The translations under genes were made by a program, and so were the position numbers. Below the pieces are notes generated by a model. That model had not been told where the DNA came from. It did not search any database and saw nothing but the letters and a program-made list of their open reading frames with translations. Positions 1 through 64,000 of a stretch of 64,000 bases of DNA are shown here, one piece after another; within the stretch, counting starts at the first letter, position 1, and every line of letters begins with the position of its first letter. Where the stretch lies: the sequence record NC_016163.1; one strand, written 5' to 3'.

Positions 1-1
1 G

Positions 2-97
2 TTAATTAAGATTGACCCTAGACACTTTTCTGATATAAAAGTTGAAATCATAGGAGGTTTACTCTCTCCTGTTAAACTTTCTCTTAAGGATATATAA
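2..97 (+). CDS. 3' end of an ORF entering from upstream (LIKIDPRHF...LKDI*); the mini-ORF array probably continues beyond the window
   Basis: Open frame from base 2 to TAA at 95-97, 5 nt before the next ATG. Confidence 0.55.
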   Translation, partial: LIKIDPRHFSDIKVEIIGGLLSPVKLSLKDI

Positions 98-102
98 TTA
101 AA

Positions 103-375
103 ATGAAGAAGAATGTATGCGTTATAACTGAAAGAGATGTTGTTCTAGCTAAAAGAAGAAAAGGTTGTAAACTACAAACTGATGTAGATGTAGCTTTAAC
201 TGAAATGAATAATATTCGTTTTGATTTTAGAGTGATAATAAGAAAAGCCTTCAGAAACTTTGAAGAAGAATTTTATTATGTAGATGATTTCATTTGTATA
301 CCAGATAAAGAGGTAATGATTTATCATGAAAATTTTAAAGGCGACCAACCCAAGATGGTTTGCGCAATCCAATAG
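103..375 (+). CDS. small hypothetical protein (MKKNV)
   Basis: Array member; no family recognised. Confidence 0.7.
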   Translation: MKKNVCVITERDVVLAKRRKGCKLQTDVDVALTEMNNIRFDFRVIIRKAFRNFEEEFYYVDDFICIPDKEVMIYHENFKGDQPKMVCAIQ

Positions 376-577
376 TACTTTTTCAAAGTTTGCTATCCGT
401 GGGGCTACAGAGGTATTATCTGATTGGATGGATAATGCCTTTTCAGCATTTTGTCAATTGTATGAGATTCATTATGATGCTGGTAGCTCCCAAGTACCTA
501 AAAGAAAGCTCTTAGTTAAGATTCATCTAAGAACTGTATGGAACTCTTCTAAAATGGTGGATAATGTACATAACTAG
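326..577 (+). CDS. small hypothetical protein (MKILK)
   Basis: Array member. Confidence 0.7.
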   Translation: MKILKATNPRWFAQSNSTFSKFAIRGATEVLSDWMDNAFSAFCQLYEIHYDAGSSQVPKRKLLVKIHLRTVWNSSKMVDNVHN

Positions 578-812
578 ACGGAAAAAGAGGTTTAATACTA
601 CGGTTTATTATAATATCTATCTAGTTCCAGGAAAAATGTTAACTGTTAGAGATAAAAATATATACTCAGTATATAAAATCTTTGAAAAAGAATTAGACTT
701 CAGACTTAATCATTATGATTTCTATATCACTAAAGTTAACGAGAAACCTTATGGTATGTTGATAAGAGAGGTTATAAGAACTCATGAAAACAATAAAAGC
801 GCGTGGTTTTAA
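564..812 (+). CDS. small hypothetical protein (MYITR)
   Basis: Array member. Confidence 0.7.
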   Translation: MYITRRKKRFNTTVYYNIYLVPGKMLTVRDKNIYSVYKIFEKELDFRLNHYDFYITKVNEKPYGMLIREVIRTHENNKSAWF

Positions 813-1002
813 CAAGAATAAAATATTAGATTTAACTCCTATCAAGGAAACTAGAAGATCTGCTATGGACACTCTGATGAGAAGAATACTTTTCATAGAA
901 GTGGACATAAGTAATCATATGCCTAGGCTCCATTTTGATAATTGCAATGGGGCTAAATGGTCAAATTTCATAGCAAATAAATATTATAAGAAAGTTATAT
1001 GA
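784..1002 (+). CDS. small hypothetical protein (MKTIK)
   Basis: Array member. Confidence 0.7.
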   Translation: MKTIKARGFNKNKILDLTPIKETRRSAMDTLMRRILFIEVDISNHMPRLHFDNCNGAKWSNFIANKYYKKVI

Positions 1003-1187
1003 AAATTGTAAGAATTTCCAGGAAAAAAGACAGAGATATTGGCAGACTCATAATAGGTCATATTTTTGCAACCTATAAGGAATTAAAAGGTACTTTATTA
1101 TTCAGATATGACTATATAGGATATAAATGTAAGGTTGAATTACATAGCAATAGGTATGAAAAGATTATAGGGATTGATATATGCTAG
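999..1187 (+). CDS. small hypothetical protein (MKIVR)
   Basis: Array member; ATGA overlap. Confidence 0.7.
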   Translation: MKIVRISRKKDRDIGRLIIGHIFATYKELKGTLLFRYDYIGYKCKVELHSNRYEKIIGIDIC

Positions 1188-1534
1188 TAAGAAAATTCAG
1201 AACTCATGCTAAAGCTGGTAGGATTGAGCAACAGAAAGAAAAATTAAAAATGCTCAAAAATCGGTTGAATAAATTTGATAAAAATAGTAGTCCTTATAGG
1301 ATGAATCTTAGGGCAATCAATAATATTGAAGATTTTTTCATAAGATATGAAAATACTATAAATAGACAATTTTCTGCAGCTATGAGTAAATTCAGAAAGA
1401 TGACTTTACAAGAAACAAATTCAATTTATGCTGATTTTAAAGCAATAGTAGACAATAACTCACCAAATTATAGAGTTTATGCTACTCGTCAAGATTTGAA
1501 ATATATCTACTTTAATAAAGAATCCTTTAAATGA
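1181..1534 (+). CDS. small hypothetical protein (MLVRK)
   Basis: Array member. Confidence 0.75.
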   Translation: MLVRKFRTHAKAGRIEQQKEKLKMLKNRLNKFDKNSSPYRMNLRAINNIEDFFIRYENTINRQFSAAMSKFRKMTLQETNSIYADFKAIVDNNSPNYRVYATRQDLKYIYFNKESFK

Positions 1535-1749
1535 AAACATTTCTAGTATCTAAATACATTCTAAGTCAGATAAATCTAGATGCAAAAGTACAGAAGTCAT
1601 ATAGACGTGAACTTCTTAACTTGTCCAAAATGTATAGAAAAACGATTAAAGTTGATGGTATGGATAAATATATAGTTATTTTAGTACCTGAGACTACTTT
1701 TCCTTTTGTGATATTTGATAAATACAGGCTAGGAAATGAAAATAAATAG
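1531..1749 (+). CDS. small hypothetical protein (MKTFL)
   Basis: Array member; ATGA overlap. Confidence 0.7.
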   Translation: MKTFLVSKYILSQINLDAKVQKSYRRELLNLSKMYRKTIKVDGMDKYIVILVPETTFPFVIFDKYRLGNENK

Positions 1750-1924
1750 AATTTCCAATAATTTTAGGAATCACCCACTACACTATATAGCTGAAAATGC
1801 GTTTATAGATACTAGCGCATGGTCTAAATTCTGCGTAGAATCCCTCCAACACATGCCAAAGTTCAATTATTCATCTGAAATGCGAGCCTTGCAACATTTC
1901 TACTTAAGGATTGTTCCATGCTGA
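1736..1924 (+). CDS. small hypothetical protein (MKINR)
   Basis: Array member; AGGA SD. Confidence 0.7.
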   Translation: MKINRISNNFRNHPLHYIAENAFIDTSAWSKFCVESLQHMPKFNYSSEMRALQHFYLRIVPC

Positions 1925-2166
1925 TAGTAAAGGCTAAAAGAACTTCTTTAGCAGGTTCTAAACAAAGGTCTAGACCTAGTAAGTATTACTTATTAACTAA
2001 ACCTAGGAGTGCATTAAATAGTATAAAAAACGAATTTGATTTAGGTACCTATGAAATGGATGCAGATTATAGTACTATGTATTCGTATACGCACCAAGCT
2101 GTACCTATCTACCCAATAATAATGGAATTGAAAAATGTTGCGAATCCGTTTAGCCGCTGCTACTAA
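1918..2166 (+). CDS. small hypothetical protein (MLIVK)
   Basis: Array member; AAGGA SD. Confidence 0.7.
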   Translation: MLIVKAKRTSLAGSKQRSRPSKYYLLTKPRSALNSIKNEFDLGTYEMDADYSTMYSYTHQAVPIYPIIMELKNVANPFSRCY

Positions 2167-2341
2167 TGCCAGAAAACTTATTTTTCCTACCGGAACGTAT
2201 TCTATAACTTCTAAGCAGGTTAAGGCTAAATTCCTTAGTCACTTTTTAGTGATTAAAGACCATAGCCTTTATTTTTATATTCAGAATTGGCAGATAACTA
2301 GTGTCGTAATATATGATAAGCTGACTCTAAACAAATTCTAA
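2135..2341 (+). CDS. small hypothetical protein (MLRIR)
   Basis: Array member. Confidence 0.6.
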   Translation: MLRIRLAAATNARKLIFPTGTYSITSKQVKAKFLSHFLVIKDHSLYFYIQNWQITSVVIYDKLTLNKF

Positions 2342-2343
2342 GG

Positions 2344-2352
2344 ATATATTAT
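2344..2352 (+). promoter_or_regulatory. early-type phage promoter motif ATATATTAT (representative copy)
   Basis: The same 9-mer lies upstream of genes at 2344, 6620, 21476, 25030, 25695, 30841, 33169, 51058, 52447, 54123, 63409 (+) and 21367-21375 (-); resembles the TATATTA-type early promoters of phiKZ/AR9-like phages. Confidence 0.75.
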
Positions 2353-2385
2353 AATTATAGAATCTTAAGAATTAGGAGTTGTACT

Positions 2386-2595
2386 ATGTACAAAACTAAA
2401 CGCTTTATAGGCGTTAGGCGAAATAATAGGGTTTTCACTAAAGAGTTTAAAAAGACTATAAGAATGACATATGGCCCTAGAGAACTTTTAGATAATTATG
2501 AGATTTCATTCCATATTGAAGTCGATGAGCATAATGCATGCAAAAAGATATGGTTTGGTCTGAAATCTATGAAATATAATAGGAATTGTTTATGA
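2386..2595 (+). CDS. small hypothetical protein (MYKTK)
   Basis: AGGAG SD; first gene after the 2344 promoter motif. Confidence 0.75.
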   Translation: MYKTKRFIGVRRNNRVFTKEFKKTIRMTYGPRELLDNYEISFHIEVDEHNACKKIWFGLKSMKYNRNCL

Positions 2596-2801
2596 TGAGA
2601 TATGCTAGGGTTGTCAGAGATGATCCAGTATTTAGACCTTCTTATAGTCTTTTAAGTTCTTATTTGGTGTACTCTATGAGTATCTATGATTGGAGTTCTA
2701 AATCGTCTTACAAGCTCTTTTATAGAGAAAATATTGCTATCCGAATTCATTGTAGAGAGTTTGATAAACATCCAGAATTTAAAGGGTTTAGTCGATTATG
2801 A
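2592..2801 (+). CDS. small hypothetical protein (MMRYAR)
   Basis: Start moved to the ATG overlapping the previous stop; AGGA SD. Confidence 0.65.
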   Translation: MMRYARVVRDDPVFRPSYSLLSSYLVYSMSIYDWSSKSSYKLFYRENIAIRIHCREFDKHPEFKGFSRL

Positions 2802-3043
2802 AAATTGATAAAACTAGTACTAAACTCACTCTTATAGTACCTGCTTCTGGTATTTATGCTCAAATGGAGTTTATTGATCAGTACATACGTAGTCAAAAGA
2901 TATCTAAAGAATGTATTTCTTATACTCATGCTATTCATGTCTTAATGGAATTAAATGCAGATAAAAGAATATCATATTTTGCTTATAATAGTCGTAGAGG
3001 GGTAAATATCTATACGGGAGACTTTAAATGTATGTCTATATAG
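2798..3043 (+). CDS. small hypothetical protein (MKIDK)
   Basis: Array member; ATGA overlap. Confidence 0.7.
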   Translation: MKIDKTSTKLTLIVPASGIYAQMEFIDQYIRSQKISKECISYTHAIHVLMELNADKRISYFAYNSRRGVNIYTGDFKCMSI

Positions 3044-3264
3044 CTACTAAACGGATGGAAGAATACTCTAAATTACAGGAAGTTAATAGAGATGTAGTAC
3101 TTGAAGCTGGAAGATCACGTTCCTTGTCAGATGTAGCATATTATCGTGCTCAAATGGCTATAAGTATCAGTAGTAAATTTGCAGTTTACGCCAATCTTGA
3201 TAAAATTAATGATGATCGTGTAAGATTTCAGAAAAAGGACTTATATGAAGGTAGAAAGAACTAA
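3028..3264 (+). CDS. small hypothetical protein (MYVYI)
   Basis: Array member; GGAG SD. Confidence 0.7.
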   Translation: MYVYIATKRMEEYSKLQEVNRDVVLEAGRSRSLSDVAYYRAQMAISISSKFAVYANLDKINDDRVRFQKKDLYEGRKN

Positions 3265-3496
3265 AAGAATAACGAAATCTCATAGTATTATAAGTCGATA
3301 TAATGCGCTCCGTCATAATGGAAACCTGAATGGAATTTCACTAAGAGAATTCTTAAATTTCCCTATGGCTCATTCAGGGATGTTTAACCATTTAGCTTTA
3401 ACTCACTTATCTAATCCAGATTTTATAGAAATTATATCTTTTGACCTAGAAGATGAGGAAATATACTTAGGGACATTTAAAGAGATAATGAAATGA
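3245..3496 (+). CDS. small hypothetical protein (MKVER)
   Basis: Array member; AAGGA SD. Confidence 0.7.
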   Translation: MKVERTKRITKSHSIISRYNALRHNGNLNGISLREFLNFPMAHSGMFNHLALTHLSNPDFIEIISFDLEDEEIYLGTFKEIMK

Positions 3497-3750
3497 AAAT
3501 TCATAGAAAACCAAAACGAAAATCTTTTTACTATGATCCGTATCCTAATTATCCATATGAAGACCCCTGTAACTATTTAGATGATAGGAGAGAAATAGTA
3601 TCTCTGTCTAATATAGATCGAGTATTTGCTCGTTCTACTCCTCAAATAATACTTAATAAGCGTATAGAGCTTTTTCTCTACACTGAAAAGTATATCTCTA
3701 GTACACTAGCTATTACTGATATGCTGGATGGTTCAAAATGGTTAAGTTAA
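3493..3750 (+). CDS. small hypothetical protein (MKIHR)
   Basis: Array member; ATGA overlap. Confidence 0.7.
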   Translation: MKIHRKPKRKSFYYDPYPNYPYEDPCNYLDDRREIVSLSNIDRVFARSTPQIILNKRIELFLYTEKYISSTLAITDMLDGSKWLS

Positions 3751-4070
3751 GATTTAAAAAAGATAATACCTTTGGTAAATATGTAGGAGTATATTTACAC
3801 CTATTATCAATTGGTAAGAGGGAAATGATTGATGATAGGAAATCTAAAGATAGTTACGATGAGATCATAAGATATGCTTATGAAGAACAAAATGGTATGT
3901 ATCCTAAGCGAATTCTTGAATTATTAGGAGTATATGAATTTGCTTATACGAGATCAATTTTTGCAATCAAAGGGGAAAGGGGTTGGTCTATTAAGATACG
4001 ACCAAACGAAAAGATTGAATTATCATGGGCGAGATCAGATAATAATGAAGCATATAAAAGACGCATATAG
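3738..4070 (+). CDS. small hypothetical protein (MVKLR)
   Basis: Array member. Confidence 0.7.
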   Translation: MVKLRFKKDNTFGKYVGVYLHLLSIGKREMIDDRKSKDSYDEIIRYAYEEQNGMYPKRILELLGVYEFAYTRSIFAIKGERGWSIKIRPNEKIELSWARSDNNEAYKRRI

Positions 4071-4251
4071 TGTATTAGATCATTACTACCCTCAAAACAT
4101 AGAACATTTGAGAAGAAATATTCTAAATACACAAAAAAATTTTGTCTATAATCTTAAAGATTTAAAGATCATAAATACTAATCTTTTTGTAGTTGAGAGA
4201 TATAATGGTAAAATAGGTATTCAGCAAATTCGTATAAGGTTTATATTATGA
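4045..4251 (+). CDS. small hypothetical protein (MKHIK)
   Basis: Start moved from 3934 to 4045 to remove a long overlap. Confidence 0.6.
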   Translation: MKHIKDAYSVLDHYYPQNIEHLRRNILNTQKNFVYNLKDLKIINTNLFVVERYNGKIGIQQIRIRFIL

Positions 4252-4526
4252 AGATAGCTAATTATCCTAAATCTAAAAAAGCTCTAAGAGGTGATCCTCA
4301 TGTATCATTTATACATAGATTAGAGATTAGTGATGGTTTTAGGTATACTCTTAAGAATACTTTAATTCAAAAGTTTATTCTGGAAGATCTTGTTGATTTA
4401 CCAAAATTTCTCAAAGAAGAATATATAGAAATAGATTCTCGTCTAGATGGAGATTCATTAGTATTTATCAAGTATAAAAGGCTTAAAGATGTTCATACTT
4501 TCAAAGGCTGTGAAATCAATATATAG
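4248..4526 (+). CDS. small hypothetical protein (MKIAN)
   Basis: Array member; ATGA overlap. Confidence 0.7.
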   Translation: MKIANYPKSKKALRGDPHVSFIHRLEISDGFRYTLKNTLIQKFILEDLVDLPKFLKEEYIEIDSRLDGDSLVFIKYKRLKDVHTFKGCEINI

Positions 4527-4725
4527 TAATCAATTAATGACTTTACGTCATGATAAGCTAGCTAAAAGAGTTTCCGCAATTCCTAAGATGAAAGAAAGTT
4601 TAGTAGAGTTTGAGGGGCTATATTGTGATGTAATGGTAAAAGTTGCAATATATCATGACCATCCAGTTTATGGTATGACTTTCTTACAGAAATATTCATT
4701 TTTCCAGGAGGGTAAGTTTGTATAA
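4489..4725 (+). CDS. small hypothetical protein (MFILS)
   Basis: Array member. Confidence 0.65.
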   Translation: MFILSKAVKSIYSNQLMTLRHDKLAKRVSAIPKMKESLVEFEGLYCDVMVKVAIYHDHPVYGMTFLQKYSFFQEGKFV

Positions 4726-4927
4726 GCGATGCATAATGAAAGCTGAACTTCCAGAGTATGGTTCAATAAAATCAGTATTCGAAGAAGGACGTTTAAGCGT
4801 AAAACAGCAATTAAAAGTTAAATATTCTTTTGCCCATCATCCAGATAAGTACTTAGGAATTAACAATGCTGCCTTCAAATTAGATGATGGATTCGAAGTA
4901 TTAGTTTTTAAGGGTATGTTTAAATGA
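4718..4927 (+). CDS. small hypothetical protein (TTG start)
   Basis: GAGGG SD; array member. Confidence 0.65.
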   Translation: MYKRCIMKAELPEYGSIKSVFEEGRLSVKQQLKVKYSFAHHPDKYLGINNAAFKLDDGFEVLVFKGMFK

Positions 4928-5181
4928 AAGTAAAGAAAAACCTAATACGTCGGTACGATTATGATAGTATTATGGCTTTAGAAAAGGATCCAGATAACGT
5001 AATACGTCAAAGAGTTTTAAATCATGAAAGAAACGAGAAGAAATTTGTAAATAAAATGGAAAGCCAAGTAATTAGTTCATGCTTTCCAGATTTACTGCAT
5101 TCAATGGCGGTTATTATTTATTATCGTTCACCATATTCTTTCGGGGCTTGTTTTCAACTATGTAAAGCTGATATACAATGA
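4924..5181 (+). CDS. small hypothetical protein (MKVKK)
   Basis: Array member; ATGA overlap. Confidence 0.7.
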   Translation: MKVKKNLIRRYDYDSIMALEKDPDNVIRQRVLNHERNEKKFVNKMESQVISSCFPDLLHSMAVIIYYRSPYSFGACFQLCKADIQ

Positions 5182-5405
5182 GAAAATATAGAAAGTCATC
5201 ATTCACATTTGTAGAGGATTTTGTAGCAAAGGATATGGCAATGATATCCGAAATACAAAGTATGATATCCTGTATGAATGGATTTGATTTAGTTCTAGGT
5301 TTTGGAGAAACTAAAATGCTCTACTACCAACGTATAGGATTTGATACATATTTTGAATTAAAGACCTCTGAAGAAATGAAAATGCTTAATAAGAGGGTTG
5401 TGTAA
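5178..5405 (+). CDS. small hypothetical protein (MRKYR)
   Basis: Array member; ATGA overlap. Confidence 0.7.
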   Translation: MRKYRKSSFTFVEDFVAKDMAMISEIQSMISCMNGFDLVLGFGETKMLYYQRIGFDTYFELKTSEEMKMLNKRVV

Positions 5406-5608
5406 TGAAACATATTAAACAACATTGGACTAATGTTAACTTTGAATGGTATATCAACAGATATTCTGGAACGGATTATACTGGTACATTTTCTGAGATT
5501 AGAGGATTAATTCATAGTGTAAAATCTCTTGAGTTAGGGAAGCCTGTACCTCTAATGTGTGAGAATCATACTGCATACAAAATGTATGGAACGAGCGTTA
5601 AATCATGA
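5405..5608 (+). CDS. small hypothetical protein (MKHIK)
   Basis: Array member; TAATG overlap. Confidence 0.7.
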   Translation: MKHIKQHWTNVNFEWYINRYSGTDYTGTFSEIRGLIHSVKSLELGKPVPLMCENHTAYKMYGTSVKS

Positions 5609-5799
5609 TAAGAGTGACTTATCCCTTCCCTATGGAAGAAGATGCGCAAACTAATAAACATATAACCCATTTAGGTACTATCTATAATGTAGGAAGATTA
5701 ATTGAATCTAAAGAAATATGGATAGATATAAAAATTGTATCTAAAGGTTGTGCAGGTATACTGATTGATATTAAGGAAACCCTCAAATGCGAGTCCTAA
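5605..5799 (+). CDS. small hypothetical protein (MIRVT)
   Basis: Array member; ATGA overlap. Confidence 0.65.
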   Translation: MIRVTYPFPMEEDAQTNKHITHLGTIYNVGRLIESKEIWIDIKIVSKGCAGILIDIKETLKCES

Positions 5800-6092
5800 A
5801 ACTTGATATGAGACCTGATGACTATAGAGAAGAATATCGTAAAAATTATATAACTGTAAGTATATTAGAAGAGCTTGATAAATCCTACAAAGCTAATTTA
5901 TTTAAACTTTCTCCAATAAATGATGTATTAAAAGGTAATTTCTTTAGTATCATATGCGGTATACGTGATGAATTTACTGATGTTCATCCAAAATACTATT
6001 TACAATATACCTATTCTAATCAAAAATGGGGTATGTATATAAAGAATAAAGATTATTCTGCCAGATTCTACGAAAACGATGGAGTATGGTAA
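5787..6092 (+). CDS. small hypothetical protein (MRVLK)
   Basis: Array member. Confidence 0.7.
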   Translation: MRVLKLDMRPDDYREEYRKNYITVSILEELDKSYKANLFKLSPINDVLKGNFFSIICGIRDEFTDVHPKYYLQYTYSNQKWGMYIKNKDYSARFYENDGVW

Positions 6093-6343
6093 TGAAGACT
6101 TATAGATTCAATAAATACCATCCTAATGCAGATTTAGATAGATTGAAGTATGACTCATTTAAAATAAATACTGAGATACAATGGATAAATATTGGATGTC
6201 TTTTAGAAAGTTTATTTATTCTGTATGACCCGCCAGATGAAGAAGATATCAAAGATTATCTTGTGTTACCGCTATTCATTTACTTCATAACACGTCCAAA
6301 TAATCTATCTGTATATAAAATGAGATCATTTAAATGCATGTAA
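6092..6343 (+). CDS. small hypothetical protein (MKTYR)
   Basis: Start at the TAATG overlap. Confidence 0.7.
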   Translation: MKTYRFNKYHPNADLDRLKYDSFKINTEIQWINIGCLLESLFILYDPPDEEDIKDYLVLPLFIYFITRPNNLSVYKMRSFKCM

Positions 6344-6579
6344 CTAGATGGCGTAGCCCAGGAGAAAATTTCCTGATGGCATGTTTTAGTTTTAAAGCCA
6401 ATGGTATAAGAAAAAGAATAATAAAGAGATATAATGAAGTTTATAGAGGCGATTGCATCTTTTTAGACAACTCTATTATGCGTAATCAATGTAAAATAGG
6501 ATTTGCAAGAAGTCCTATTTGCTCCACATTCTTAATAGATTCTTCCAGCAATAATCCTTTTCTACATTTTATATTTTAA
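6334..6579 (+). CDS. small hypothetical protein (MHVTR)
   Basis: Array member, followed by a terminator. Confidence 0.65.
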   Translation: MHVTRWRSPGENFLMACFSFKANGIRKRIIKRYNEVYRGDCIFLDNSIMRNQCKIGFARSPICSTFLIDSSSNNPFLHFIF

Positions 6580-6582
6580 AGA

Positions 6583-6615
6583 AAAGGTTCTCAAAAGAGA
6601 ACCTACTCTTTTTTT
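6583..6615 (+). terminator. intrinsic terminator
   Basis: aggttctc-aaaa-gagaacct stem followed by a T-rich run. Confidence 0.7.
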
Positions 6616-6647
6616 ATTGATATATTATATTAATGGAGGAATCTCTA

Positions 6648-6905
6648 ATGAGAATACATCGTATAACTGGAAGGTTCGATAATTTAGGTTTAGACCCTGT
6701 AGGAACATGGATATTTAGAATTTACAGAGAGATTAAAAACACATATGAGTATAATATCAATATGGTTCCTGATCTCAGTTTTCTCATAGCTAATGCAAAT
6801 GATGATTTGAATCCTGTAAGATCAATTGATAGTTATCATTTAGCTAGACTCTTTATAGAGAGTGATCGAAGGATTAAGAATAAAAGTATCATAACTTATA
6901 TGTGA
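6648..6905 (+). CDS. small hypothetical protein (MRIHR)
   Basis: GGAGG SD before the ATG at 6648. Confidence 0.75.
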   Translation: MRIHRITGRFDNLGLDPVGTWIFRIYREIKNTYEYNINMVPDLSFLIANANDDLNPVRSIDSYHLARLFIESDRRIKNKSIITYM

Positions 6906-6913
6906 GGATTGAT

Positions 6914-7273
6914 ATGATAATCTTCAAAGCAAGGAAGTGTAATCATTTTAATAATAGTTCTCAATTAAATTTTGCTATAGAAGCTCATCGTAGAGTTACC
7001 ATTTCAGGTAACTATGAAATGCTTAGATCTAATCTCAAGATTAGTTCATGTTTTCCTGAAGCATTTCAAGTTAAGCTTTATCCAGATAGTACTCCTCGCC
7101 AAGATGATCGTATGTTTATAGATGAAATGCTTGATATGGGAATATGTGATTTCCATGTTTTATTCATTTCAGGTGAGAGAAGATTAACGACGTACTTGTG
7201 GTGTCCACTAATAAATATAAAGGCTCATTATGTTCAAGACCAAGCTTCCAAAGAAATTATATCCTTCTATTAA
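6914..7273 (+). CDS. small hypothetical protein (MIIFK)
   Basis: GAGGA SD before the ATG at 6914. Confidence 0.7.
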   Translation: MIIFKARKCNHFNNSSQLNFAIEAHRRVTISGNYEMLRSNLKISSCFPEAFQVKLYPDSTPRQDDRMFIDEMLDMGICDFHVLFISGERRLTTYLWCPLINIKAHYVQDQASKEIISFY

Positions 7274-7772
7274 ACATCAGTGGTTTTTACAGATTGATAA
7301 ACTTTTTGATATTATGTATGAAAGGGATAAACTACTAAATCTTGCTAGAGAAACCTGCCTCATTCTCGAACCAATTATGTTACATACTTATACTAGCAAA
7401 AAGATAGTTCATCAATTTGATAATATCCCGTATAATACTTTTATTGTAAGAAAACCTATTTTAACAGGCGTAGATTTTGCTGCAGGAATGGATTATGATG
7501 GTGATGTAATGTCATATTATAGTCATAACTTTTTATATGGCCATCTTGGTGATCCGCTTCAAATGTATCCTTCTATTAAAAGAATGGTAGAATATAAAAA
7601 CTATTCTACTACTAAACTAGATAGAAAAGGTAAAATTCAGTTTGAATTACCTCCTAAAGAGCTTTCAAAAATCTATGGAACTAGATATAAGGATATACCT
7701 CTTGCTGGAGGAAATATTTTAGATACATTTGATATTCCGGTAAAAAATCATCATGTATTCATTCCACAATAA
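7230..7772 (+). CDS. hypothetical protein containing a GVDFAAGMDYDGD segment
   Basis: 180-aa ORF; the motif appears without the rest of an enzyme. Confidence 0.7.
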   Translation: MFKTKLPKKLYPSIKHQWFLQIDKLFDIMYERDKLLNLARETCLILEPIMLHTYTSKKIVHQFDNIPYNTFIVRKPILTGVDFAAGMDYDGDVMSYYSHNFLYGHLGDPLQMYPSIKRMVEYKNYSTTKLDRKGKIQFELPPKELSKIYGTRYKDIPLAGGNILDTFDIPVKNHHVFIPQ

Positions 7773-7781
7773 TGGATTAAT

Positions 7782-8063
7782 ATGAAAATAACAGTTCTTG
7801 GCCCTGATTGGATGGGGTTATTAGATGAATATTTAGACCATAAAGGGAAACCTAGTGTCTATTCTGATTTAGAAAACCTTGCAACTACTTTGTATCGTTT
7901 ATCTAGATTTCTAGTATTAGTGCATAGTGAATCTGTAGCAGGGTTGCACCCCTATTCCCCTCGTATTTTCTTTGAATATGAATATTCTCTTGAAAGAGCA
8001 TTAAATTCAACTGACCCTAACGGTTTTCCTATAAGAGTCATAGCTAAAAAGGATTCTAGTTAA
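7782..8063 (+). CDS. small hypothetical protein (MKITV)
   Basis: Array member. Confidence 0.7.
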   Translation: MKITVLGPDWMGLLDEYLDHKGKPSVYSDLENLATTLYRLSRFLVLVHSESVAGLHPYSPRIFFEYEYSLERALNSTDPNGFPIRVIAKKDSS

Positions 8064-8428
8064 TGTATATTAATAAGCTTACTGTAGTACTATTTCACGA
8101 TCTAAGCCCTTACGGATATCCGGCATTTATTTCAGATAAAAAACTACGAGAAAGAATTTGTAATAAGTTAACTGTAAAAGTAGCTTCAATTGTTTATCGT
8201 GGAGCCGTTTCCGTTAAAATCTTTAATGCCAAAGATTTAGGTTCTTTGCAAGAAATCTTATCTGGTAAGAAAGGGTTTATACGCAAAAATGATATAGCTT
8301 ATGAATTACTTATCGAAACCATGTTCATAGTAGAAAGTGATTTACCTCGTTATAAAGGAACTAGAACAATTACTTTTTCCGATCCTATAGTAAAACAGAT
8401 TGAGGATTTTAAGAATGAAATTTGTTAA
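8063..8428 (+). CDS. small hypothetical protein (MYINK)
   Basis: Array member; TAATG overlap. Confidence 0.75.
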   Translation: MYINKLTVVLFHDLSPYGYPAFISDKKLRERICNKLTVKVASIVYRGAVSVKIFNAKDLGSLQEILSGKKGFIRKNDIAYELLIETMFIVESDLPRYKGTRTITFSDPIVKQIEDFKNEIC

Positions 8429-8825
8429 ATTTCGTGAGAATGTGGAATACGAAAATAATTCATTCAGAGTTGTCGTTATGAAATGTTTTCCGCATGAAGT
8501 AATTACTAATAATGGAGTAAGAATAGACAATCCTAGGCAGTTTAGAGAGGACGGCACTGTTCCAATTTCTACCAATCTCTCCCATCTATTTTTCATAAAT
8601 AGATCATTTAGCAGAGAATTGTATAAACTTTCTGGCGGTTTTGAAATTGAGTCTAATTTCAATAATGATGAAGGATCTGATGATGAAAACTTTGCCCTTA
8701 TGGAATCTTCATATTTAGATCTACCTATTAAATTGAAATTATATTTTGAAGATAGAAGTATACTTTTATCTATGCTTTTAGAAGAATATCATAATATAAA
8801 AATACCGTTAAGGTTTTTGAAATGA
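8415..8825 (+). CDS. small hypothetical protein (MKFVK)
   Basis: GAGGA SD before the ATG at 8415. Confidence 0.75.
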   Translation: MKFVKFRENVEYENNSFRVVVMKCFPHEVITNNGVRIDNPRQFREDGTVPISTNLSHLFFINRSFSRELYKLSGGFEIESNFNNDEGSDDENFALMESSYLDLPIKLKLYFEDRSILLSMLLEEYHNIKIPLRFLK

Positions 8826-9064
8826 AAATTTTTAGAACGGATAGCAAAATATCAAAATGTGATAGCAGAAGAACTGATTTATTAAATAGGATATTCAAGA
8901 AATATACATTAAATTCATTATGTAACAATTATGAAAAGCATTTATTAGCTTTTGATTTTAATGATTTCTCAAGAACTTCTATGTTTGTAGAAAGTCGGAT
9001 ATACGCCGATGTAAATACTATGGTATTTTACCGATATTATGGTTATCTACATGAAAAAGACTAA
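8822..9064 (+). CDS. small hypothetical protein (MKIFR)
   Basis: Array member; ATGA overlap. Confidence 0.7.
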   Translation: MKIFRTDSKISKCDSRRTDLLNRIFKKYTLNSLCNNYEKHLLAFDFNDFSRTSMFVESRIYADVNTMVFYRYYGYLHEKD

Positions 9065-9326
9065 ATTTGATAGTAAACGTCATATGGAAAGTTTTCTTTA
9101 TAATTCAAGAACCACAAGATGGGTCTTAGAGGATAAATTATTTGAACATATAGCCGATATCGTAGCTAGGATAAAATACCTTGATAGCATCATTATTAGT
9201 ATAGGTCGTATAAATTTCGTGCCGACTAATTTAAAGAAGGAAAACAATAATAACGAAAAAATACTACTGATGTTTAAGGTGGATAATAATTTTGAAAAAT
9301 TAGCCCGTATAAGGATAAATAAATGA
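9051..9326 (+). CDS. small hypothetical protein (MKKTK)
   Basis: Array member; start uncertain (9039 or 9051). Confidence 0.65.
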   Translation: MKKTKFDSKRHMESFLYNSRTTRWVLEDKLFEHIADIVARIKYLDSIIISIGRINFVPTNLKKENNNNEKILLMFKVDNNFEKLARIRINK

Positions 9327-9568
9327 TTCATCAAAGATGGAGTAGTACATACTTGAAAGCAAAAAGAAATCCAGGAATGTCAGCTATAAATTATAGAGCT
9401 TTGGATGCCCTAACTCATCGCATAAGAACCGATTTCACTTTACACTTTGAAAAAGGCGATGCTGAATGTACTGAATTTAATGAAGGTAGTAATGATAAAA
9501 GTTTTTATATAGAAACTGACGGTATATTTTTTAATTCTATTTCTAATAAGTCATTAAAGGGACTATAG
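9323..9568 (+). CDS. small hypothetical protein (MIHQR)
   Basis: Array member; ATGA overlap. Confidence 0.7.
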   Translation: MIHQRWSSTYLKAKRNPGMSAINYRALDALTHRIRTDFTLHFEKGDAECTEFNEGSNDKSFYIETDGIFFNSISNKSLKGL

Positions 9569-9870
9569 TGAAATCTATTTTACGTTATAACGAAGACATT
9601 GAATTAGCAGTAAAAGGTGCTAGAAACAATCTTCAGGCAACATTTAAATTCACTCTTATGTCTAGTAGTTTAACTGAACTTTATGATAAGCAGTATCCTT
9701 ATGGAATAGATATAAAAGTAGAGAAACCTTTTGAATTAAACAATTTTGTTGGAAGGGGAATGTCTTCTATATCAAACTACTTTGTAGACATGGATGTTAA
9801 CCTTATGTATCCAAATGTATTACAAAGTTATGATCCTTCGCATTTAACGGAGAAGAAATTTTATATATGA
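9568..9870 (+). CDS. small hypothetical protein with a PolB motif-A-like segment (VDMDVNLMYPNVL)
   Basis: GTG start with AAGGGA SD. Confidence 0.7.
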   Translation: MKSILRYNEDIELAVKGARNNLQATFKFTLMSSSLTELYDKQYPYGIDIKVEKPFELNNFVGRGMSSISNYFVDMDVNLMYPNVLQSYDPSHLTEKKFYI

Positions 9871-10124
9871 GAAAAGTTACCAATGAAGATAAAATAAAAA
9901 TATCTTTTGATGATTTAGAGTATATGGTAGAAAGCGTTAATATAAAGAAAAATTTACTTCGTATGTCACCTAGCTTTAATATTTCTCCATTACTACAAGG
10001 ATTACATATAGCTTCACAAGCATTAGGAAAAAGTATGCAGAAAGGCAGTTTCTTAATAATTGATGAAGCTCCATTCTTACCACAAGAAATTCCTAAAGTA
10101 GAATATTTCTATGAAAATCATTAG
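9867..10124 (+). CDS. small hypothetical protein with a Walker-B-like segment (FLIIDEAPFLP)
   Basis: Array member; ATGA overlap. Confidence 0.7.
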   Translation: MRKVTNEDKIKISFDDLEYMVESVNIKKNLLRMSPSFNISPLLQGLHIASQALGKSMQKGSFLIIDEAPFLPQEIPKVEYFYENH

Positions 10125-10377
10125 TAGAAAAATAAGTATGGCGGCTTTCCCAGACATGGATAGAAAATACTTATTTGATGCATTATTTAGCGATCAGCCC
10201 AAACTAAATTTAAATTCCGATGTTTTATCTTTTGTAGATTTAAGAAAAGGATTTATTTTGAGTATGATTCAAGGAGGATTAGACGGATTTATGAATTTAT
10301 GGGTTAAAAGTCTAGGAGTAGCGGCTTTTTTAGAGAAGAAAATGTACTATGAAAGTAGAAAAAAGAACATCATATGA
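10111..10377 (+). CDS. small hypothetical protein (MKIIS)
   Basis: Array member. Confidence 0.7.
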   Translation: MKIISRKISMAAFPDMDRKYLFDALFSDQPKLNLNSDVLSFVDLRKGFILSMIQGGLDGFMNLWVKSLGVAAFLEKKMYYESRKKNII

Positions 10378-10558
10378 TTCATCTGTAATGCCTTCATGGA
10401 GCTTTATTCATAAGTATATAAGATATACTTTATTATGTCGTAAAGAAAAAGCCATGTTTTGTAGGGTGCGAACCCCTACAATCCAAGAAGTACCTTCTAC
10501 CTATGCATTACCGGAAGAGACATTTATTAATGTCATATTTGCAGATTACAAATGGTGA
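10349..10558 (+). CDS. small hypothetical protein (MKVEK)
   Basis: Array member. Confidence 0.65.
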   Translation: MKVEKRTSYDSSVMPSWSFIHKYIRYTLLCRKEKAMFCRVRTPTIQEVPSTYALPEETFINVIFADYKW

Positions 10559-10561
10559 TTT

Positions 10562-10948
10562 ATGAAAATTAGGAAAGAGAAAATATCAGAACCTACTGAA
10601 GATGTATATGGTGGATTTGTAAATACTTTATCTATATTCAAAAATGTACTTAATTCATTAAAAAAGAAAGAAAATAAAACCTTTACTAGATCAGAATTTC
10701 ATAGTGAAGTTGGCAGCAGTATAGATTTTTTAGAATTTGACAATATTTATAAAGCATTAGATATAAGAACATCTTTACCTGAAGTACTAGGTAAAGAAAT
10801 GGATAAAGTATTTCATTCGCTTCTTTCATCAACAGGTATTATGAGTCCTTTCTTCAATACTTCTCTTCCAAAATTATGGAATAGTACTAAAATAAATAAA
10901 GATATTTTCTCTACTACAATATTATATGAAAATAATAAAAGTAAGTAA
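10562..10948 (+). CDS. small hypothetical protein (MKIRK)
   Basis: Array member. Confidence 0.75.
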   Translation: MKIRKEKISEPTEDVYGGFVNTLSIFKNVLNSLKKKENKTFTRSEFHSEVGSSIDFLEFDNIYKALDIRTSLPEVLGKEMDKVFHSLLSSTGIMSPFFNTSLPKLWNSTKINKDIFSTTILYENNKSK

Positions 10949-11177
10949 AATTAAAGCATTGACAGAAATGCATAGGGATAGATATCGCTCTTCGGGATAT
11001 GAAAAAAGAACAATCTTTACCTATTTCCTTGATGAAGCTACTATAGGATTACGTGAACATCTCTCTAATATTGATAGATTAGAATTGACATGTAGAAGTA
11101 AGAAAATATTCTCGCCTTTTTACGATAAGTATATTGGAACGGAGAATTTTAGAGTAGTATTTATCGAGGGTAATTAA
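10926..11177 (+). CDS. small hypothetical protein (MKIIK)
   Basis: Array member. Confidence 0.7.
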   Translation: MKIIKVSKIKALTEMHRDRYRSSGYEKRTIFTYFLDEATIGLREHLSNIDRLELTCRSKKIFSPFYDKYIGTENFRVVFIEGN

Positions 11178-11446
11178 TGTATATACATTATCAAGGAATG
11201 GACAGAACTTACGTTTTATCCAACCGTAAAATGCTTTATGAACTAAAAAATAAAGTATTTAGATTAAGTTTTTTAAATGATACAGTTAGAGGTATTGAAG
11301 ATCATACTGACTTCTGTTTAGTTATAACTCATTTTAAAATTGATAAGCCTATCAGAGTTAAAAGATTAAGAGGCTGTCTCTTTATGGTAGTAGAGACTCG
11401 TATTTCTAAAAGCATTAATCTTAGAAATATCTTAAAAAAAGAGTAG
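11177..11446 (+). CDS. small hypothetical protein (MYIHY)
   Basis: Last array member; GAGGG SD. Confidence 0.7.
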   Translation: MYIHYQGMDRTYVLSNRKMLYELKNKVFRLSFLNDTVRGIEDHTDFCLVITHFKIDKPIRVKRLRGCLFMVVETRISKSINLRNILKKE

Positions 11447-11464
11447 AGATACTCTTTTTTTTTT
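11434..11464 (+). terminator. intrinsic terminator closing the mini-ORF array
   Basis: aaaaaaagagt / actcttttttt inverted repeat with a long T run. Confidence 0.75.
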
Positions 11465-11503
11465 GTAAAATTTCTATGATCCGATAAAAACTTTACAAAA
11501 ATA

Positions 11504-11515
11504 AACAAGAATTTA
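11504..11515 (+). promoter_or_regulatory. late-type promoter AACA-N6-TA (representative copy)
   Basis: Also at 13766, 36869, 45168, 46985, 53520, 56301 (+) and 33077-88, 34672-83, 36852-63, 53473-84, 61668-79 (-), mostly just upstream of virion or late genes; matches the AR9 non-virion RNAP consensus. Confidence 0.8.
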
Positions 11516-11547
11516 GTATTCTTTTAAAAACTTAAAGGAAATTTATA

Positions 11548-12654
11548 ATGATGTCTTTAACCAGTCTTCTATTAGAAGATGATAACGATGTTCTGTATAA
11601 AAATCCTCTTATGAAAGTAAAGAAACCTTATAAGTTTTATGGTGTATCCAACTATAAAGCTATTCAGGAAATTCTTTCATCGGGAGTGATTGATGCATCA
11701 CAATATCGTCTAAGAACAGATAAAGCTTATAGAGCTAATGATGCAGTATACTTTACAGATGATCTAGGAAGAGCATTTAACTGGTACGCTACTAAGCGTT
11801 CAGATGCCTTCAATGATTTATCTGGTAAGGATGCATTTGTATTTGTAATTAATCCAGATTATATTAACTGGAGCGAGGTCTACTTTGATGAAGCCGACTT
11901 CTATATTGCAGTACTAGGCGTTCTAGTATACAAAATGAATCAGGGTGAGAAACTTGAAAAGAAAGCTATTGAAACTAAGATTTCAGTAGATGAAAACAAT
12001 AACCTCAATATCCGAACTAAAGTAGATATTCATGCCAACCCACTAGCTAATAAGGTTTGGGAGCTTGCATTTAATACCGCTGGCAAGATTATCTCTGGAA
12101 AGGTGAGTACTATAGCTACACCTTTATTTGATATTCTTCGAAATGCTGATATTGATTTAAATGATCTTGTTAAGATTTCTTATGGTGTTAAGGCTAATAC
12201 GTATAAGAATATTCCTATGCGTTATAATAAACCTGAGTCATTCAATAAAGCTCTCAATATGTTTGATAAGCTTTATTCAAAAGATAAAGAGTTTGTTAAA
12301 TGGGTGGAAGAAATGAAGCTAGATATCCTAGCCGAAATGCCTCCCTACCAACTTAAAGCAAAAAATATCTTGATTGCTAAAAAGATTTCCCATCAATATC
12401 AGAAAATGCTATTGAAATTTATTAAAGAATTCTGCTCAAGCTTTGCATATAAAGGTAAACTTAATGTAATGGGATACTTCTCAGGTGATAGGGAAGCATT
12501 ATCTCTTGAAGTAGTTCAGAAAAAAATTGAGCATATCTCAGATAGATATCTTAAAACTACTGAACAAGACCATGCTATCAATGATTATATGAAACAATTT
12601 AATAAAAATAGTCTAGGTATCAAGTTTACTCTTCTTCAAAATAAAGGTGTATAA
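11548..12654 (+). CDS. ADP-ribosyltransferase-like fold protein, probably virion-associated
   Basis: KFYGVS..AIQEILSSG..AVYFTDD..AF.WYA resembles the ART HGT..I..G..vYft..A..YA pattern (His not conserved); late promoter. Confidence 0.45.
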   Translation: MMSLTSLLLEDDNDVLYKNPLMKVKKPYKFYGVSNYKAIQEILSSGVIDASQYRLRTDKAYRANDAVYFTDDLGRAFNWYATKRSDAFNDLSGKDAFVFVINPDYINWSEVYFDEADFYIAVLGVLVYKMNQGEKLEKKAIETKISVDENNNLNIRTKVDIHANPLANKVWELAFNTAGKIISGKVSTIATPLFDILRNADIDLNDLVKISYGVKANTYKNIPMRYNKPESFNKALNMFDKLYSKDKEFVKWVEEMKLDILAEMPPYQLKAKNILIAKKISHQYQKMLLKFIKEFCSSFAYKGKLNVMGYFSGDREALSLEVVQKKIEHISDRYLKTTEQDHAINDYMKQFNKNSLGIKFTLLQNKGV

Positions 12655-13262
12655 TGGTCACCCAATCCAAGCTGTTTCCCATTAAAACTCCTGATAAAAT
12701 GCGTCGTATACCATATATCTTTATATCTCATATGGCAAATTTTAGTCTAAAGTTTAATCCTATTGCACCATATTTAAAAAATTATGTAGCTGGATACAAT
12801 TTGGATAAGGTAGAATCATACTTCCTAGAAAACCTTGAAAAGAAACAATTACCATATCACTTTTATGTATGTTTTATTAAAGGTGATTGGAAGGTATTTA
12901 CGGGTGCCCCTATTAACTTTAGGAGTCCTTTACTTACTGAATTGTCTTCAGCAGGGTACATCCAGACTGCATATACTGAATCTATTGTAGTAGCTGTTCA
13001 GGATAACTTTTCGTTAAGAGTTCCAGACCAACGGTTACATGATATTATAGCTTCCAAGATTGTAATACCTTACAAACAATTACTACGAAATAAAGATTAT
13101 CTTGATTCGGTAGTATGGTTTGATGAAGCTTTTAATAAGCAACAATATGATTCAGATATGGAAAGATACACTTATCTGAGAAATAAATATCCCTTCCAAG
13201 TAACTGAAATGAAGTTCTTTGATAGGGTAATGTTTAATATAGCATGTAGGACTTACTCATGA
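12654..13262 (+). CDS. degenerate amidase_2/PGRP-like protein
   Basis: YIFISH..LPYHFYV..GAP..ESIVVAVQDNF..P follows the T7-lysozyme/PGRP pattern; C-terminal His/Cys zinc ligands not evident. Confidence 0.5.
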   Translation: MVTQSKLFPIKTPDKMRRIPYIFISHMANFSLKFNPIAPYLKNYVAGYNLDKVESYFLENLEKKQLPYHFYVCFIKGDWKVFTGAPINFRSPLLTELSSAGYIQTAYTESIVVAVQDNFSLRVPDQRLHDIIASKIVIPYKQLLRNKDYLDSVVWFDEAFNKQQYDSDMERYTYLRNKYPFQVTEMKFFDRVMFNIACRTYS

Positions 13263-13723
13263 CTGTAGGCGTAGATTCCATTTCCTATGAAGGATTTGAT
13301 AGTAGTAAATATGCTACTTTCCCAGAATCCATTGCAGATTCTAAAATAAATCCTTTGTTACTAGTAAATCTGTCGGATAAGCTAGTAACTAATTTGGATT
13401 CCGAAGAGATCATTCTTCAGGATCCAACATGTACCTTTAAAGATATGCTTCACTTCTTTAAACCATATTATACTCCCGTTCCAGTATTCCCATCTGAGAA
13501 GTACAGGCCCGAAATGACAGCCAAAAGACTATACGGAAGTGCTGATTTTTGGGAGATATTGCTACTGGTCAACAATATGTCAACAGTGATGGAATATGAT
13601 AAAGAAACTATCAATTACATCCCTAATGACAAACTAACGAAGATTACTAAATTTGTACAGTTACATAAAGGTATTTATCGTACTGTTCAAGAAGATGATC
13701 TAGCTAGTAAAGATTTGCTATAA
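13259..13723 (+). CDS. baseplate wedge protein, T4 gp53-like/LysM-like
   Basis: YRPEMTAKRLYGSADFWEILLLVN matches the RPD..A...YG....W.il..N pattern. Confidence 0.65.
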   Translation: MTVGVDSISYEGFDSSKYATFPESIADSKINPLLLVNLSDKLVTNLDSEEIILQDPTCTFKDMLHFFKPYYTPVPVFPSEKYRPEMTAKRLYGSADFWEILLLVNNMSTVMEYDKETINYIPNDKLTKITKFVQLHKGIYRTVQEDDLASKDLL

Positions 13724-13799
13724 AATAACCCATACCCCTTTTTTAGGGATATAGGTTAAACTCTGAACACGCTTATAGCAGATTATAAAGGTAAAACAA

Positions 13800-14438
13800 A
13801 TGATACTTACAGAAGAAGATGTATTGAATGAAATAGGATTTTATTCTCAAGATGGTAGAGTAACTGAGCTTCTAGAAGGGATAAGTTCGTTCGTATCCAA
13901 AGTATATAGAAAATTGCTCAATAGTATTCATCAATTATATGAGTTAGTACGTAAAATTGTGAAGACGGCTCTGAATCGTTTTAAGAATTCTAAACTTAAA
14001 ACTTATGCATTTGAATCGACTTACCAGTATTTATTAGGGTTATCTCTCAAAATCAGTCTAGTGCTACAAAAAATACTAGATAATAAAAAAGATCTGGACA
14101 TAGGTGCGGAAATTTTTATTTTAGAGAAAGCTCTTTTAGGTATAAAGATTTATAATGGTGGCATTACTATTATAAATAAAGTTTTTGATCGTAAAGTAGA
14201 AGTTACATCTGGTCAGATTAACAATATAACAGATACTCTTGATAGATCCTCCAAAGCTTTGAATAGATACCAATCTCAACTAATCTCTTATGCGAATGGA
14301 AGTCATCGTGACAAAAGCGATGAAGACTTTAAGTTACTTGTCAAAAATACCACCCGTATGGGTAATCTTGTCAGTAACTATGCACGAACAGCAAATAAAG
14401 TATCTATCTTTATTTTGAATTCAGCAGAACCAGTATAA
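13800..14438 (+). CDS. hypothetical late protein, possibly a head protein
   Basis: Own late promoter at 13766; N-terminal LTE/LNE motifs. Confidence 0.75.
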   Translation: MILTEEDVLNEIGFYSQDGRVTELLEGISSFVSKVYRKLLNSIHQLYELVRKIVKTALNRFKNSKLKTYAFESTYQYLLGLSLKISLVLQKILDNKKDLDIGAEIFILEKALLGIKIYNGGITIINKVFDRKVEVTSGQINNITDTLDRSSKALNRYQSQLISYANGSHRDKSDEDFKLLVKNTTRMGNLVSNYARTANKVSIFILNSAEPV

Positions 14439-14451
14439 AAAAAAGAAATAA

Positions 14452-14485
14452 ACTCCCCATACCCTCTTTCGAAGGTATGGGGAGT
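14452..14485. terminator. bidirectional terminator hairpin
   Basis: actccccatacc..ggtatggggagt between convergent genes. Confidence 0.85.
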
Positions 14486-14490
14486 CTTTG

Positions 14491-15276
14491 TTATGCTTCA
14501 TACATTTCAATAATACGTCGTACAATATCAGAACGAACAATGTCGTCAGAAGTGAACTCTACGAATCCAAAGTCACCTTTCTCAAAGATAGATGTATTAG
14601 TCCTATAACGTTTTTCAAGATCAGCTAAGCCGTTATCATGTTTCAGATTACCATTTGCTGTCTGTTTGATATCACCAGTAAGAATAGCCTTACTGTTTTT
14701 ACCAATACGAGTTAGAACCATATACATTTCTTGTGCAGTCATGTTCTGTACTTCATCAATAAGAATAACAGCGTTATCCCATGTTTGACCTTGTACAAAG
14801 TTAATTGCTACAGGAAATACCGACTTATTAAGACGAGCTTCATATCCACTCTTCCCAAAAGCCATAATCAAATGCTCTTTGAAAGGAACCAAATAAGGTT
14901 CGTATTTTTCATCAATGCTACCAGGGAGAAAACCCATACTCTTACCAATCTCTACGACTGGACGAGTCAAAATAACTTTATCAACTTCCTTATCGTTCAG
15001 CATTTGAGCTGCTTTTAAAGTAGCGACACAAGTTTTACCTGTACCTGCCGGGCCTTTTGCTACCGTAATGGTGTTAGAGACAATGGCTGCAATCATTTGT
15101 CCCTGAGCTTCAGTCTGAGCCGATAGTCTAGTCTTAAGATTTAGACTACGGTTATCATCATTTTTACCATAACGGCTTGTCTTTTTGGTAGTGCGCTTCT
15201 CGTATTTCGTAGAAGAATAACTCTCTTCTTCAACTACCATCTGCGCAGCGTTGTTGTTTCTTCTTTTACGACCCAT
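14491..15276 (-). CDS. phoH: PhoH-family ATPase
   Basis: GPAGTGKT, GFLPG..EK.EPY, QGQTW, ILIDEVQN, TRIG, GD..Q, DIVRS; start moved to the ATG after an AAGG SD. Confidence 0.97.
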   Translation of the reverse strand: MGRKRRNNNAAQMVVEEESYSSTKYEKRTTKKTSRYGKNDDNRSLNLKTRLSAQTEAQGQMIAAIVSNTITVAKGPAGTGKTCVATLKAAQMLNDKEVDKVILTRPVVEIGKSMGFLPGSIDEKYEPYLVPFKEHLIMAFGKSGYEARLNKSVFPVAINFVQGQTWDNAVILIDEVQNMTAQEMYMVLTRIGKNSKAILTGDIKQTANGNLKHDNGLADLEKRYRTNTSIFEKGDFGFVEFTSDDIVRSDIVRRIIEMYEA

Positions 15277-15304
15277 AGGTATATACCTTTTATGAAACAA
15301 ATAA

Positions 15305-15646
15305 CTATCTAATTGTTACTGCTTCTAAAAATATTTTTTCTTTTAGTTCTTGATTTACTATCATTTCTCCATAAAAAACACACGGAGACGAATCTATTGG
15401 AGATATAGCTTCATAAAATAATTCAACCCTTTCTTCTTTAGCAAAATAATCCGGATATGTATTACTATCCGTTAAATAATCATCGTCTGGATCTAAAGAA
15501 TAAACAGTTACTGGATTAATGGGAATATCTAATGCATCAGCATTATCATAATCACACAACCAAAAGTAATTACTGGTAAACCAATAAATCTTTTTACCTT
15601 TGTATAACTTACCAAATTCTTTTAATGGGTATTTTATTCTAACCAT
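15305..15646 (-). CDS. small hypothetical protein (MVRIK)
   Basis: Strong GGAG SD before the ATG at 15646. Confidence 0.7.
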   Translation of the reverse strand: MVRIKYPLKEFGKLYKGKKIYWFTSNYFWLCDYDNADALDIPINPVTVYSLDPDDDYLTDSNTYPDYFAKEERVELFYEAISPIDSSPCVFYGEMIVNQELKEKIFLEAVTIR

Positions 15647-15987
15647 TTCCCTCTCCTTCCAAAACAATCAAAAGATTCATGTATATCTATAGAACCATAT
15701 ACGGTTCTTTTATCCATATACTCAACTATATATTTGTAACTAATTTGAGAATCTTCTCCAATCATATAGAAAGGGAAATAGGTTTGAGAATCTTTTATAA
15801 AATTATCAATATTTTCAGATGAGTGATTTTCTATAAATTCATCTAAATGATTATTACATATCATTTCTTTATTATGAGTTAATACAGACATCTTATGTTC
15901 TATATACTCTATGATTATTTCACTTATAGCTTCATTAAATGGTTCATGCGATTTTAGAGATTCTTCCGTCAGTTTGAATATTACCAT
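15634..15987 (-). CDS. small hypothetical protein (MVIFK)
   Basis: Overlapping operon member. Confidence 0.7.
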   Translation of the reverse strand: MVIFKLTEESLKSHEPFNEAISEIIIEYIEHKMSVLTHNKEMICNNHLDEFIENHSSENIDNFIKDSQTYFPFYMIGEDSQISYKYIVEYMDKRTVYGSIDIHESFDCFGRRGKWLE

Positions 15988-16387
15988 CTATTACAATCTC
16001 CTTAGACAGTATTACTCTTGAATCGTAGATTTCCATTCTATGATATCTGAAATCTCCTGAACTATGAGATTCAGATATATAATATAAAATTTCTGAATAG
16101 AATTGTGAACCCACGAACCAAGGAGCAATAAATATATTTTGTGTATTAGAGAATTCATCATCTTGAATCATTTTATCTAATACATTGTCCTGTCCAAGAG
16201 TTATAAAATTCTCAAGAGCTAAATTTAAATCGTTTCTATATGTACTGCCAGAAGGTTCTTTATATTCGTCTAATAAGAATAAGTAATCTAAATAATCTCT
16301 AAATGTATCATCAATAAATCCTATATATCTTAATATCGTTACATTAGATGAATTAGACATTTTACCATTTATTTTGTATATCTTCAT
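15944..16387 (-). CDS. hypothetical protein (MKIYK)
   Basis: Overlapping operon member. Confidence 0.75.
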   Translation of the reverse strand: MKIYKINGKMSNSSNVTILRYIGFIDDTFRDYLDYLFLLDEYKEPSGSTYRNDLNLALENFITLGQDNVLDKMIQDDEFSNTQNIFIAPWFVGSQFYSEILYYISESHSSGDFRYHRMEIYDSRVILSKEIVIDGNIQTDGRISKIA

Positions 16388-16754
16388 GAGTTACCCTTAA
16401 TTGGATCTTATTTACATTCTTATTAAGTAAATAAAATTTGTTAGACGGATTAAAGTTCCTAGAAAATGAATGAACTATTCGATAAACGCTACAACTCTTA
16501 ATCATCATGCAATGCTGTATTACATCCATACTTTGAATATTATAAATAAATTTCTTATCTAATCGTAGTAGATTCCATATTCCTTGGGTGATAAATTGTA
16601 CAGCTCCGGCTTCCGTATCATCATTATCATAACTTATATTAATTAAAGAATAAAAAGTTATAACATGGAAAAAGTTTTCAATTACAGTTTCCATAGTAGG
16701 GGATGGATGGCTTATTGCATATGGTTTAGAAATATCGATTTGCATTATAAACAT
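16362..16754 (-). CDS. hypothetical protein
   Basis: Overlapping operon member. Confidence 0.7.
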   Translation of the reverse strand: MFIMQIDISKPYAISHPSPTMETVIENFFHVITFYSLINISYDNDDTEAGAVQFITQGIWNLLRLDKKFIYNIQSMDVIQHCMMIKSCSVYRIVHSFSRNFNPSNKFYLLNKNVNKIQLRVTHEDIQNKW

Positions 16755-17031
16755 TTGTCGTTAAAATCCTTATATAACCACCTTCATCAATTTCATGAAA
16801 ATTAGTATAAAACTCTATACATGTCAACCAGCCTTCATGCGTAGTAGCATTTTTTATTGAACTAATTGGATTCAGTCTAGAATAATGATCTATATGTGTT
16901 TCCCTTTTTACTATAGGTAGTACACTAGAATTCATTATAGTCATTTCGGCCAATAATTGAAAAATATTCATTTTACTAATAAAAAATGTATCTGAATAAG
17001 CATATTTGAAGTCAGTTTTTACTATTTTCAT
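16726..17031 (-). CDS. small hypothetical protein (MKIVK)
   Basis: AAGGA SD. Confidence 0.75.
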   Translation of the reverse strand: MKIVKTDFKYAYSDTFFISKMNIFQLLAEMTIMNSSVLPIVKRETHIDHYSRLNPISSIKNATTHEGWLTCIEFYTNFHEIDEGGYIRILTTNVYNANRYF

Positions 17032-17054
17032 TTTGTAATCCTTAAAAAAATAAA

Positions 17055-17082
17055 CCCCTTATAGGCTCAAGCCTATAAGGGG
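17055..17082 (-). terminator. terminator hairpin
   Basis: ccccttatagg-ctcaag-cctataagggg stem with a minus-strand T run. Confidence 0.8.
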
Positions 17083-17091
17083 ATATTAATA

Positions 17092-17982
17092 TTAATCTTT
17101 GTTTTCTACTACAAGGTTAAATTCAAGATTATTGATTACACGTAATTCTGCATCGGCGAACTTTTGACCTTTGAGAATACGGTTTACCAGCTTAGTTGTA
17201 GTTTCACCTTCAACCGGATTATTCAAACACTCAACGATATAGTTGGTACCTGAACCAGCCGTATAAGACTGAATTACTAAGAAGTATAAATCAGGTACTT
17301 TCTCGAAGGAGAATTTCATACCAATCTTAAGATTTTCGGCATGAATAAGAGCGCCGCGAGAGATATTATCTTGAGCAGTAAGAATATCATAACGAACACT
17401 TACACCGATCTTACTATCAACATATTGAGTATCATTAGGAACACTAATAAACTCACCGATGTTAGAGAGAATGATAGTACGTTTCTGTACTGGTTCCTGA
17501 AGGAATACAATACCGCAACCACGATTCTCAACATCAGTAACCATGTTACCTTCATTGATGTTAAAGAGATTTGTTACTACAGGAATAGGATGCGAGTTCT
17601 CCCAAAGAAGAGGATTCTTCATAAGGGCTTTATTATTAGGTTGATCTTTAGTCATTTTGCATTCCTTAAATTTCTCGACTACTTCTGTGTCGAACTTGAT
17701 TTTATCAAAGAATTCAGCAACTGTTTGAGGCTGCTCATATGAAATTCTTATGACCTCGGCGATTAACTGAAACGGAGAGTTGTGACGTTTGAGGAAATCT
17801 AAATAATCTCTAACCGTTCCTTTTGGATGATATTTCTTAATTTTATATTCAATGCACTTTTTAAGATGCTTATTTCGAATATTCCTATTTTTACTAGGAG
17901 CCGAGAAGAAGGCTAATGCTAGATCAATACAGTGATATTCAATCTCTGTACATTTATCTATATCTCTTCCCAAATACTGCAT
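17092..17982 (-). CDS. hypothetical protein with a possible internal start at 17655
   Basis: 296-aa ORF; AAGGA SD before the in-frame ATG at 17655. Confidence 0.75.
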   Translation of the reverse strand: MQYLGRDIDKCTEIEYHCIDLALAFFSAPSKNRNIRNKHLKKCIEYKIKKYHPKGTVRDYLDFLKRHNSPFQLIAEVIRISYEQPQTVAEFFDKIKFDTEVVEKFKECKMTKDQPNNKALMKNPLLWENSHPIPVVTNLFNINEGNMVTDVENRGCGIVFLQEPVQKRTIILSNIGEFISVPNDTQYVDSKIGVSVRYDILTAQDNISRGALIHAENLKIGMKFSFEKVPDLYFLVIQSYTAGSGTNYIVECLNNPVEGETTTKLVNRILKGQKFADAELRVINNLEFNLVVENKD

Positions 17983-17988
17983 TGATAC

Positions 17989-18531
17989 TTATGCCTCAAT
18001 AAAATTATTATTTTTCAGCAGTTCGATTACTTGTTCTACTGAAATATATTCACCATTTGCTACGCTGAATACGTGATTAGCGTAATGGAATACTGCACGT
18101 TCATGTGCAAGGAATTCATCATTGCGACCTTCACGACGAGCAGATTCAGGAATTTCATCAATGCCGATATCGATACCAATCACGAAAATTTCCATTTCAA
18201 GATTGGAAGATAAAAGATCTTCAATGGCTTCTTTTGCCAGAATAACTGTAGAAATTTTACCTTCTACAAAATCTGGGAAAGAGCCGTATTTATATTGAAA
18301 CTGAGAGTCCGGCTTATTACCTAAACGACCTACCAATTTCTCTTCAATATGATTATATGTTGCTTCTTGAAGGAAGAGATATGGATTACCAAATGTTTCA
18401 TTTGGGCGTTTAGGGCGCGTTGTTACTTGAGACCATTTATGAAATAGTTCAGGATGAAATGAAATCAGGTTACTTTCTAAAGTAGATTTACCGCTACCAG
18501 AAAGACCACAAATCACCAGTACTTTATTCAT
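17989..18531 (-). CDS. guanylate-kinase-like P-loop nucleotide kinase
   Basis: GLSGSGKST Walker A; VTTRPKRPNE..G..Y.F GMK signature; AAGGAG SD. Confidence 0.85.
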   Translation of the reverse strand: MNKVLVICGLSGSGKSTLESNLISFHPELFHKWSQVTTRPKRPNETFGNPYLFLQEATYNHIEEKLVGRLGNKPDSQFQYKYGSFPDFVEGKISTVILAKEAIEDLLSSNLEMEIFVIGIDIGIDEIPESARREGRNDEFLAHERAVFHYANHVFSVANGEYISVEQVIELLKNNNFIEA

Positions 18532-19195
18532 GCGAAAGCTCCTTAGTTTCATTTATGAAAGACAATAGTTCTACAAATTCTTGTTGTATATCTGAGAAAC
18601 TTATACAGCGGCGCTGAACTTTCAATAAGCTATCACCTGTATTAAGTTTTTCATCAATAATTTTTATCAGCTGAAAAAGATTCACTTTATCAGTAAATTG
18701 CTCAAATGATTTTAAAAATGGATTAGTTACATCTACAATTCGAGCCACTAATTCTTTATTAGCATAGAATTCTAAATCAACTGTAGGGTCATCATTACCT
18801 GTACGAATTTCAACACTAATATCAATATTATTATAAATACTATTAACTATAGGGAAAATGTTACTAGTTAATGTATCCATGTCGATTTCGTCATTAGTAT
18901 ACTTTAGGAAAAGTATCCAGATTTCTTTATATACTTTTACAACTGAATGTAAAAGATTATAATTATCATTTACTGCTTCCATCAAGTCTACAGCAAAATT
19001 ATTTTTATTAATCTTTAATACTCCTGGGAGCTTAAAGTATTTAAAAATAGTAGGAATAGAAGACATTTCAAGAATATGGATAAAATCCATTAACTTTACA
19101 CGATCTTCGGTTTCTAAATTCATATTTGGTACTTCGATGGAAATGCGCTTTTGAGAATCTTGTATTAACATTTTTATTGTCTCTTTTAAGGACAT
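18524..19195 (-). CDS. hypothetical protein
   Basis: 223-aa ORF with SD. Confidence 0.8.
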   Translation of the reverse strand: MSLKETIKMLIQDSQKRISIEVPNMNLETEDRVKLMDFIHILEMSSIPTIFKYFKLPGVLKINKNNFAVDLMEAVNDNYNLLHSVVKVYKEIWILFLKYTNDEIDMDTLTSNIFPIVNSIYNNIDISVEIRTGNDDPTVDLEFYANKELVARIVDVTNPFLKSFEQFTDKVNLFQLIKIIDEKLNTGDSLLKVQRRCISFSDIQQEFVELLSFINETKELSHE

Positions 19196-19213
19196 CCATG
19201 TCCTTATGTTAGC

Positions 19214-19972
19214 TTACCATTTGGCTTCAAGAACTTCTAAGAAGGCTTCTTTTGTAGGGCTACTATAGCGGCGAGCTGCAGCCTTAGCCATATCTTTATC
19301 AATCATCATACCATTAGTTGGTTTGATCTTATTGATAAATTCAAGTTCTACAAATGGTTTTGCCATAATAGCAATAATATTTCTGGTAGGGAATTTACCA
19401 TCGAAACTAACGTTTAAGACAATATCACTTTCATCCTTAAAGCGAAGAATTGTCTTACCATCTTCAAACTCTACCAGACCACCAATTAGTTTAGAGCCAT
19501 ATTTGAAACGTAATTCGTTCATCATGCTATCAAAACAATTAGCTGCCGGAATCAATTTAGAAGTATAAACAGAGGCAATATTTAATACAGGTAAAAGCTT
19601 TTCCATTACAACTGAGTAACCAGACCAACTACTAGAATTAGGATCTTCGACAAAGTTGAATGTGATATTTGATGCAGAAGAAAATACATTACAGCGGATA
19701 ACTGGATCACGGTCATCAAACTTAGCCAAGCTCAAATCGCTAAGTAGATTAGTTAATGCTGTACGCATTTCTACATTTCTTACCTTATTGAACATATCAA
19801 GGAAAGAACCTTGCCAAAGAGAAACTGCGGCCATTGCACGGCCAATTTCTGTCTGATTAGAAACATCAATCTTATAATTAATTACCAGATTAACTCCATC
19901 TGGTAAATTCAAAATTGTTTTTACTAACTGAAATCCGACAGAAGACTTTTTATTGAAATTATAATCATTCAT
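19214..19972 (-). CDS. hypothetical protein, probable paralog of 19988-21310
   Basis: Shares a V.F.DG.T.L.F...VSF...P segment with its neighbour. Confidence 0.8.
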   Translation of the reverse strand: MNDYNFNKKSSVGFQLVKTILNLPDGVNLVINYKIDVSNQTEIGRAMAAVSLWQGSFLDMFNKVRNVEMRTALTNLLSDLSLAKFDDRDPVIRCNVFSSASNITFNFVEDPNSSSWSGYSVVMEKLLPVLNIASVYTSKLIPAANCFDSMMNELRFKYGSKLIGGLVEFEDGKTILRFKDESDIVLNVSFDGKFPTRNIIAIMAKPFVELEFINKIKPTNGMMIDKDMAKAAARRYSSPTKEAFLEVLEAKW

Positions 19973-19987
19973 TACTACAAATCCTTC

Positions 19988-21310
19988 TTAGTGGAAAGCC
20001 ATCAATTGTAACAGAGTCTTCGCATAATTTACATCAATATCACTATTGGATGATTCAATAAAGCGAGTAACTGCAGAAGCGGTAGTCTTAGAAATACCTA
20101 AATGTTCAATCAAACCATAGCTGATTTTTTCTTCTACTGCATTACAAAGTTTGATCAAACGATCACTAGGTAAAATATTTGGAGCGAAAGAAACTACTGC
20201 TGAGTTATCAGTATCTTTTTCAATGAATGTCAGCTGGGTGAGACCATCTACAAAAGCTACTTTGATAATCATTTTACGAAATGCTTCTCTAGCCACTTCG
20301 CTCTTTAGCTCTTTAGTAAAGCTTATTGCATTTTTGTTGAATTCTGTTACAAATTCAACATAGCCGAGGTTCTTACTAAGTTTATTATAGAAATATTTAT
20401 GGATTGACTTAGTCAATTCCAACATGTAGTTCATATTAACTTGATCAGGATCATCGCTATTAGCATTAGTTACTTCAAAAGATTCAACTGAAATATTATT
20501 ATATGAAGCTTTAAGGATTATAGAGATTTCCAAATCCAAATTAACTACATTTTTCTGATCATAATATTTCTTGATATCAATAAGCAACTCTTCAAAGAAA
20601 TGAGTAATTTGATTATACTTAGCCATATAATCTGGATGGGCCGCATGTAATGCCACAAATGACGGATGAGTCAAAGTGATATTATATGTATTATTTTTAC
20701 CTTCATTAAAATAAGTAAATTTAGAGCGTTTAGCTATTTCTAATGATCCAGAAGAAACCTTCTTACTAGCAACTTCTAAAGCTGCTTTAGGATCTGCCAC
20801 TTCTGATAAAGAAATAACCTCCAAACCAATATCAAGTAAAAACTCATCAAATTCAGATGAGAGTTTTGTAATTACTTCATCTTGTTTATTTGGAGATGCG
20901 TTAATTACATCAATCAAATTATCAGTAATCTTAATTAGCTCATTTCCAAAGCGATCATTGATAATATCTTTAACTTCAGAAGGAATAATTCCAGATTCCA
21001 TAATGAAGCTACTTGTTGCATTTGTAATATCAAATTCTACTACAAAATTTCCCATTTGTGAAAGAGACTTAGTGAACTCCGAGAAGTTCTCTAAACGCTC
21101 TGTAAAGTCAGTCAGTAGCATAATAATAGGATTTGATACTAACGGCTTATCCGCATCAATATATTCTACCGGAATATGGATTGAAAAGTACTGCCAACGC
21201 TTATTACTCGTACAACCCAACTGGAAGAAAGAGTTCCCATTAATATGGAAAGGACGTGAAAAAGGTTTCATGAACTTTGATGCCACTAATGGATGTGAAT
21301 AAGAACTCAT
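19988..21310 (-). CDS. hypothetical early protein
   Basis: 440 aa; first gene after the minus-strand ATATATTAT at 21367-21375. Confidence 0.85.
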   Translation of the reverse strand: MSSYSHPLVASKFMKPFSRPFHINGNSFFQLGCTSNKRWQYFSIHIPVEYIDADKPLVSNPIIMLLTDFTERLENFSEFTKSLSQMGNFVVEFDITNATSSFIMESGIIPSEVKDIINDRFGNELIKITDNLIDVINASPNKQDEVITKLSSEFDEFLLDIGLEVISLSEVADPKAALEVASKKVSSGSLEIAKRSKFTYFNEGKNNTYNITLTHPSFVALHAAHPDYMAKYNQITHFFEELLIDIKKYYDQKNVVNLDLEISIILKASYNNISVESFEVTNANSDDPDQVNMNYMLELTKSIHKYFYNKLSKNLGYVEFVTEFNKNAISFTKELKSEVAREAFRKMIIKVAFVDGLTQLTFIEKDTDNSAVVSFAPNILPSDRLIKLCNAVEEKISYGLIEHLGISKTTASAVTRFIESSNSDIDVNYAKTLLQLMAFH

Positions 21311-21526
21311 GTCAATCTCCGTTTTTAAATTAGTATATTCTTACTCGTTAAAGAGTAATCAAAATTATAATATATCTTTATTTTTAGTCTTATTTACATT
21401 CATGGAACATACAAAAAATTTAAAACTAATAACAGTAATTTGTGTAGAGAAGTTATCTTAGTATAAATTTCATACATATATTATTACTAAGATAAATTAA
21501 AGAATTAAAATTACAGGAAAATTAAA

Positions 21527-21964
21527 ATGAAAAGAGCATCAGTTACCATCATTCAGTCCCGATTTACTAAAAGGATTGCTATTGTAAAAACTCGTAAGAA
21601 AGGTTATGGTCTTCCTGGAGGGAGTGTAGAAGAATCTGATTATTTTAAAGAAGATGATCATGATCTAGCTCACTATATGGCAGCAGTACGTGAACTTAAA
21701 GAAGAAACTGGTATTGATTGCCGTGATCTTTCCAAACTAGAAACCACTGTGTTCGTTAATAAAAATGATAATTCTGAACATGAAGTAGTATTTTTTGTAG
21801 GCCATGTCGGTAAAGAATTTCGTCTTTCTTATAATATTAAAGAAAACACTGCTCGTTGGATGAGTATTGAAGATTTCAAAGAAGAAATGAGACATAGTTC
21901 TTATAATTCTGTAAATGGTAGTATGATTGATATCGCCATTTCCCGTGGTTTGATTATTAATTAA
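21527..21964 (+). CDS. Nudix hydrolase
   Basis: LPGGSVEE...AAVRELKEETG Nudix box with an insertion. Confidence 0.93.
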   Translation: MKRASVTIIQSRFTKRIAIVKTRKKGYGLPGGSVEESDYFKEDDHDLAHYMAAVRELKEETGIDCRDLSKLETTVFVNKNDNSEHEVVFFVGHVGKEFRLSYNIKENTARWMSIEDFKEEMRHSSYNSVNGSMIDIAISRGLIIN

Positions 21965-22023
21965 TAAAAGATCCCTAATATACGAGGCTGTATATTAGGG
22001 GTTTATTTTCAAAAGGTACTAAG

Positions 22024-24813
22024 ATGTTAATAGAAAGAATTAAACTTGTTAACTTTAAAGGTATTTACTCAGGTATGGGTATAAAAGAAATCGAAATTGA
22101 TTTCAAGAGTAATCCATGCCGTAAAATAATGCTTGTAGGCGAGAATGGTAGAGGTAAAACCGTTATCCAATCAGCACTTACACCTTTCAGTGAAAACTTT
22201 GATAAGCGTAAAAATATCATCATTGAGGGAACAGAAGGTCTTAAAGAAATTGATATTCGTAATGGAGAATATCTATATGAGATTAGACATTTTTATGCAC
22301 CTAAAAAGAATAAATCTTTTATCACTAAAATAGATTCTGAAGGTAATAAAGAAGACCTCAATCCAGCTGGTAATGTTGGTAGTTTCCTTAAAGTTGTAGA
22401 GCAGGAATTAGGTATTACCAAAGATATTATGAAACTTGTTAAGCTTAGCGATAAAGCTTTAAGTTTTATTGATTTTATTGCATCTGAACGCAAAGAATTC
22501 TTAGGTCAATTTGTACCAAGTGTTGATGAATATTTGGTTGCGTATAAAAATACTAATGATAAACTAAATAGTCTTAATAAAGATATCAAATATATCGGTA
22601 ATGAGTTAGACCGTTTAGATAGTAAAGAAGATTGTGAAAAAAATCTTAATCTGATTGAAGGTAATATAGCTCGCTTAAACAAGCAGCTTAAATCTGCAAA
22701 TACGGCTATAGCCAAATTAGAAACTGATCTTTCTTCTATGTCAGAAAGTGAAGAACGTATTACTGAACTAACTAAAGAAAAAGTACGTTATGCTAAAGAA
22801 CTCAAAATATTGCAAGAGTCTTTAGAAGAATTAGATGAAAACGCTAAGAAAGCTTTCTCTAAAAGAGACTTCGATTTAGAACAGATAACGGAACTACTTA
22901 ATACCGTAACTACCAATTTAGCATCTTACGATGAAGAGCAAAATAATTCATTCAAAACTTTATCTAAGTTAGAAAGTAATTGCCAATCTCTTTCAGATAA
23001 TATTAAGAATTTGCAATCTCAAAAGAAAAAGATTCTTAGTGAAGTAGAGTCTTCTGAAGAATCTGATTCATTAAGAGAAACATTAGAAGAATATAAATCT
23101 AACCTTTCCAATGATGAAGACATTATAGAGTATGCAGAATCTACTACTATTCAAGAGATTCAAGATTCTATTGATGAATACCGTTTGGCTATTGCATTTC
23201 TTGAGAATAATCTAGCTACACAACGTAATAATAAACCATCACTTTCTGTAGAAAGCTTACTTATTGATGATGTTTTCAAAGATTTATCTAAAAAGAAATT
23301 TAACCGTGTAGGAATGATTTCTACTATTGAAAAACATCTTACTCAGTTGGATGGAATGAAAGAAGGTCTAGATGAACTCCATGAAGCTTGTGGAAATGAT
23401 CTGGAAGATGCTCAAGGAGAAAATATTGAGTATAAACACATTGCCAAACATCTAGATAAATGTACATGTAAGGGTAAATGTGGTTTAGTTGAATTCATCC
23501 AAGATAATCTTACTAAAGACAGTAAACAGGAAAAAGTAAATAAGCTTCGTAAGAAACTTAAAGAAATTACTGAGAAGATCAATCTTGTTAATGCAGATAT
23601 TAAAGAACTCAAACGCCTTGCAACTTTCATTGAGAATATCGACTTAATGAATAATGACAAAGGATATGAGATCTATAAAAAATATTCAGAAAATGATGCT
23701 AATGCTCTTGAGCTAGTATTTACTATGGTATCTAAAGATATCACTAGTAATGTTAAAGACTTTAAAGAAGCTATTGATTTCTTACAGAAGTCATTTAATC
23801 ATAAAGTTGCTGAATCAAATATTGCTAGTACTGAAAATAAACTCAACCAATTTTCTCAGGTTGAGTCATCTATTAAAGAGATTGATAAGCTCATTAAGAC
23901 CAGTCAAGATTCTTTAGATAAAGAAGAGCCTTTATGTGAGGAAGCTCGTTCCAAATATGAAGAACTTACTAAACGTATTAGACTAGTAACTCGTTCTAAA
24001 GAATTCATTGAGAAATGTATTAAAATTCTCAATGATATTCAAAATAAAGAAGCTTTATTAACTCCTATTGAAAAAGAATTAGATAAGCTTAAAAAGAAAA
24101 TTAATGCTATTCTTGATATCAAAGAGTCTATTAAAGATGCAAATGATAATCTTGAATCTATCCAAGCATTAATTGACAGTGAAACTGATAGTGCTAATGC
24201 TCTTAAGGTTAAAATTAAGCGTATTGAAGAATTCGAAGAAAGACTTCAAACTATTTTAAACAACAAAGATAAGTTAGCATTAATTAAAGATGCACTAGAT
24301 GTACGTACAGGTATTCCATTAGTATTAGTAGGTAGTTATCTTGAACCTATTAAGCAAAAGACTAATGATTTCCTATATATTGCCCATAAAGGAAGATTCT
24401 TTATTGATTTTGAATTAACTGATAAAGAATTCAATATTCCTATCTATAAGAACGGTATCCTTAATTCAGATGATGTAGCTGAATGTAGTGGCGGTGAATC
24501 ATCATTGATTAAGATATCTCTTTCAATGGGTATTATTAGTCGTATCTTTGAGCTAACTGATAATCGTTTTAATATTATCTATCTCGATGAATTGGATGGT
24601 GTACTAGATCCTCGCTCCAGACCACTATTCCTTAATATGCTTGATAAACAGTTAGCTATGCTAGGTAGTGAACAGTGCTTTATCATAAGCCATAATGATT
24701 CATTTGATAGTGAAGAAATTGGTCTGATTATACTAGATGATAGTATTGATCATAAGCTTGAAGATGAGTCGTTTATGGACAATAAACATATAATTTTTAA
24801 ACTAACGGATTAA
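22024..24813 (+). CDS. sbcC: SbcC/Rad50-like SMC ATPase (recombination nuclease subunit)
   Basis: GENGRGKT Walker A, long coiled coils, Cys cluster CTCKGKC at the apex, CSGGE signature, YLDELDGVLD Walker B/D-loop. Confidence 0.93.
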   Translation: MLIERIKLVNFKGIYSGMGIKEIEIDFKSNPCRKIMLVGENGRGKTVIQSALTPFSENFDKRKNIIIEGTEGLKEIDIRNGEYLYEIRHFYAPKKNKSFITKIDSEGNKEDLNPAGNVGSFLKVVEQELGITKDIMKLVKLSDKALSFIDFIASERKEFLGQFVPSVDEYLVAYKNTNDKLNSLNKDIKYIGNELDRLDSKEDCEKNLNLIEGNIARLNKQLKSANTAIAKLETDLSSMSESEERITELTKEKVRYAKELKILQESLEELDENAKKAFSKRDFDLEQITELLNTVTTNLASYDEEQNNSFKTLSKLESNCQSLSDNIKNLQSQKKKILSEVESSEESDSLRETLEEYKSNLSNDEDIIEYAESTTIQEIQDSIDEYRLAIAFLENNLATQRNNKPSLSVESLLIDDVFKDLSKKKFNRVGMISTIEKHLTQLDGMKEGLDELHEACGNDLEDAQGENIEYKHIAKHLDKCTCKGKCGLVEFIQDNLTKDSKQEKVNKLRKKLKEITEKINLVNADIKELKRLATFIENIDLMNNDKGYEIYKKYSENDANALELVFTMVSKDITSNVKDFKEAIDFLQKSFNHKVAESNIASTENKLNQFSQVESSIKEIDKLIKTSQDSLDKEEPLCEEARSKYEELTKRIRLVTRSKEFIEKCIKILNDIQNKEALLTPIEKELDKLKKKINAILDIKESIKDANDNLESIQALIDSETDSANALKVKIKRIEEFEERLQTILNNKDKLALIKDALDVRTGIPLVLVGSYLEPIKQKTNDFLYIAHKGRFFIDFELTDKEFNIPIYKNGILNSDDVAECSGGESSLIKISLSMGIISRIFELTDNRFNIIYLDELDGVLDPRSRPLFLNMLDKQLAMLGSEQCFIISHNDSFDSEEIGLIILDDSIDHKLEDESFMDNKHIIFKLTD

Positions 24814-24815
24814 TT

Positions 24816-24974
24816 ATGGAATTTTTCATTACATTATTCTTATCAGGTTTTTACTTTGGCATTGGCTGGATCGTTGCCAGTAAGCATTATACTACAGCAA
24901 ATAATATGTTGGATGCAATCCTCATGTATTATTTGTGGCCAATATATCTATATAAAACACGTAAGAAGAAATAA
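24816..24974 (+). CDS. 52-aa membrane protein, absent from the ORF track
   Basis: MEFFITLFLSGFYFGIGWIV...LWPIYLYKTRKKK; hydrophobic segments and a basic tail; followed by the hairpin at 24980-25009. Confidence 0.65.
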   Translation: MEFFITLFLSGFYFGIGWIVASKHYTTANNMLDAILMYYLWPIYLYKTRKKK

Positions 24975-25083
24975 GTTAGCCCCATATCCTTCCAAAGAGG
25001 GATATGGGGTTATAAAACCATTTTTATTGATATATTATTTTATTGTAGTTTATATACTAATTTAATAATATATTGGAGGTTTT

Positions 25084-25635
25084 ATGTTTCAAGATATTTC
25101 TGAAGTAATTGAATTGGAAGGACTAAAAAAGTCTGAGCCTTTAGCAAAATACTTTGTTAGATTTTATTTCAGTTCAATACTTTTGAATAGGCATTTAACT
25201 AGGAAGATTATAGCAAGTTTTAATTTAAACTGGAAGGATGTAACAAAATCTTCTAAAAAGTCTTCTAAAAAGTCTTCTAAGCCTAATGGTAAAATTATTA
25301 TTTCAGCAGATATCTATATTGATGAAGAAGATAAACAATTAAAAATAGTTTTTTATAAAGATATAGCTATTGGAAAATACCAATGCAATTTATATCTAAA
25401 CTTGAACAATTCTAATATTCGCTTAGGTAAAGAAGTGGTTGAAGTTCTTACCAAAAAATATAAATTTTCAGTTAAGTATAAAAGGGAGTTTAATCGTTTA
25501 GTTAAACCAGTCACCAAAGAAAAATTAAATAAAATACCATATGTTAACTATGAGCGTATGTTATTGGAAACTATGGAAAGAGATGAAGAATTAAATTCAA
25601 CTACTATATTCTTAAATTATACAAGTAGTAAATAA
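25084..25635 (+). CDS. hypothetical early protein with a KSSK x3 microrepeat
   Basis: Early motif at 25030; GGAGG SD. Confidence 0.8.
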   Translation: MFQDISEVIELEGLKKSEPLAKYFVRFYFSSILLNRHLTRKIIASFNLNWKDVTKSSKKSSKKSSKPNGKIIISADIYIDEEDKQLKIVFYKDIAIGKYQCNLYLNLNNSNIRLGKEVVEVLTKKYKFSVKYKREFNRLVKPVTKEKLNKIPYVNYERMLLETMERDEELNSTTIFLNYTSSK

Positions 25636-25739
25636 TAAGTTCATTTCCTCTGTATCAAAACGATACAGAGGAAATTATAATTCTTTTTTTAGTAATATAT
25701 TATAATAATGATAAACTTTATTAATAAGGAGTTAAACCA

Positions 25740-26180
25740 ATGTTTGTAAATATTTCTAGTACTGATAAAGTTAAAGAACCAGATTCAATATCTGAATGCT
25801 TTATTCGTCCTAATGGAACAGGCTTTTCAATCAATATGGCATTAGCGAAGTTGATATCTAAAAATTATAATAATAATAATAATAATTCAAATTATAGTCA
25901 CATCTATTTTAAAATTAATAATTCAAATTATAGTCACATCTATTTTAAAATTGATAAAGATTTTGAAAATAGACTTTTAAAATTCACTCCTACCAAAGAT
26001 TGTGTAGGTAATTTTCGTGGAACCATTACTACTATGTCAGGTTATAGTAGTCGTATTTCAGTTCCAGGACGAGTTATGCCAGTAATCCATAAAGATTTAG
26101 ATTATGTACGTCTTTACGTAAAAGAAACTGAAGTCGATGAAGAAACTCAGAAACTTAAATCTTTCATAGTAGGATATTAA
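25740..26180 (+). CDS. hypothetical early protein
   Basis: Early motif at 25695; AAGGAG SD. Confidence 0.8.
   Translation: MFVNISSTDKVKEPDSISECFIRPNGTGFSINMALAKLISKNYNNNNNNSNYSHIYFKINNSNYSHIYFKIDKDFENRLLKFTPTKDCVGNFRGTITTMSGYSSRISVPGRVMPVIHKDLDYVRLYVKETEVDEETQKLKSFIVGY
25881..25952 (+). repeat. perfect 36-bp tandem duplication (NNSNYSHIYFKI x2) next to an (AAT)n tract
   Basis: aataattcaaattatagtcacatctattttaaaatt occurs twice, head to tail. Confidence 0.97.
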
Positions 26181-26181
26181 A

Positions 26182-26346
26182 ATGCTTTTTGCAGTAAATG
26201 TATACTCTTATGGACTATTCCATCAAACTATCTGGATATATGAAGATTCTTTGGAATCGGCTGAAACGGCTGTAGAATCTTTGAATCTAGTAGATATGGA
26301 TGCATCCTTTGTCTTGACAGGTGAAACTAAACCATGTGGAAAATGA
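26182..26346 (+). CDS. 54-aa hypothetical protein, absent from the ORF track
   Basis: AGGA SD; MLFAVNVYSY...TKPCGK fills the intergenic gap. Confidence 0.6.
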   Translation: MLFAVNVYSYGLFHQTIWIYEDSLESAETAVESLNLVDMDASFVLTGETKPCGK

Positions 26347-26690
26347 TCTCAGTATTGCTATTTACTTTAGTTATTACTGGTTGTGATTCAGCTCCAGTGA
26401 CTGAGGCTACTTTTAATAATTCAGAAAACAATCATAACTTTGCCAATCCAATTAAAGCAGGTACGCTTCCTGATGGTAGAGACGTGTTTATGGTAGAAGT
26501 AGCTCCTACAGGTTATTCTAATATGGTAATCTTCTTTACAGAAGACCATGAATCTACAACTACAGTAGAGTTTAAAACTAGACAAAATGGTAAGACTCAA
26601 GAGACATATAAGCAGACTCAAGTTTTCCTAAACGGGTCTTATCATAATAAATGTGAATTAGCTAGTAACTGTAAAGGAAAAGATTATTGA
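26334..26690 (+). CDS. lipoprotein
   Basis: Signal peptide MWKMISVLLFTLV with an ITGC lipobox. Confidence 0.8.
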   Translation: MWKMISVLLFTLVITGCDSAPVTEATFNNSENNHNFANPIKAGTLPDGRDVFMVEVAPTGYSNMVIFFTEDHESTTTVEFKTRQNGKTQETYKQTQVFLNGSYHNKCELASNCKGKDY

Positions 26691-26779
26691 GTGAAATAAT
26701 AGGTTATATTTCATTATGTACTTTAGTTTCAATAATTGTTAGTGCAGTCATCATAGCTTCAGTAGTTTATTTATATTAA
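26687..26779 (+). CDS. 30-aa single-pass membrane peptide, absent from the ORF track
   Basis: TTG start overlapping the previous TGA; AAGGA SD; MSEIIGYISLCTLVSIIVSAVIIASVVYLY. Confidence 0.55.
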   Translation: MSEIIGYISLCTLVSIIVSAVIIASVVYLY

Positions 26780-26790
26780 GGAATACAATT

Positions 26791-27615
26791 ATGTCTATTA
26801 GTCTTCAATTAAACGGTTATGCTTCTAAATTAGAATTCTTTAGCTTTCCGGGCGGTGAACGTCATGTTAAAATTAACATGGGTACAGTACCCCAAGCTAA
26901 AATCAATAAAGTTTCTATCTATGTGGATTTACACTGTCCAGAAGCTATGGTAGATATGATGTTACTTAACAATGCAGTTAAGCATCTGGATACATTAGAT
27001 CATACAGCTCATCGTACTCTGATTATTCCGTATCTTCCTTATGCTCGTCAAGACCGTATTGCAGTTAAAGGTGAGCCTCTGTCTCTCGAAATGATGAGCG
27101 AAGTTATCAATATGATGGCTTTTGACGAGGTTTATGTTTACGACCTTCATAGCGACGTTTCGGCCTATTCTATTAAGAATTTACGTGAATATAAGCAGCA
27201 CCATGTTGCAATAGAAAAGATTGGACGTGAATCTATTCTTGGTAATCAATATGTAGTATGTTCTCCTGATGGTGGTGCTCTTAAGAAAGTCTATGAGTTT
27301 ATGGCTTCTGCAAATATTCCTAGTACTGATCTAGTAGTAGGGATGAAACACCGTGATGTAGCTACTGGTCGTATTAGTGGTACAACCGTAGTAGGAGAAG
27401 AACGAGTTAAAGATCGTAATGTACTGATCATTGATGATATCTGTGACGGCGGTATGACTTTCATCAAATTGGCTGAAATTCTTAAAGCTAATGGCGCTAA
27501 CTCCGTTCACCTGTATGTTACTCATGGTATCTTCTCTAAAGGTAAAGAAGTTCTTTATGAAGCAGGTATTGAAAAAGTTATTGCCTTCCAAGATTGGACT
27601 CTTATGGAGAAATAA
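26791..27615 (+). CDS. prs: PRPP-synthetase-like protein, probably the NARP1 Adps
   Basis: FPGGE, PYLPYARQDR, DLHS, SPDGGA, LIIDDICDGGMTF, YVTHGIFSKG. Confidence 0.95.
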   Translation: MSISLQLNGYASKLEFFSFPGGERHVKINMGTVPQAKINKVSIYVDLHCPEAMVDMMLLNNAVKHLDTLDHTAHRTLIIPYLPYARQDRIAVKGEPLSLEMMSEVINMMAFDEVYVYDLHSDVSAYSIKNLREYKQHHVAIEKIGRESILGNQYVVCSPDGGALKKVYEFMASANIPSTDLVVGMKHRDVATGRISGTTVVGEERVKDRNVLIIDDICDGGMTFIKLAEILKANGANSVHLYVTHGIFSKGKEVLYEAGIEKVIAFQDWTLMEK

Positions 27616-28268
27616 TGAGCGCTGATAAAATTTATGGTGTAGCCATAAATGATGCCAATTATCAAGTAAGAAAAACTAAATGGGAAAATGGAAAAACCAT
27701 TCAGTTATGGATATGCCCATACTATAAAGTATGGATGAGTATGCTTGTAAGATGCTATTCTGAAAAATATAATTCCCAATACAAATTCAAGTATAAAAGA
27801 AAAGTTTGTAAATCATGGCTGACTTTTAGTAACTTTAAAACTTGGATGGAAGATCAAGATTGGGAGGGAAAAGATCTAGATAAAGATATTTTTGGTGAGG
27901 GAAGCGGTATATACTCTCCCAAAAATTGTATTTTTATATCTCCTGAATTGAATAAATTCTTTAATCTACGATCTAATACTAGAACTGAAGATGATTTACC
28001 TGTAGGAGTCAGCGCTAATCATAAGCGTGGCAAGCCTTATGTTTCGTCTACTAGGGTACATGGCAAGAAAAAACAGTTAGGTCAGTTTGATGACCCGTTA
28101 GAAGCACATTTTGTGTGGTTAGCTAAAAAGATTGAATTATTAGAAGAAGTAATTTCTAATGAAACCAATCCTAGACTTATTAATCAGTTAAATAAGATTA
28201 ATAATCATTTGAAACAATCTTTGAAAGACAAAGTAACTTTAACTAGCTTTTATTTATCTAAGGATTAA
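27615..28268 (+). CDS. free-standing HNH-type endonuclease with an AP2-like C-terminal domain
   Basis: YKVW.SML.RCY, VCKSW..FSNF..WM, DLDKD, YSP.NC.F, LP.GV, LG.FDDPLEAH pattern. Confidence 0.8.
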   Translation: MSADKIYGVAINDANYQVRKTKWENGKTIQLWICPYYKVWMSMLVRCYSEKYNSQYKFKYKRKVCKSWLTFSNFKTWMEDQDWEGKDLDKDIFGEGSGIYSPKNCIFISPELNKFFNLRSNTRTEDDLPVGVSANHKRGKPYVSSTRVHGKKKQLGQFDDPLEAHFVWLAKKIELLEEVISNETNPRLINQLNKINNHLKQSLKDKVTLTSFYLSKD

Positions 28269-28271
28269 ATT

Positions 28272-30026
28272 ATGTTTCTTGAAAATGGCTTAGCTATAGG
28301 TTCTGCAACGTTAACTACCGATATGTATAAAATCGGTCATCCTAGCATGTACCATAAAGAAAGTAAAGTAATCTTCACCAACTTTACTCCTCGTTCAGAT
28401 AAATATTTTACTCATTATTGGGATGATAAGAAACGTGGTGTTATCTCAGCAGGGATTTCAATGCGTATCAAAATGCTTGTATCCCTATGGTCTGTAACCT
28501 TCTTCCAACTCCCTAAAGAAGTAGCTATCGTTAAATACAAACGTATCGTAGACGCTTCATTAGGTAAGGATAAAGTCTCTTTAGATCATTTAGCAGCTCT
28601 TCATGACCTCGGATACCTTCCTTTGGAAATCCGTTCCATTCCTGAAGGCTACTTAGTTCCTATTCAGGTACCAGTATACACTGTTCACAATACCAACCCT
28701 AACGAAGACAAACAGCAATACTTCGCATGGTTGACCAACTACTTCGAATCAGTATTATCTGACGAAACCTGGAAGGTAATGACTAACGCTACTATTGCGT
28801 TCCATTACAAACGTCTCGGTATGAAATTTGCTGATGAGACCTGTGATAACAATCTTCATGTTGACTTCCAATTCCATGACTTCTCTTTCCGTGGATTAGG
28901 GTGTAATGAAGAAGGTTATAAGAACGGTATCGCCCATATCATGTCATTTAGTGGTACTGATACCGTATTAGCTATTGAAGCAGTTCATGACTTCTATAAA
29001 ATCCCTGAAGGTGACTTCGTAGCGGGTAGTATTCCGGCTACTGAGCACTCTGTAGCAACTACGAATATTATGTATATCGTAGAAGACCTACGTAAACAAT
29101 CAGAGATTGATGGTACAAACCTGAGTCTTGATGCACTGCGTTTAAAAGCTGAAAAAATCTATCTTGAGCATTATATTACTTCCATCGTACCTGAAGGCTT
29201 ATGCTCTTATGTAGCCGACTCCTACGACTACTGGTCTGTACTGACAGTTATTCTCCCTGACCTGTTGCAGACAATTATCCAACGAGCTGGTAAACTGGTA
29301 ATTCGTCCTGATAGTGGTGATCCTGTAAAAGTAATTTGTGGTCTCCGTTATCCAGAGAAGAACTTTATCTCTGAATCTGAAGCTTATCGTTACATTAATG
29401 AAATGGATTCATCTCTTCCGTATCCAGAAGCGGTAATGATTAACGGTAACTTCTATGCTGTAACAGAAGATGAAGATGAGTTTGAAGGTTTCTATATTCA
29501 AGAAGAAATTCTTCCTCCTCATGAAGTAAAAGGTTCTATTCAGGTATTATGGGATATCTTTGGTGGTTCAATCAACACTAAAGGTTTCAAAGTACTGAAT
29601 GACCATATTGGTCTGATTTATGGTGATTCAATCACTATTCCTCGTGCTGTACAAATCTTTACTCGTCTTAAAGAGAAAGGTTTTGCATCTTCTAACGTAG
29701 TATTGGGTATTGGTTCCTTTACCTATCAGATGAATACCCGTGATACCTTCGGATTTGCTTGTAAGGCTACAGGTTCAATTATCGGTGATCGTACTATTCT
29801 CGTTAGTAAAGAACCTAAAACTGATCCAGGTAAGAAATCAGCGCGTGGCTTCCTTAAAGTCATTCGTAATGATAAAGGTGTACTGCAGTTAGTGGAAGAC
29901 CTGACTCTTGATCAAATTGATTCAGATGATAACGAATTGCGTATGATTTTCAAAAACGGTAAGTTTACTGAAGCCGCTAATGAAGATTTTACTGTGATCC
30001 GTCAACGTTTGAATAGCCAACTGTAA
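28272..30026 (+). CDS. nadV: nicotinamide phosphoribosyltransferase-like protein, probably the NARP1 Namat
   Basis: TDMYKIGH, FHDFSFRG, FSGTDT, SIPATEHSV, VADSYD, IRPDSGDP, IYGDSIT, GIGSFTYQ..TRDTFGFA.K. Confidence 0.96.
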   Translation: MFLENGLAIGSATLTTDMYKIGHPSMYHKESKVIFTNFTPRSDKYFTHYWDDKKRGVISAGISMRIKMLVSLWSVTFFQLPKEVAIVKYKRIVDASLGKDKVSLDHLAALHDLGYLPLEIRSIPEGYLVPIQVPVYTVHNTNPNEDKQQYFAWLTNYFESVLSDETWKVMTNATIAFHYKRLGMKFADETCDNNLHVDFQFHDFSFRGLGCNEEGYKNGIAHIMSFSGTDTVLAIEAVHDFYKIPEGDFVAGSIPATEHSVATTNIMYIVEDLRKQSEIDGTNLSLDALRLKAEKIYLEHYITSIVPEGLCSYVADSYDYWSVLTVILPDLLQTIIQRAGKLVIRPDSGDPVKVICGLRYPEKNFISESEAYRYINEMDSSLPYPEAVMINGNFYAVTEDEDEFEGFYIQEEILPPHEVKGSIQVLWDIFGGSINTKGFKVLNDHIGLIYGDSITIPRAVQIFTRLKEKGFASSNVVLGIGSFTYQMNTRDTFGFACKATGSIIGDRTILVSKEPKTDPGKKSARGFLKVIRNDKGVLQLVEDLTLDQIDSDDNELRMIFKNGKFTEAANEDFTVIRQRLNSQL

Positions 30027-30033
30027 TAATTAA

Positions 30034-30063
30034 CCCTTATACCTTCTTCGGAGGGTATAAGGG
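30034..30063 (+). repeat. dispersed palindromic terminator family (representative copy)
   Basis: cccttataccttc-ttcg-gagggtataaggg; near-identical copies at 32415-32442 and 32926-32955; related ones at 13727, 14452, 24980, 53015, 54071 and 57404. Confidence 0.85.
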
Positions 30064-30090
30064 GTTTACTTTTTTGTAAAAAGGTGAATT

Positions 30091-30267
30091 ATGTCTAAGA
30101 AATATAGTACTTACTCCTTCAAACTTAATGGTGAATCACATACTTTCCAAGGTCGTTTTAATGATGATACAGGATTGTATGAGGCTATTTTTAAAGGCGT
30201 AACAGGTCATGGTAGCTCTCTTCAGGAAGCTATCGATGATGCAATTAACGAATACCAATCGATTTAA
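30091..30267 (+). CDS. 58-aa HicB-like (UPF0150-fold) protein, absent from the ORF track
   Basis: AAGGTG SD; GLYEAIFKGVTGHGSSLQEAIDDAINE resembles the HicB N-domain G.T.eEA pattern. Confidence 0.6.
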   Translation: MSKKYSTYSFKLNGESHTFQGRFNDDTGLYEAIFKGVTGHGSSLQEAIDDAINEYQSI

Positions 30268-30278
30268 GGCTAATAGAA

Positions 30279-30788
30279 ATGAATATTATTGAAGAATGTT
30301 TAGAAAATAGTACTAAAAGTTTTAATGAATTTGCTACAAAAATTTTTGATGCTATTCCAGAATGGAAAGAATTAATGGAAAGTAAACCATTAGAGTTTAC
30401 TTCTATGGTTAACAGTCTTGAAGATTTCTATACCGAAATCATTGAAGAGATTCACGACCATTATATTCCAGTTCAGCCTTTATTCGGTGGTACAACTTCA
30501 TTTATTTATTGTCATGATGATAAAGTTATCGTATGTCAGACTATTGAAGACTTCCGTATGACTCATAATATCACTAGTGATGAAGAAATTACTAGTAAAA
30601 TGGAAGAGCTAGAAAGTAAACCATATGAGGTACTTTCAGGAATTCTTTTTAACTATCTTAGCAATGACTTTATTACTTTCAGCGATGCTGTAGCTTTCCC
30701 TAATATTGATAAAGTTAAAGAATATCTCGAAAATGAGTTTTCTGACCTCTTTGCTGAAGCATACGTTAATTTTGATCTAAGTCTCTAA
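30279..30788 (+). CDS. hypothetical acidic protein
   Basis: 169 aa, followed by a hairpin at about 30792-30821. Confidence 0.8.
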   Translation: MNIIEECLENSTKSFNEFATKIFDAIPEWKELMESKPLEFTSMVNSLEDFYTEIIEEIHDHYIPVQPLFGGTTSFIYCHDDKVIVCQTIEDFRMTHNITSDEEITSKMEELESKPYEVLSGILFNYLSNDFITFSDAVAFPNIDKVKEYLENEFSDLFAEAYVNFDLSL

Positions 30789-30889
30789 AATGAATCCGTA
30801 TCTTGATAAAAGATACGGATTTTTAATCACTTTTTTGTTCATATATTATTCTAATGATACATTAGATCAATTTTTTTCAAGAGGCTATC

Positions 30890-31249
30890 ATGTTTTTTGA
30901 AGACTATGGAGATGAATCTCCACAAGATAAACTTGCATCAGAAATTTATAGAATAAGGGAAAAAAGTATGGCTTCTAGTAGAAAATCACATTCAAATTCT
31001 TCAGATTATGAAGTAAAAACTAGAACTAATGATAAGTGGATTGAGTTCTATCCTCCGCAGCACCAAAATAAACCAAAACTTTTAAGATTATTTAGTCCTA
31101 CGGGTTTATTTGAAGAAAAAGTAGACATTTCTATGATTAAAAAGCATTTCTTTATGCCGGAAATGTTGATTATCTATACTGATGGCAGTATTGAATCATT
31201 TAATGATATTCATTATAAAATTGAAGTAGAGGATACTGAAGATGAGTAA
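30890..31249 (+). CDS. hypothetical early protein
   Basis: Early motif at 30841; GAGG SD. Confidence 0.8.
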   Translation: MFFEDYGDESPQDKLASEIYRIREKSMASSRKSHSNSSDYEVKTRTNDKWIEFYPPQHQNKPKLLRLFSPTGLFEEKVDISMIKKHFFMPEMLIIYTDGSIESFNDIHYKIEVEDTEDE

Positions 31250-31736
31250 AAGTTATGAATTCCTTCCAAGATCTTTTGTAACTCATGAAAATGGTAATTC
31301 TATTGATTTAAAAGCCCCTGAAATTATATTTAATGGTAATCATATTAAACTTTCTGGAGATATTATGGCTCAACTACATTATCATTTTAAAGATAAGATT
31401 CCTCCAGATTACTTCCATGTTAAAAGTGGTCATTTTGGATTCGAATCATCTTTTTCCGCTAATGTAGTATTGATTGACACCGATAAGATTTCTAGGCTAA
31501 AGGTTTCTATTTTAGATGGAGTAGATACAGGTAAATTCAAAGTACAAACTGATGGCAGAACAGTAAGCATTCTTATGGGTGCATTACTCATGAATAATCT
31601 TAATACTATCATTGAAGAAGTAGACGGTGATCAGGATATTCCCGCAAAATGTGGTAAGCGCGGCAAATGTGAGTTCTCTTATCATGTTGAGCTTGCTAAA
31701 TCAAAGAATTCAGAAACTGAATGGGATATTGATTAA
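31242..31736 (+). CDS. hypothetical protein
   Basis: Overlapping operon member. Confidence 0.8.
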   Translation: MSKSYEFLPRSFVTHENGNSIDLKAPEIIFNGNHIKLSGDIMAQLHYHFKDKIPPDYFHVKSGHFGFESSFSANVVLIDTDKISRLKVSILDGVDTGKFKVQTDGRTVSILMGALLMNNLNTIIEEVDGDQDIPAKCGKRGKCEFSYHVELAKSKNSETEWDID

Positions 31737-32044
31737 TGAAAAAGATCTTTTATACAATCGCTTTAGGTATTGCATTAACTTTCATCTTTACAGGTGATAG
31801 TTTTGCAGATACTTATAATATCAATAATGGCGATGCCACAATTGAAGAAACTACTCAATATATTACGGTTACTGTTCGCCAAGGTAACAAAATCATCAAT
31901 ATGAAAGGCAATCTCTTTAAGTATAAAGAGATAAAAATCTACAAAACTGGAAAGCTGGCAATTGGTACCCTTCCAAATGGTGAAACTATTGTACTATCTG
32001 GTAGATTCACTGATGGTTATCTAGTAATTGAGGATGCTGAATAA
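31736..32044 (+). CDS. exported protein
   Basis: MKKIFYTIALGIALTFIFTGDSFA signal peptide. Confidence 0.75.
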   Translation: MKKIFYTIALGIALTFIFTGDSFADTYNINNGDATIEETTQYITVTVRQGNKIINMKGNLFKYKEIKIYKTGKLAIGTLPNGETIVLSGRFTDGYLVIEDAE

Positions 32045-32409
32045 TGCGTCCTAAACTAACTACTGTAATTATAACGATTCTAGCAGTAGCGCTTTGCGTA
32101 GCTTTAGTCAATAAAATTGATTTTAGTAAGTATCGTCCTACCAAAGAAATTAAAGAAAACCATGAGTTTACTGTAATTGATGTGGATCCCCCTAAACGAT
32201 TCTATATTACCGTACAGGATAATGAAACGGGTGTGATTTACCGTCATATGTACGTATCAAAGCGTTGTGCATTTTATAGTACTAAGGTACCTATTGGTAG
32301 TGTATGGAAATTTGACTTAATTACCAAATACTACTATGATGGCAGAGTTGTAAAAGAAGTTGATGGATACTCAAATATCTGTCAAGATTCTTCTAAGCGA
32401 ATCAAATAA
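32044..32409 (+). CDS. membrane-anchored protein
   Basis: N-terminal hydrophobic helix VIITILAVALCVALV. Confidence 0.75.
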   Translation: MRPKLTTVIITILAVALCVALVNKIDFSKYRPTKEIKENHEFTVIDVDPPKRFYITVQDNETGVIYRHMYVSKRCAFYSTKVPIGSVWKFDLITKYYYDGRVVKEVDGYSNICQDSSKRIK

Positions 32410-32525
32410 AACTACCCTATACCTTCTTCGGAGGGTATAGGGTTCATTCTTTTTTTTTTGTAACTGTAGGCTTAATATACATATATAATTACGATGATCT
32501 CTGACTAAGTAAAGGATTTTTAATC

Positions 32526-32921
32526 ATGATCGACAAAAAAGAAATGGTTAAACTAGTAGTAGAGTTCAATTTAAGACATGGATATTTACTACATGGTGCC
32601 AGTATGGTTATGCATGGAGTAAAAGATCAAACTAATGACATTGATATACTTATTCATGCTAAATATATCGACCGTCTTGAATTTTCAAGTAAAAAAGCTC
32701 AGAAATTCGATTTTGGATTTGGTAGTGTAAGAAATACCATTGATTATGTGCTGATTGATGGTTTTCAGTGTCAAACTCTTGAAAGTATTATTAAAGAGAA
32801 AAGGCAACTTGGTAGACCTAAAGATCTAGAAGCTATCGAGTTAATCGAAGCTTTTATAGCTAAAGGTAATCTGCCAAAATCCTATCAATCTATATACCGT
32901 AAAGTCGTAATGGACTACTAA
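32526..32921 (+). CDS. minimal nucleotidyltransferase-like protein
   Basis: HGASMVMHG...TNDIDI (G-S, DxD) and K..LGRPKD motifs. Confidence 0.65.
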   Translation: MIDKKEMVKLVVEFNLRHGYLLHGASMVMHGVKDQTNDIDILIHAKYIDRLEFSSKKAQKFDFGFGSVRNTIDYVLIDGFQCQTLESIIKEKRQLGRPKDLEAIELIEAFIAKGNLPKSYQSIYRKVVMDY

Positions 32922-32965
32922 TTAACCCTTATACCTTCTTTGGAGGGTATAAGGGAAGTTTTTTA

Positions 32966-33077
32966 GAAAAAAGTCCCCATAACTAGGGAAACAAAGCGGA
33001 GCAAAAACCTAGTTATGGGGTCAGAGGAGTAGTAATACACATGGAGAGTAAGCCGAGTGACTCGATCTTAATTTTCT
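32966..33077 (-). ncRNA. candidate late small RNA of about 110 nt
   Basis: Minus-strand AACA-N6-TA at 33088-33077, no sizeable ORF, 13-bp perfect stem (32975-87 / 33008-20) followed by U6. Confidence 0.5.
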
Positions 33078-33224
33078 ATTTTAATGTTAGTATGAAAAAA
33101 TTTTCTCTTTGTAGCAATAAAGTATATTAAAATATTTCTATGTTTTCGTAACTGTATATACATTATTGATATATTATTTTAGTGTTAGTAAATAAAAATA
33201 ATCATACAGACTAGGAGAATTACC

Positions 33225-33767
33225 ATGAATACATCTATTTCTACTGAAATCATGAATGCATTCAATACAAATGTACGTGTATATTGCCGTCGTTTAGAAA
33301 TTGCAGAATTGGCTCCATACTTCATTGAGAATGAAGAAGCTCGTTCATCCATTACACGTATTGCAAAGACCTTTGGCTATGATCTGAATAATAAAGATCA
33401 TCTTGGTCGAACTGCAGCTTTTACTGTTGCTACAATTATCAAACTCAAGGCTATGCAAGAAGATACGCCTGAAGGAATGGTAATGATTAGTAAGGAAAAC
33501 TGTATTAAAGTTGCTTCTGTAGCTATAAATATCTTTCATTCAATCAATAAAGATTTTAATGAAGATGGGAATGCAATTAATATCAAGAAAGCGAGACTAA
33601 ACTTTGTCGGAACATTGCTTACTAAAGGTATTAATTATTCCGATGAAAATCTTGATTTAGCTGAAGGGTTTGTAAGAACTTATTTTACTAACCGTAATCA
33701 AGATAAATCCAGTGTAACTGCTACAGTTCTCAATCAAGCTCGTAATGGGAATGATTGGGAGGCATAA
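33225..33767 (+). CDS. hypothetical early protein (monocistronic)
   Basis: Early motif at 33169, AGGAG SD, terminator at about 33766-33792. Confidence 0.85.
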   Translation: MNTSISTEIMNAFNTNVRVYCRRLEIAELAPYFIENEEARSSITRIAKTFGYDLNNKDHLGRTAAFTVATIIKLKAMQEDTPEGMVMISKENCIKVASVAINIFHSINKDFNEDGNAINIKKARLNFVGTLLTKGINYSDENLDLAEGFVRTYFTNRNQDKSSVTATVLNQARNGNDWEA

Positions 33768-33838
33768 AAAGACCCGAAGGTCTTTTTTTTTTTGATAAAA
33801 ACTCCCTAATCTAATTCATTTTAGATTAGGGAATAATT

Positions 33839-34639
33839 TTAACGCATAATTGACAGAATAGCATCTTGGTATTCTGCTTGAAGATTAGCTTCTACTAAAG
33901 CAAAACCAGCAAGTTTACCAGATTTCTTCTCAGTAATAAGAACTTTACCTTTGTCAACACTAAAGGACATAGCGCCGCCAGACAACTGCATGACATCTTC
34001 AAGCATCATCTGAGTGTTCTTACTATTAGAAGCTACGTACTCAGCCAACATTTTAGCCGTGATAGGTACTTCATTTACATCTTCATTCATAGCTCTAGCA
34101 TAAGCTACTTTGTGTGATGGATAATGAACGTTATCCCATGTAATCAGACGCATAGGGTCTTTTACATAAGCAAGGCCACGTTTATTAACCACATCACCAG
34201 CGCCACGCATAGAGAAGCTAGGAAGCATGTTATTACATACAATCAAACCAGCTAAGTCTTTACCTACTGCGTTACCAGTAGTTTCTACATCACCGATTAA
34301 CAAGTTAGGATTTTCATCATCCCAACGAGGGTTCTTAATTAAATGACATACATTGTGCATATCAATTTTAAGCTGACGTTCCAGACCTAATTTAGCATCA
34401 GGGTGGTTCATCTCACCAAATAATGAGTTAGTAGCAAGCTTTTCTTGAACGAAAGGATGTTGAAGAGAATTATTGATTACACTCTTAGGGTATACACGTT
34501 TATTGCGGTTTTCTGCATCAGCATCCTGAAGAATAGCTTCCATCTTAACTACTCCGTTAGGGAGTACTTTGAATGATCTAATTGCATCTTCTACTGGAGC
34601 CGATTCATAGAAAATCCGTCCTACTACTTGTTCAGACAT
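33839..34639 (-). CDS. prohead core protease, T4 gp21-like
   Basis: LQDAD.ENRNKRVYP, LFGEMNHP, FSMRGAG motifs; late promoter at 34672-83. Confidence 0.9.
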   Translation of the reverse strand: MSEQVVGRIFYESAPVEDAIRSFKVLPNGVVKMEAILQDADAENRNKRVYPKSVINNSLQHPFVQEKLATNSLFGEMNHPDAKLGLERQLKIDMHNVCHLIKNPRWDDENPNLLIGDVETTGNAVGKDLAGLIVCNNMLPSFSMRGAGDVVNKRGLAYVKDPMRLITWDNVHYPSHKVAYARAMNEDVNEVPITAKMLAEYVASNSKNTQMMLEDVMQLSGGAMSFSVDKGKVLITEKKSGKLAGFALVEANLQAEYQDAILSIMR

Positions 34640-34673
34640 TTCCAGGAATCCTTTGCTAACTATATAGTTTCTA

Positions 34674-35441
34674 TTAGTTTGTTATGTCGAAACACAACAT
34701 ATCTTCTAAAACTTGATTTTTGCCGATGAAGGAAGAAAATACATACTCCCAATCACCCTCATTATGGATACCAAATATACTTATATGGCTAAGATAAAAC
34801 GTTTTCTCTACATTGATTAGAGATTTAGTAATAAAGTCATTAAATGCCATATAAAGAGTAAATTCGTTACTACTTTTTATATTAACTATATGAGTTTTCA
34901 ACTTTCTAGTTGAGTTAGGGAATATAGCTTCTAAATCGGTTGTAGAAGGTAAGAAATTAAGCATTTTATCCACAATAATAGTCTTAGTTATTCCTGCAAA
35001 AGAAGTATCGAGTTCTTTGACAACTCCTTTAATGAACTTTTCAGGATCAGACATCATTGTGCGACTATATTTCAGACCAAACTTAGTTTTGACAGCTTCA
35101 TCATTATTGATTACGTCAGGGATGAAATAATTTCCAGTTAATGGACTATTACCGAAATCTAAGGCTACTATAGAATCAGCTAAAAAGTTAAGATTTAACA
35201 ATTTCTCTTGATTTTCTAAAGTAAGATATCCAAAATCCTCTTTAAATTTAGTATTCATTAAGGAATTTAGATTAACTAAGCCATACTTCTTTCTAAGTAC
35301 ATCATATGCTAAAGCTGCACAAATTTGATAATTACCTGACATTAAAGAAGTGTAGAAATCTTTGGCATCAACTTCAGAATAGAAGAAATCATATTCTTTA
35401 TTTTTTTCTAAATACTCTCCTAGAGTCATATCAAACTCCAA
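34674..35441 (-). CDS. hypothetical late protein
   Basis: 255 aa in a late operon. Confidence 0.8.
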   Translation of the reverse strand: MEFDMTLGEYLEKNKEYDFFYSEVDAKDFYTSLMSGNYQICAALAYDVLRKKYGLVNLNSLMNTKFKEDFGYLTLENQEKLLNLNFLADSIVALDFGNSPLTGNYFIPDVINNDEAVKTKFGLKYSRTMMSDPEKFIKGVVKELDTSFAGITKTIIVDKMLNFLPSTTDLEAIFPNSTRKLKTHIVNIKSSNEFTLYMAFNDFITKSLINVEKTFYLSHISIFGIHNEGDWEYVFSSFIGKNQVLEDMLCFDITN

Positions 35442-36822
35442 ACTTGGTAGAAGGAATATTATAGTAATTAGATTCAGTCATAATATTCTTAAGACCTTCT
35501 CTCATAGTAGTTTGCTTCTGCATTTCTACATTATTTACGGTAATCAAGTTATTAGCGATGTTACCAATAGATGATTTAGCCGCGCTATAATCGGCATCCG
35601 TATTAACTCCATTTAAAAGAGAATTAATAGTTCTTGTAGAAGAAGCATTTCTAACCATAGCAGCCATAGATGAGTTTAATGCAGTCTTACCTAAGTATCC
35701 CATTGAAGTATATACTTTAGTAGATTGATTTGCATTAGAAGCATTAGTTTGATAATTAGAATAATTTGAGAAAAGACTCTTAATAGAACTATCAGTAATG
35801 CCGGACACGATACTTGAATTATTATTCAGATAATCATATCGATTATTAGCTCTATATGAATTAGTCTGCTGTTGCATGATTTTAGCTAACTGACTACATC
35901 TTATAGTATCTACGGGGCTAGGAACTTTTATTCCAGGAACTATCTGGATGCCACTATTATTACTGCTATTGTTATTATTAATAGCATTCTTAATAGAAGT
36001 ACCTAAATCTGATAGAATTCCAATTCCAAATAGATCATCAGCAGTTAAGCCAAACATTCTCATTATACTTTCAATAGCATCCCATAGCTCTTGAGCTAAA
36101 TCAATGAATGCTGAAGCATATAATTGAACTTTTTCTATGAATCCTAGTAATGAGTTAGCCGAAGGGGGTAAGTTACTCATTATAGTATTTAAAACACTAC
36201 CTAAAGCTGATGTAGCATAGGATTTAGCCGCTGATACAACATCCCTCATAAGAGAGGCTAGGTCTGATTTAATAGCATTTAGTAATTCTGCAGGACGTAG
36301 ATTAGTTACCGCATTAAGTATAGATTTAGCAGCTCCTAATAAATCTCCTAATAAAGAAGCTTCTGGACATAGTAAAAATTGAGCTATGGATTTAATATAA
36401 GAAGAAATATCACTATAATTTGCAGGATTTATACTATTAGCAAATGAAGTACATGAACCTAAAGCCTTATTACAGCTGGAAGAGATTGAACTCATACTTG
36501 AAGAAATTGAATTCGATACAGCAAATGCAGATAGTGATCTTGAATCAGAATATAATACATTAAGAATATCATTCATATCTTGATTTATACTGTAAAACGT
36601 ATCACTATACAAATTAGAGAGAACTAAAATTCCCTCCATTGCAAAATTATAATCTGCTTTGCTTCCAGCACTAATATAATTAAGGCTTGCCTTAACAATG
36701 TCAATGTTAATGGCCTTTAAGTCATTATTTTCACCAGCCAATAGCTTAGATGAAGTATCTATGGTAGATAACTCCGTTATGATCTTATCATTAAGATCAT
36801 ATACTTTAGCTTTTGCAGTCAT
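35431..36822 (-). CDS. hypothetical S/N-rich late (probably structural) protein
   Basis: 463 aa; late promoter at 36852-63. Confidence 0.8.
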   Translation of the reverse strand: MTAKAKVYDLNDKIITELSTIDTSSKLLAGENNDLKAINIDIVKASLNYISAGSKADYNFAMEGILVLSNLYSDTFYSINQDMNDILNVLYSDSRSLSAFAVSNSISSSMSSISSSCNKALGSCTSFANSINPANYSDISSYIKSIAQFLLCPEASLLGDLLGAAKSILNAVTNLRPAELLNAIKSDLASLMRDVVSAAKSYATSALGSVLNTIMSNLPPSANSLLGFIEKVQLYASAFIDLAQELWDAIESIMRMFGLTADDLFGIGILSDLGTSIKNAINNNNSSNNSGIQIVPGIKVPSPVDTIRCSQLAKIMQQQTNSYRANNRYDYLNNNSSIVSGITDSSIKSLFSNYSNYQTNASNANQSTKVYTSMGYLGKTALNSSMAAMVRNASSTRTINSLLNGVNTDADYSAAKSSIGNIANNLITVNNVEMQKQTTMREGLKNIMTESNYYNIPSTKFGV

Positions 36823-36916
36823 GGTATGACTTTCCTATTCGATTAGTATACTAATTTGATGTTCCATCAACATTCATTTAGTAACGTTTATATTAAATTA
36901 AAAAACGGATCAAATT

Positions 36917-37495
36917 ATGGGATTTAACCATTCAGACAATATAGTAAATTTTTTACTAAATGAAGAATCTAGTAAAAGGATTCCCGCATTGTATCATATT
37001 AGTTTCAAAGATAATTTAGAGGGTGAATGGAAGCCCCGCCCACCAGATGGATTTCAAATTAAAGCTAAAGAAAAAAATAAAGAAAAAGAAGTCAATATAA
37101 CTGAACCCAAAACTCCTAGAATATCTTGTTCAACTGACCTTAAGAAATGTTTTTATGCTATTTATCCTAATATTTCTTTCTTTTTTGAAACAAAGAAATT
37201 TCCGTATATGGATTTTACAGTCTATTCACCTAGATTGAATGGTGAAGAAAAGATTTGGACTCCAGAATATTTAACTGATAAGAAATTAGTACATGATGCA
37301 CATGTAACTAACGAATATTGTATTCTAGAGAAAGCCTTTATGCAAAAAGTAGGGCACTTAAGAGTATTTAATCCTCTTAAAAAATCAAATAACCCTCCTG
37401 AGATTTATTATCATCCATTTAATAATGAATCTTATGAAAGAAAATTTCTTGCATATAAGGTAGAAATAAAATACGATTCTATCAAGGAAAAATAA
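36917..37495 (+). CDS. ART-like fold hypothetical protein
   Basis: LYHIS...L.....PR.P...E.KTPRISCS....C pattern; late promoter at 36869. Confidence 0.45.
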   Translation: MGFNHSDNIVNFLLNEESSKRIPALYHISFKDNLEGEWKPRPPDGFQIKAKEKNKEKEVNITEPKTPRISCSTDLKKCFYAIYPNISFFFETKKFPYMDFTVYSPRLNGEEKIWTPEYLTDKKLVHDAHVTNEYCILEKAFMQKVGHLRVFNPLKKSNNPPEIYYHPFNNESYERKFLAYKVEIKYDSIKEK

Positions 37496-37497
37496 TT

Positions 37498-40400
37498 ATG
37501 GCTTATTTAAAAGGTTTAGCTACCTCTCTTGCAAAGAGGGTTATTCCTGATGTTGGGAATAAGATATTTGGTGATGAACTTAATACATATAAAGAAATTA
37601 AAGATAAAGTTTTCACCAGTAGAGAGATTTTAAGAGAGACCCAAAGTAATATCAAAACTACTATACAAAGTTTTGAAGGGTTCTCTAAAGTCGGTAGAAA
37701 TCTAGGTCGTCAAGTAAGATCAGGTAAATTTGGCCTGACTCAAGATGAACGTGATGATATCGACATGAAGGCTATGGGCTTTGATTTCGATATGGATTCT
37801 TTAGGGGATTCATTAGACAATGCTCTAGAACAGGATGGTAATGAAAATAGTTCAGGTTCATCCAAAGCTTCCAAAAATATTATTATTCCTATGATGGGTA
37901 AATCTTCTCGTGGTAGGAACGGTGGTTTAGATGCAGGTTCAGCTTTAATTAGCGAAAGACTTGCTTATATTACAGGTATTCAGGCTCAGATTGGCCAAAC
38001 TCAAATTACTCTTTTACAGGGTTTAGGTTCTCAATTAGCTGGTATAGGTAACTTCTTAAGTGAGCAAACGGTTTCTCACTATCAAGGTACTTTAGAATAC
38101 CAGAAATTAATGTCAGATAATCTTTCATTAAGTCGTGAAGTAAATGATTTAATGAAAGAAAAATTAATGGCAGAAAAGAAAGCTGCCGAGAAGAAAATGG
38201 CAACTGGTTCTGGAATAGGTTGGGAAGGTTTTGACCCTACCAGAATAGCTAAAGATATTAATGAAGGCCCACTAGGAATGCTATTTGGTGAGATGTCTCC
38301 ATTGAGAGGTTTCTTCCAACAAGTATCAGTAGATCCATTAGGTACTATTATGGCTTTGGGGTTAGCCCACGGCGCAGGTAGTCTATTTGGCGGCGCTATT
38401 GATAAAGCTAAAGGTGCTTTCAAAACTGCAGGAGTAAGATTACAATCTACTCTTGAAAAATGGTCAGCTACTTATGATGATTCTTTTACAGGAATGTTTA
38501 AATCATGGATAGGTGACACTTTACGAGCTAAACGTGAATCAGCAACTGTTGCGAAATTAGGTGCGTATGATAAAGGTGCCGCTCAATTTGACGGTACCAC
38601 TAGAAAAGCCATTGTAGATGTTATCCCTATGTATTTAGCTAAGATTCTTAAAGCTATTTCAGGTAACTCTACTCATGAAGTATATGATTATAATAAAGGC
38701 GCATTCATTACTTCTAAAGCTGGTGCAGCTGAACACGTTAAAAATGTAAAAGAATTACGTAGGGGTGAATTCTTAGGCGGTATAAGTAATGAGCTTACTG
38801 GTCTAAGGGGAGATCCTTCAGTTTCTAAATCTGATTTCGGTAAAATTAGGGCTTCAATGATTCGTTCAGCGTCTTCATTGAATTCTCATGAAATTAAACT
38901 AGATCAGGTTAAAATGCGTGATGCTAGACTTCAAGAAACTTATGATAAATACATCAAAAGTTTAGACGAGAAATCTAAAGCTAGTCTTTATCACTCCTTC
39001 CAATCTCATAAATATGATGTAGCTGCTAAGTTGAAAGACTATCAGAATTCTATGTATGATGAAAATAAGGGTGTTGAAACTTCAGCCATTCTTGAAGGTG
39101 TTAATCCAAGAATTCTTGGTTATGATGCAGTAGAAAAAGCTAATAAGCGTACTAAACTTGATGAAAATGAGCGTAAAAAACTGAAAGACCGTATCAAAGA
39201 TTCCGTTAAGAAAAAACTTAATGGTATTAAAGATAGACGCCGTGGCGGTGGTAATCCCCCTCCAAGTGGCGGTGCAGGTGATTCAGGTAATAGCGGTGGT
39301 TCTGATGGCGACGATGACGCTGCCGGAGATAGCTGGTTCAAGCGTTGGTTGGGAAAATTCTCTGGTGGAAAAGGTTTCTCATTAACTTCTTTCACTGAAG
39401 GTTTAGTAGGTACTTTAACCATAGGTATGAATAAGCTTTCCAGAGGATTTAACCGCCATATCTTATTCCCAATGAAGAAAGCTTTATTAGGAAAAGATGC
39501 TGATACTAGAACTATTGCTAGAACTCCGTTTATTGCAGCAGTAGGTACTAAATTTGATAAAACTGTTCTGTTCCCATTGAAAAAAGTCTTATTAGGTGGA
39601 AATGAGAAACAGGCCGAGAGTATGAATATTTTTGGCGCTATCCAAAAATCATTCGATAGAAATATTGTATTTCCTTTCAAGAGAACTCTTTTAGGTAAAG
39701 ATACCGATGTAAGAACCATTCTAAAAACTTCATTCATTAAGTCTTTAGGAATTCGTATTGATAAATCTGTATTAACTCCATTTAAGACAATGCTCTTAGG
39801 CGGTAATAAAGTTAAAGCTGAAAAAGTTACTTTCGTTACTGCATTAAAAGATACTTTCAAGAAAAATGTAGTTTTACCTATGAAGTTAGCTTTACTAGGT
39901 AAGGATACCGATCTTAAAACTCTCTTGAAAACACCTTTTACCAAAGCAATAGGGCAGAGATTTGAGCAATCTATCCTGAATCCCCTTAAAGGTCTATTAT
40001 TAGGTAAGCACTCTACTACCAATGGCGGTTCAGTCGATCCTACTAAAACTGGATTCTTTAAAGCATTAGGTTTATCTTTTGATAGAAATATCGGTAGACC
40101 TATCAAGACTATGCTTTTTGGTCAAGGTAACAGAAATAAATCATTCTTTAAAAATATTGGTGAGACCTTATCTCCTTTCTTTAATAAACTACTCTTTGGT
40201 AGCGAGAAGGCTGAGAAAGCTGGCTTTATGGCCAACCTGAAAGATTTTGGTAGCAACGTATTTAAAGGGTTCTCTGATAAATTCATTAAACCTATTAAAG
40301 ATGCTTTCAGTGATTTCTTTGGTAAAACTATGCAGGATTTCATCGGAACTCTGCGTGATTCTGCTAAAGATTTCCTAGGTTCACTCAATATTAATATCGG

Positions 40401-43400
40401 AAAAGGATTTAAAGAAGGTGCTAAAGGTTTCTTTAAAACTGTATTTGGTGACGAAACAGTTAAAATCCTTAGAGATAATATTGTAACTCCTTTAAACGAT
40501 GTCACTAAGAAACTTACTAGTTCTATAGGTATGATTGCTAAACTCTTACTGAGAGTGCCAGCTAACTTTATTAAGGGCATTACTAATACTCTTAAATTAA
40601 ATAGAGTTAAGTCAGGTAAAGGTAATTATTCAGATGAAGAAAAAGCTAGACTTCTTGATATGGAGAAGAAAGGTTCTCTGTTTAATTTCCTAGATGTAGG
40701 TAATGAGGAAAGCAATAAAAAGATATCTTCTCTTAAGAATAAAGTAACAGGCTTCCTTAACAGAGGTAAAAAAGCTACTGATGGTTCGTCATCTGCTAAT
40801 GCCAATGTAGAAACTCTTGATACCAATTCTGCTAATGCTAAAGGTAAAACTGAAAGTATTAGCGATAGAGCTAGAAATCTATTTAATAGAAAAGGTAAAG
40901 CCAGTAGCGTTGATGGTTCCAATAACCCTAATACAGATGCAGATGGAAATATTATTTCAGCATCAAGTACTAATGGTAAAAAAGGAACTAAAACTGGATT
41001 TATCGATGGTTTAAGAAATAGAGTCTCTGGTAAGAATTCTAATAGCGTTGATGAGAATGGTAATCCGGTTGAAGGTGGTAAATCACGCTTCGGTATTATC
41101 GAAAGACTTCCTAGCCGAGACAAAGTTGGTTCTCTGTTCGGTAGAGGGAAAGGTCAAAACTCAGAAGATTCTGTACAGGGTTCGACTAAAACTAAAGCAG
41201 GTACACTCACGGGTATACCTGTTGGAAGTGGTGCAAAACTAGGTGGAATTGTAGGTCATTTGAATGCTCCTAAACTAGCATCCAGAGTAGATACAATCTC
41301 TAAAATGTCTGAATTAACTTCAGCATCTAGTGCAGCTACCGCTAAATCCAATATGGATATCCTTAATTTCTTGAAACACCACTTAAGTAATACTACTCAG
41401 AAATTAACCAAAATAGTTAATGCTGTAGCTAAAGGTAAAACTGTAAGTAAAATTTCAGGAGAAGATAAAGAATCTGTTTCCTTCTTTAGAAACCCATTAA
41501 AATGGGCTATGAGAACTTCCATGAAAGTCCTTGGATTCCCACTATCCATGATGAAAGGAATGTTTTCAGTAGGCTCTAAAATGGTCAAAGGCTTAATGGA
41601 AGTACCTAAGAAAATCATCGGTATCACTGTTGATTTAGGTACTAAATTAGCTAGTATGACATTAAATGTTGCAGCTTCCTTGACCAAAGGAATCTTTAAA
41701 GCTGTAGACTTTGTTGCACAAGGTATTGGTAAAACAATAGAAACTATAGGTAAAGCCGTTAATAGTATTGTAAGAAGTATTACAAGCTTGATTGCTACCT
41801 CTATTGATATTGCTGCCAAAGCCGCCGCAAGCTTAGCTAGAGGCGTTTTAAATGCCACTAAAGCTATAGGTAGAGGTCTATTACCTGCTTTCGAAGGTCT
41901 AACTGCTATGGTCGGAAGACTTGGTAAAGGACTATTCGAATTAGGTACTCTTGTAATAGATGGGTTCGTTAAGTCTATTAAAGGTACTATGAAACTTGCT
42001 GGTCGTATGGCTAGTGGTTTAATGGGTAAAGTGTTTGGTAGAGATAGAAAGTTAAGTGCTAGCTTCTCTTCAATTACTAACTTTAAAGATTTGATCTTAG
42101 CTACTAAAAAACGTCCTATGCATGTTTACATCGAGGATGGTAAAGTAGCTACATATGAATATAAACCACCAACATCTACATTCTTCAAGGATAAGGTAGA
42201 AGATCGTTCTTTACTTAACTCTAAACGGGACAAAGCTAAAGAAAAAGATAATACTAGTATCTTTGGTAAGATTGCTAATGCTCTTGGTTCTCTATTCAGT
42301 GGTGGATTATTAGCTAAAGGCTTAGGTGCTTTAACAGGTATACTCAAAGGTGGTGGCATCTTCGGTAAAATTCTATTAGCCATTACTGTAATGAGTAAAG
42401 GCTTAATGAGTCTTATAGGTACCATAGCTAAAAATGTGGCAACTCTTGTCTTTGGTAGAAAAGCTGGAGACTTGATTGATAATCTTCCAGGAAGGCGTGG
42501 AAGAGGTAAATTAGGTAGAGCTGGTAAAGCTGGAAATATTGCTGACAGATATACTGCAGCTAAAGCTGAAAAACAAGCAATCAAAGATAGAGCCTCTAAA
42601 GCTGCTGATAAGTTAGCTAATGCAAGAAATGCTGTAGCTGAAAAACAAGCATCTGCTAAAACCAGTGGTAATAAAATTGCTGAAAAATTAGCTAATGCCC
42701 GTAAAACTGTTGCTGAAGGTGGTAGTCTCTCAAGAAGTGGTGCAGGAGCCGCAGAAGGTGCTGCAAATGCAGCTAAATCTGGTGGCGGTATGTTCTCTAG
42801 AGCCATTAATGGTGCTAAAGGATTCTTTACTAAAGCTGGTGAAAGACTTGCTACAGGTGGTGGTATCGGTGGAGCTGTTAAAGGCTTTGGCGGTAGACTA
42901 CTTAAAGGTGGCTGGAAAGGTTTTGGTATAAGTGCCATTGGTGGTGGTCTTGCAGATACTTTCTTTGATAAAGGTACTGCTGGTAATGATGTAATGGGTA
43001 CAGGTGCATCATATGCTGGTTGGGGCGCTACAATTGGTTCTGTAATTCCTGGAGTTGGTACTGCGGTAGGTGCAATTATTGGTGGTTTAGTAGGTGCAGT
43101 TAAAGGAGCAATCCCTCACCTGATAGAAACCTTTAAGAAACCTATTATTGGTATGACGGATTACTTTGCTGAAATTCCTGACAGAATTTCTCAGTATGCT
43201 CAAGAACTTCCAAATAAAATATCTGGCTTAGTAGGTAAAATTCCAGAAATGATTAATGGGTGGTTCTTAGGTGATGCCGAAGAAACTCCTAAAATTGATG
43301 AAAAAACTGGTCAGGTAATTCAGAAAAAACCTGGCATCATGGGAAGTCTGTTTAGTTCTATTGGTAGTGCCGTAATGTCTGTAGCTAAAGCATTACCTCG

Positions 43401-45159
43401 TATTGCAGCAACTTTAGTAGAAGGTTTAGTTAAAGGTATTCTTACTACAGTAGTATCATTAATGGGTAACGTTGTTAACTCAGCAATGAACTTTGTAGGT
43501 GGTCTTGGTGTCGATATCAAGATGATGGCAGCTAGAGCTATCGTTGCTATTAAGAATAAAACTTTCCTACTTTCTGATGAAGAAGCTGAGAAACAGTACA
43601 AAGAACTGGATAAACAAGCGGCTGATGAAAAAGCTGCAATAGTAAGTTCTTCTAACACTATGGAATTCGTTAATGGCCTAACGAAAAGCATAGCTAGCTT
43701 TAGTGTTGCAGATAAAATACCTACTGGTATTGAATCTTCTTCAGTAATGCAAGAAAAACTTAATTATGAAAAATCCATGAAGGAATCTAATGGAGATAAA
43801 GCGAAAGCTAAAGATGCATTCATTAAATCTTATACTTCTGGTGGTAAATCTGCTAAAGAAGGTGAAGATGCATGGGCGTATCAGGAGCGTGCTCAAAATA
43901 TCAGAAATGGTACTGATGACGGCGTTAATACTCCAGAATATAAAGGATTCCAAGGAAGTATTTCTGAAGCCATAACTAAAGCTGCGAACGAAGAAGGTGT
44001 TCCAGTAGGCTTGATGATGACTATGGCCAAAATCGAGTCTAATGGTAATCCAAAAGCAATGTCTCCTGGGAATGGTACCTTTAAAGGCCTCTACCAGATG
44101 GGGCCGGATGCTTGGAAGGAAAACTCTCCAAACGTCAATGGTGACATCTTTGACCCTTATCTTAACTCTGTTGCTGCTGCTAGATTTATTAAGAAAAATA
44201 TCAATTACATGAAGTCCAAAGGGGTTCCAATTGATAATACTTCTGTTTATCTGGCTCACCAGCAAGGGCCAGGTGGTATAGTTAAGATTTATAATGCAGC
44301 TAAGAATGGTACTCCTCTTGATCAAACTACTATTCGTAATATGACAAATAACCGTCCACAGGATGGTAATAAGTCAGCTACATCTGACCCTAATGAGTTC
44401 TTACGTCGTTGGGCAGTTGCAGTTAAAAATAAAGGCGGTGGCGATAGCGGTGATTTAACTGATTCTCTACCAGCATTTAATGCTAATAGTGGTATAACTC
44501 AAGGTACTGCAAGTGCTATTTCCGGTATAAACAATGCTACAACTACGGCTACTGGTAGCTCAGGATTTGACCCTTCAGCACTCTTAATGGGTATGAGTAA
44601 AGGTCTAAACCCTAACTTAGTTTCTAGTACAGTAGAAGTTGAAACTGGTAATGGGCGTCCAAATGTAGGTAGTAATCCTAATAGACCAACTGCTCAAGTA
44701 GCAATGAAGTCTTCTATGAATGCTATGCCTACAACTGGTAGCGGTAATGTAACTGCAGGTGCTGCTACAGCTACGGCAAGTCCTTCTGTTACTTCTCAGG
44801 AAGTAGTTAAAGCTCAAGCTGTAAATAATGCTATAGTAACAGCTGATACAGCTAAATATTCTCAGATTAAAGACAATATCAATAATGCTGAAGCGAACTC
44901 CGTTCTAGCTAAATTGCTTGAGAAAACTAACGAAATTCTCACTGGTATTAAATCTGATACTGGCGTTGTCGCTGAAAATACTAAGCACGATGAAGTTACT
45001 GAGAGTATCCGTTATAGCAACCAGTCTTCTAATAAAACAGCTTCTCGTTCAGGTCAGGATGAACGTGTAGGCAGTAACAGAAGATTCTTTGAGAATGGCT
45101 TAGGCGACCTTTACCCAAGTGAAGGAGCTAAAAGAATTGCTCAAGGTGGTGCAAGTTAA
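37498..45159 (+). CDS. tail tape-measure-like protein with a C-terminal lytic transglycosylase domain
   Basis: 2553 aa, amphipathic helical repeats, Gly-rich membrane-like segments; SLT motifs AKIESNG, GLYQM, DPYLN..AA, YLAHQQG. Confidence 0.85.
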   Translation: MAYLKGLATSLAKRVIPDVGNKIFGDELNTYKEIKDKVFTSREILRETQSNIKTTIQSFEGFSKVGRNLGRQVRSGKFGLTQDERDDIDMKAMGFDFDMDSLGDSLDNALEQDGNENSSGSSKASKNIIIPMMGKSSRGRNGGLDAGSALISERLAYITGIQAQIGQTQITLLQGLGSQLAGIGNFLSEQTVSHYQGTLEYQKLMSDNLSLSREVNDLMKEKLMAEKKAAEKKMATGSGIGWEGFDPTRIAKDINEGPLGMLFGEMSPLRGFFQQVSVDPLGTIMALGLAHGAGSLFGGAIDKAKGAFKTAGVRLQSTLEKWSATYDDSFTGMFKSWIGDTLRAKRESATVAKLGAYDKGAAQFDGTTRKAIVDVIPMYLAKILKAISGNSTHEVYDYNKGAFITSKAGAAEHVKNVKELRRGEFLGGISNELTGLRGDPSVSKSDFGKIRASMIRSASSLNSHEIKLDQVKMRDARLQETYDKYIKSLDEKSKASLYHSFQSHKYDVAAKLKDYQNSMYDENKGVETSAILEGVNPRILGYDAVEKANKRTKLDENERKKLKDRIKDSVKKKLNGIKDRRRGGGNPPPSGGAGDSGNSGGSDGDDDAAGDSWFKRWLGKFSGGKGFSLTSFTEGLVGTLTIGMNKLSRGFNRHILFPMKKALLGKDADTRTIARTPFIAAVGTKFDKTVLFPLKKVLLGGNEKQAESMNIFGAIQKSFDRNIVFPFKRTLLGKDTDVRTILKTSFIKSLGIRIDKSVLTPFKTMLLGGNKVKAEKVTFVTALKDTFKKNVVLPMKLALLGKDTDLKTLLKTPFTKAIGQRFEQSILNPLKGLLLGKHSTTNGGSVDPTKTGFFKALGLSFDRNIGRPIKTMLFGQGNRNKSFFKNIGETLSPFFNKLLFGSEKAEKAGFMANLKDFGSNVFKGFSDKFIKPIKDAFSDFFGKTMQDFIGTLRDSAKDFLGSLNINIGKGFKEGAKGFFKTVFGDETVKILRDNIVTPLNDVTKKLTSSIGMIAKLLLRVPANFIKGITNTLKLNRVKSGKGNYSDEEKARLLDMEKKGSLFNFLDVGNEESNKKISSLKNKVTGFLNRGKKATDGSSSANANVETLDTNSANAKGKTESISDRARNLFNRKGKASSVDGSNNPNTDADGNIISASSTNGKKGTKTGFIDGLRNRVSGKNSNSVDENGNPVEGGKSRFGIIERLPSRDKVGSLFGRGKGQNSEDSVQGSTKTKAGTLTGIPVGSGAKLGGIVGHLNAPKLASRVDTISKMSELTSASSAATAKSNMDILNFLKHHLSNTTQKLTKIVNAVAKGKTVSKISGEDKESVSFFRNPLKWAMRTSMKVLGFPLSMMKGMFSVGSKMVKGLMEVPKKIIGITVDLGTKLASMTLNVAASLTKGIFKAVDFVAQGIGKTIETIGKAVNSIVRSITSLIATSIDIAAKAAASLARGVLNATKAIGRGLLPAFEGLTAMVGRLGKGLFELGTLVIDGFVKSIKGTMKLAGRMASGLMGKVFGRDRKLSASFSSITNFKDLILATKKRPMHVYIEDGKVATYEYKPPTSTFFKDKVEDRSLLNSKRDKAKEKDNTSIFGKIANALGSLFSGGLLAKGLGALTGILKGGGIFGKILLAITVMSKGLMSLIGTIAKNVATLVFGRKAGDLIDNLPGRRGRGKLGRAGKAGNIADRYTAAKAEKQAIKDRASKAADKLANARNAVAEKQASAKTSGNKIAEKLANARKTVAEGGSLSRSGAGAAEGAANAAKSGGGMFSRAINGAKGFFTKAGERLATGGGIGGAVKGFGGRLLKGGWKGFGISAIGGGLADTFFDKGTAGNDVMGTGASYAGWGATIGSVIPGVGTAVGAIIGGLVGAVKGAIPHLIETFKKPIIGMTDYFAEIPDRISQYAQELPNKISGLVGKIPEMINGWFLGDAEETPKIDEKTGQVIQKKPGIMGSLFSSIGSAVMSVAKALPRIAATLVEGLVKGILTTVVSLMGNVVNSAMNFVGGLGVDIKMMAARAIVAIKNKTFLLSDEEAEKQYKELDKQAADEKAAIVSSSNTMEFVNGLTKSIASFSVADKIPTGIESSSVMQEKLNYEKSMKESNGDKAKAKDAFIKSYTSGGKSAKEGEDAWAYQERAQNIRNGTDDGVNTPEYKGFQGSISEAITKAANEEGVPVGLMMTMAKIESNGNPKAMSPGNGTFKGLYQMGPDAWKENSPNVNGDIFDPYLNSVAAARFIKKNINYMKSKGVPIDNTSVYLAHQQGPGGIVKIYNAAKNGTPLDQTTIRNMTNNRPQDGNKSATSDPNEFLRRWAVAVKNKGGGDSGDLTDSLPAFNANSGITQGTASAISGINNATTTATGSSGFDPSALLMGMSKGLNPNLVSSTVEVETGNGRPNVGSNPNRPTAQVAMKSSMNAMPTTGSGNVTAGAATATASPSVTSQEVVKAQAVNNAIVTADTAKYSQIKDNINNAEANSVLAKLLEKTNEILTGIKSDTGVVAENTKHDEVTESIRYSNQSSNKTASRSGQDERVGSNRRFFENGLGDLYPSEGAKRIAQGGAS
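39445..40200 (+). repeat. protein-level repeats of about 33-35 aa (F....l.P.K..LLG) in the tail protein
   Basis: About 7 units alternating LLGKD and LLGGN types. Confidence 0.85.
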
Positions 45160-45184
45160 TAGTTATTAACACTTAAATAGTATA

Positions 45185-45220
45185 TCCCCTGTAGGTTATT
45201 TCCTACAGGGGATTCTTTTT
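45185..45220 (+). terminator. intrinsic terminator
   Basis: tcccctgtagg-ttattt-cctacagggga followed by ttcttttt. Confidence 0.85.
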
Positions 45221-45242
45221 TATGATCTTCAAGGAGAAAATC

Positions 45243-45602
45243 ATGGGTGATATTTCAACTCACTTTAATAGAAAAGAATTTGCATGTAAATGTGGATGTG
45301 GTTTTAATGCCGTAGACAAAGAGCTATTAGAAGTAATTGAAGATGTTCGTACTCACTTCGGGAAACCATTGATTATTAATTCAGCTAATCGTTGTGAAAG
45401 CCATAATGCTAAAGAAGGCGGTTCTAAGAACAGCCAACATCTTAAAGGTATGGCAGCGGATATTCGCATTAATGGCGTAACTCCTAATTCAGTAGCGACC
45501 TATTTACTTAATAAATATCCTAATAAATATGGTATCGGTATGTATAATACTTTTACTCATATTGATGTAAGAACTGTTAAGTCTAGATGGGATTATCGTT
45601 AA
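45243..45602 (+). CDS. peptidase M15A (YcbK/DUF882-like), probable endolysin
   Basis: HF.RKEFACKCG, SANRC..HN, SQH..GMAADI, FTHIDVR; AAGGAG SD before 45243. Confidence 0.9.
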   Translation: MGDISTHFNRKEFACKCGCGFNAVDKELLEVIEDVRTHFGKPLIINSANRCESHNAKEGGSKNSQHLKGMAADIRINGVTPNSVATYLLNKYPNKYGIGMYNTFTHIDVRTVKSRWDYR

Positions 45603-45612
45603 GAGGTAGTAA

Positions 45613-46986
45613 ATGGAAATCATCAACACAGCGATGAACGCATTAAATACTGCTACGTCATTTGTATCAGGTGTTTCAAACTCCAATACTGGTAAAAGTT
45701 TTGCGGTTGGTGATAACCCTTACTCAAATCTTTACAATGACTCTGCAGGATTTATTTTTGGTAAGCCTTTAGCATTTAATCCTAAAGCTGACCCAAACCA
45801 AAGAGTATTCCAAAGAACCCTCTTAAGAAATGATACTATTGTAAACTTTGTTCCGGGCGTACCATATACAAACCAAAGTATGGTGGATCAGGCTAATACA
45901 ATACTAACTGCACATAGAGAGAAATTAGATATTCTTCTAAACTCTCCGGTTCCTGATGAGAGAGCCATAGCTAATCTTTGTCAAGATACTCAAGATGCTT
46001 TATTATCTCAGCAGTGTGATTTACGTTATTACACTTTTAAACAAGATGTAGCAGGTTTCTTAAGAGCCTTACAGATAATGGTTAACCGAGTAGGCACCTC
46101 TGTATTCGGCTGGAATCAAGGTGTTTCTGGATTCGTATCTGACTTAGTAGCATCTAATGTATCTGAAGATATGATGCTACGTGGATTTAAAGTATGGGTT
46201 GATAAAGCTACCTCTATCTCTGAATCAGTAGATAACAGTTTTACTCAGTCGGTATTAGAAAGTACTCAAAAGAGTATATCTAGTGCAGTTAAACAAGCTA
46301 GATTCTTAGGTGGTGCTGCTAATATAGCTGGCATGAATGCTGAATCAGTAGTCAAATCTTCTGATGCAAATCTTGAAGCAGTTGGTAATATGAACGAATT
46401 AGCAAGCCGTACATTAGCTGGTTCTTCCTTCCAATTCCCCCAAGTATTTGATGATAGTAAATTCTCCAGAAGCTATGAGCTATACTTCAGATTTATGTCA
46501 CCATATGGTGATGATAGAAGTGTATTCTATCATGTATTATTTCCATTCTTAGCAATGCTAACTGCAGCATTACCTAGACAAGATAATATCTCCGGCTATA
46601 CCTCTCCATTCATTATGCAAGTCGATGCTCCCGGATACTTTAGTTGTCCTATGGGTGTAGTAACAGCACTGTCTTTCATCAAAGGCGGCGATGAGAAGTT
46701 ATTCAATAATAGAGGTTTACCGTTAATTATTGAAGGTACATTATCTATTCAAGATTTGTACTCTAACTTAAGCCTACCTTTAAGTTTTGATCAGTTTGCT
46801 ACAAACTTAGGTACTTCCGCTTTCCTTAGTAATATGGGTGGTATGAGCCTTTATTCAGTTATGGATGTTAGTGCAAGAAACTATGTACAGAACTGGTCTA
46901 AAGATACATTGACTAAATTCATTCAACCATATAACTGGATGAATGAAGAATCCCTTAAAGTTCGTCGTTATTTCGGTCTTTATTAA
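45613..46986 (+). CDS. probable baseplate/tail-tube junction protein
   Basis: Position in the tail module; C-terminal FP.VF..SKF.RSY...F.F.SPYGD...P..MQV pattern reminiscent of gp48/54-type proteins. Confidence 0.45.
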   Translation: MEIINTAMNALNTATSFVSGVSNSNTGKSFAVGDNPYSNLYNDSAGFIFGKPLAFNPKADPNQRVFQRTLLRNDTIVNFVPGVPYTNQSMVDQANTILTAHREKLDILLNSPVPDERAIANLCQDTQDALLSQQCDLRYYTFKQDVAGFLRALQIMVNRVGTSVFGWNQGVSGFVSDLVASNVSEDMMLRGFKVWVDKATSISESVDNSFTQSVLESTQKSISSAVKQARFLGGAANIAGMNAESVVKSSDANLEAVGNMNELASRTLAGSSFQFPQVFDDSKFSRSYELYFRFMSPYGDDRSVFYHVLFPFLAMLTAALPRQDNISGYTSPFIMQVDAPGYFSCPMGVVTALSFIKGGDEKLFNNRGLPLIIEGTLSIQDLYSNLSLPLSFDQFATNLGTSAFLSNMGGMSLYSVMDVSARNYVQNWSKDTLTKFIQPYNWMNEESLKVRRYFGLY

Positions 46987-47028
46987 CATTAAAATAGTGA
47001 ATTTTTTATTAAATAAAGGATCTTTTTA

Positions 47029-47565
47029 ATGTTTGAACCTACTGAGCTAATGACAGATCTTGCAAGCACTCTAATGGAAGAACTCGATCTTACTGATAAA
47101 GATTCTGATATCATTGAATCCGAATATGAAAAATATATGGATTTAGATAGCTATCAGAAGATTGAGTTTACCTATTATGGTACTCCAAAAGCACAAGCTA
47201 GGGCAAGGATTACTAGTAATTTTACTCACTTCTTTGACCCTGATAAATCGTTTAAACAGTTTGTAAATGAGCAGGTTAGATTTGCTATCGGAAATGATTT
47301 TAAACCTATCAGTAAAGAAATTTACTTTACTGCTCGTTTCTACAGACAAACCCCTAAAAAATTACGTAAGAAAGATATAGTTCTTGCAGAATTAGGTATT
47401 ATTCGTCCAACTACTAAACCGGACTTGGACAACTATGAGAAATTGTTTTATGATGCATTAAATGGATTCTTATATACAGATGATGGTGTAATTATTCATG
47501 GTAATCATTCCAAATTCTTTAGTTGCAAGCCTAGAGTAGAAGTTACTATCCTATATAGGAAATAA
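47029..47565 (+). CDS. rusA: RusA-family Holliday junction resolvase
   Basis: GTPKAQARAR; KPDLDNYEK.FYDALNG..YTDD. Confidence 0.9.
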   Translation: MFEPTELMTDLASTLMEELDLTDKDSDIIESEYEKYMDLDSYQKIEFTYYGTPKAQARARITSNFTHFFDPDKSFKQFVNEQVRFAIGNDFKPISKEIYFTARFYRQTPKKLRKKDIVLAELGIIRPTTKPDLDNYEKLFYDALNGFLYTDDGVIIHGNHSKFFSCKPRVEVTILYRK

Positions 47566-47566
47566 C

Positions 47567-48997
47567 ATGGCTGATGTATTCATAAAGAATATACCTTTAA
47601 CTTTCCTGAAGGAACAAGGAAGTTCCTTTTTTGAAAGCGATAGGTATAAAAATGCAGTAAATCTTTTCAATAAAATTAAAGAATCTTCATCATCTGAGCC
47701 AGGTGATGAAGAACCTACTTCGATTTTACCTTTTAGCTACATGGAAGATGTATTAGTTAAAAGATTTAATGATGAAGAAATTACAGATATTACTATGGAA
47801 GATCAACAAAACCGAGTAATAGCTGTACTTTATGGAATTTATGATACTAAACCTATCGAAACAGTTCCTAAAATCAATATAACGAAATGTACTTCTTCTC
47901 TTCCAGATATGTCTTATTATCTAGAACCATATTATGGTCAAGAGATACTTAAAAGAGCTAGAAATACATATAATGGGTTAACTCATAATGATATTTCAGT
48001 AGATAGTTCTCTACTCCCTCCTGAAAAAACAAATGATCCTGTTAAAGATGTTGCTACCAAATCTACTTATTATGATGGAATTCTCCATCCAGATATGTAC
48101 GATGATAAAAAGTATACTCAGTATATTCTGTCATCAATAGCTGGAGGTACTAATATTTCTATAAGTAGTGGTGATACTATAGACCTTTATAGAAATAAAG
48201 TATATAATAAGTATTATTTTAATGACAATGTTTTACTTGCATCCATAGAAGATTTAAAAACTAGACTCGTAGATAAGTTTTTAGTGGCTATAGGTAAATC
48301 AACTTATATTAGTAATGAGGAAGTTGCATATTCCCATTCTACGTTCCAAGCAGATGTTACGAATAATATAAAACGATTATTCAGTAGAAAGACTCTTCCA
48401 GGAAGATTAAGTACATACTTCTTTGAACAAAATGAGTTGTTAGCTAAATGGGAAATATCTCATGGATTAGGAATTTCTAATTATAGATTATTTGTATATG
48501 AAAGAACTAGTTCAGGGTATACGTATTTAAATGAGTTTACGACTTCAAATAAAACATCTGAAAGTTTTGATATAACCTTTAATGTTGCCAAAGAAGGTTT
48601 AGCTGTATTGGTATTCGATACATATAGTGAAACTAATATCAATTCTATAAACTTTAGACAATATATTGATATAACTAATGGCGACCTTGATAGCACTAGT
48701 TATTATAAATATGAAAATGGTATTCATAAATATTATATTGATGGAATATCTGTAAGACTTTGTGGATTTGAAATTTATGATATTTCAAATAATCTTCTAA
48801 AGAATGATGAATTCACATTACAAATAATTCCAGATACTGATGAATTATGGATTACTACTGATAAAGTGCTTAGTGATACATCATTAATTTACTTACATGG
48901 TGCCAAAAATTGTACTGGTTCGAATACAATTAAAGTAGATAGTATTGAAGATATCTATTCTGTACAAGAAATAATTAACCGTTATAAGGTGGTATAA
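47567..48997 (+). CDS. hypothetical late (structural?) protein
   Basis: 476 aa in a late operon. Confidence 0.8.
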   Translation: MADVFIKNIPLTFLKEQGSSFFESDRYKNAVNLFNKIKESSSSEPGDEEPTSILPFSYMEDVLVKRFNDEEITDITMEDQQNRVIAVLYGIYDTKPIETVPKINITKCTSSLPDMSYYLEPYYGQEILKRARNTYNGLTHNDISVDSSLLPPEKTNDPVKDVATKSTYYDGILHPDMYDDKKYTQYILSSIAGGTNISISSGDTIDLYRNKVYNKYYFNDNVLLASIEDLKTRLVDKFLVAIGKSTYISNEEVAYSHSTFQADVTNNIKRLFSRKTLPGRLSTYFFEQNELLAKWEISHGLGISNYRLFVYERTSSGYTYLNEFTTSNKTSESFDITFNVAKEGLAVLVFDTYSETNINSINFRQYIDITNGDLDSTSYYKYENGIHKYYIDGISVRLCGFEIYDISNNLLKNDEFTLQIIPDTDELWITTDKVLSDTSLIYLHGAKNCTGSNTIKVDSIEDIYSVQEIINRYKVV

Positions 48998-49257
48998 TGG
49001 AAAGTACTGAAAGGCTATCGTATCTAGATAACCGACAACTAAATGAATCGGTTAAACGAATTGTTACAACTGCTGTAGAAAATTATGTAAAAGTACAGCA
49101 AAGTAATGCTGATTCAAATAGTAATGTAACTGATAGGGCTATTGAGGCTTTAAAAAATCAATTATTCTTAAAATTTACTGGAATAGACTATGAACTCCTT
49201 TTCCAATCAGTTTATTTAGATAGAAAATTGAATGGAGGTTTTACTATTTATGAGTAA
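48997..49257 (+). CDS. hypothetical protein
   Basis: TAATG coupling to the previous gene. Confidence 0.7.
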   Translation: MESTERLSYLDNRQLNESVKRIVTTAVENYVKVQQSNADSNSNVTDRAIEALKNQLFLKFTGIDYELLFQSVYLDRKLNGGFTIYE

Positions 49258-50344
49258 GCCATGTAGTCTTAACTGTTATGGAAATACTAAAGAGGATGTG
49301 GTAAATTCATTAAAAGAAAATCTACCAATGAATCTTTTAAATTTCCTATTAGGTCTATTAAATTGCGCCAATAATAACACATTAAAAAATGCCTTTGGTA
49401 ATTGGAACGGCTTAAATATCTTTGCTATGCAAAAGTTAGTAGATGATATTAATGATGTTAATAACGGTGGTGGTAGGTATGATATATCAGATTATAATAA
49501 TATCCCTGACAATATTTACAATAATCTGATAAATGATTATAATGATCTTCTGTGTAGAGGTCAAGGTGGCGGTCTTATTGATATAGATGATAAATATAAT
49601 GGTAATGGTGACGGTAGTTATGTTAGACCTCTCTTCCCAGATGGTCTAACTGATGCCGACAAAGACCTTATAATTGATCATTTAAATAATAATAACAATG
49701 GTAATGATAATATTAATAATGGTGAAAATAACTTAGTTATCGTTCCCCCTGATTATACAGATGGGAGCGGTACAGGTTCAGGTTCAACTAATGATGATAT
49801 TTTTGGTGAGTCAGGCAATCCTATTTATAATATACCTAATTATGAATTCGATAATGGTATAGATATAAATAAAAGTGTATTTAAATGCTTTGAACCAGTT
49901 TTTAAACTAGATAACTACATCTATTCTAATTCAGAAAAACTATTCATAACTCCTACTAAAGTAGCCAATATCAAGCGCGTTCACAATGAAATTTTACTAC
50001 CTTTATATAATTTCTACTATGGTAATACGACAGCCCCTTCCTGTCAGATTAAAGTGTTCTTTGGTATAGGAAGTCGCTCAGAAATTAACAGCGTAGCTGC
50101 AGGTAGTAGCTTTAGCCGTCATAGTAGAGGTGAAGCAGTTGACTTTACAATGGTTGGTATAGATTATAAGAAATTTCTTAGTGATTTGAAGAGTGGTTCA
50201 TTAAATCTTAATTTCGGTATTCTTATTCCAAGTAACGGAATACATATGACTTTACCTTATACTTATGAGGGTTATACTATACAGAATACTGTAATAAACT
50301 CCCCAAGTAAATCTGCTAATAGTCTTTCAATAGAATACCTATAA
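49250..50344 (+). CDS. protein with an N/D-rich linker and a C-terminal peptidase-M15-like domain
   Basis: SRHSRGEAVDF...GIHM mirrors the M15 H..D..H zinc motif; start moved to the ATG after GGAGG. Confidence 0.65.
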   Translation: MSKPCSLNCYGNTKEDVVNSLKENLPMNLLNFLLGLLNCANNNTLKNAFGNWNGLNIFAMQKLVDDINDVNNGGGRYDISDYNNIPDNIYNNLINDYNDLLCRGQGGGLIDIDDKYNGNGDGSYVRPLFPDGLTDADKDLIIDHLNNNNNGNDNINNGENNLVIVPPDYTDGSGTGSGSTNDDIFGESGNPIYNIPNYEFDNGIDINKSVFKCFEPVFKLDNYIYSNSEKLFITPTKVANIKRVHNEILLPLYNFYYGNTTAPSCQIKVFFGIGSRSEINSVAAGSSFSRHSRGEAVDFTMVGIDYKKFLSDLKSGSLNLNFGILIPSNGIHMTLPYTYEGYTIQNTVINSPSKSANSLSIEYL

Positions 50345-50399
50345 AAAATAACTAGTTGAACCTCTTTTTAGAAATCAATTCACCTCAGAAGGTCTTACA

Positions 50400-51002
50400 A
50401 TGTTGGACGAAAGCTTACTTGAGAGTGAAGATAATAAAAAGCTTTCCGAACAGATCCTACTGTTTAGAAAAACCTTATCTTCTCTCATCAACAGAGATAA
50501 CTTAGTAGTAATTATTCGTGAATTAGTAGAAGAATCACCATACCTTTCTTTCACTTCTAAACGAGCAGCTAAATTTATTGATAAGATCAGACCATCTGTG
50601 TCTGTAAACTTTGATCTAGAATTAGCTGAGAAAAATTTTCCTAAGAAGGTTTTTCGATTGGCAGGAAAAGAGACTCTTCTAAAAGAAGTTCTTACTAACC
50701 GTCAGCGTTTAATTCACGATGAAATAGCCTTCCCTCTTTCCAGAGCATTAGGTGTAATCCTAGCCCGTGTGTCTAAAAAGAAAGAAGCTGAAGAAGAAAG
50801 ATACATCCAAATTGCAGATCGTCTTATTGAAGGTCTGGATATGGAAGGTATTGAGAATCGTATTTCAGATGTAATCAAAGAAGATCCAGAAATGGGAGAT
50901 CTAATGTTCTCCTTCATGAATCTTTCGGCATGTATGTTCCCTACTTACGAGGGTGCAGATGTTGATGAAGATCTAGAAGTATTATTCTCTTATATGATTT
51001 AA
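50400..51002 (+). CDS. hypothetical protein
   Basis: 200 aa; terminator at 51007-51037. Confidence 0.8.
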   Translation: MLDESLLESEDNKKLSEQILLFRKTLSSLINRDNLVVIIRELVEESPYLSFTSKRAAKFIDKIRPSVSVNFDLELAEKNFPKKVFRLAGKETLLKEVLTNRQRLIHDEIAFPLSRALGVILARVSKKKEAEEERYIQIADRLIEGLDMEGIENRISDVIKEDPEMGDLMFSFMNLSACMFPTYEGADVDEDLEVLFSYMI

Positions 51003-51123
51003 TTTTTCCCCTATAGTCTATCAAGGCTATAGGGGAATTTTAACTTTCTCATCAAGGATATATTATCTTTGTGATCAAATGTGAGGGCGGTCGGGTAGGT
51101 AAATTTTTTTAAAGGGCTTTTTA

Positions 51124-51738
51124 ATGAAACAAAGTATACTTAATGTAATTGAAAAATCACCATCACTTTTTTTAATGTCTATTGAAGATTTAATGAATAT
51201 CGAAATTAGCTCTAGTGAATTAAATATAATTAGGAGAGCTTTATTGAATATTCATGTTAGCGAAAGAGAACTTCTTTCGGTAAGTACAAATTTGGTAACT
51301 GAAAAGCTTATTGAAGTTATAAAGAACTATGATAGTCATTTTTATACTGAAACCATTATATTTATTTCTATCGGATTAACTATGTTACACTCCCTAAAGT
51401 ATAATGATTTCTTATTATCCTTGGCAGTATCATACTCTAAAGTTACGAATGACCGTATAAAACCAAAAAAGGTTACTAACCTTATAAAAGAATTTGCACC
51501 TGCGGAGTTATTCCTTTCATTTACAAGAGACATTAAGTTGTCTCCTAGCCAAAGAAGTATACTAGGATTTATTCATAATAATATGCTTTTTAGAGTTTCG
51601 CAATCAGAAATGTCTTATATAGCTTCCCTACCAGATATTAATAATCTTTTGAACACTCGAATTAGTAAACTCACTAAAATTATTCCATTAGAAGATATAC
51701 TTAAAATTCAAAACGAGGTAAAAAACAATGCAAACTAA
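51124..51738 (+). CDS. hypothetical early protein
   Basis: Early motif at 51058; G-rich leader. Confidence 0.8.
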   Translation: MKQSILNVIEKSPSLFLMSIEDLMNIEISSSELNIIRRALLNIHVSERELLSVSTNLVTEKLIEVIKNYDSHFYTETIIFISIGLTMLHSLKYNDFLLSLAVSYSKVTNDRIKPKKVTNLIKEFAPAELFLSFTRDIKLSPSQRSILGFIHNNMLFRVSQSEMSYIASLPDINNLLNTRISKLTKIIPLEDILKIQNEVKNNAN

Positions 51739-52423
51739 TAAATATACTGCTTTGTGTGAAGGTCTTTCCCTCCCACCAAAAGTATTTAAAACACTATATA
51801 ATACCGAAGAAATTGAAGCAGTATTATCTCTCTTTGATAGAGTAGGATATGATGAGGAAGGTAATATTGGTTATGATGAAGATGATTTTACTGATTTAGA
51901 ATTAGATATCTTAAATGGTATAAGAGCTAAAGAGAATCAATTTGGTATAGTGGCTAATATGATTGAGGCTACCATTACTTGCTTCTTAGGTATTATGATG
52001 ACTGATAAAGATTTCATTAAAAATCTAGCCGAAGTCATTGAACCCGCTTTAATTGATACCGACAAACGTTCTGTTAAACAGATCTCTACTAGTATTGATA
52101 GGTTATTTACATTATTCTCTTTCAGAGAATTAACTATGTCTCCGCCATCATATTCTAAAGTGCTAAGTAATATTGGTAGTGATATGGATACTGTAAAAAT
52201 ATTAGATATCATTAATCATATGGAATTAGCTTTAGGTGAAGATATCCACGATATTATGAATTCTTTTGCTGGATTTACTTTATTCATTGAAACGGTTATT
52301 CCAGAAGCTATAATTGATCCAGTTACAAATCATGGCATTTTCCGTTCAGAACTCTTAGATGAAGTTGATGTTGAAGAGATTATGGGTGCTGATGATTCCT
52401 CTTCAGGTGAAACAATTCATTAA
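51728..52423 (+). CDS. hypothetical acidic protein
   Basis: GAGGT SD; overlaps the previous gene. Confidence 0.8.
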   Translation: MQTNKYTALCEGLSLPPKVFKTLYNTEEIEAVLSLFDRVGYDEEGNIGYDEDDFTDLELDILNGIRAKENQFGIVANMIEATITCFLGIMMTDKDFIKNLAEVIEPALIDTDKRSVKQISTSIDRLFTLFSFRELTMSPPSYSKVLSNIGSDMDTVKILDIINHMELALGEDIHDIMNSFAGFTLFIETVIPEAIIDPVTNHGIFRSELLDEVDVEEIMGADDSSSGETIH

Positions 52424-52511
52424 AAAATATAACTTCCCTATCATTGATATATTATTTTAATGTGAAATTTTGTGGAGGTAGGGTAGGTTAATTTTTTATA
52501 AGGAAGAGCCA

Positions 52512-53009
52512 ATGGCATTCACTACTAACATGTATAAAGTTAAATTTTTTAAGAAAGATTTAGCTTATCAAAAAGAAATAATCTATCACACTTATTATCC
52601 TTTCCGTGATGAGACTTTAAATCCTTATCCTGTTTGGTTGGTAGACTATTTTGCTTTTTATGGGTTATTCTATTATTTAAATATAGTGATTAATCCAAAA
52701 GATTTAATGCGTATCCATAATACAGAAATTGAATTTCATCTGATAAATTCTTTCAAAGAAGTTCCTGCTTTTGTAAGTAGTAATTTTCATTCTAAAGATG
52801 TGGATTATATTAGAGACTCAATAATTTCTTTATTGCATCATTATAAAATAAAATTTGTAATGATTGCACTTGATAAGAATATACCTCTTCCTTCAGCAGT
52901 AATTCATCATTGTGTGAATATGGAAGAGACAATTCGTAAATCCGGTGTAGAAGCATTTATTCCCCATCCAAAATTTAATCTATTTAGACTTTATGATAGA
53001 TTGATGTAA
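52512..53009 (+). CDS. hypothetical early protein
   Basis: Early motif at 52447; G-rich leader. Confidence 0.8.
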   Translation: MAFTTNMYKVKFFKKDLAYQKEIIYHTYYPFRDETLNPYPVWLVDYFAFYGLFYYLNIVINPKDLMRIHNTEIEFHLINSFKEVPAFVSSNFHSKDVDYIRDSIISLLHHYKIKFVMIALDKNIPLPSAVIHHCVNMEETIRKSGVEAFIPHPKFNLFRLYDRLM

Positions 53010-53054
53010 TAAAACCCCTATATCCCCTTTTGAGGGATATAGGGTATTTTTTTT

Positions 53055-53420
53055 TTAGCCGCCAGCACCTTCAAGTGCAGCAATTCTAGCAGCCAGAGGA
53101 TCTGTAGCCGCTTTAATAGCAGCATTCATTGCCTCGGTAGTAACGCCACCACCTGAACCGCCAGCCGCAGCTGCGAAATCAGTAGTGAATTTACCTTCAC
53201 TGTTAGGGGCACGAGTTTTCTGAACAACTGCGCCAGCATCTACATAAACGATAGTCTGAGTAGAAGCAGTAGAAGATTTAGCGAGAACCGGAGTTCTGGT
53301 AGTGATCAGAGTTACCTGAGTATCTGCAGCATTGGCTACCAATGCAGACAGTTTTACGATGTTATAAGAAACACCTTCAGGGAAAAACTTAAGATCATTC
53401 AGTTTTGGATTGAGAGCCAT
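53055..53420 (-). CDS. small late structural protein with a Gly linker and a C-terminal coiled coil
   Basis: LAARIAALE heptads, strongly biased codons, late promoter at 53473-84. Confidence 0.7.
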   Translation of the reverse strand: MALNPKLNDLKFFPEGVSYNIVKLSALVANAADTQVTLITTRTPVLAKSSTASTQTIVYVDAGAVVQKTRAPNSEGKFTTDFAAAAGGSGGGVTTEAMNAAIKAATDPLAARIAALEGAGG

Positions 53421-53554
53421 TTTTATTCCTTAAATTTTCTATATAGAAATATCTCTAGCCTAAACTATAGACTATTAGTGTGTTTATAAATCATAATACT
53501 TTTTATTAGAAAAAATAATAACACGGTATTAGTTACTAAAAGGTTAAAATAAAA

Positions 53555-54064
53555 ATGAAACTGGTACACACAAAGAAATTTGGTAGGCGTACTATTGTTA
53601 TAATTCCTATTTGCTTAGGTGTTGCATTAACATTTTATGGAATCATTCCAATATTTGTTATAATGCATCAGACTTTTAGATTTTCTTTTGTGTTTATCCC
53701 CATAATGTTTATCAAAGTTAAAGATAAAACTGAGCTTCCATTTGAACTAGTAACCCACGAATGTGTACATATTTCTCAATTCTTTAGCACATTTGGTTTA
53801 TTTTGTTTTTTATACTCATTCTCTGAAAAAAGAAGATTAGCATTTGAAATAGAAGCATACACAGAGCAATTGTTCTTGCTGATTGGTGATGAAAGAAAAA
53901 TATTCAGGTTAATGACAAATCATCCAGAATATATGATAGGTATAATAGAATCAGCAATATTCTCATCAAACGTATATAAGCTACAATCTAACTATGAATC
54001 TCGATTTATAAGAAATAAAATTGCATACTTTATTGAAAAGAAGTACTACCAAATTTTTTACTAA
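53555..54064 (+). CDS. membrane-associated HExxH zinc-metallopeptidase-like protein
   Basis: Hydrophobic segments, THECVHISQ, FEIEAY; late promoter at 53520; terminator at 54071-54100. Confidence 0.65.
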   Translation: MKLVHTKKFGRRTIVIIPICLGVALTFYGIIPIFVIMHQTFRFSFVFIPIMFIKVKDKTELPFELVTHECVHISQFFSTFGLFCFLYSFSEKRRLAFEIEAYTEQLFLLIGDERKIFRLMTNHPEYMIGIIESAIFSSNVYKLQSNYESRFIRNKIAYFIEKKYYQIFY

Positions 54065-54168
54065 ACTATTACCCATATCTCTCTATTGAGGGATATGGGT
54101 AAATTTATAAATTTTTTTATTAATATATTATTAAAATGATCTCATAACAATAGTAGGATTGTAATAAA

Positions 54169-56241
54169 ATGGCTAAGAAAATTCACTTTACTAAAAACTA
54201 TCCAATTCTTAAAAAATCTATTGGTACGGCTATTGATATCTTGAAGAAAGATGTTCGAGAAAGCATCCAATACGATCATTTTAATGATCGCCTTAAATTA
54301 ATGGGTATTGACAAATATCAGTTAGTGCGTACTATTTATCATGCTGCTAAAGCAGCTTATCACTCCAAGGGTGAAATCAAAGATATCATTATCGGGAATG
54401 ATATTAACACTGAAACCCTTAAAACTTTCTTAACACAAGCTTTAGCTGCTTCTTCAAATGGTATTATTGATAATATAACCATTAATTCTTTTGGTAAGCA
54501 TAAAGTATCTCTTCAGAATGAGAAACAAATTCGTAAAGAATTAGATAAGCTCAATGGTCGTAAAGATAGTTTAGAAGTTCTTGTAAAAGACTTTAAATTA
54601 GGTCTTACTGTTCCTAAAAATAGTGATAAAGCCACAGATGACAAACGTCAATTTATATTTAAATCACTAGTACAAGAAATCTTATTAGGCTCTATTGTAG
54701 TTCAAAACTATCGTCGAAATCTTAATGCGGAAAATATTTTCTATGATCCGAATGTAATGGCATTTGGTACAAGCCTCATTCGTCTCTCTGAAAAAGATTG
54801 GCGGGGAAATACCTCTGAATTTCGTTTTAGCAATTATATCCACGAATATGATGAGTTTAAAGATACTACATACCGTCTTTATGAAGAAGGTTATAATCAT
54901 ATCCGTTATGCTGACGTTAGTAAATTCTTTGATAACATTAGTCATGATTTAGTTGTTGATGCATTGTGGGTAGGATTTAATACATTTAACTATAGTGATG
55001 AAGTTTTAGAGAAAGCTAAGTTCCGTACATTTGTAAAATCATTACTGAATGTAAATGGGCGTGATTCCGGTCTTACTATTGAATCACACTTCCAGCATTT
55101 GATTGCTAAGATTATTATTGAATATATGTTTAAAGATTTCTCTACAAGAATTAAACGTAATTCATATCGTAATGTCGATGATTTTAAAATCCTATTCTAT
55201 GTAGATGACATTATCATACTGACGAAAGCGGAATGGGATGCTAACAGAGTTCTTGATGGTGTAAATGAAATTCTTGAAGAAAATGGTTTTAAACTTAATG
55301 AAGCTAAATCTTCATTTATCTCTAGTAAAGCTAAACGTAAAAAAACTGATAAAAATTCCACTACTTTCGAAGACTTAAAAACCTTAGTACGTCTTCCAGG
55401 AACCCATTATTTTGATATCGATGAATTAGAATTATCGCTTGAGTATGGCGGTGATTCTGTAGAACTTTATCGGAATTCAATGGAGCAAATTCATAAACTG
55501 TCTCATTATTTTAATGAAAAAGGTGAATTACTGGTTGAAACAGATATCGTTAGCTTCTTAAAAGATCTTGATGAAACTGGTGCGTCTGGATATCATAGTG
55601 ATCGATTCCTATCACAGATCGTTAAATGCTGCATGTATACAGCCCGTGATCAATATCTTTCATTATTGTATAAAGAAGATGCAAATATTTATATTGAGAA
55701 TCTTAAAAATAAAGGATTTGAAGAAAGAATTTTTGCTGAAAAAGAATATCCATATGTAATGAATACATATCTCCGTAATAAATTTAAACTACGAGATATC
55801 ATGTTCCTTTACAAAAATAAAGATAAATTTGTCTTTAGTGAAACTAAAGTAGAATTCTACATGAATGCCATCAAAGTAAGAAATGACGAAGAGATTCTTA
55901 ATGCTCTACAATATTTCTATCTTACCAAACTTCATGATGCTAATATGTTGGCTAATTTAGTTCAGTTGGTATTGGAGAATTATCCTAGTAAAATTAAGTT
56001 CCTTGCAGCAATCGTTAAACGCAAACTTGCTGAAATGAATGGTCTTAATTATACCACTACTAAGTTAGAATTTACTGACGTGTATAATAAATTTATGATG
56101 CAACACTTTGCGGTAAATTACCAAACTCAGCTTAAATCGTACTTGATTCAACCCCCTTCAGCTCGTACTAATGATGCTATGTTCTTCTTTACATATCGTA
56201 TGTTTAAGAATGTAGTTAACTTAGTAACGATTACTGAATAA
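54169..56241 (+). CDS. reverse transcriptase (690 aa) with an N-terminal extension and a long helical C-terminal region
   Basis: RT motifs in order: VPK..KR, ADVSKFFDNISH (D249), GLTIESH..LIA, FYVDDIII (YVDD at 55198-55209), LEENGFKLNEAKS. Confidence 0.92.
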   Translation: MAKKIHFTKNYPILKKSIGTAIDILKKDVRESIQYDHFNDRLKLMGIDKYQLVRTIYHAAKAAYHSKGEIKDIIIGNDINTETLKTFLTQALAASSNGIIDNITINSFGKHKVSLQNEKQIRKELDKLNGRKDSLEVLVKDFKLGLTVPKNSDKATDDKRQFIFKSLVQEILLGSIVVQNYRRNLNAENIFYDPNVMAFGTSLIRLSEKDWRGNTSEFRFSNYIHEYDEFKDTTYRLYEEGYNHIRYADVSKFFDNISHDLVVDALWVGFNTFNYSDEVLEKAKFRTFVKSLLNVNGRDSGLTIESHFQHLIAKIIIEYMFKDFSTRIKRNSYRNVDDFKILFYVDDIIILTKAEWDANRVLDGVNEILEENGFKLNEAKSSFISSKAKRKKTDKNSTTFEDLKTLVRLPGTHYFDIDELELSLEYGGDSVELYRNSMEQIHKLSHYFNEKGELLVETDIVSFLKDLDETGASGYHSDRFLSQIVKCCMYTARDQYLSLLYKEDANIYIENLKNKGFEERIFAEKEYPYVMNTYLRNKFKLRDIMFLYKNKDKFVFSETKVEFYMNAIKVRNDEEILNALQYFYLTKLHDANMLANLVQLVLENYPSKIKFLAAIVKRKLAEMNGLNYTTTKLEFTDVYNKFMMQHFAVNYQTQLKSYLIQPPSARTNDAMFFFTYRMFKNVVNLVTITE

Positions 56242-56244
56242 TTA

Positions 56245-56275
56245 AAATAGCGGGGAAACCCGCTATTTTTTTATC
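56245..56275 (+). terminator. strong intrinsic terminator after the RT
   Basis: aaaatagcggg-gaaa-cccgctatttt followed by a T run. Confidence 0.9.
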
Positions 56276-56336
56276 CATTTTTAAAAAATTTGATTTATAG
56301 AACAATTCATTACATAAATCAAATGAGGTTTATCTG

Positions 56337-56996
56337 ATGGCTAAAGCACCAGTAATGAAAACCATTAAGATGAAAGAGCTAAAGCTCTTAAATGATCCAG
56401 AGTATGCTACTTTCAACATGTTTAATGGCATTGACCATTCTACATTCAAAGATTTTTCTAAATTTTTAGAAGATATTATTACTAAAAATAGAGAAATTGA
56501 TGAAAAAGAAAGAAATCATAAAGCTAAAATGGCTTTTGATAAGAAAAATGACCCTAAAGCTAAAGCTGAATATCTTCCATCAGAGACTAAGATTAAACGA
56601 ATTAATCTGAATATTAATAGTCATGGAGGATACGTTAGTGTAATGCACAATATTGTGATGCTTATGGAAACTTCACCAATTCCTATTGACACATATTGTT
56701 TTGCAGATGCACAAAGCGCTGGTTTCTATATTTTTATTCATGGAAAACAGAGATATCTTGGTAAATTCGCTATGCCTATGAGCCATAGTATGTTTGCTTG
56801 GAATATTGGTACAGTTCCAGCTATAGCTAGATATACTGAAACACTGGTAGCCACAAATAAAGGTATCCAGGATGTTATTGCTAAGAAGACTAAAATTCCT
56901 AAAAAATTCTTAGTTGAAAAAGAAGATGTTGATGTCTTCTTTACAATAGAAGAATGTGTTAAATATAAAATAACTGACTTTGTCGTAGAGGACTGA
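56337..56996 (+). CDS. clpP: ClpP-like serine protease
   Basis: INSHGG.V, TYCFADAQSAG (catalytic Ser), R......MSH (His); late promoter at 56301. Confidence 0.88.
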   Translation: MAKAPVMKTIKMKELKLLNDPEYATFNMFNGIDHSTFKDFSKFLEDIITKNREIDEKERNHKAKMAFDKKNDPKAKAEYLPSETKIKRINLNINSHGGYVSVMHNIVMLMETSPIPIDTYCFADAQSAGFYIFIHGKQRYLGKFAMPMSHSMFAWNIGTVPAIARYTETLVATNKGIQDVIAKKTKIPKKFLVEKEDVDVFFTIEECVKYKITDFVVED

Positions 56997-56997
56997 T

Positions 56998-57396
56998 ATG
57001 TCTAGCGTTAAGATTACACCTGTAGATAATACTACTTTTCGTATGAATTCTAAATTACCACATGGTAGTATTATGCTTACCAATGAAGGTATCCGTCTAA
57101 GTGAAAAACTTGGTAAAACTATTTATAATAATCTAAAAGGCGTAGCAAAGAAATCAAGTAAAATCTTAGCTGGACTAAGTTTAGATGATTCAGGTAGTTT
57201 TGTAGTAAGGTTTAAAGATGTCATTGAAAAAGAAGGTTTCACAATTCGCCGTGATTTTAATTTGTATCCTTGTCTTATTAATCTCAATCGTGATGAGTTA
57301 TTTGGACTTTACGATATAATTGGCGGTCTTGAACTGGAAGTAGCTAGTATTGATTTCAATGAAGATAAAGAATTCATTGGATTTACCGTAGTGTAA
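56998..57396 (+). CDS. hypothetical protein
   Basis: GAGGA SD; followed by the bidirectional hairpin at 57404-57433. Confidence 0.8.
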   Translation: MSSVKITPVDNTTFRMNSKLPHGSIMLTNEGIRLSEKLGKTIYNNLKGVAKKSSKILAGLSLDDSGSFVVRFKDVIEKEGFTIRRDFNLYPCLINLNRDELFGLYDIIGGLELEVASIDFNEDKEFIGFTVV

Positions 57397-57451
57397 TAAA
57401 ACTCCCTATATCCCTCTTTCGGGGATATAGGGGTTTATTTACTTTTTTTTT

Positions 57452-60400
57452 TTACTCTTCTAGGATATCTAAAACTTGGCGTTTAAGTTCAATAAGAACT
57501 TTGTTAGCTCCACCTTGTAAATAGAAGTCCATTGTCATACGGCTAATGATTGAGAGAGGCGACAATAGTGCTGATACTTCTTCCTCTGGATGAAGTTCAG
57601 AATAAGGCGCTTTCTCAGTATCAACTGTATTAGCAACGATGGTTTTAAGACTAGTAAAGAACGTAATTTTATCACCAACATCTAATGGGTCTAAATGCTG
57701 AATGAGATATTGAATAACTACACCTTGTACTTCATTACCCATAAGTTTATTCGATTCGATCATTTCAGTAGAAGGAGTCTGAATAAATTCATCAGGAGAG
57801 ATATTCTTAAGAGAAGATGATTTTTCATCATATTTTTCAATATAACTTTGTACTACTTTTCTTAAGGTAGGGTGCATTTTTTCAATAGGAGTATTATAGT
57901 AGAGTTTCATATCTACTATTCTACCAGCATACTTAGCTTTTGCAGAAGAACGAGCCAACTCACTAATGGAAGCTTGAGTTTGTTTATCAAGTTTTTCTAA
58001 GGCAGCAATAGCTAATGCTTCATCATTCCCTACTTCTTCAAAGATAACAAGCGCATCATTAACTTCGATTTCATCACCAACTTGAGCCATTTTGATGATT
58101 CGGGAATTAGCCTTAAGGATAACATCACGTTTGTTAATAACTTCAGAAGAAAGATCTTTAGAAAGGGTATCAGTTACTACAGCACTATCCTCAAATGTTT
58201 CAGGGAGAGCCATAATAGCAACTTTAGATAAACGTCCACCTGCAAAGCAAATGCTTCCATCAAGAGTTTCTTTAAAGAAATTCTTATCATATGCTATTAC
58301 TTTACCAGCTTTAAACTTGCTTCCAACTTTAATACCATTAACTAAATCCAATTTATTTTGGATGTAGAAACCGCCACCTGAGTTTTTAGCAGCTTTCATA
58401 CTGATATCGATTGCAGAAGTTGTACCATCAATATATTCAATGAATACAAGATTTTTTTCTTCATCAATACTAGTAATTTTACCGTCTTTAACCGCTTTCC
58501 AAGCAAATTCTTGACCAATAATATGAGCAAGAGCCTTATCAACACCAGTACCTACAAGAGTAGGATGCTGAACTTTAGTATTAATAATATGCTTGTTCTG
58601 AGTAGTTGCCATGATTGCCCTAGGAGCATCAGCATGTTTTGGAGTAAACCCGTTAACCAACTCAGCAGCACTAAATAAGTTATCTGCAGTGAAATCCTTG
58701 ATATCCTTCTCACGAATATAGCCCCTAATTGTATCAATTTTGGGGTTAAACGCCATAGAACGGTTTACACCTATCTGTGCCGAAATTGGTGAGAAAATAC
58801 CATAAAGACCGAGCATTGTCTTACTATAAGCACGGTTCTCAGCAATATAAGAATCTTCTGAGTTCAGACCAGATGGCCCTTTAAATGTAACCTTACTTTT
58901 CGCTTCAATTTCTTGAATAGGGTTAAGAGTTGAATATTCTTCAACGTTAGGCATAGCCTGAATACGTCTAATAACATCATCTCTCTTAACTGAAATAGTT
59001 TGAGGTACACCAGAACCAGTAGAACGCTTATAGTTGTTAAATGCATCCACTAAAGAGTTATAAAAAGCTACTGCAATTACTTCACTATCACGGATACGAA
59101 AATGATACATGTCATTTTTTCTATCACGTTGGTAGTCACCTAGAAGGTTATTACCGTATAACAGAAGTTCTGTGAAGTTAGTAGGCATTTTAAGTTCTTT
59201 AAGAATCTCTAGAGTGATAGGATCAATCATGGAGTTTTCAAAGTTAACCAATGCTTTTGCAGTGTTACGACTACCTGAATGAGTCTCAAAATAATCAAGG
59301 AAGATAGGAGACATTCGAGTAGCTTCTTCCAGTTTATATTCATTTGCATTCAAGAATAATAAGCCGTTAGCAAAAAGTTCTTTTGCTGGATCAAACTTAG
59401 TATCAATAAATACATAAAAATCACTGAAAGTTAATAGGACTTCGGAATCAGTTTTAGCTACACGTTTCTCTTCAATACGATAAGGAATATCATAAAGATC
59501 AAGAGCTGGAAGGAGACCTCTATATGCTGCTACCAGTACACCCAATGCTACAGATGTAGATACAATCTTCATGTTTGTATAAGACAAACTTAGAGACGGT
59601 TTAGTAGATTTTAATGCATCTTGAATTTCAGGGTCTTTACTACCAGTAAGAATATCTAGAATAAACTTAGTAAGATTATCTGAAAGAGCTTCATATTTCT
59701 TACCAGTTTCATAACCTACGATATTTCTTGTAGCAATTTCTTCTAAAATAACTGTTTTACCTTTGAAACCAATAGGAATATACTTATCGTAATCAATAGT
59801 AATTTTCTTATTAGCTAAAGTTTCCCTGATTTCCTTTTGGTTAAGACGAATATCATAACCTTCAAGAGAAATAGCAAAGAGCTTACGGGATAAATAGTTA
59901 TATGGAATACTGATATTAAACTCTAAGTTGGATTCGTAGCTGTTACCATGTTTCTTAGTGATACTAGCTATTTCTTTACCAACTAGAATTCGAATTACTC
60001 TATCGATTTGACCATTAATCTTATCTCCTTTACGATATAAGAAGGTCTTTTTATAGTTAGTAGTAATTTGAACCCTATCGTTCGCTTCTTTGATTACTGG
60101 AAGAACGATAGATTGTTTAGCAATAAAGTTTTTGTTACCATTAATCAGCATGAAACCATCATGTGAAAGAATAGGAACATTTACCCTAAATTGATGGCGT
60201 TTGAAAGTTTTATCCATATATTCGATATGGTATTCATTAGCCTTAGTCAAAGGGTTAGATACATTAGTTACTTCGAGTTTAGTTACTACTACAGGATGTT
60301 CAGGATCATTATTCAAACATTTGATAATATTTGCAATGTCCTTTTTAAATCCTTTCTTATAATAACTATGAGTAATAGAACTAGTACGGAAAGATTTTAC

Positions 60401-61633
60401 TTTAGGGTTAATGATACTATCATCATTTACTCTAATATCTTCAAGCGTATTAGATTCAGCAAGTTTATTTGCTTCTAATTCAAATTCTTTTAATGCAGCT
60501 TCTTGAAGCTTTAAGTTATTATTAAGGAATTTTTCATTTTCCTCTCTAACTTTTTCAGTATAAGCATTAACGGTAGATGTATTTAAAACAGTATCTAAAT
60601 CAATATCACCATCTTTTAAAGCACCATCTACAATTTCTAAATCAGGAGCTTCACTATCAGTAGAACTACCAATAGTGTATTTATCGTCTTCTACAGAATC
60701 ATTATCAGTAGAATTATCGTCATTAGTTTTTTCTTCAGACTCATCTTCAGTGGAATCATCTGTAGCAGTGAATCGTTTAGAATCAGGTTCATTATCTGTA
60801 GATTCTGAATCATCTTCATCTTCGTCATGCTGATAAGCTAATGATTGATCATATAACTCTTGATCTTTAGGGTCAATTTTAGTTACTACTTCTAAATCAG
60901 GATCATTTACTTCCTGTTTCTGAGCAATAGCTTTACCAAGTTTAATTACTTTATTAATTAAATTGATAATTTGAGTTTTCTTATTAATATCATTCAAATC
61001 AGGTCTATAAACTAGATTACCAATTTGATGGAAGAAAACTAAATCAATTCCCTTAAAGAGATCATTAATTACTTTAGGTTCTTTTTTCAAACCATATAAG
61101 AAAGTATTGATAAAGAAATCAGGTTCTTCATCTAAGTCAAGAAATAATTGATAATCTACTTTCTTAGGTAATTGACTGATAAAGCTCTTAATGATGTTCT
61201 TAAACATCATGTAACCAGTTACATAAGTTTTCTTTTTATTTGCACAATATTGGTTATATGATTCTCTATATTTAGACAAATCAGCAAATACTGGCTTATT
61301 GGAGAACTTAGGTGATTCAATTAAATCAATGGTTTTTAATCTAGAAAAAAGAATACGAGAGTTCTTTAGCTCCAGATAGTAGTCATTAGCTCCTACAGAA
61401 TCTTTCCTAGTAGTCATTGTATTAGGATTGATTTTAATAGGAGGATAAAAGATTTTCTTAGTACTATTAGGTATGACTCGAATCATCTCAAAGTCACGTT
61501 CTATACTAGTAACAGAGTTGTCATTAAATAAAATATTACATAAAGGTTTCTTTCTTTTAGAGATATTAACTAAAAGTTTTTCCACTTTGTATATTTTATT
61601 AGGTCTTACTCTATCTATATTGATGATAGCCAT
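57452..61633 (-). CDS. rpoB: multisubunit RNA polymerase beta-like subunit, probably of the virion RNAP
   Basis: DGFMLINGNK, NPIQEIEAKSKVT..GPSG, RAIMATTQNKH, FEDSAVV, GDKIT, PLSIISRMT; start moved to ATG 61633 after AGGT; late promoter at 61668-79. Confidence 0.9.
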   Translation of the reverse strand: MAIINIDRVRPNKIYKVEKLLVNISKRKKPLCNILFNDNSVTSIERDFEMIRVIPNSTKKIFYPPIKINPNTMTTRKDSVGANDYYLELKNSRILFSRLKTIDLIESPKFSNKPVFADLSKYRESYNQYCANKKKTYVTGYMMFKNIIKSFISQLPKKVDYQLFLDLDEEPDFFINTFLYGLKKEPKVINDLFKGIDLVFFHQIGNLVYRPDLNDINKKTQIINLINKVIKLGKAIAQKQEVNDPDLEVVTKIDPKDQELYDQSLAYQHDEDEDDSESTDNEPDSKRFTATDDSTEDESEEKTNDDNSTDNDSVEDDKYTIGSSTDSEAPDLEIVDGALKDGDIDLDTVLNTSTVNAYTEKVREENEKFLNNNLKLQEAALKEFELEANKLAESNTLEDIRVNDDSIINPKVKSFRTSSITHSYYKKGFKKDIANIIKCLNNDPEHPVVVTKLEVTNVSNPLTKANEYHIEYMDKTFKRHQFRVNVPILSHDGFMLINGNKNFIAKQSIVLPVIKEANDRVQITTNYKKTFLYRKGDKINGQIDRVIRILVGKEIASITKKHGNSYESNLEFNISIPYNYLSRKLFAISLEGYDIRLNQKEIRETLANKKITIDYDKYIPIGFKGKTVILEEIATRNIVGYETGKKYEALSDNLTKFILDILTGSKDPEIQDALKSTKPSLSLSYTNMKIVSTSVALGVLVAAYRGLLPALDLYDIPYRIEEKRVAKTDSEVLLTFSDFYVFIDTKFDPAKELFANGLLFLNANEYKLEEATRMSPIFLDYFETHSGSRNTAKALVNFENSMIDPITLEILKELKMPTNFTELLLYGNNLLGDYQRDRKNDMYHFRIRDSEVIAVAFYNSLVDAFNNYKRSTGSGVPQTISVKRDDVIRRIQAMPNVEEYSTLNPIQEIEAKSKVTFKGPSGLNSEDSYIAENRAYSKTMLGLYGIFSPISAQIGVNRSMAFNPKIDTIRGYIREKDIKDFTADNLFSAAELVNGFTPKHADAPRAIMATTQNKHIINTKVQHPTLVGTGVDKALAHIIGQEFAWKAVKDGKITSIDEEKNLVFIEYIDGTTSAIDISMKAAKNSGGGFYIQNKLDLVNGIKVGSKFKAGKVIAYDKNFFKETLDGSICFAGGRLSKVAIMALPETFEDSAVVTDTLSKDLSSEVINKRDVILKANSRIIKMAQVGDEIEVNDALVIFEEVGNDEALAIAALEKLDKQTQASISELARSSAKAKYAGRIVDMKLYYNTPIEKMHPTLRKVVQSYIEKYDEKSSSLKNISPDEFIQTPSTEMIESNKLMGNEVQGVVIQYLIQHLDPLDVGDKITFFTSLKTIVANTVDTEKAPYSELHPEEEVSALLSPLSIISRMTMDFYLQGGANKVLIELKRQVLDILEE

Positions 61634-62147
61634 ATTACCTACCAATATGAGTTATGTATGTAAATTCTAAAACTATGTTTGAAAAATACTAAAATTACCA
61701 CTTTTCTAAAAATAGTAAGAATTTACATTGAAATAAAATTCCCTATTACACTTTAGAAATGTAATAGGGGTTTAACTTTTGTTCTGTATTCCTTGCTAAT
61801 TATTTAATATTTCGAACGTTAGTGAGAAATATTAAATAATAATTAGGTTTATATCGAAATTAGATTTATTTACGTAGTAAATAAATTTAATGAGATATAA
61901 ACATCCTAACCCCTAAATCCCCTTTCCTTCGTGACATTTTGGAAGTTTAAGAGAATCTAGGAATTAGTTAATGTTTAATGGTAAATTTTATACTCATTAA
62001 TTATTTTTCTATTTCTATCAGAATGTTAGTAAATTTAAATTTTAAATTTTTGATAAAAATTATTACATCTTTAAAAGATTTATTATTTAATACAAAATTT
62101 TTAGATAATTAAAATTTTAAAATGATAATTAAAGACATATTATTTAC

Positions 62148-62176
62148 TTGACTTAAGATAGTTATTAATCTATAAT
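62148..62176 (+). promoter_or_regulatory. near-consensus host sigma70 promoter
   Basis: TTGACT, 17-nt spacer, TATAAT, 43 nt upstream of the HAM1 ATG. Confidence 0.85.
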
Positions 62177-62219
62177 AATATTAATAACGAATTACAACCA
62201 AAGGCGAGAAACGAAAGAT

Positions 62220-63296
62220 ATGCAACCTATTGAGGGTATTGACAAAGCTATTAAAGATCTTACCAGTCTAACTAAGTCATATCAACATCTACCAGTATCG
62301 AATAATATACAAGTAGAAATTGCGAATCTTTTCAAACTTCGTGATCTTGTTAACTATAATTGTAGTCAGTTTCCAAGTCAAACTGAACTAGCTGCAATTT
62401 ATCGTCGTATATCTGGTAATGTTACGTTTGAAAAGGCAGTTAATAAAGGTCGTAGAAATGTTAGTAATTTCAATCTACGATTTGCAACCACGAATAAACA
62501 TAAGCTGAAAGAATTTCTAGAGTATGTAGAATCTGATCAGACTTATCAATGTATGTCTGCTTTCTTCAATGTAAGTGACAAAGTACTTGAAGAACTAGAC
62601 GTACCAGAGACAGAAACTTCGTTTACTTATAATGCATTATTAAAATCTAATAAGTATTCTGAAAAGTATCTTGATTCTCTAATCATGTCTGAGGATTCAG
62701 GCTTGATTGTACCTATTCTTGGATGTAACGTTCCAGGAGTAATTTCGGCTCGTTATGGTTTTCAAAATGAAGGCTTAGAACTGGCTGAAAACTTCCGTAA
62801 GTATTATATTACAGAAACTACTATGACATCTAGTCAAAAGGAAGAATGTAATCGTTTACTAGATAACCGAGATATTCGAAATTGTGTAGTTATTCTATGT
62901 TCCATTGTAGAAAAAGCTCAAAACGATTTAGAAAATAATTATCCAGCTATCCTTACTACAACTGCAGCTTTGTCATATCATGGAAAAGAAATCCGCAATG
63001 CAACTGGTACCTTAAATGGTATTATTAGTACTAGACTAATTAAGAGTCTTTTTAGTAATAGTATTGGCGTTAAAGATTTTCTATTAGCGCTTCGTGGTTT
63101 TGGTTACAATCCGATTTTCCAAATTTCGGAATCTTATATGCCTTATGATGACCACGGGGTATTATTCTCTGTAGCATCAACAGTAAGATTAGAAGATACG
63201 AAAGGTTATTTCAACCATCGTAGAAATGCATTTAACGCAGTTTTATTAAGTCTTATCAGTTCTGTAGTTTTACCTTCCAGCGAATTCGAAAGCTGA
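62220..63296 (+). CDS. rdgB: HAM1/RdgB-family NTP pyrophosphatase with extensions
   Basis: FATTNKHKLKE, ET...F..NALLK, SEDSGL.V..LG..PGVISARY, GFGYNPIF, NHRR.A. Confidence 0.9.
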   Translation: MQPIEGIDKAIKDLTSLTKSYQHLPVSNNIQVEIANLFKLRDLVNYNCSQFPSQTELAAIYRRISGNVTFEKAVNKGRRNVSNFNLRFATTNKHKLKEFLEYVESDQTYQCMSAFFNVSDKVLEELDVPETETSFTYNALLKSNKYSEKYLDSLIMSEDSGLIVPILGCNVPGVISARYGFQNEGLELAENFRKYYITETTMTSSQKEECNRLLDNRDIRNCVVILCSIVEKAQNDLENNYPAILTTTAALSYHGKEIRNATGTLNGIISTRLIKSLFSNSIGVKDFLLALRGFGYNPIFQISESYMPYDDHGVLFSVASTVRLEDTKGYFNHRRNAFNAVLLSLISSVVLPSSEFES

Positions 63297-63491
63297 AGGT
63301 AATCTATAGGGTTTATAAAAGATCTTCACCACATAACAGGTTTATGTGAGACTAGGATACCGACATCCTAAAAACCTACTTATTGAAAATTTAAAGCATA
63401 AATTGCTGATATATTATTTTAGTGAGTAGGATGACGTATTTGTCAATCACTTTATCATTTCAAACAAATCTCTAAACAAGGAATACTTATC

Positions 63492-64000
63492 ATGGCTAAA
63501 AAACCTGGCTTTCTGGACAAACTGAAAAAAGGCAAAACCGCTTCTAAAGAAGAAGAAACTCTGAAAAAGGGTAAAGCTGCTGTAGAAGACGATGAAGAGG
63601 AAGAAGAAGAGGAGGAAGAAGTTGCTCCTAAGAAATCTTCTAAAAAGCCTGTCCTGAAAAAAGGTAAGAAACCTGTCGTCGAAGAAGAAGAAGACGATGA
63701 GGAAGAAGAGGAAGATGATGCTGAAGAAGAAACCGAAGACGATGAGTCTGAGGAAGAATCTGATGATGAAGAGGAAGAAGAAGAAGAGGAGGAAGTAGCT
63801 CCTAAGAAATCTTCTAAGAAATCTCTTCCTGTTAAGAAAGGTAAAAAAGCTCCTGTCGTTGAAGACGACGAGGAAGAAGAAGAGGAAGACTCCGAAGAGG
63901 AGGAAGAAGATGATGAAGAGGAGGAAGTAGCTCCTAAGAAATCTTCTAAGAAAGTAGCTCCTAAAAAAGCTGCTGCTCCTGCTAAGAAAGCCGCTAAGAA
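63492..64000 (+). CDS. highly charged low-complexity protein, truncated by the window end and absent from the ORF track
   Basis: AAGGA SD, early motif at 63409; open frame MAKKPGFLDKLKKG... with alternating poly-D/E tracts and VAPKKSSKK x3. Confidence 0.9.
   Translation, partial: MAKKPGFLDKLKKGKTASKEEETLKKGKAAVEDDEEEEEEEEEVAPKKSSKKPVLKKGKKPVVEEEEDDEEEEEDDAEEETEDDESEEESDDEEEEEEEEEVAPKKSSKKSLPVKKGKKAPVVEDDEEEEEEDSEEEEEDDEEEEVAPKKSSKKVAPKKAAAPAKKAAK

What the first reader, a model, noticed from the sequence alone, without database searches (positions are those of the whole stretch)
103..11446. Array of about 44 coupled mini-proteins sharing an N-terminal M-x-[IVT]-x-[KR] signature
Seen: ORFs of about 60-180 aa tile 11.3 kb with start/stop overlaps and share no obvious similarity except their first residues (MKILK, MYITR, MKTIK, MKIVR, MKINR, MLIVK, MKIDK, MKVER, MKIHR, MRVLK, MKTYR, MHVTR, MRIHR, MYINK, MKIFR, MKVEK, MKIRK, MKIIK and others). 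By my count about 30-32 of 44 have K/R at residue 5, usually with a beta-branched residue 3. About six starts were chosen by me from SD or overlap, which could inflate the count. The long enzymes in the window mostly lack the pattern. Inference: a shared docking beta-strand, targeting tag or degron addressing a large early effector library to one partner, or the last trace of a hyper-diversified paralog family.
Basis: partly seen in the sequence, partly recalled or inferred. Interest (0 to 1): 0.8.

Follow-up and report, generated by a model that had tools for sequence, protein, structure and literature searches.

The report
Shared N-terminal tag on phage early mini-proteins
A block of 44 (really 74) tiny, unrelated, fast-evolving early genes of the giant Yersinia phage phiR1-37 almost all start with the same five-residue pattern (Met, Lys, Ile/Val/Thr, any residue, Lys/Arg), which natural selection preserves in the protein and which is absent from other phages tested, so it looks like a common address label or handle whose reader is still unknown.

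Summary
The window is bases 1-64000 of Yersinia jumbo phage phiR1-37, and the finding covers annotated genes g001-g044. K/R is at residue 5 in 29/44, [IVT] at residue 3 in 29/44, and K/R at residue 4 in only 3/44; K/R at residue 5 is 24% in the other 293 genes (p=7e-8). A mechanical 'first ATG' caller gives the same picture. The array is larger than reported: 74 genes, g338-g044, about 19 kb, mostly early transcripts. The pattern is not explained by AT bias (T4 small early genes 14%, AR9 9%), by overlap with the upstream stop codon, by weak Shine-Dalgarno sites, or by start choice (internal Met control 1/152). It replicates in three divergent uncultured relatives (L019, L025, L026), where array proteins are a median 36-45% identical (L025, L026; 28-64% in L019) while flanking genes are 90-100% identical. 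Selection acts on the peptide: replacements in codons 2-6 are 22% versus 32% in the body, synonymous changes are not reduced, K/R swaps occur, and Lys far exceeds Asn. No array-wide paralogy is detectable. The best reading is a peptide-level N-terminal signal shared by unrelated early proteins, with reader and function unknown. An early-elongation effect is the main rival.

The parts
103..11446 (+). g001-g044: 44 tiled small genes (62-180 aa, median about 83). This is the right-hand 60% of a 74-gene early array that continues upstream across the record origin (g338-g367, record 254582-262391 plus 1-97).
   Evidence: Annotation; upstream part; RNA-seq Table S2 of PMC4848604 marks most of them EARLY; 0/73 PHROG hits.
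326..340 (+). Example of the start module, g002: ATG AAA ATT TTA AAG = M-K-I-L-K. The same five-codon pattern (Met, Lys, Ile/Val/Thr, x, Lys/Arg) opens 21 of the 44 genes strictly and 29 of 44 at residue 5.
   Evidence: codon 2 AAA/AAG 38/74; codon 3 ATA/ATT/ATC/GTA; codon 5 AAA 21, AGA 14, AAG 6 of 74.
2340..2364 (+). Annotated promoter ahead of g011 (verified by RNA-seq according to Table S2).
6581..6640 (+). Annotated rho-independent terminator (6581-6608) and promoter (6616-6640) between g028 and g029. These are the only internal transcription signals annotated in the 11 kb.
5605..8825 (+). g025-g034: the best-conserved syntenic core of the array. Orthologs in the same order occur in a relative only 28-40% identical, and residue 5 stays basic in 6 of the 7 that have it.
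   Evidence: L018 and L019.
7230..7772 (+). g031 (180 aa), the largest member. It starts MFKTK, and Lys5 is invariant in homologs down to 34% identity. It also carries an invariant D[FY]DGD motif.
4045..4251 (+). Probable true g018, starting at the internal ATG (MKHIK) instead of the annotated 3934, which overlaps g017 by 137 nt.
   Evidence: An independent gene call in relative L008 uses this start; sequence.
15305..17031 (-). g050-g054: a second, smaller cluster of small genes with the same signature (MVRIK, MVIFK, MKIYK, MKIVK). It evolves faster than its neighbours.
   Evidence: identities 53-72% versus 87-100% for g049 and g055; dN/dS 0.18.
11548..14438 (+). g045-g048: conserved virion-protein genes that bound the array on the right. 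They lack the signature and serve as the yardstick for divergence.
   Evidence: 83-98% identical in L019 and L026 (g045-g047 90-93% in L025), where array genes are 28-64% (L019) or a median 36-45% (L025, L026) identical; dN/dS 0.03-0.04.

Best explanation
The region is most of a roughly 19 kb, 74-gene array of small soluble early proteins at the left end of the phiR1-37 genome. The proteins are unrelated to each other and to anything known. They turn over quickly in evolution: whole genes are gained and lost, dN/dS is about 0.3, and alleles form a mosaic. About two thirds of them carry the same N-terminal signal: a retained initiator Met, Lys (or another bulky residue) at position 2, Ile/Val/Thr at 3, usually a hydrophobic residue at 4, Lys/Arg at 5 (sometimes 6), no acidic residue in positions 2-6, and a net charge of about +2 over the first ten residues.

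I read this as a peptide-level N-terminal signal kept independently on each gene. It would be a common handle that one factor reads on otherwise unrelated early proteins. The most concrete candidate reader is an N-terminal recognition site of a host AAA+ protease or chaperone, as with the ClpX N-degron of the lambda O early protein. That would make these early proteins short-lived, so their action ends once early transcription falls.

Shown: the signature, its restriction to this gene class and this phage lineage, its conservation at the amino-acid level, and the early timing of the transcripts.
For: Real and class-specific: 66% and 53% K/R at residue 5 in the two halves of the array versus 24% elsewhere. 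The other clusters that carry it (g219-223, g252-257, g317-322) are also mostly EARLY.

Lineage-specific, not compositional: T4 small early genes 14%, AR9 (27% GC) 9%.

Replicated with independent or mechanical gene calls in three divergent arrays: L019 63% (pipeline calls) or 51% (mechanical caller), L025 48%, L026 54%. This includes 10/14 L019 genes with no phiR1-37 homolog.

Peptide-level selection:
- Codon 5 has AAR 27 versus AAY 3 (p=4e-5) and AGR 14 versus AGY 1; GAA and GAT are both 0. The AAG share among Lys codons equals the body share.
- In orthologs, residue 5 stays the same in 39 pairs, swaps K/R in 12 and is lost in 3. Basic charge is kept through AGA to CGG and AAA to CGA.
- Codons 2-6 show replacements of 22% versus 32% in the body (p=5.5e-6), while synonymous change is 16% versus 19% (p=0.16).

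Tag-like: no shared pattern beyond about residue 9; no cross-family profile similarity; the initiator Met is predicted to be kept in 72/74 versus 167/293 elsewhere; no membrane segments.

Not a ribosome-binding-site compensation: SD energy is equal in genes with and without the motif, and local mRNA folding is equal.

Precedents: T-even internal proteins are diverse anti-defence proteins sharing only an N-terminal targeting sequence (PMC3012670). N-terminal ClpX degrons include that of the phage early protein lambda O (PMC12723719 and PMC9775585).
Against: - No partner, half-life or localisation data exist.
- The signal is degenerate: strict form 46%; K/R at residue 5 or 6 in 70%.
- The full ClpX N-motif-1 core ([T/hydrophobic]-hydrophobic-basic-hydrophobic) is present in only 18% of array proteins, no more than in other small phiR1-37 proteins at 17%.
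- Positions 2-5 are exactly the window where codon and nascent-peptide identity affect early elongation in E. coli (PMC6920384). Amino-acid-level selection therefore does not by itself exclude a translational role.
- A first, less clean set of ortholog pairs did show reduced synonymous change in codons 2-6.
- Both structure predictions failed, so it is unknown whether the N-terminus is exposed.
Confidence: 0.4

Rival explanations
1. Early-elongation or initiation 'ramp'. The first five codons (AUG AAA AUH NNU ARA), together with the nascent Met-Lys-Ile-x-Lys/Arg peptide, are kept because they let ribosomes clear the start efficiently on long, translationally coupled early transcripts. The pattern would then serve expression and would have no role in the finished protein.
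For: - It is locked to codons 2-5, the window known to change yield by orders of magnitude in E. coli. Lys/Asn followed by Ile/Tyr motifs are the best, KIH is among the top tripeptides, and both nucleotide and amino-acid identity contribute (PMC6920384).
- K-I or K-Y at codons 2-3 occurs in 26% of array genes versus 4-8% in controls.
- A at +4 to +7 is 54-70% and U at +8 is 62%.
- Among small genes the pattern is commoner in coupled ones (40% versus 21% outside the array).
- One ortholog set showed lower synonymous change in codons 2-6.
Against: - At the positions where the published motif was defined (codons 3-4 and 4-5) it occurs in 4% of array genes, no more than in controls at 5-13%.
- Asn, equivalent to Lys in that motif, is excluded here: residue 2 has K 38 and N 1; codon 5 has AAR 27 and AAY 3.
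- A basic residue 5 is not part of the published motif. It is often encoded by AGA, a rare codon in enterobacteria that, by established knowledge (not tested here), lowers expression near the start.
- The pattern is absent from T4 early genes, which use the same kind of ribosome, and from phiR1-37's own other genes, including its most highly transcribed ones.
- There is no link to SD strength or mRNA folding.
- Synonymous sites are not significantly constrained in the clean ortholog set.
Confidence: 0.3
2. Vestige of common descent. The array grew by duplication and very fast divergence, and the N-terminus is the last recognisable remnant of one ancestral mini-protein.
For: - The pattern is lineage-specific.
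- The size range is narrow (median 84.5 aa, interquartile range 76-93).
- Three local duplications are detectable once orthologs are pooled: g355 with g363, g359 with the adjacent L008/L017 gene, and two g016-like genes in L019.
- Bodies diverge fast enough (dN 0.58 versus L019) to erase old similarity.
Against: - Profiles of 65 ortholog families score other families like reversed decoys: 38 versus 36 hits above 8 bits, and 31 versus 27 with the N-terminus masked.
- There are no runs of motif-bearing genes (37 runs versus 36.3 expected), and adjacent genes do not have more similar N-terminal peptides or codons than random pairs.
- No shared hydrophobic register exists beyond residue 9.
- Descent alone would not keep residues 2-6 better conserved than the body. 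Selection is still needed, which leads back to the other two explanations.
Confidence: 0.12
3. Artefact of annotation, base composition or gene overlap. Starts chosen to look alike, AT-rich codons, or the upstream stop codon lying across codons 4-5 would create the pattern.
For: - The genome is 30% GC.
- Many genes overlap by 4-14 nt.
- Six annotated starts differ from the longest ORF.
Against: - The mechanical first-ATG caller gives 55% versus 27%.
- The internal-Met control gives 1/152.
- AR9 at 27% GC gives 9% and T4 gives 14%.
- All overlap classes show the pattern.
- Independent pipeline gene calls in L019 give 63%.
Confidence: 0.02
4. Recombination joint. The conserved start region would be a micro-homology used to shuffle gene cassettes, like the promoter and stem-loop cassettes of T4-type hyperplastic regions.
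For: The array is a mosaic. Per-gene synonymous divergence against L008 ranges from 0.02 to 0.74 between neighbouring genes, and whole genes are gained and lost.
Against: - Nucleotides upstream of the ATG are not conserved between phiR1-37 and L019 (16-58% identity, no peak). Conservation starts at the ATG and is at the amino-acid level.
- Two deletion junctions examined fall inside genes, not at starts.
- Only two promoters and one terminator are annotated in 11 kb.
Confidence: 0.04

Closest known systems
Capsid targeting sequence (CTS) of T-even phage internal proteins
   Same: A set of highly diverse, fast-evolving small phage proteins that share nothing but a short N-terminal peptide read by one partner (PMC3012670).
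   Different: The CTS is about 10 residues, ends at a prohead-protease site, and sits on late, virion-packaged proteins. Here the signature is about 5 residues and acidic residues are excluded, whereas the phage's protease cuts after Glu in its capsid protein (LQE|S). The genes are early, and none is marked as a virion protein in the record.
N-terminal ClpX recognition signals (N-motif-1 such as lambda O TNTAKI; N-motif-2 such as OmpA MKKTA, IscS MKLPI)
   Same: Both lie at the extreme N-terminus, have a basic residue 3-6 residues in that is preceded by Thr or hydrophobic residues, and lack acidic residues. Lambda O is itself a phage early protein. Examples here: MK-TIKA, MK-IVRI, ML-IVKA.
   Different: The full four-residue core is present in only 18% of array proteins and is not enriched over other small phiR1-37 proteins. 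In the N-motif-1 examples the Met is removed, whereas here it is predicted to be kept. Degradation was not tested.
Early-elongation 'translational ramp' motifs of E. coli (K|N-Y|I, AAVAUU and AADUAU; Verma et al. 2019)
   Same: Position-locked to the first five codons, with a Lys-Ile start and both codon and amino-acid contributions.
   Different: The pattern here is shifted by one codon, Asn is excluded, a basic residue 5 is added, and it is restricted to one gene class of one phage lineage.
Hyperplastic regions of T4-type phages and early-gene arrays at the ends of other large phages
   Same: Dense clusters of small early ORFans between conserved modules, with gene gain and loss between close relatives (PMC2839356 and PMC4122927).
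   Different: T4's small early genes lack the N-terminal signature (14%). The phiR1-37 array has no repeated promoter and stem-loop cassettes, and its genes are translationally coupled.

Membership tests
T4-type capsid targeting sequence proteins | A short conserved N-terminal peptide on otherwise unrelated proteins | tested here: met
   A five-residue degenerate signature in 46% (strict) to 70% (K/R at residue 5 or 6) of 74 non-homologous proteins.
T4-type capsid targeting sequence proteins | The tag ends at a prohead-protease cleavage site | tested here: not met
   This phage's capsid protein is cut after Glu (LQE|S). Asp and Glu are 0-5% at residues 2-6 and never exceed 20% at any of the first 30 positions.
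T4-type capsid targeting sequence proteins | Late expression and presence in the virion | tested here: not met
   Most are EARLY by RNA-seq. None of g001-g044 carries the record's 'phage structural protein' note, whereas g045-g048 do.
ClpX N-terminal degrons (N-motif-1 and N-motif-2) | Core [Thr/hydrophobic]-hydrophobic-basic-hydrophobic within about 6 residues of the N-terminus, or Met-basic-hydrophobic-hydrophobic | tested here: inconclusive
   The N-motif-1-like core is in 18% of the array versus 17% of other small phiR1-37 proteins, 4% in T4 and 3% expected internally. Met-basic-hydrophobic-hydrophobic is in 30% versus 10%, 8% and 0%.
ClpX N-terminal degrons (N-motif-1 and N-motif-2) | ClpXP-dependent degradation conferred by the tag | not testable with these tools
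   Needs half-life measurements in wild-type and clpX or clpP deletion laboratory strains.
E. coli early-elongation ramp motif (Verma 2019) | K|N-Y|I dipeptide (AAVAUU or AADUAU) at codons 3-4 or 4-5 | tested here: not met
   4% of array genes versus 5-13% in controls at those positions. The motif is enriched only one codon earlier (26% versus 4-8%), and K outnumbers N 38 to 1.
E. coli early-elongation ramp motif (Verma 2019) | Raises protein yield independently of initiation and mRNA folding | not testable with these tools
   Only indirect evidence: no relation to SD energy or local folding energy.
Paralogous multigene family | Significant sequence or profile similarity between members | tested here: not met
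   phmmer all-versus-all finds none. Sixty-five family profiles against pooled sequences score the same as reversed decoys, apart from missed positional orthologs and three local duplicates. Neighbours are not more alike than random pairs.
T4-type hyperplastic region with PeSL cassettes | Variable small early ORFs between conserved modules | tested here: met
   Gene content differs among phiR1-37, L008, L017 and L009. Array identity is 28-64% in L019 (median 36-45% in L025 and L026) next to flanks at 90-100%.
T4-type hyperplastic region with PeSL cassettes | Each ORF or small group flanked by a conserved early promoter and stem-loop cassette | tested here: not met
   Two promoters and one terminator are annotated in 11.3 kb. 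No conserved nucleotides lie upstream of the starts.

The most novel reading that the evidence does not exclude
phiR1-37-like phages mark a large, rapidly renewing library of unrelated early proteins (over 100 families across the four arrays seen) with a minimal N-terminal address: retained Met, Lys, a beta-branched residue, any residue, then a basic residue, with no acidic residues. A single dedicated reader, host or phage encoded, would recognise it and so sort, time or destroy the whole early proteome as a set. Any new gene that lands in the array would have to acquire the address to work. This would be a new kind of viral protein-addressing system.
Probability: 0.2. Interest if true: 0.85.

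Novelty: new variant of a known kind. Interest (0 to 1): 0.62.

Why it matters
Small early phage proteins are where host-takeover and anti-defence functions are found, and they are almost always unannotatable ORFans. Here more than a hundred such families in four related phages share one short feature that is conserved at the protein level. This gives:
- an experimental handle on the whole set (one peptide, one pull-down, one reporter);
- a practical rule for finding true starts and further members, for example g018, g036 and g012;
- a test case for whether viruses address or time sets of unrelated effectors through a minimal N-terminal code, or whether early-elongation constraints can imprint a lineage-specific peptide signature.

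Either outcome would be informative about how new phage genes become expressible and functional.

Tried and rejected
- **Overlap artefact** (upstream stop across codons 4-5): rejected, because all overlap classes show the pattern.
- **AT bias or a generic small-early-gene effect:** rejected by the T4 and AR9 controls.
- **Start-choice artefact:** rejected by the mechanical caller, the internal-Met control and independent pipeline calls.
- **Compensation for weak SD or for structured mRNA:** rejected.
- **C-terminal 'FKG/EG' similarity:** I noticed it by eye and attributed it to the embedded Shine-Dalgarno site of the next gene, but it did not stand out in the C-anchored profile.
- **Nucleus-import signal:** dropped, because phiR1-37 has no chimallin (10.1101/2023.02.24.529968).
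- **Membrane 'positive-inside' signal:** no hydrophobic segments.
- **Recombination joint:** no conserved upstream nucleotides.
- **hhalign all-versus-all of 65 family profiles:** timed out twice, and a background run died. I replaced it with HMMER profiles plus decoys.
- **AlphaFold on the g031 and g034 families:** pLDDT 36 and 40, unusable. No fold search was therefore run.
- **Other searches:** the PDB profile search for g031 found nothing significant. IMG/VR held only phiR1-37 itself. Contigs of the 42-48% relatives end just upstream of the g045 homolog, so their arrays could not be read.
- **Literature:** my searches found no description of this signature. The 2012 genome paper is not in the searchable library, so prior mention there cannot be excluded.

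Full report
**What the sequence is.** The window is bases 1-64000 of Yersinia enterocolitica phage phiR1-37 (AJ972879.2 / NC_016163.1; 262,391 bp; 100% identity). This is a jumbo phage with uracil-containing DNA. Prichard et al. 2023 list it as having multisubunit RNA polymerases but no chimallin (10.1101/2023.02.24.529968). The finding's coordinates hold exactly the 44 annotated genes g001-g044. The region is 29-31% GC.

**Check of the observation.**
- K/R is at residue 5 in 29/44, I/V/T at residue 3 in 29/44, K/R at residue 2 in 26/44, and K/R at residue 4 in only 3/44. K+R make up 14% of the protein bodies.
K/R at residue 5 is 66% in g001-g044, 53% in g338-g367 and 24% in the other 293 genes (Fisher p=7e-8).
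- The array does not begin at position 103. The same tiling of small + strand genes continues upstream across the record origin (g338-g367), giving 74 genes over about 19 kb. The annotated physical left end of the genome lies inside g352.
- Smaller clusters elsewhere also carry the pattern: g050-g054 inside this window, and g219-225, g254-257 and g317-324.
- The published RNA-seq table classes most of these genes as EARLY (PMC4848604 Table S2).

**Artefacts excluded.**
1. *Start choice.* After internal Met residues of the same proteins, the two-feature pattern occurs 1/152 times, against 34/74 at the true N-termini. A purely mechanical caller (first ATG, greedy overlap removal) reproduces 341/347 annotated stops and gives 55% in the array against 27% in other small genes.
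2. *Gene overlap.* The pattern is present at ATGA overlaps (56%), 1-nt overlaps (78%), overlaps over 17 nt (69%) and, at a lower rate, with no overlap (40%).
3. *Base composition or a general property of small early genes.* With the same caller, 74 small genes of the T4 early region (34% GC, an enterobacterial host) give 14%, or 4% for both features. Forty-seven small genes of Bacillus phage AR9 (27% GC, the nearest cultured clade at 33% capsid identity) give 9% and 0%.
4. *Weak ribosome-binding sites or mRNA structure.* SD pairing energy is the same in genes with and without the motif (-4.77 versus -4.61 kcal/mol). Array SDs are, if anything, stronger than elsewhere, and local folding energy does not differ.

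**Anatomy of the signature.** In the 74 array proteins:
- Residue 2 is K/R in 58% (K 38, F 8, Y 8, R 5, N 1).
- Residue 3 is hydrophobic in 62% (I/V/T in 69%), and residue 4 is hydrophobic in 58%.
- Residue 5 is K/R in 61%.
- Asp and Glu are 0-5% at residues 2-6.
- K/R runs at 24-27% at residues 7-9.
- Net charge of residues 2-10 is +1.95, against +0.23 to +0.40 in the control sets.
- Beyond about residue 9 no position differs from background.
- Residue 2 blocks Met removal in 72/74, against 167/293 elsewhere, and none of the proteins has a membrane-like segment.
- If the basic residue may sit at 5 or 6, 70% qualify.

**Nucleotide or peptide?**
- At codon 5 there are AAA 21, AGA 14, AAG 6 and CGT 2. 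Lys codons outnumber Asn codons 27:3, although AAT is as common as AAA in the bodies (p=4e-5). AGR outnumbers AGY 14:1. GAA and GAT are absent. The AAG share among Lys codons equals that in the bodies.
- In orthologs from relatives, residue 5 is unchanged in 39 comparisons, swaps K/R in 12, and is lost in 3 (all Arg CGT to Cys TGT). Arg is kept through AGA to CGG in g015, and basic charge through AAA to CGA in g359.
- A first pooled comparison showed both replacement and synonymous differences reduced in codons 2-6. With pairs centred on phiR1-37 only (no double counting), replacements are 22.0% in codons 2-6 against 32.0% in the body (p=5.5e-6), while synonymous differences are 16.1% against 19.3% (p=0.16). 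The result is the same whether or not the upstream frame overlaps those codons.
- The constraint is therefore mainly on the peptide.

**Relatives and evolution.** No isolate other than phiR1-37 matches at the DNA level, and IMG/VR holds only phiR1-37. Protein searches found uncultured relatives:
- L008 and L017 are close relatives whose arrays differ by whole-gene gains and losses (for example g006-008, g011, g016-030 and g035-043 are absent). Their ortholog identities run from 50% to 100%.
- L009 and L018 are short fragments.
- L019, L025 and L026 are full arrays of 46, 23 and 48 genes.

In the last three, the flanking virion genes g045-g047 are 90-98% identical to phiR1-37. The array genes, largely in conserved order, are 28-64% identical in L019 and a median 36-45% in L025 and L026, and 14/46, 13/23 and 8/48 have no detectable homolog.

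By the Nei-Gojobori method, array genes have dN/dS of 0.28-0.34 against 0.03-0.04 for the flanks. Per-gene synonymous divergence against L008 jumps between 0.02 and 0.74 in neighbouring genes, so the array is a recombinational mosaic of old alleles under weak but real purifying selection.

The signature replicates in every array. K/R at residue 5 is 63% in L019 with the pipeline's own calls, and 51%, 48% and 54% in L019, L025 and L026 with the mechanical caller. K/R at residue 4 stays near 10%. Ten of the 14 L019 genes with no phiR1-37 homolog have it. At 28-40% identity (L018), residue 5 stays basic in 6 of the 7 orthologs that have it in phiR1-37, and the two that lack it lack it in both phages.

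**Is it a paralog family?**
- phmmer all-versus-all finds no significant pair within the array, and 0/73 proteins hit PHROGs.
- After pooling orthologs into 65 families, HMMER profiles of each family score members of other families no better than reversed decoys: 38 versus 36 hits above 8 bits, and 31 versus 27 with the first 8 residues removed. The few real hits are syntenic orthologs that BLAST had missed, or three local duplications.
- Motif-bearing genes are not clustered (37 runs versus 36.3 expected). Adjacent genes are no more alike in N-terminal peptide or codons than random pairs.
- AlphaFold on the two best-sampled families gave pLDDT 36 and 40, so a shared fold could not be tested.
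- Common descent is therefore unsupported but not excluded. It could not by itself explain why residues 2-6 stay conserved.

**Mechanism.** The evidence fits a short peptide-level N-terminal signal maintained gene by gene on unrelated, mostly early, fast-evolving proteins. Two known precedents show how such a signal can work.
- The capsid targeting sequence is the only shared feature of the diverse T-even internal proteins (PMC3012670).
- The N-terminal ClpX degrons have examples such as lambda O TNTAKI, GapA TIKV, OmpA MKKTA and IscS MKLPI, which resemble MK-TIKA, MK-IVRI and ML-IVKA here (PMC9775585 and PMC12723719).

Membership fails or is inconclusive for both. The array proteins are early, non-virion and lack a protease site. 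The full ClpX core occurs in only 18% of them, no more than in other small phiR1-37 proteins. I therefore commit only to 'a common N-terminal handle read by one factor, most plausibly a protease or chaperone that limits the life of early proteins', at confidence 0.4.

The main rival (0.3) is an early-elongation effect of the nascent Met-Lys-Ile peptide and its codons (PMC6920384). Several points count against it:
- The published motif is not enriched at its defined positions (4%).
- Asn is excluded here, and a basic residue 5 is not part of that motif.
- T4 and the phage's own other genes lack the pattern.
- Synonymous sites are not constrained.

**Verdict.** I found no description of this signature in the searchable literature. 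The 2012 genome paper could not be searched.

Noticed in passing
window 7230-7772 (g031); L006 32738-34096 (g274): The g031 family has an invariant D[FY]DGD motif (GMDYDGDVMSYY). The only other phiR1-37 protein with it is g274, an RNA-polymerase beta'-type subunit (GADYDGDVLNFI). A profile comparison aligns the catalytic-loop region weakly (score 27.6, E=0.003, probability 10%). This may be a small early protein carrying an RNA-polymerase active-site-like loop.
   Followed up: partly
L003 41582-49391 plus window 1-97 (g338-g367): The small-gene array continues upstream across the record origin. The annotated physical left end of the linear genome (record 258670) lies inside g352, in the middle of the array.
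   Followed up: yes
window 15305-17031, minus strand (g050-g054): A second cluster of five small genes has the same N-terminal signature and diverges much faster (53-72% identity in L019 and L026) than its neighbours g049 (97-100%) and g055 (87-90%).
   Followed up: partly
window 3934-4251 (g018), 9039-9326 (g036), 2592-2801 (g012): Annotated starts are probably wrong. Internal ATGs at 4045, 9051 and 2595 give MKHIK, MKKTK and MRYAR. The one at 4045 removes a 137-nt overlap with g017 and is the start called independently in relative L008.
   Followed up: partly
L008, L017, L009 versus window 103-11446: Close relatives differ by whole-gene gains and losses (for example g006-008, g011, g016-030 and g035-043 are absent). 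One gene present in L008 and L017 but not phiR1-37 (L008 1044-1292, MKISK) is a diverged duplicate of its neighbour g359.
   Followed up: yes
L012-L016 (first 100-460 bases): Five independent metagenome assemblies of a relative with 48% identity to g045 all break just upstream of the g045 homolog, where the array would begin. This suggests population-level hypervariability or a genome end there.
   Followed up: no
L010 4696-6401: In a relative associated with Proteus mirabilis (42% identity to g045), the position next to PhoH that holds g050-g054 in phiR1-37 holds an Acb1-family gene (anti-CBASS nuclease family) and two GmrSD_N-domain genes. This fits the slot being used for defence and counter-defence cargo.
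   Followed up: no
PMC4848604 text versus its Table S2: The RNA-seq paper states there is no link between genomic location and temporal class. Its own table, in the parts read, marks most of g339-g366 and g001-g043 as EARLY, which would be well over half of its 92 early genes in one 19 kb block.
   Followed up: partly
window 2147-2149 (g010 codon 5), 6660-6662 (g029 codon 5): The only two independent losses of the basic residue 5 among close relatives are Arg CGT to Cys TGT. These are C-to-T transitions at the two members that use a CGT codon instead of AGA or AAA.
   Followed up: no
L004 4659-5117 (record 67659-68117, just outside the window): The phage encodes tRNA-Arg(UCU) and a tRNA with anticodon CAU. 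AGA (14/74 at codon 5) and AUA (15/74 at codon 3) are the commonest Arg and Ile codons in the start module and are rare codons in enterobacteria.
   Followed up: no

What the first reader, a model, noticed from the sequence alone, without database searches (positions are those of the whole stretch)
32966..33088. Candidate late sRNA with three anti-Shine-Dalgarno CUCC motifs
Seen: a minus-strand late promoter (AACATTAAAATAG, identical over 13 nt to the one at 46985), then about 110 nt without a real ORF, ending in a perfect 13-bp stem plus U6. The RNA would display CUUACUCUCCAU, UACUCCUCU and a loop GCUCCGC, all complementary to GGAG ribosome-binding sites. The segment is GC-richer than the other spacers. 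Inference: a translation-silencing sRNA, for example for late shut-off of early mRNAs. If the plus strand is transcribed instead, its four GGA motifs could sponge CsrA/RsmA. It is also a candidate trans RNA for the RT.
Basis: partly seen in the sequence, partly recalled or inferred. Interest (0 to 1): 0.65.

Follow-up and report, generated by a model that had tools for sequence, protein, structure and literature searches.

The report
Conserved small late RNA gene, phage phiR1-37
The giant Yersinia phage phiR1-37 carries, in a spacer annotated as empty, a conserved gene-like unit (late phage promoter, about 110 non-coding bases, strong terminator) that probably makes a small regulatory RNA, but the RNA has not yet been seen and its target is unknown.

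Summary
The window is Yersinia jumbo phage phiR1-37, with coordinates identical to AJ972879.2.

- **Promoter.** The minus-strand motif AACATTAAAATAG (33088-33076) fits the late-promoter consensus of the sister phage AR9. In phiR1-37, AACA-N6-TAG occurs 69 times. Of these, 55 lie just upstream of genes in the sense orientation, including virion structural genes. About 4 intergenic hits are expected by chance.
- **Orphan status.** Only three hits precede no called ORF. One is this site; the other two lie in the tRNA/ncRNA island.
- **Conservation.** In metagenomic relatives, the block from the promoter to the U-run is 93-99% identical. The adjacent spacer is about 70% identical and g078 about 72%. 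The conserved block starts and ends at the promoter and the terminator.
- **Coding potential.** No reading frame on either strand is conserved.
- **Known families.** Nothing in Rfam matches.

I read it as a real, unannotated, non-coding late transcription unit (about 0.7).

The proposed anti-Shine-Dalgarno function remains an inference (about 0.3). GGAG-type ribosome sites are 8.7-fold enriched (odds ratio) at early-promoter genes, which fits the idea. However, no conserved target was found, and the best candidate (g216) failed the conservation test. The CsrA-sponge, small-protein and RT-template readings are not supported. Strand-specific expression could not be checked, because the public runs were available only as contigs.

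The parts
33076..33088 (-). Late (non-virion RNA polymerase type) promoter AACATTAAAATAG = AACA-N6-TAG. The predicted start is the A at 33077.
   Evidence: It matches the AR9 late consensus AACA-N6-TA/G, whose last base is the start site (PMC5312081). Of 69 genome hits, 55 are sense-upstream of genes, against 4.2 intergenic hits expected. It is invariant in relatives except one change inside N6 in L020 that keeps AACA and TAG. Conservation begins exactly at T-AACA.
32967..33077 (-). Predicted non-coding RNA of about 108-111 nt
   Evidence: No conserved ORF on either strand. No Rfam family. 93-99% identical in relatives, against about 70% for the adjacent spacer. No substitution between 32962 and 33100 in two natural variants.
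33049..33070 (-). 5' stem-loop: 9 pairs, one bulged A, 3-nt loop
   Evidence: MFE and alignment consensus fold agree. Relatives change a loop base and turn U.G into U-A. One relative loses the outermost pair. There is no two-sided covariation.
33021..33048 (-). Single-stranded CU-rich stretch. CUCUCCAUG is invariant. The middle is variable (GUGU to AC; ACUACUCC to ACUUACCCC(C)). CCUCU is invariant.
   Evidence: Unpaired in the MFE and centroid folds. Variation pattern from alignments A1 and A2.
32975..33020 (-). Terminator hairpin: perfect 13-bp stem and 20-nt loop containing GCUCCGC
   Evidence: Fold. 100% invariant, loop included, in all nine sequences. No other copy in the genome.
32967..32972 (-). 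U-run (U6 here; about 6-12 U in relatives), the 3' end of the RNA
   Evidence: Its length varies between natural variants (insertions at 32958).
32926..32955 (+). Context: the plus-strand terminator of g077, tail to tail with the RNA's terminator
   Evidence: Annotated in AJ972879.2 and found by the scan. It is a repeated terminator module.
33165..33189 (+). Context: the early promoter of g078, divergent from the RNA gene. It shares a 16-nt segment with the late promoter region.
   Evidence: Annotated, and listed as verified by RNA-seq; g078 is EARLY with very high read counts. Sequence comparison.

Best explanation
The segment is a stand-alone, non-coding transcription unit on the minus strand of phiR1-37.

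How it is made (inferred). The phage's non-virion RNA polymerase would start at an AR9-type late promoter (AACA-N6-TAG, +1 = A33077). It would stop at a 13-bp hairpin plus U-run near 32967-32970. The product would be an RNA of about 110 nt with three parts: a 5' stem-loop, an unpaired CU-rich stretch of 28 nt, and a terminator hairpin with a large invariant loop.

Shown here, in silico: the promoter class, the terminator, the absence of coding constraint, and selective conservation of exactly this block.

Inferred only: that the RNA accumulates, that it appears after the early phase, and what it does.

Most likely mechanism (about 0.3). It is a trans-acting base-pairing regulator. Its invariant CUCUCCAUG and CCUCU motifs, and perhaps the loop GCUCCGC, would pair with GGAG/GAGG ribosome-binding sites. 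Those sites are typical of early-promoter genes and rare at late-promoter genes.

Next most likely: a protein-binding or decoy role for the invariant 20-nt loop.
For: - Promoter. AACA-N6-TAG has 69 genome hits: 55 sense-upstream of genes, 10 inside genes in sense, 1 antisense, 3 orphan. Observed in intergenic DNA 51, expected 4.2. The motif precedes virion structural genes g045, g048, g081/g082, g134 and g135. AR9, the closest relative with dU-DNA, uses AACA-N6-TA/G for late genes. AR9 non-virion polymerase is partially active on phiR1-37 DNA (PMC5449584).
- Terminator and fold.
- Conservation. There are no substitutions between 32962 and 33100 in two natural variants, against 12-14 substitutions in the next 64 nt. 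In more distant relatives the RNA is 93-94% identical, the promoter 10-11 of 11, the spacer 70%, the g078 coding sequence 72% and the g079 coding sequence 91-94%. The gene upstream differs between relatives, yet the RNA unit is kept.
- Non-coding.
- No sigma-70-like promoter on the minus strand here.
- Function hint: GGAG/GAGG in 15/34 early-promoter-proximal genes against 5/60 late-promoter-proximal genes, Fisher p = 1e-4.
Against: - No transcript has been seen. The published RNA-seq lists ten new RNAs but none here; its nearest is misc_3 at 32,500-32,820 on the minus strand.
- The public runs could only be laid as contigs, which give no strand, ends or level.
- About two chance AACA-N6-TAG hits per orientation are expected across all spacers, so the motif alone is not proof.
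- There is no compensatory base-pair change, because the sequences are too similar.
- The middle of the putative seed is the least conserved part of the RNA.
- No conserved target was found. The g216 match is lost in relatives, and the g078 ribosome site ranks 58 of 332.
- Pairing energies do not differ between early and late genes.
Confidence: 0.68

Rival explanations
1. The promoter is real, but the functional product is a longer antisense RNA. Transcription from 33077 would read through the hairpin into the upstream gene, and the published misc_3 asRNA (32,820-32,500) would be its distal part. The conserved 110 nt would then be a leader or processing signal.
For: misc_3 lies on the same strand, 146 nt downstream of the U-run. 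No AACA-type promoter with one mismatch or fewer lies between 32,700 and 32,970 on the minus strand to start misc_3.
Against: The upstream gene is different in relatives (131-aa g077, a 232-aa gene, or a 101-aa gene), while the small unit is conserved. An antisense role against g077 therefore cannot explain the conservation. The terminator is strong (13 bp plus 6 or more U). misc_3 was not reported as extending to 32,966.
Confidence: 0.1
2. It is a DNA-level or terminator-only element. The hairpin would be a back-stop terminator or insulator for stray minus-strand transcription across g078, or a protein-binding site. The AACA-N6-TAG match would be a chance hit or a remnant of a duplicated g078 promoter.
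For: About 2 chance hits per orientation are expected genome-wide. The late-promoter region shares 15 of 16 nt with the start-site region of the g078 early promoter read on the other strand, which suggests a duplication. It stands tail to tail with the g077 terminator.
Against: Conservation covers the whole 60 nt between promoter and hairpin and stops at the AACA, not at the hairpin. The one promoter substitution seen falls in N6. An invariant 20-nt loop is not needed for termination.
Confidence: 0.1
3. The plus strand is the functional one. It would be either the 29-aa ORF 33041-33130 behind a GAGGAG ribosome site, or a GGA-rich CsrA/RsmA-binding 3' extension of the g077 mRNA.
For: The ORF exists with a GAGGAG 11 nt upstream. 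In the closest variant three of the four changes within the ORF are synonymous, and the stop is kept as TAA to TGA. The plus-strand fold is also stable, z = -4.2. There are four GGA motifs, one of them in the hairpin loop.
Against: ORF length is 17, 29 or 42 codons in relatives, and all five substitutions in codons 1-17 are non-synonymous while synonymous sites are frozen. No plus-strand promoter serves it: the early-type motif here has 3 mismatches in the core ATATATTAT, and the AR9 virion polymerase is described as highly sensitive to deviations from its consensus (PMC5312081). The g077 terminator lies upstream, and no U-run follows the hairpin on the plus strand. One GGA is lost in the L012/L020 lineage (GAGGAG to GAGGGG).
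Confidence: 0.05
4. It is the template or partner RNA of the phage reverse transcriptase at 54.1-56.3 kb.
For: None beyond both being in the same genome.
Against: It lies 21 kb away. No retron-like inverted repeats flank it. An earlier follow-up of this scan (s1-157043, not re-tested here) places that RT near template-independent polymerases. The RT gene sits behind an early-type promoter motif, while this RNA sits behind a late one.
Confidence: 0.02

Closest known systems
AR9 / PBS2 late transcription units (non-virion multisubunit RNA polymerase, promoter AACA-N6-TA/G on dU-DNA)
   Same: The promoter core and spacing are the same. phiR1-37 is AR9's closest relative and also has dU-DNA. In AR9 some late promoters drive antisense or non-coding RNA, and one late gene is a tRNA (PMC5312081).
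   Different: phiR1-37 adds a near-obligatory G after the TA (47 of 59 sense-upstream hits are TAG). In the papers read here the late consensus of phiR1-37 was reported as not found. No AR9 counterpart of this RNA is known.
Enterobacterial trans-acting (Hfq-type) small RNAs
   Same: Size near 100 nt, its own promoter, a 5' stem-loop, an unpaired stretch, and a Rho-independent terminator with 6 or more U.
   Different: It would be made by a phage polymerase in a lytic jumbo phage. The centre of the unpaired stretch is the least conserved part. No target, Hfq binding or transcript has been shown.
C/U-rich anti-Shine-Dalgarno regulators (for example RsaE/RoxS and RNAIII of Firmicutes; CyaR loop in enterobacteria). 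From my own knowledge.
   Same: Several C/U-rich motifs in unpaired regions or loops that could pair with ribosome-binding sites of many mRNAs.
   Different: There is no sequence relationship (Rfam negative). Multi-target pairing here is only a hypothesis.
Phage-encoded small RNAs: phiR1-37 misc_1-10 (Leskinen 2016), lambda OOP, P1 C4, P22 Sar, DicF
   Same: Short phage transcripts ending in intrinsic terminators and thought to control translation or stability of mRNAs.
   Different: It is not among the ten RNAs reported for phiR1-37. It is not antisense to any gene, unlike OOP, Sar and nine of the ten misc RNAs. It has no repeats or processing signals like C4.

Membership tests
AR9-type late (non-virion RNAP) promoter | AACA at -11 to -8, six free bases, then T and A/G, with the last base as the start site | tested here: met
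   AACA-TTAAAA-TAG at 33088-33076. Consensus from PMC5312081.
AR9-type late (non-virion RNAP) promoter | The motif is actually used as a promoter class in this phage | tested here: met
   In silico only. 55 of 69 hits are sense-upstream of genes, 51 are intergenic against 4.2 expected, and the motif lies before virion structural genes.
AR9-type late (non-virion RNAP) promoter | A mapped 5'-triphosphate start and late kinetics | not testable with these tools
   Only contigs of the RNA-seq runs could be laid. The published temporal classes are coarse.
Trans-acting base-pairing sRNA | Own promoter plus a Rho-independent terminator with a U-tail, and non-coding | tested here: met
Trans-acting base-pairing sRNA | A discrete, accumulating transcript | not testable with these tools
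   Not in Table 1 of PMC4848604. The RNA was column-purified with no small-RNA library, so absence there is weak evidence.
Trans-acting base-pairing sRNA | A conserved single-stranded seed | tested here: inconclusive
   CUCUCCAUG and CCUCU are invariant, but the 14 nt between them vary, with indels.
Trans-acting base-pairing sRNA | Complementary target site conserved or co-varying in relatives | tested here: not met
   The best site, 12 nt at the g216 ribosome site, drops to 6-8 nt in relatives from the same samples that keep the seed. The g078 site is unremarkable.
Any Rfam family | Score at or above the gathering threshold | tested here: not met
   No hit at gathering threshold in the window. 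The best sub-threshold hit is 20.9 bits against a threshold of 63.
Small protein gene (plus ORF 33041-33130) | Conserved length and excess of synonymous change | tested here: not met
   17, 29 or 42 codons; 5 non-synonymous and 0 synonymous changes in codons 1-17.
CsrB/RsmZ-type CsrA sponge | Many GGA motifs in loops of a transcribed RNA with its own promoter and terminator | tested here: not met
   Four GGA on the plus strand, one of them in a loop. There is no plus-strand promoter or terminator for the segment. One GGA is lost in L012/L020.
Retron or RT-associated ncRNA | Adjacent to the RT gene, with flanking inverted repeats | tested here: not met
   The RT lies at 54.1-56.3 kb. The only inverted repeat here is the terminator.

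The most novel reading that the evidence does not exclude
A jumbo phage that transcribes with its own polymerases also times translation with an RNA. The late-made ~110-nt RNA, displaying several anti-GGAG motifs, would selectively silence the GGAG-type early mRNAs, while late mRNAs with AAGGA-type sites escape. That would be a global early-to-late translational switch encoded as one small RNA.
Probability: 0.12. Interest if true: 0.8.

Novelty: new member of a known kind. Interest (0 to 1): 0.5.

Why it matters
Trans-acting small RNAs of strictly lytic phages, and of jumbo phages in particular, are almost unexplored. This candidate is small, sharply delimited and conserved, and it sits in a cultivable phage-host pair with published transcriptomics. 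One Northern blot and one promoter mutant would settle whether it exists.

The supporting analysis also gives phiR1-37 a late-promoter consensus, AACA-N6-TAG. The AR9 paper read here (PMC5312081, 2017) says the phiR1-37 transcriptome study failed to provide one. It also shows that early-promoter and late-promoter genes use different types of ribosome-binding site. That contrast is the premise a temporal translational regulator would need.

Tried and rejected
- **tRNA/tmRNA and Rfam:** no hits.
- **Relatives in GenBank phages and IMG/VR:** none for g078, and only distant g077 homologues without synteny. A loop pattern in viral contigs gave 0 hits. In metagenome contigs it gave 5 hits in unrelated sequence context, taken as chance.
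- **Expression:** the infection RNA-seq runs hold the whole region in one 22.5-kb contig, which says nothing about strand, ends or level. No raw reads were available.
- **Plus-strand early promoter reading of the motif:** 19 of 25 identity to the g078 promoter, but 3 mismatches in the core ATATATTAT. Rejected.
- **Second minus-strand AACA motifs at 33186 and 33144:** they end in TAA and TAT rather than TAG. Rejected as promoters.
- **Targets:**
  - g216 ribosome site: 12 nt, not conserved.
  - g244 start codon (11 nt) and g243: these pair with the variable part of the RNA and are at chance level genome-wide.
  - g078: ribosome site ranks 58 of 332.
  - Early against late pairing energies: not significant.
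  - Single-stranded region against shuffles: 5 of 60 shuffles were as good.
- **Covariation:** none available; 0 two-sided changes.
- **Minus-strand ORFs (9-aa AUG, 25-aa GUG):** start and frame are not conserved.
- **Host-target search:** not attempted, because no host genome handle was at hand and short exact patterns would be uninformative.

Full report
**Identity of the window.** The window is Yersinia phage phiR1-37, a 262-kb jumbo phage with dU-containing DNA. Its coordinates equal those of AJ972879.2. The finding lies in the 303-nt spacer between g077 (+, 32526-32921) and g078 (+, 33225-33767). The record annotates only two things there: a plus-strand terminator (32926-32955) and the g078 promoter (33165-33189). 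g078 is one of the most abundant early transcripts.

**Observation.**
- AACATTAAAATAG lies on the minus strand at 33088-33076. The same 13-mer occurs at 46985 (+), before g086, and at 84830 (+), before structural gene g135.
- About 110 nt follow without a conserved ORF.
- A perfect 13-bp stem with a 20-nt loop comes next, followed by AC and U6.
- The three CU-rich motifs are there. In the minimum-free-energy fold, two lie in a 28-nt unpaired stretch and one lies in the terminator loop.
- GC content is 0.39, against 0.27 +/- 0.05 for other spacers.

**Which strand does the promoter serve?** The motif read on the plus strand resembles the annotated A/U-rich early promoter of g078, with 19 of 25 positions identical. 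However, it has three mismatches in the core ATATATTAT. The AR9 paper describes the virion polymerase of that related phage as highly sensitive to deviations from its consensus (PMC5312081).

Read on the minus strand, the motif is a perfect match to the AR9 late consensus AACA-N6-TA/G, whose last base is the start site. AR9 is described there as the closest relative of phiR1-37, and no late consensus had been obtained for phiR1-37.

I tested the motif genome-wide.
- AACA-N6-T[AG] hits that lie upstream of genes in sense almost all read TAG.
- AACA-N6-TAG occurs 69 times: 55 intergenic and sense-upstream of a gene, 10 inside genes in sense, 1 antisense, and 3 with no called ORF downstream.
- Dinucleotide shuffles of the spacers give 4.2 +/- 2.0 hits, against 51 observed.
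- The motif precedes virion structural genes g045, g048, g081/g082, g134 and g135. This fits a late class.
- AR9 non-virion polymerase is partially active on phiR1-37 DNA (PMC5449584).
- The three orphan hits are this site and two in the tRNA/ncRNA island at 71-72 kb. That fits late promoters driving RNA genes.

**Conservation.** GenBank phages and IMG/VR hold no relative. A word search with g078 found metagenomic relatives with 90, 68, 67, 65 and 63% protein identity. Their contigs were fetched.

In the alignment (A1), the block from T-AACA to the U-run is nearly invariant. Sequence immediately upstream of the promoter diverges freely. Identity to phiR1-37 in the three distant lineages:

| Segment | Identity |
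|---|---|
| RNA | 93-94% |
| Late promoter | 10-11 of 11 |
| Adjacent spacer | 70-71% |
| g078 coding sequence | 72-73% |
| g079 (prohead protease) | 91-94% (L011, L012; only part of g079 lies on the short L020 contig) |

- The only promoter substitution, in L020, lies in N6 and keeps AACA and TAG.
- The terminator hairpin, including its 20-nt loop, is identical in all nine sequences.
- Two closer natural variants, seen by laying contigs of public runs, have no substitution between 32962 and 33100. They have 12-14 substitutions in the next 64 nt.
- The gene upstream of the unit is not the same in all relatives: 131 aa, 232 aa or 101 aa. The unit is therefore not an appendage of g077.

**Not coding.**
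- The plus ORF 33041-33130 is 29, 17 or 42 codons long in different lineages. All five substitutions in its first 17 codons are non-synonymous, while synonymous positions are frozen.
- The short minus-strand frames change start and frame through indels.

Conservation is therefore at the nucleotide level.

**Structure.** The single-sequence fold and the alignment fold agree. From 5' to 3' the parts are a 5' stem-loop (33070-33049), an unpaired stretch (33048-33021) and the terminator (33020-32975). With so little divergence there is no two-sided covariation. One U.G becomes U-A, one loop base changes, and one lineage loses the outermost pair of the 5' stem.

**Expression.** The published RNA-seq reports ten new RNAs, none at this site. 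The nearest, misc_3, lies on the same strand at 32,500-32,820. RNA was prepared on silica columns, and no small-RNA library is described. From my own knowledge, this disfavours 110-nt species, although a 5S peak was visible on their Bioanalyzer traces. The public runs of that study could only be laid as contigs. A single 22.5-kb contig covers the region, which is uninformative on strand and ends. Expression therefore remains untested.

**Function.** I looked for targets in several ways.
- *Exact complementarity in the phage genome.* The best case at a ribosome-binding site is a 12-nt match to the invariant UUACUCUCCAUG at g216. In relatives from the very samples that supplied RNA variants with the same seed, the g216 site keeps only 6-8 nt. 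I reject it as a conserved target.
- *Other matches.* Those at g243 and g244 involve the variable part of the RNA and are at chance level.
- *The neighbour.* The g078 ribosome site ranks 58 of 332.
- *The unpaired stretch overall.* It pairs with translation-initiation regions slightly better than with internal coding controls (-9.1 against -7.4 kcal/mol). It also beats most shuffles, but 5 of 60 were as good.
- *Ribosome-site type.* GGAG or GAGG occurs in the ribosome-site region of 15 of 34 genes that follow early promoters. It occurs in only 5 of 60 genes that follow late promoters (odds ratio 8.7, p = 1e-4).
- *Early against late pairing energies.* They do not differ.

The mechanism is therefore plausible but unproven. 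The invariant 20-nt loop points equally to a protein partner.

**Rivals.**
- A read-through antisense RNA (misc_3) is possible. It cannot explain conservation of the unit next to different upstream genes. No AACA-type promoter explains the start of misc_3 either.
- A terminator-only or DNA-level element does not explain the conserved 60 nt between promoter and hairpin.
- The plus-strand readings (peptide, CsrA sponge) and the RT-template idea fail their defining tests; see the membership table.

**Comparison and novelty.** The unit works like a classical small RNA gene, but with a jumbo-phage late promoter. It belongs to no Rfam family and has no reported counterpart in AR9 or among the phiR1-37 RNAs already described. 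I class it as a new member of a known kind. Probability that a discrete late RNA is made is about 0.7. Probability that it acts by anti-Shine-Dalgarno pairing is about 0.3.

**Limits.** All relatives belong to one shallow clade. Gene calls for the genome-wide statistics are my own simple ORF calls, not the curated annotation. Promoter use and timing are inferred from sequence and from AR9.

Noticed in passing
window 11504, 13766, 36863(-)/36869(+), 45168, 46985, 53484(-)/53520(+), 61679(-), 63463; whole genome: phiR1-37 has a clear late-promoter consensus, AACA-N6-TAG. There are 55 sense-upstream hits, and 51 intergenic hits against 4.2 expected. The AR9 paper read here (PMC5312081) reports that the phiR1-37 transcriptome study gave no late consensus.
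   Followed up: partly
window 36863-36881: Back-to-back AACA-N6-TAG motifs face g081 and g082. Table S2 of Leskinen 2016 lists divergent 'Sigma promoters' in this gap. Those may really be phage late promoters.
   Followed up: no
genome-wide: Ribosome-binding sites differ by promoter class. GGAG/GAGG occurs in 15/34 genes behind early promoters and 5/60 behind late promoters. Late genes mostly use AAGG/AGGA.
   Followed up: partly
window 32414-32443 and 32926-32955; L011, L012, L015 upstream of the RNA: The terminators of g076 and g077 are near-identical copies of a repeated hairpin module found elsewhere in the genome. Assemblies break at it. The gene between the module and the small RNA is swapped among relatives (131-aa g077, a 232-aa gene, a 101-aa gene), which suggests cassette exchange at repeated terminators.
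   Followed up: partly
window 33129-33149: An island of invariant bases (TACG..A.CATAGAAAT on the minus strand) lies inside the otherwise fast-evolving spacer, 35-55 nt upstream of the g078 early start site. It may be an upstream element of that very strong early promoter.
   Followed up: no
window 33076-33092 and 33174-33190: The late-promoter region of the RNA and the start-site region of the g078 early promoter share 15 of 16 nt (TACTAACA[T/C]TAAAATA on the minus strand). This suggests a local duplication. The second copy ends in TAA rather than TAG.
   Followed up: partly
window 32500-32820 (-): The published antisense RNA misc_3 has no AACA-type promoter within 150 nt of its reported start. 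It could be read-through or processing of transcription that starts at 33077.
   Followed up: partly
G000:C1:71138 and 72051 (outside the window): The only other orphan AACA-N6-TAG promoters lie in the ORF-free tRNA/ncRNA island. This agrees with earlier notes of this scan that the island's RNAs sit under late promoters.
   Followed up: no
runs X6-X20; loci L011-L020: phiR1-37-like phages, with no relative in GenBank phages, are present in several public metatranscriptomes and metagenomes at 2-30% divergence. g078 evolves much faster (63-90% aa identity) than the neighbouring prohead protease gene.
   Followed up: partly
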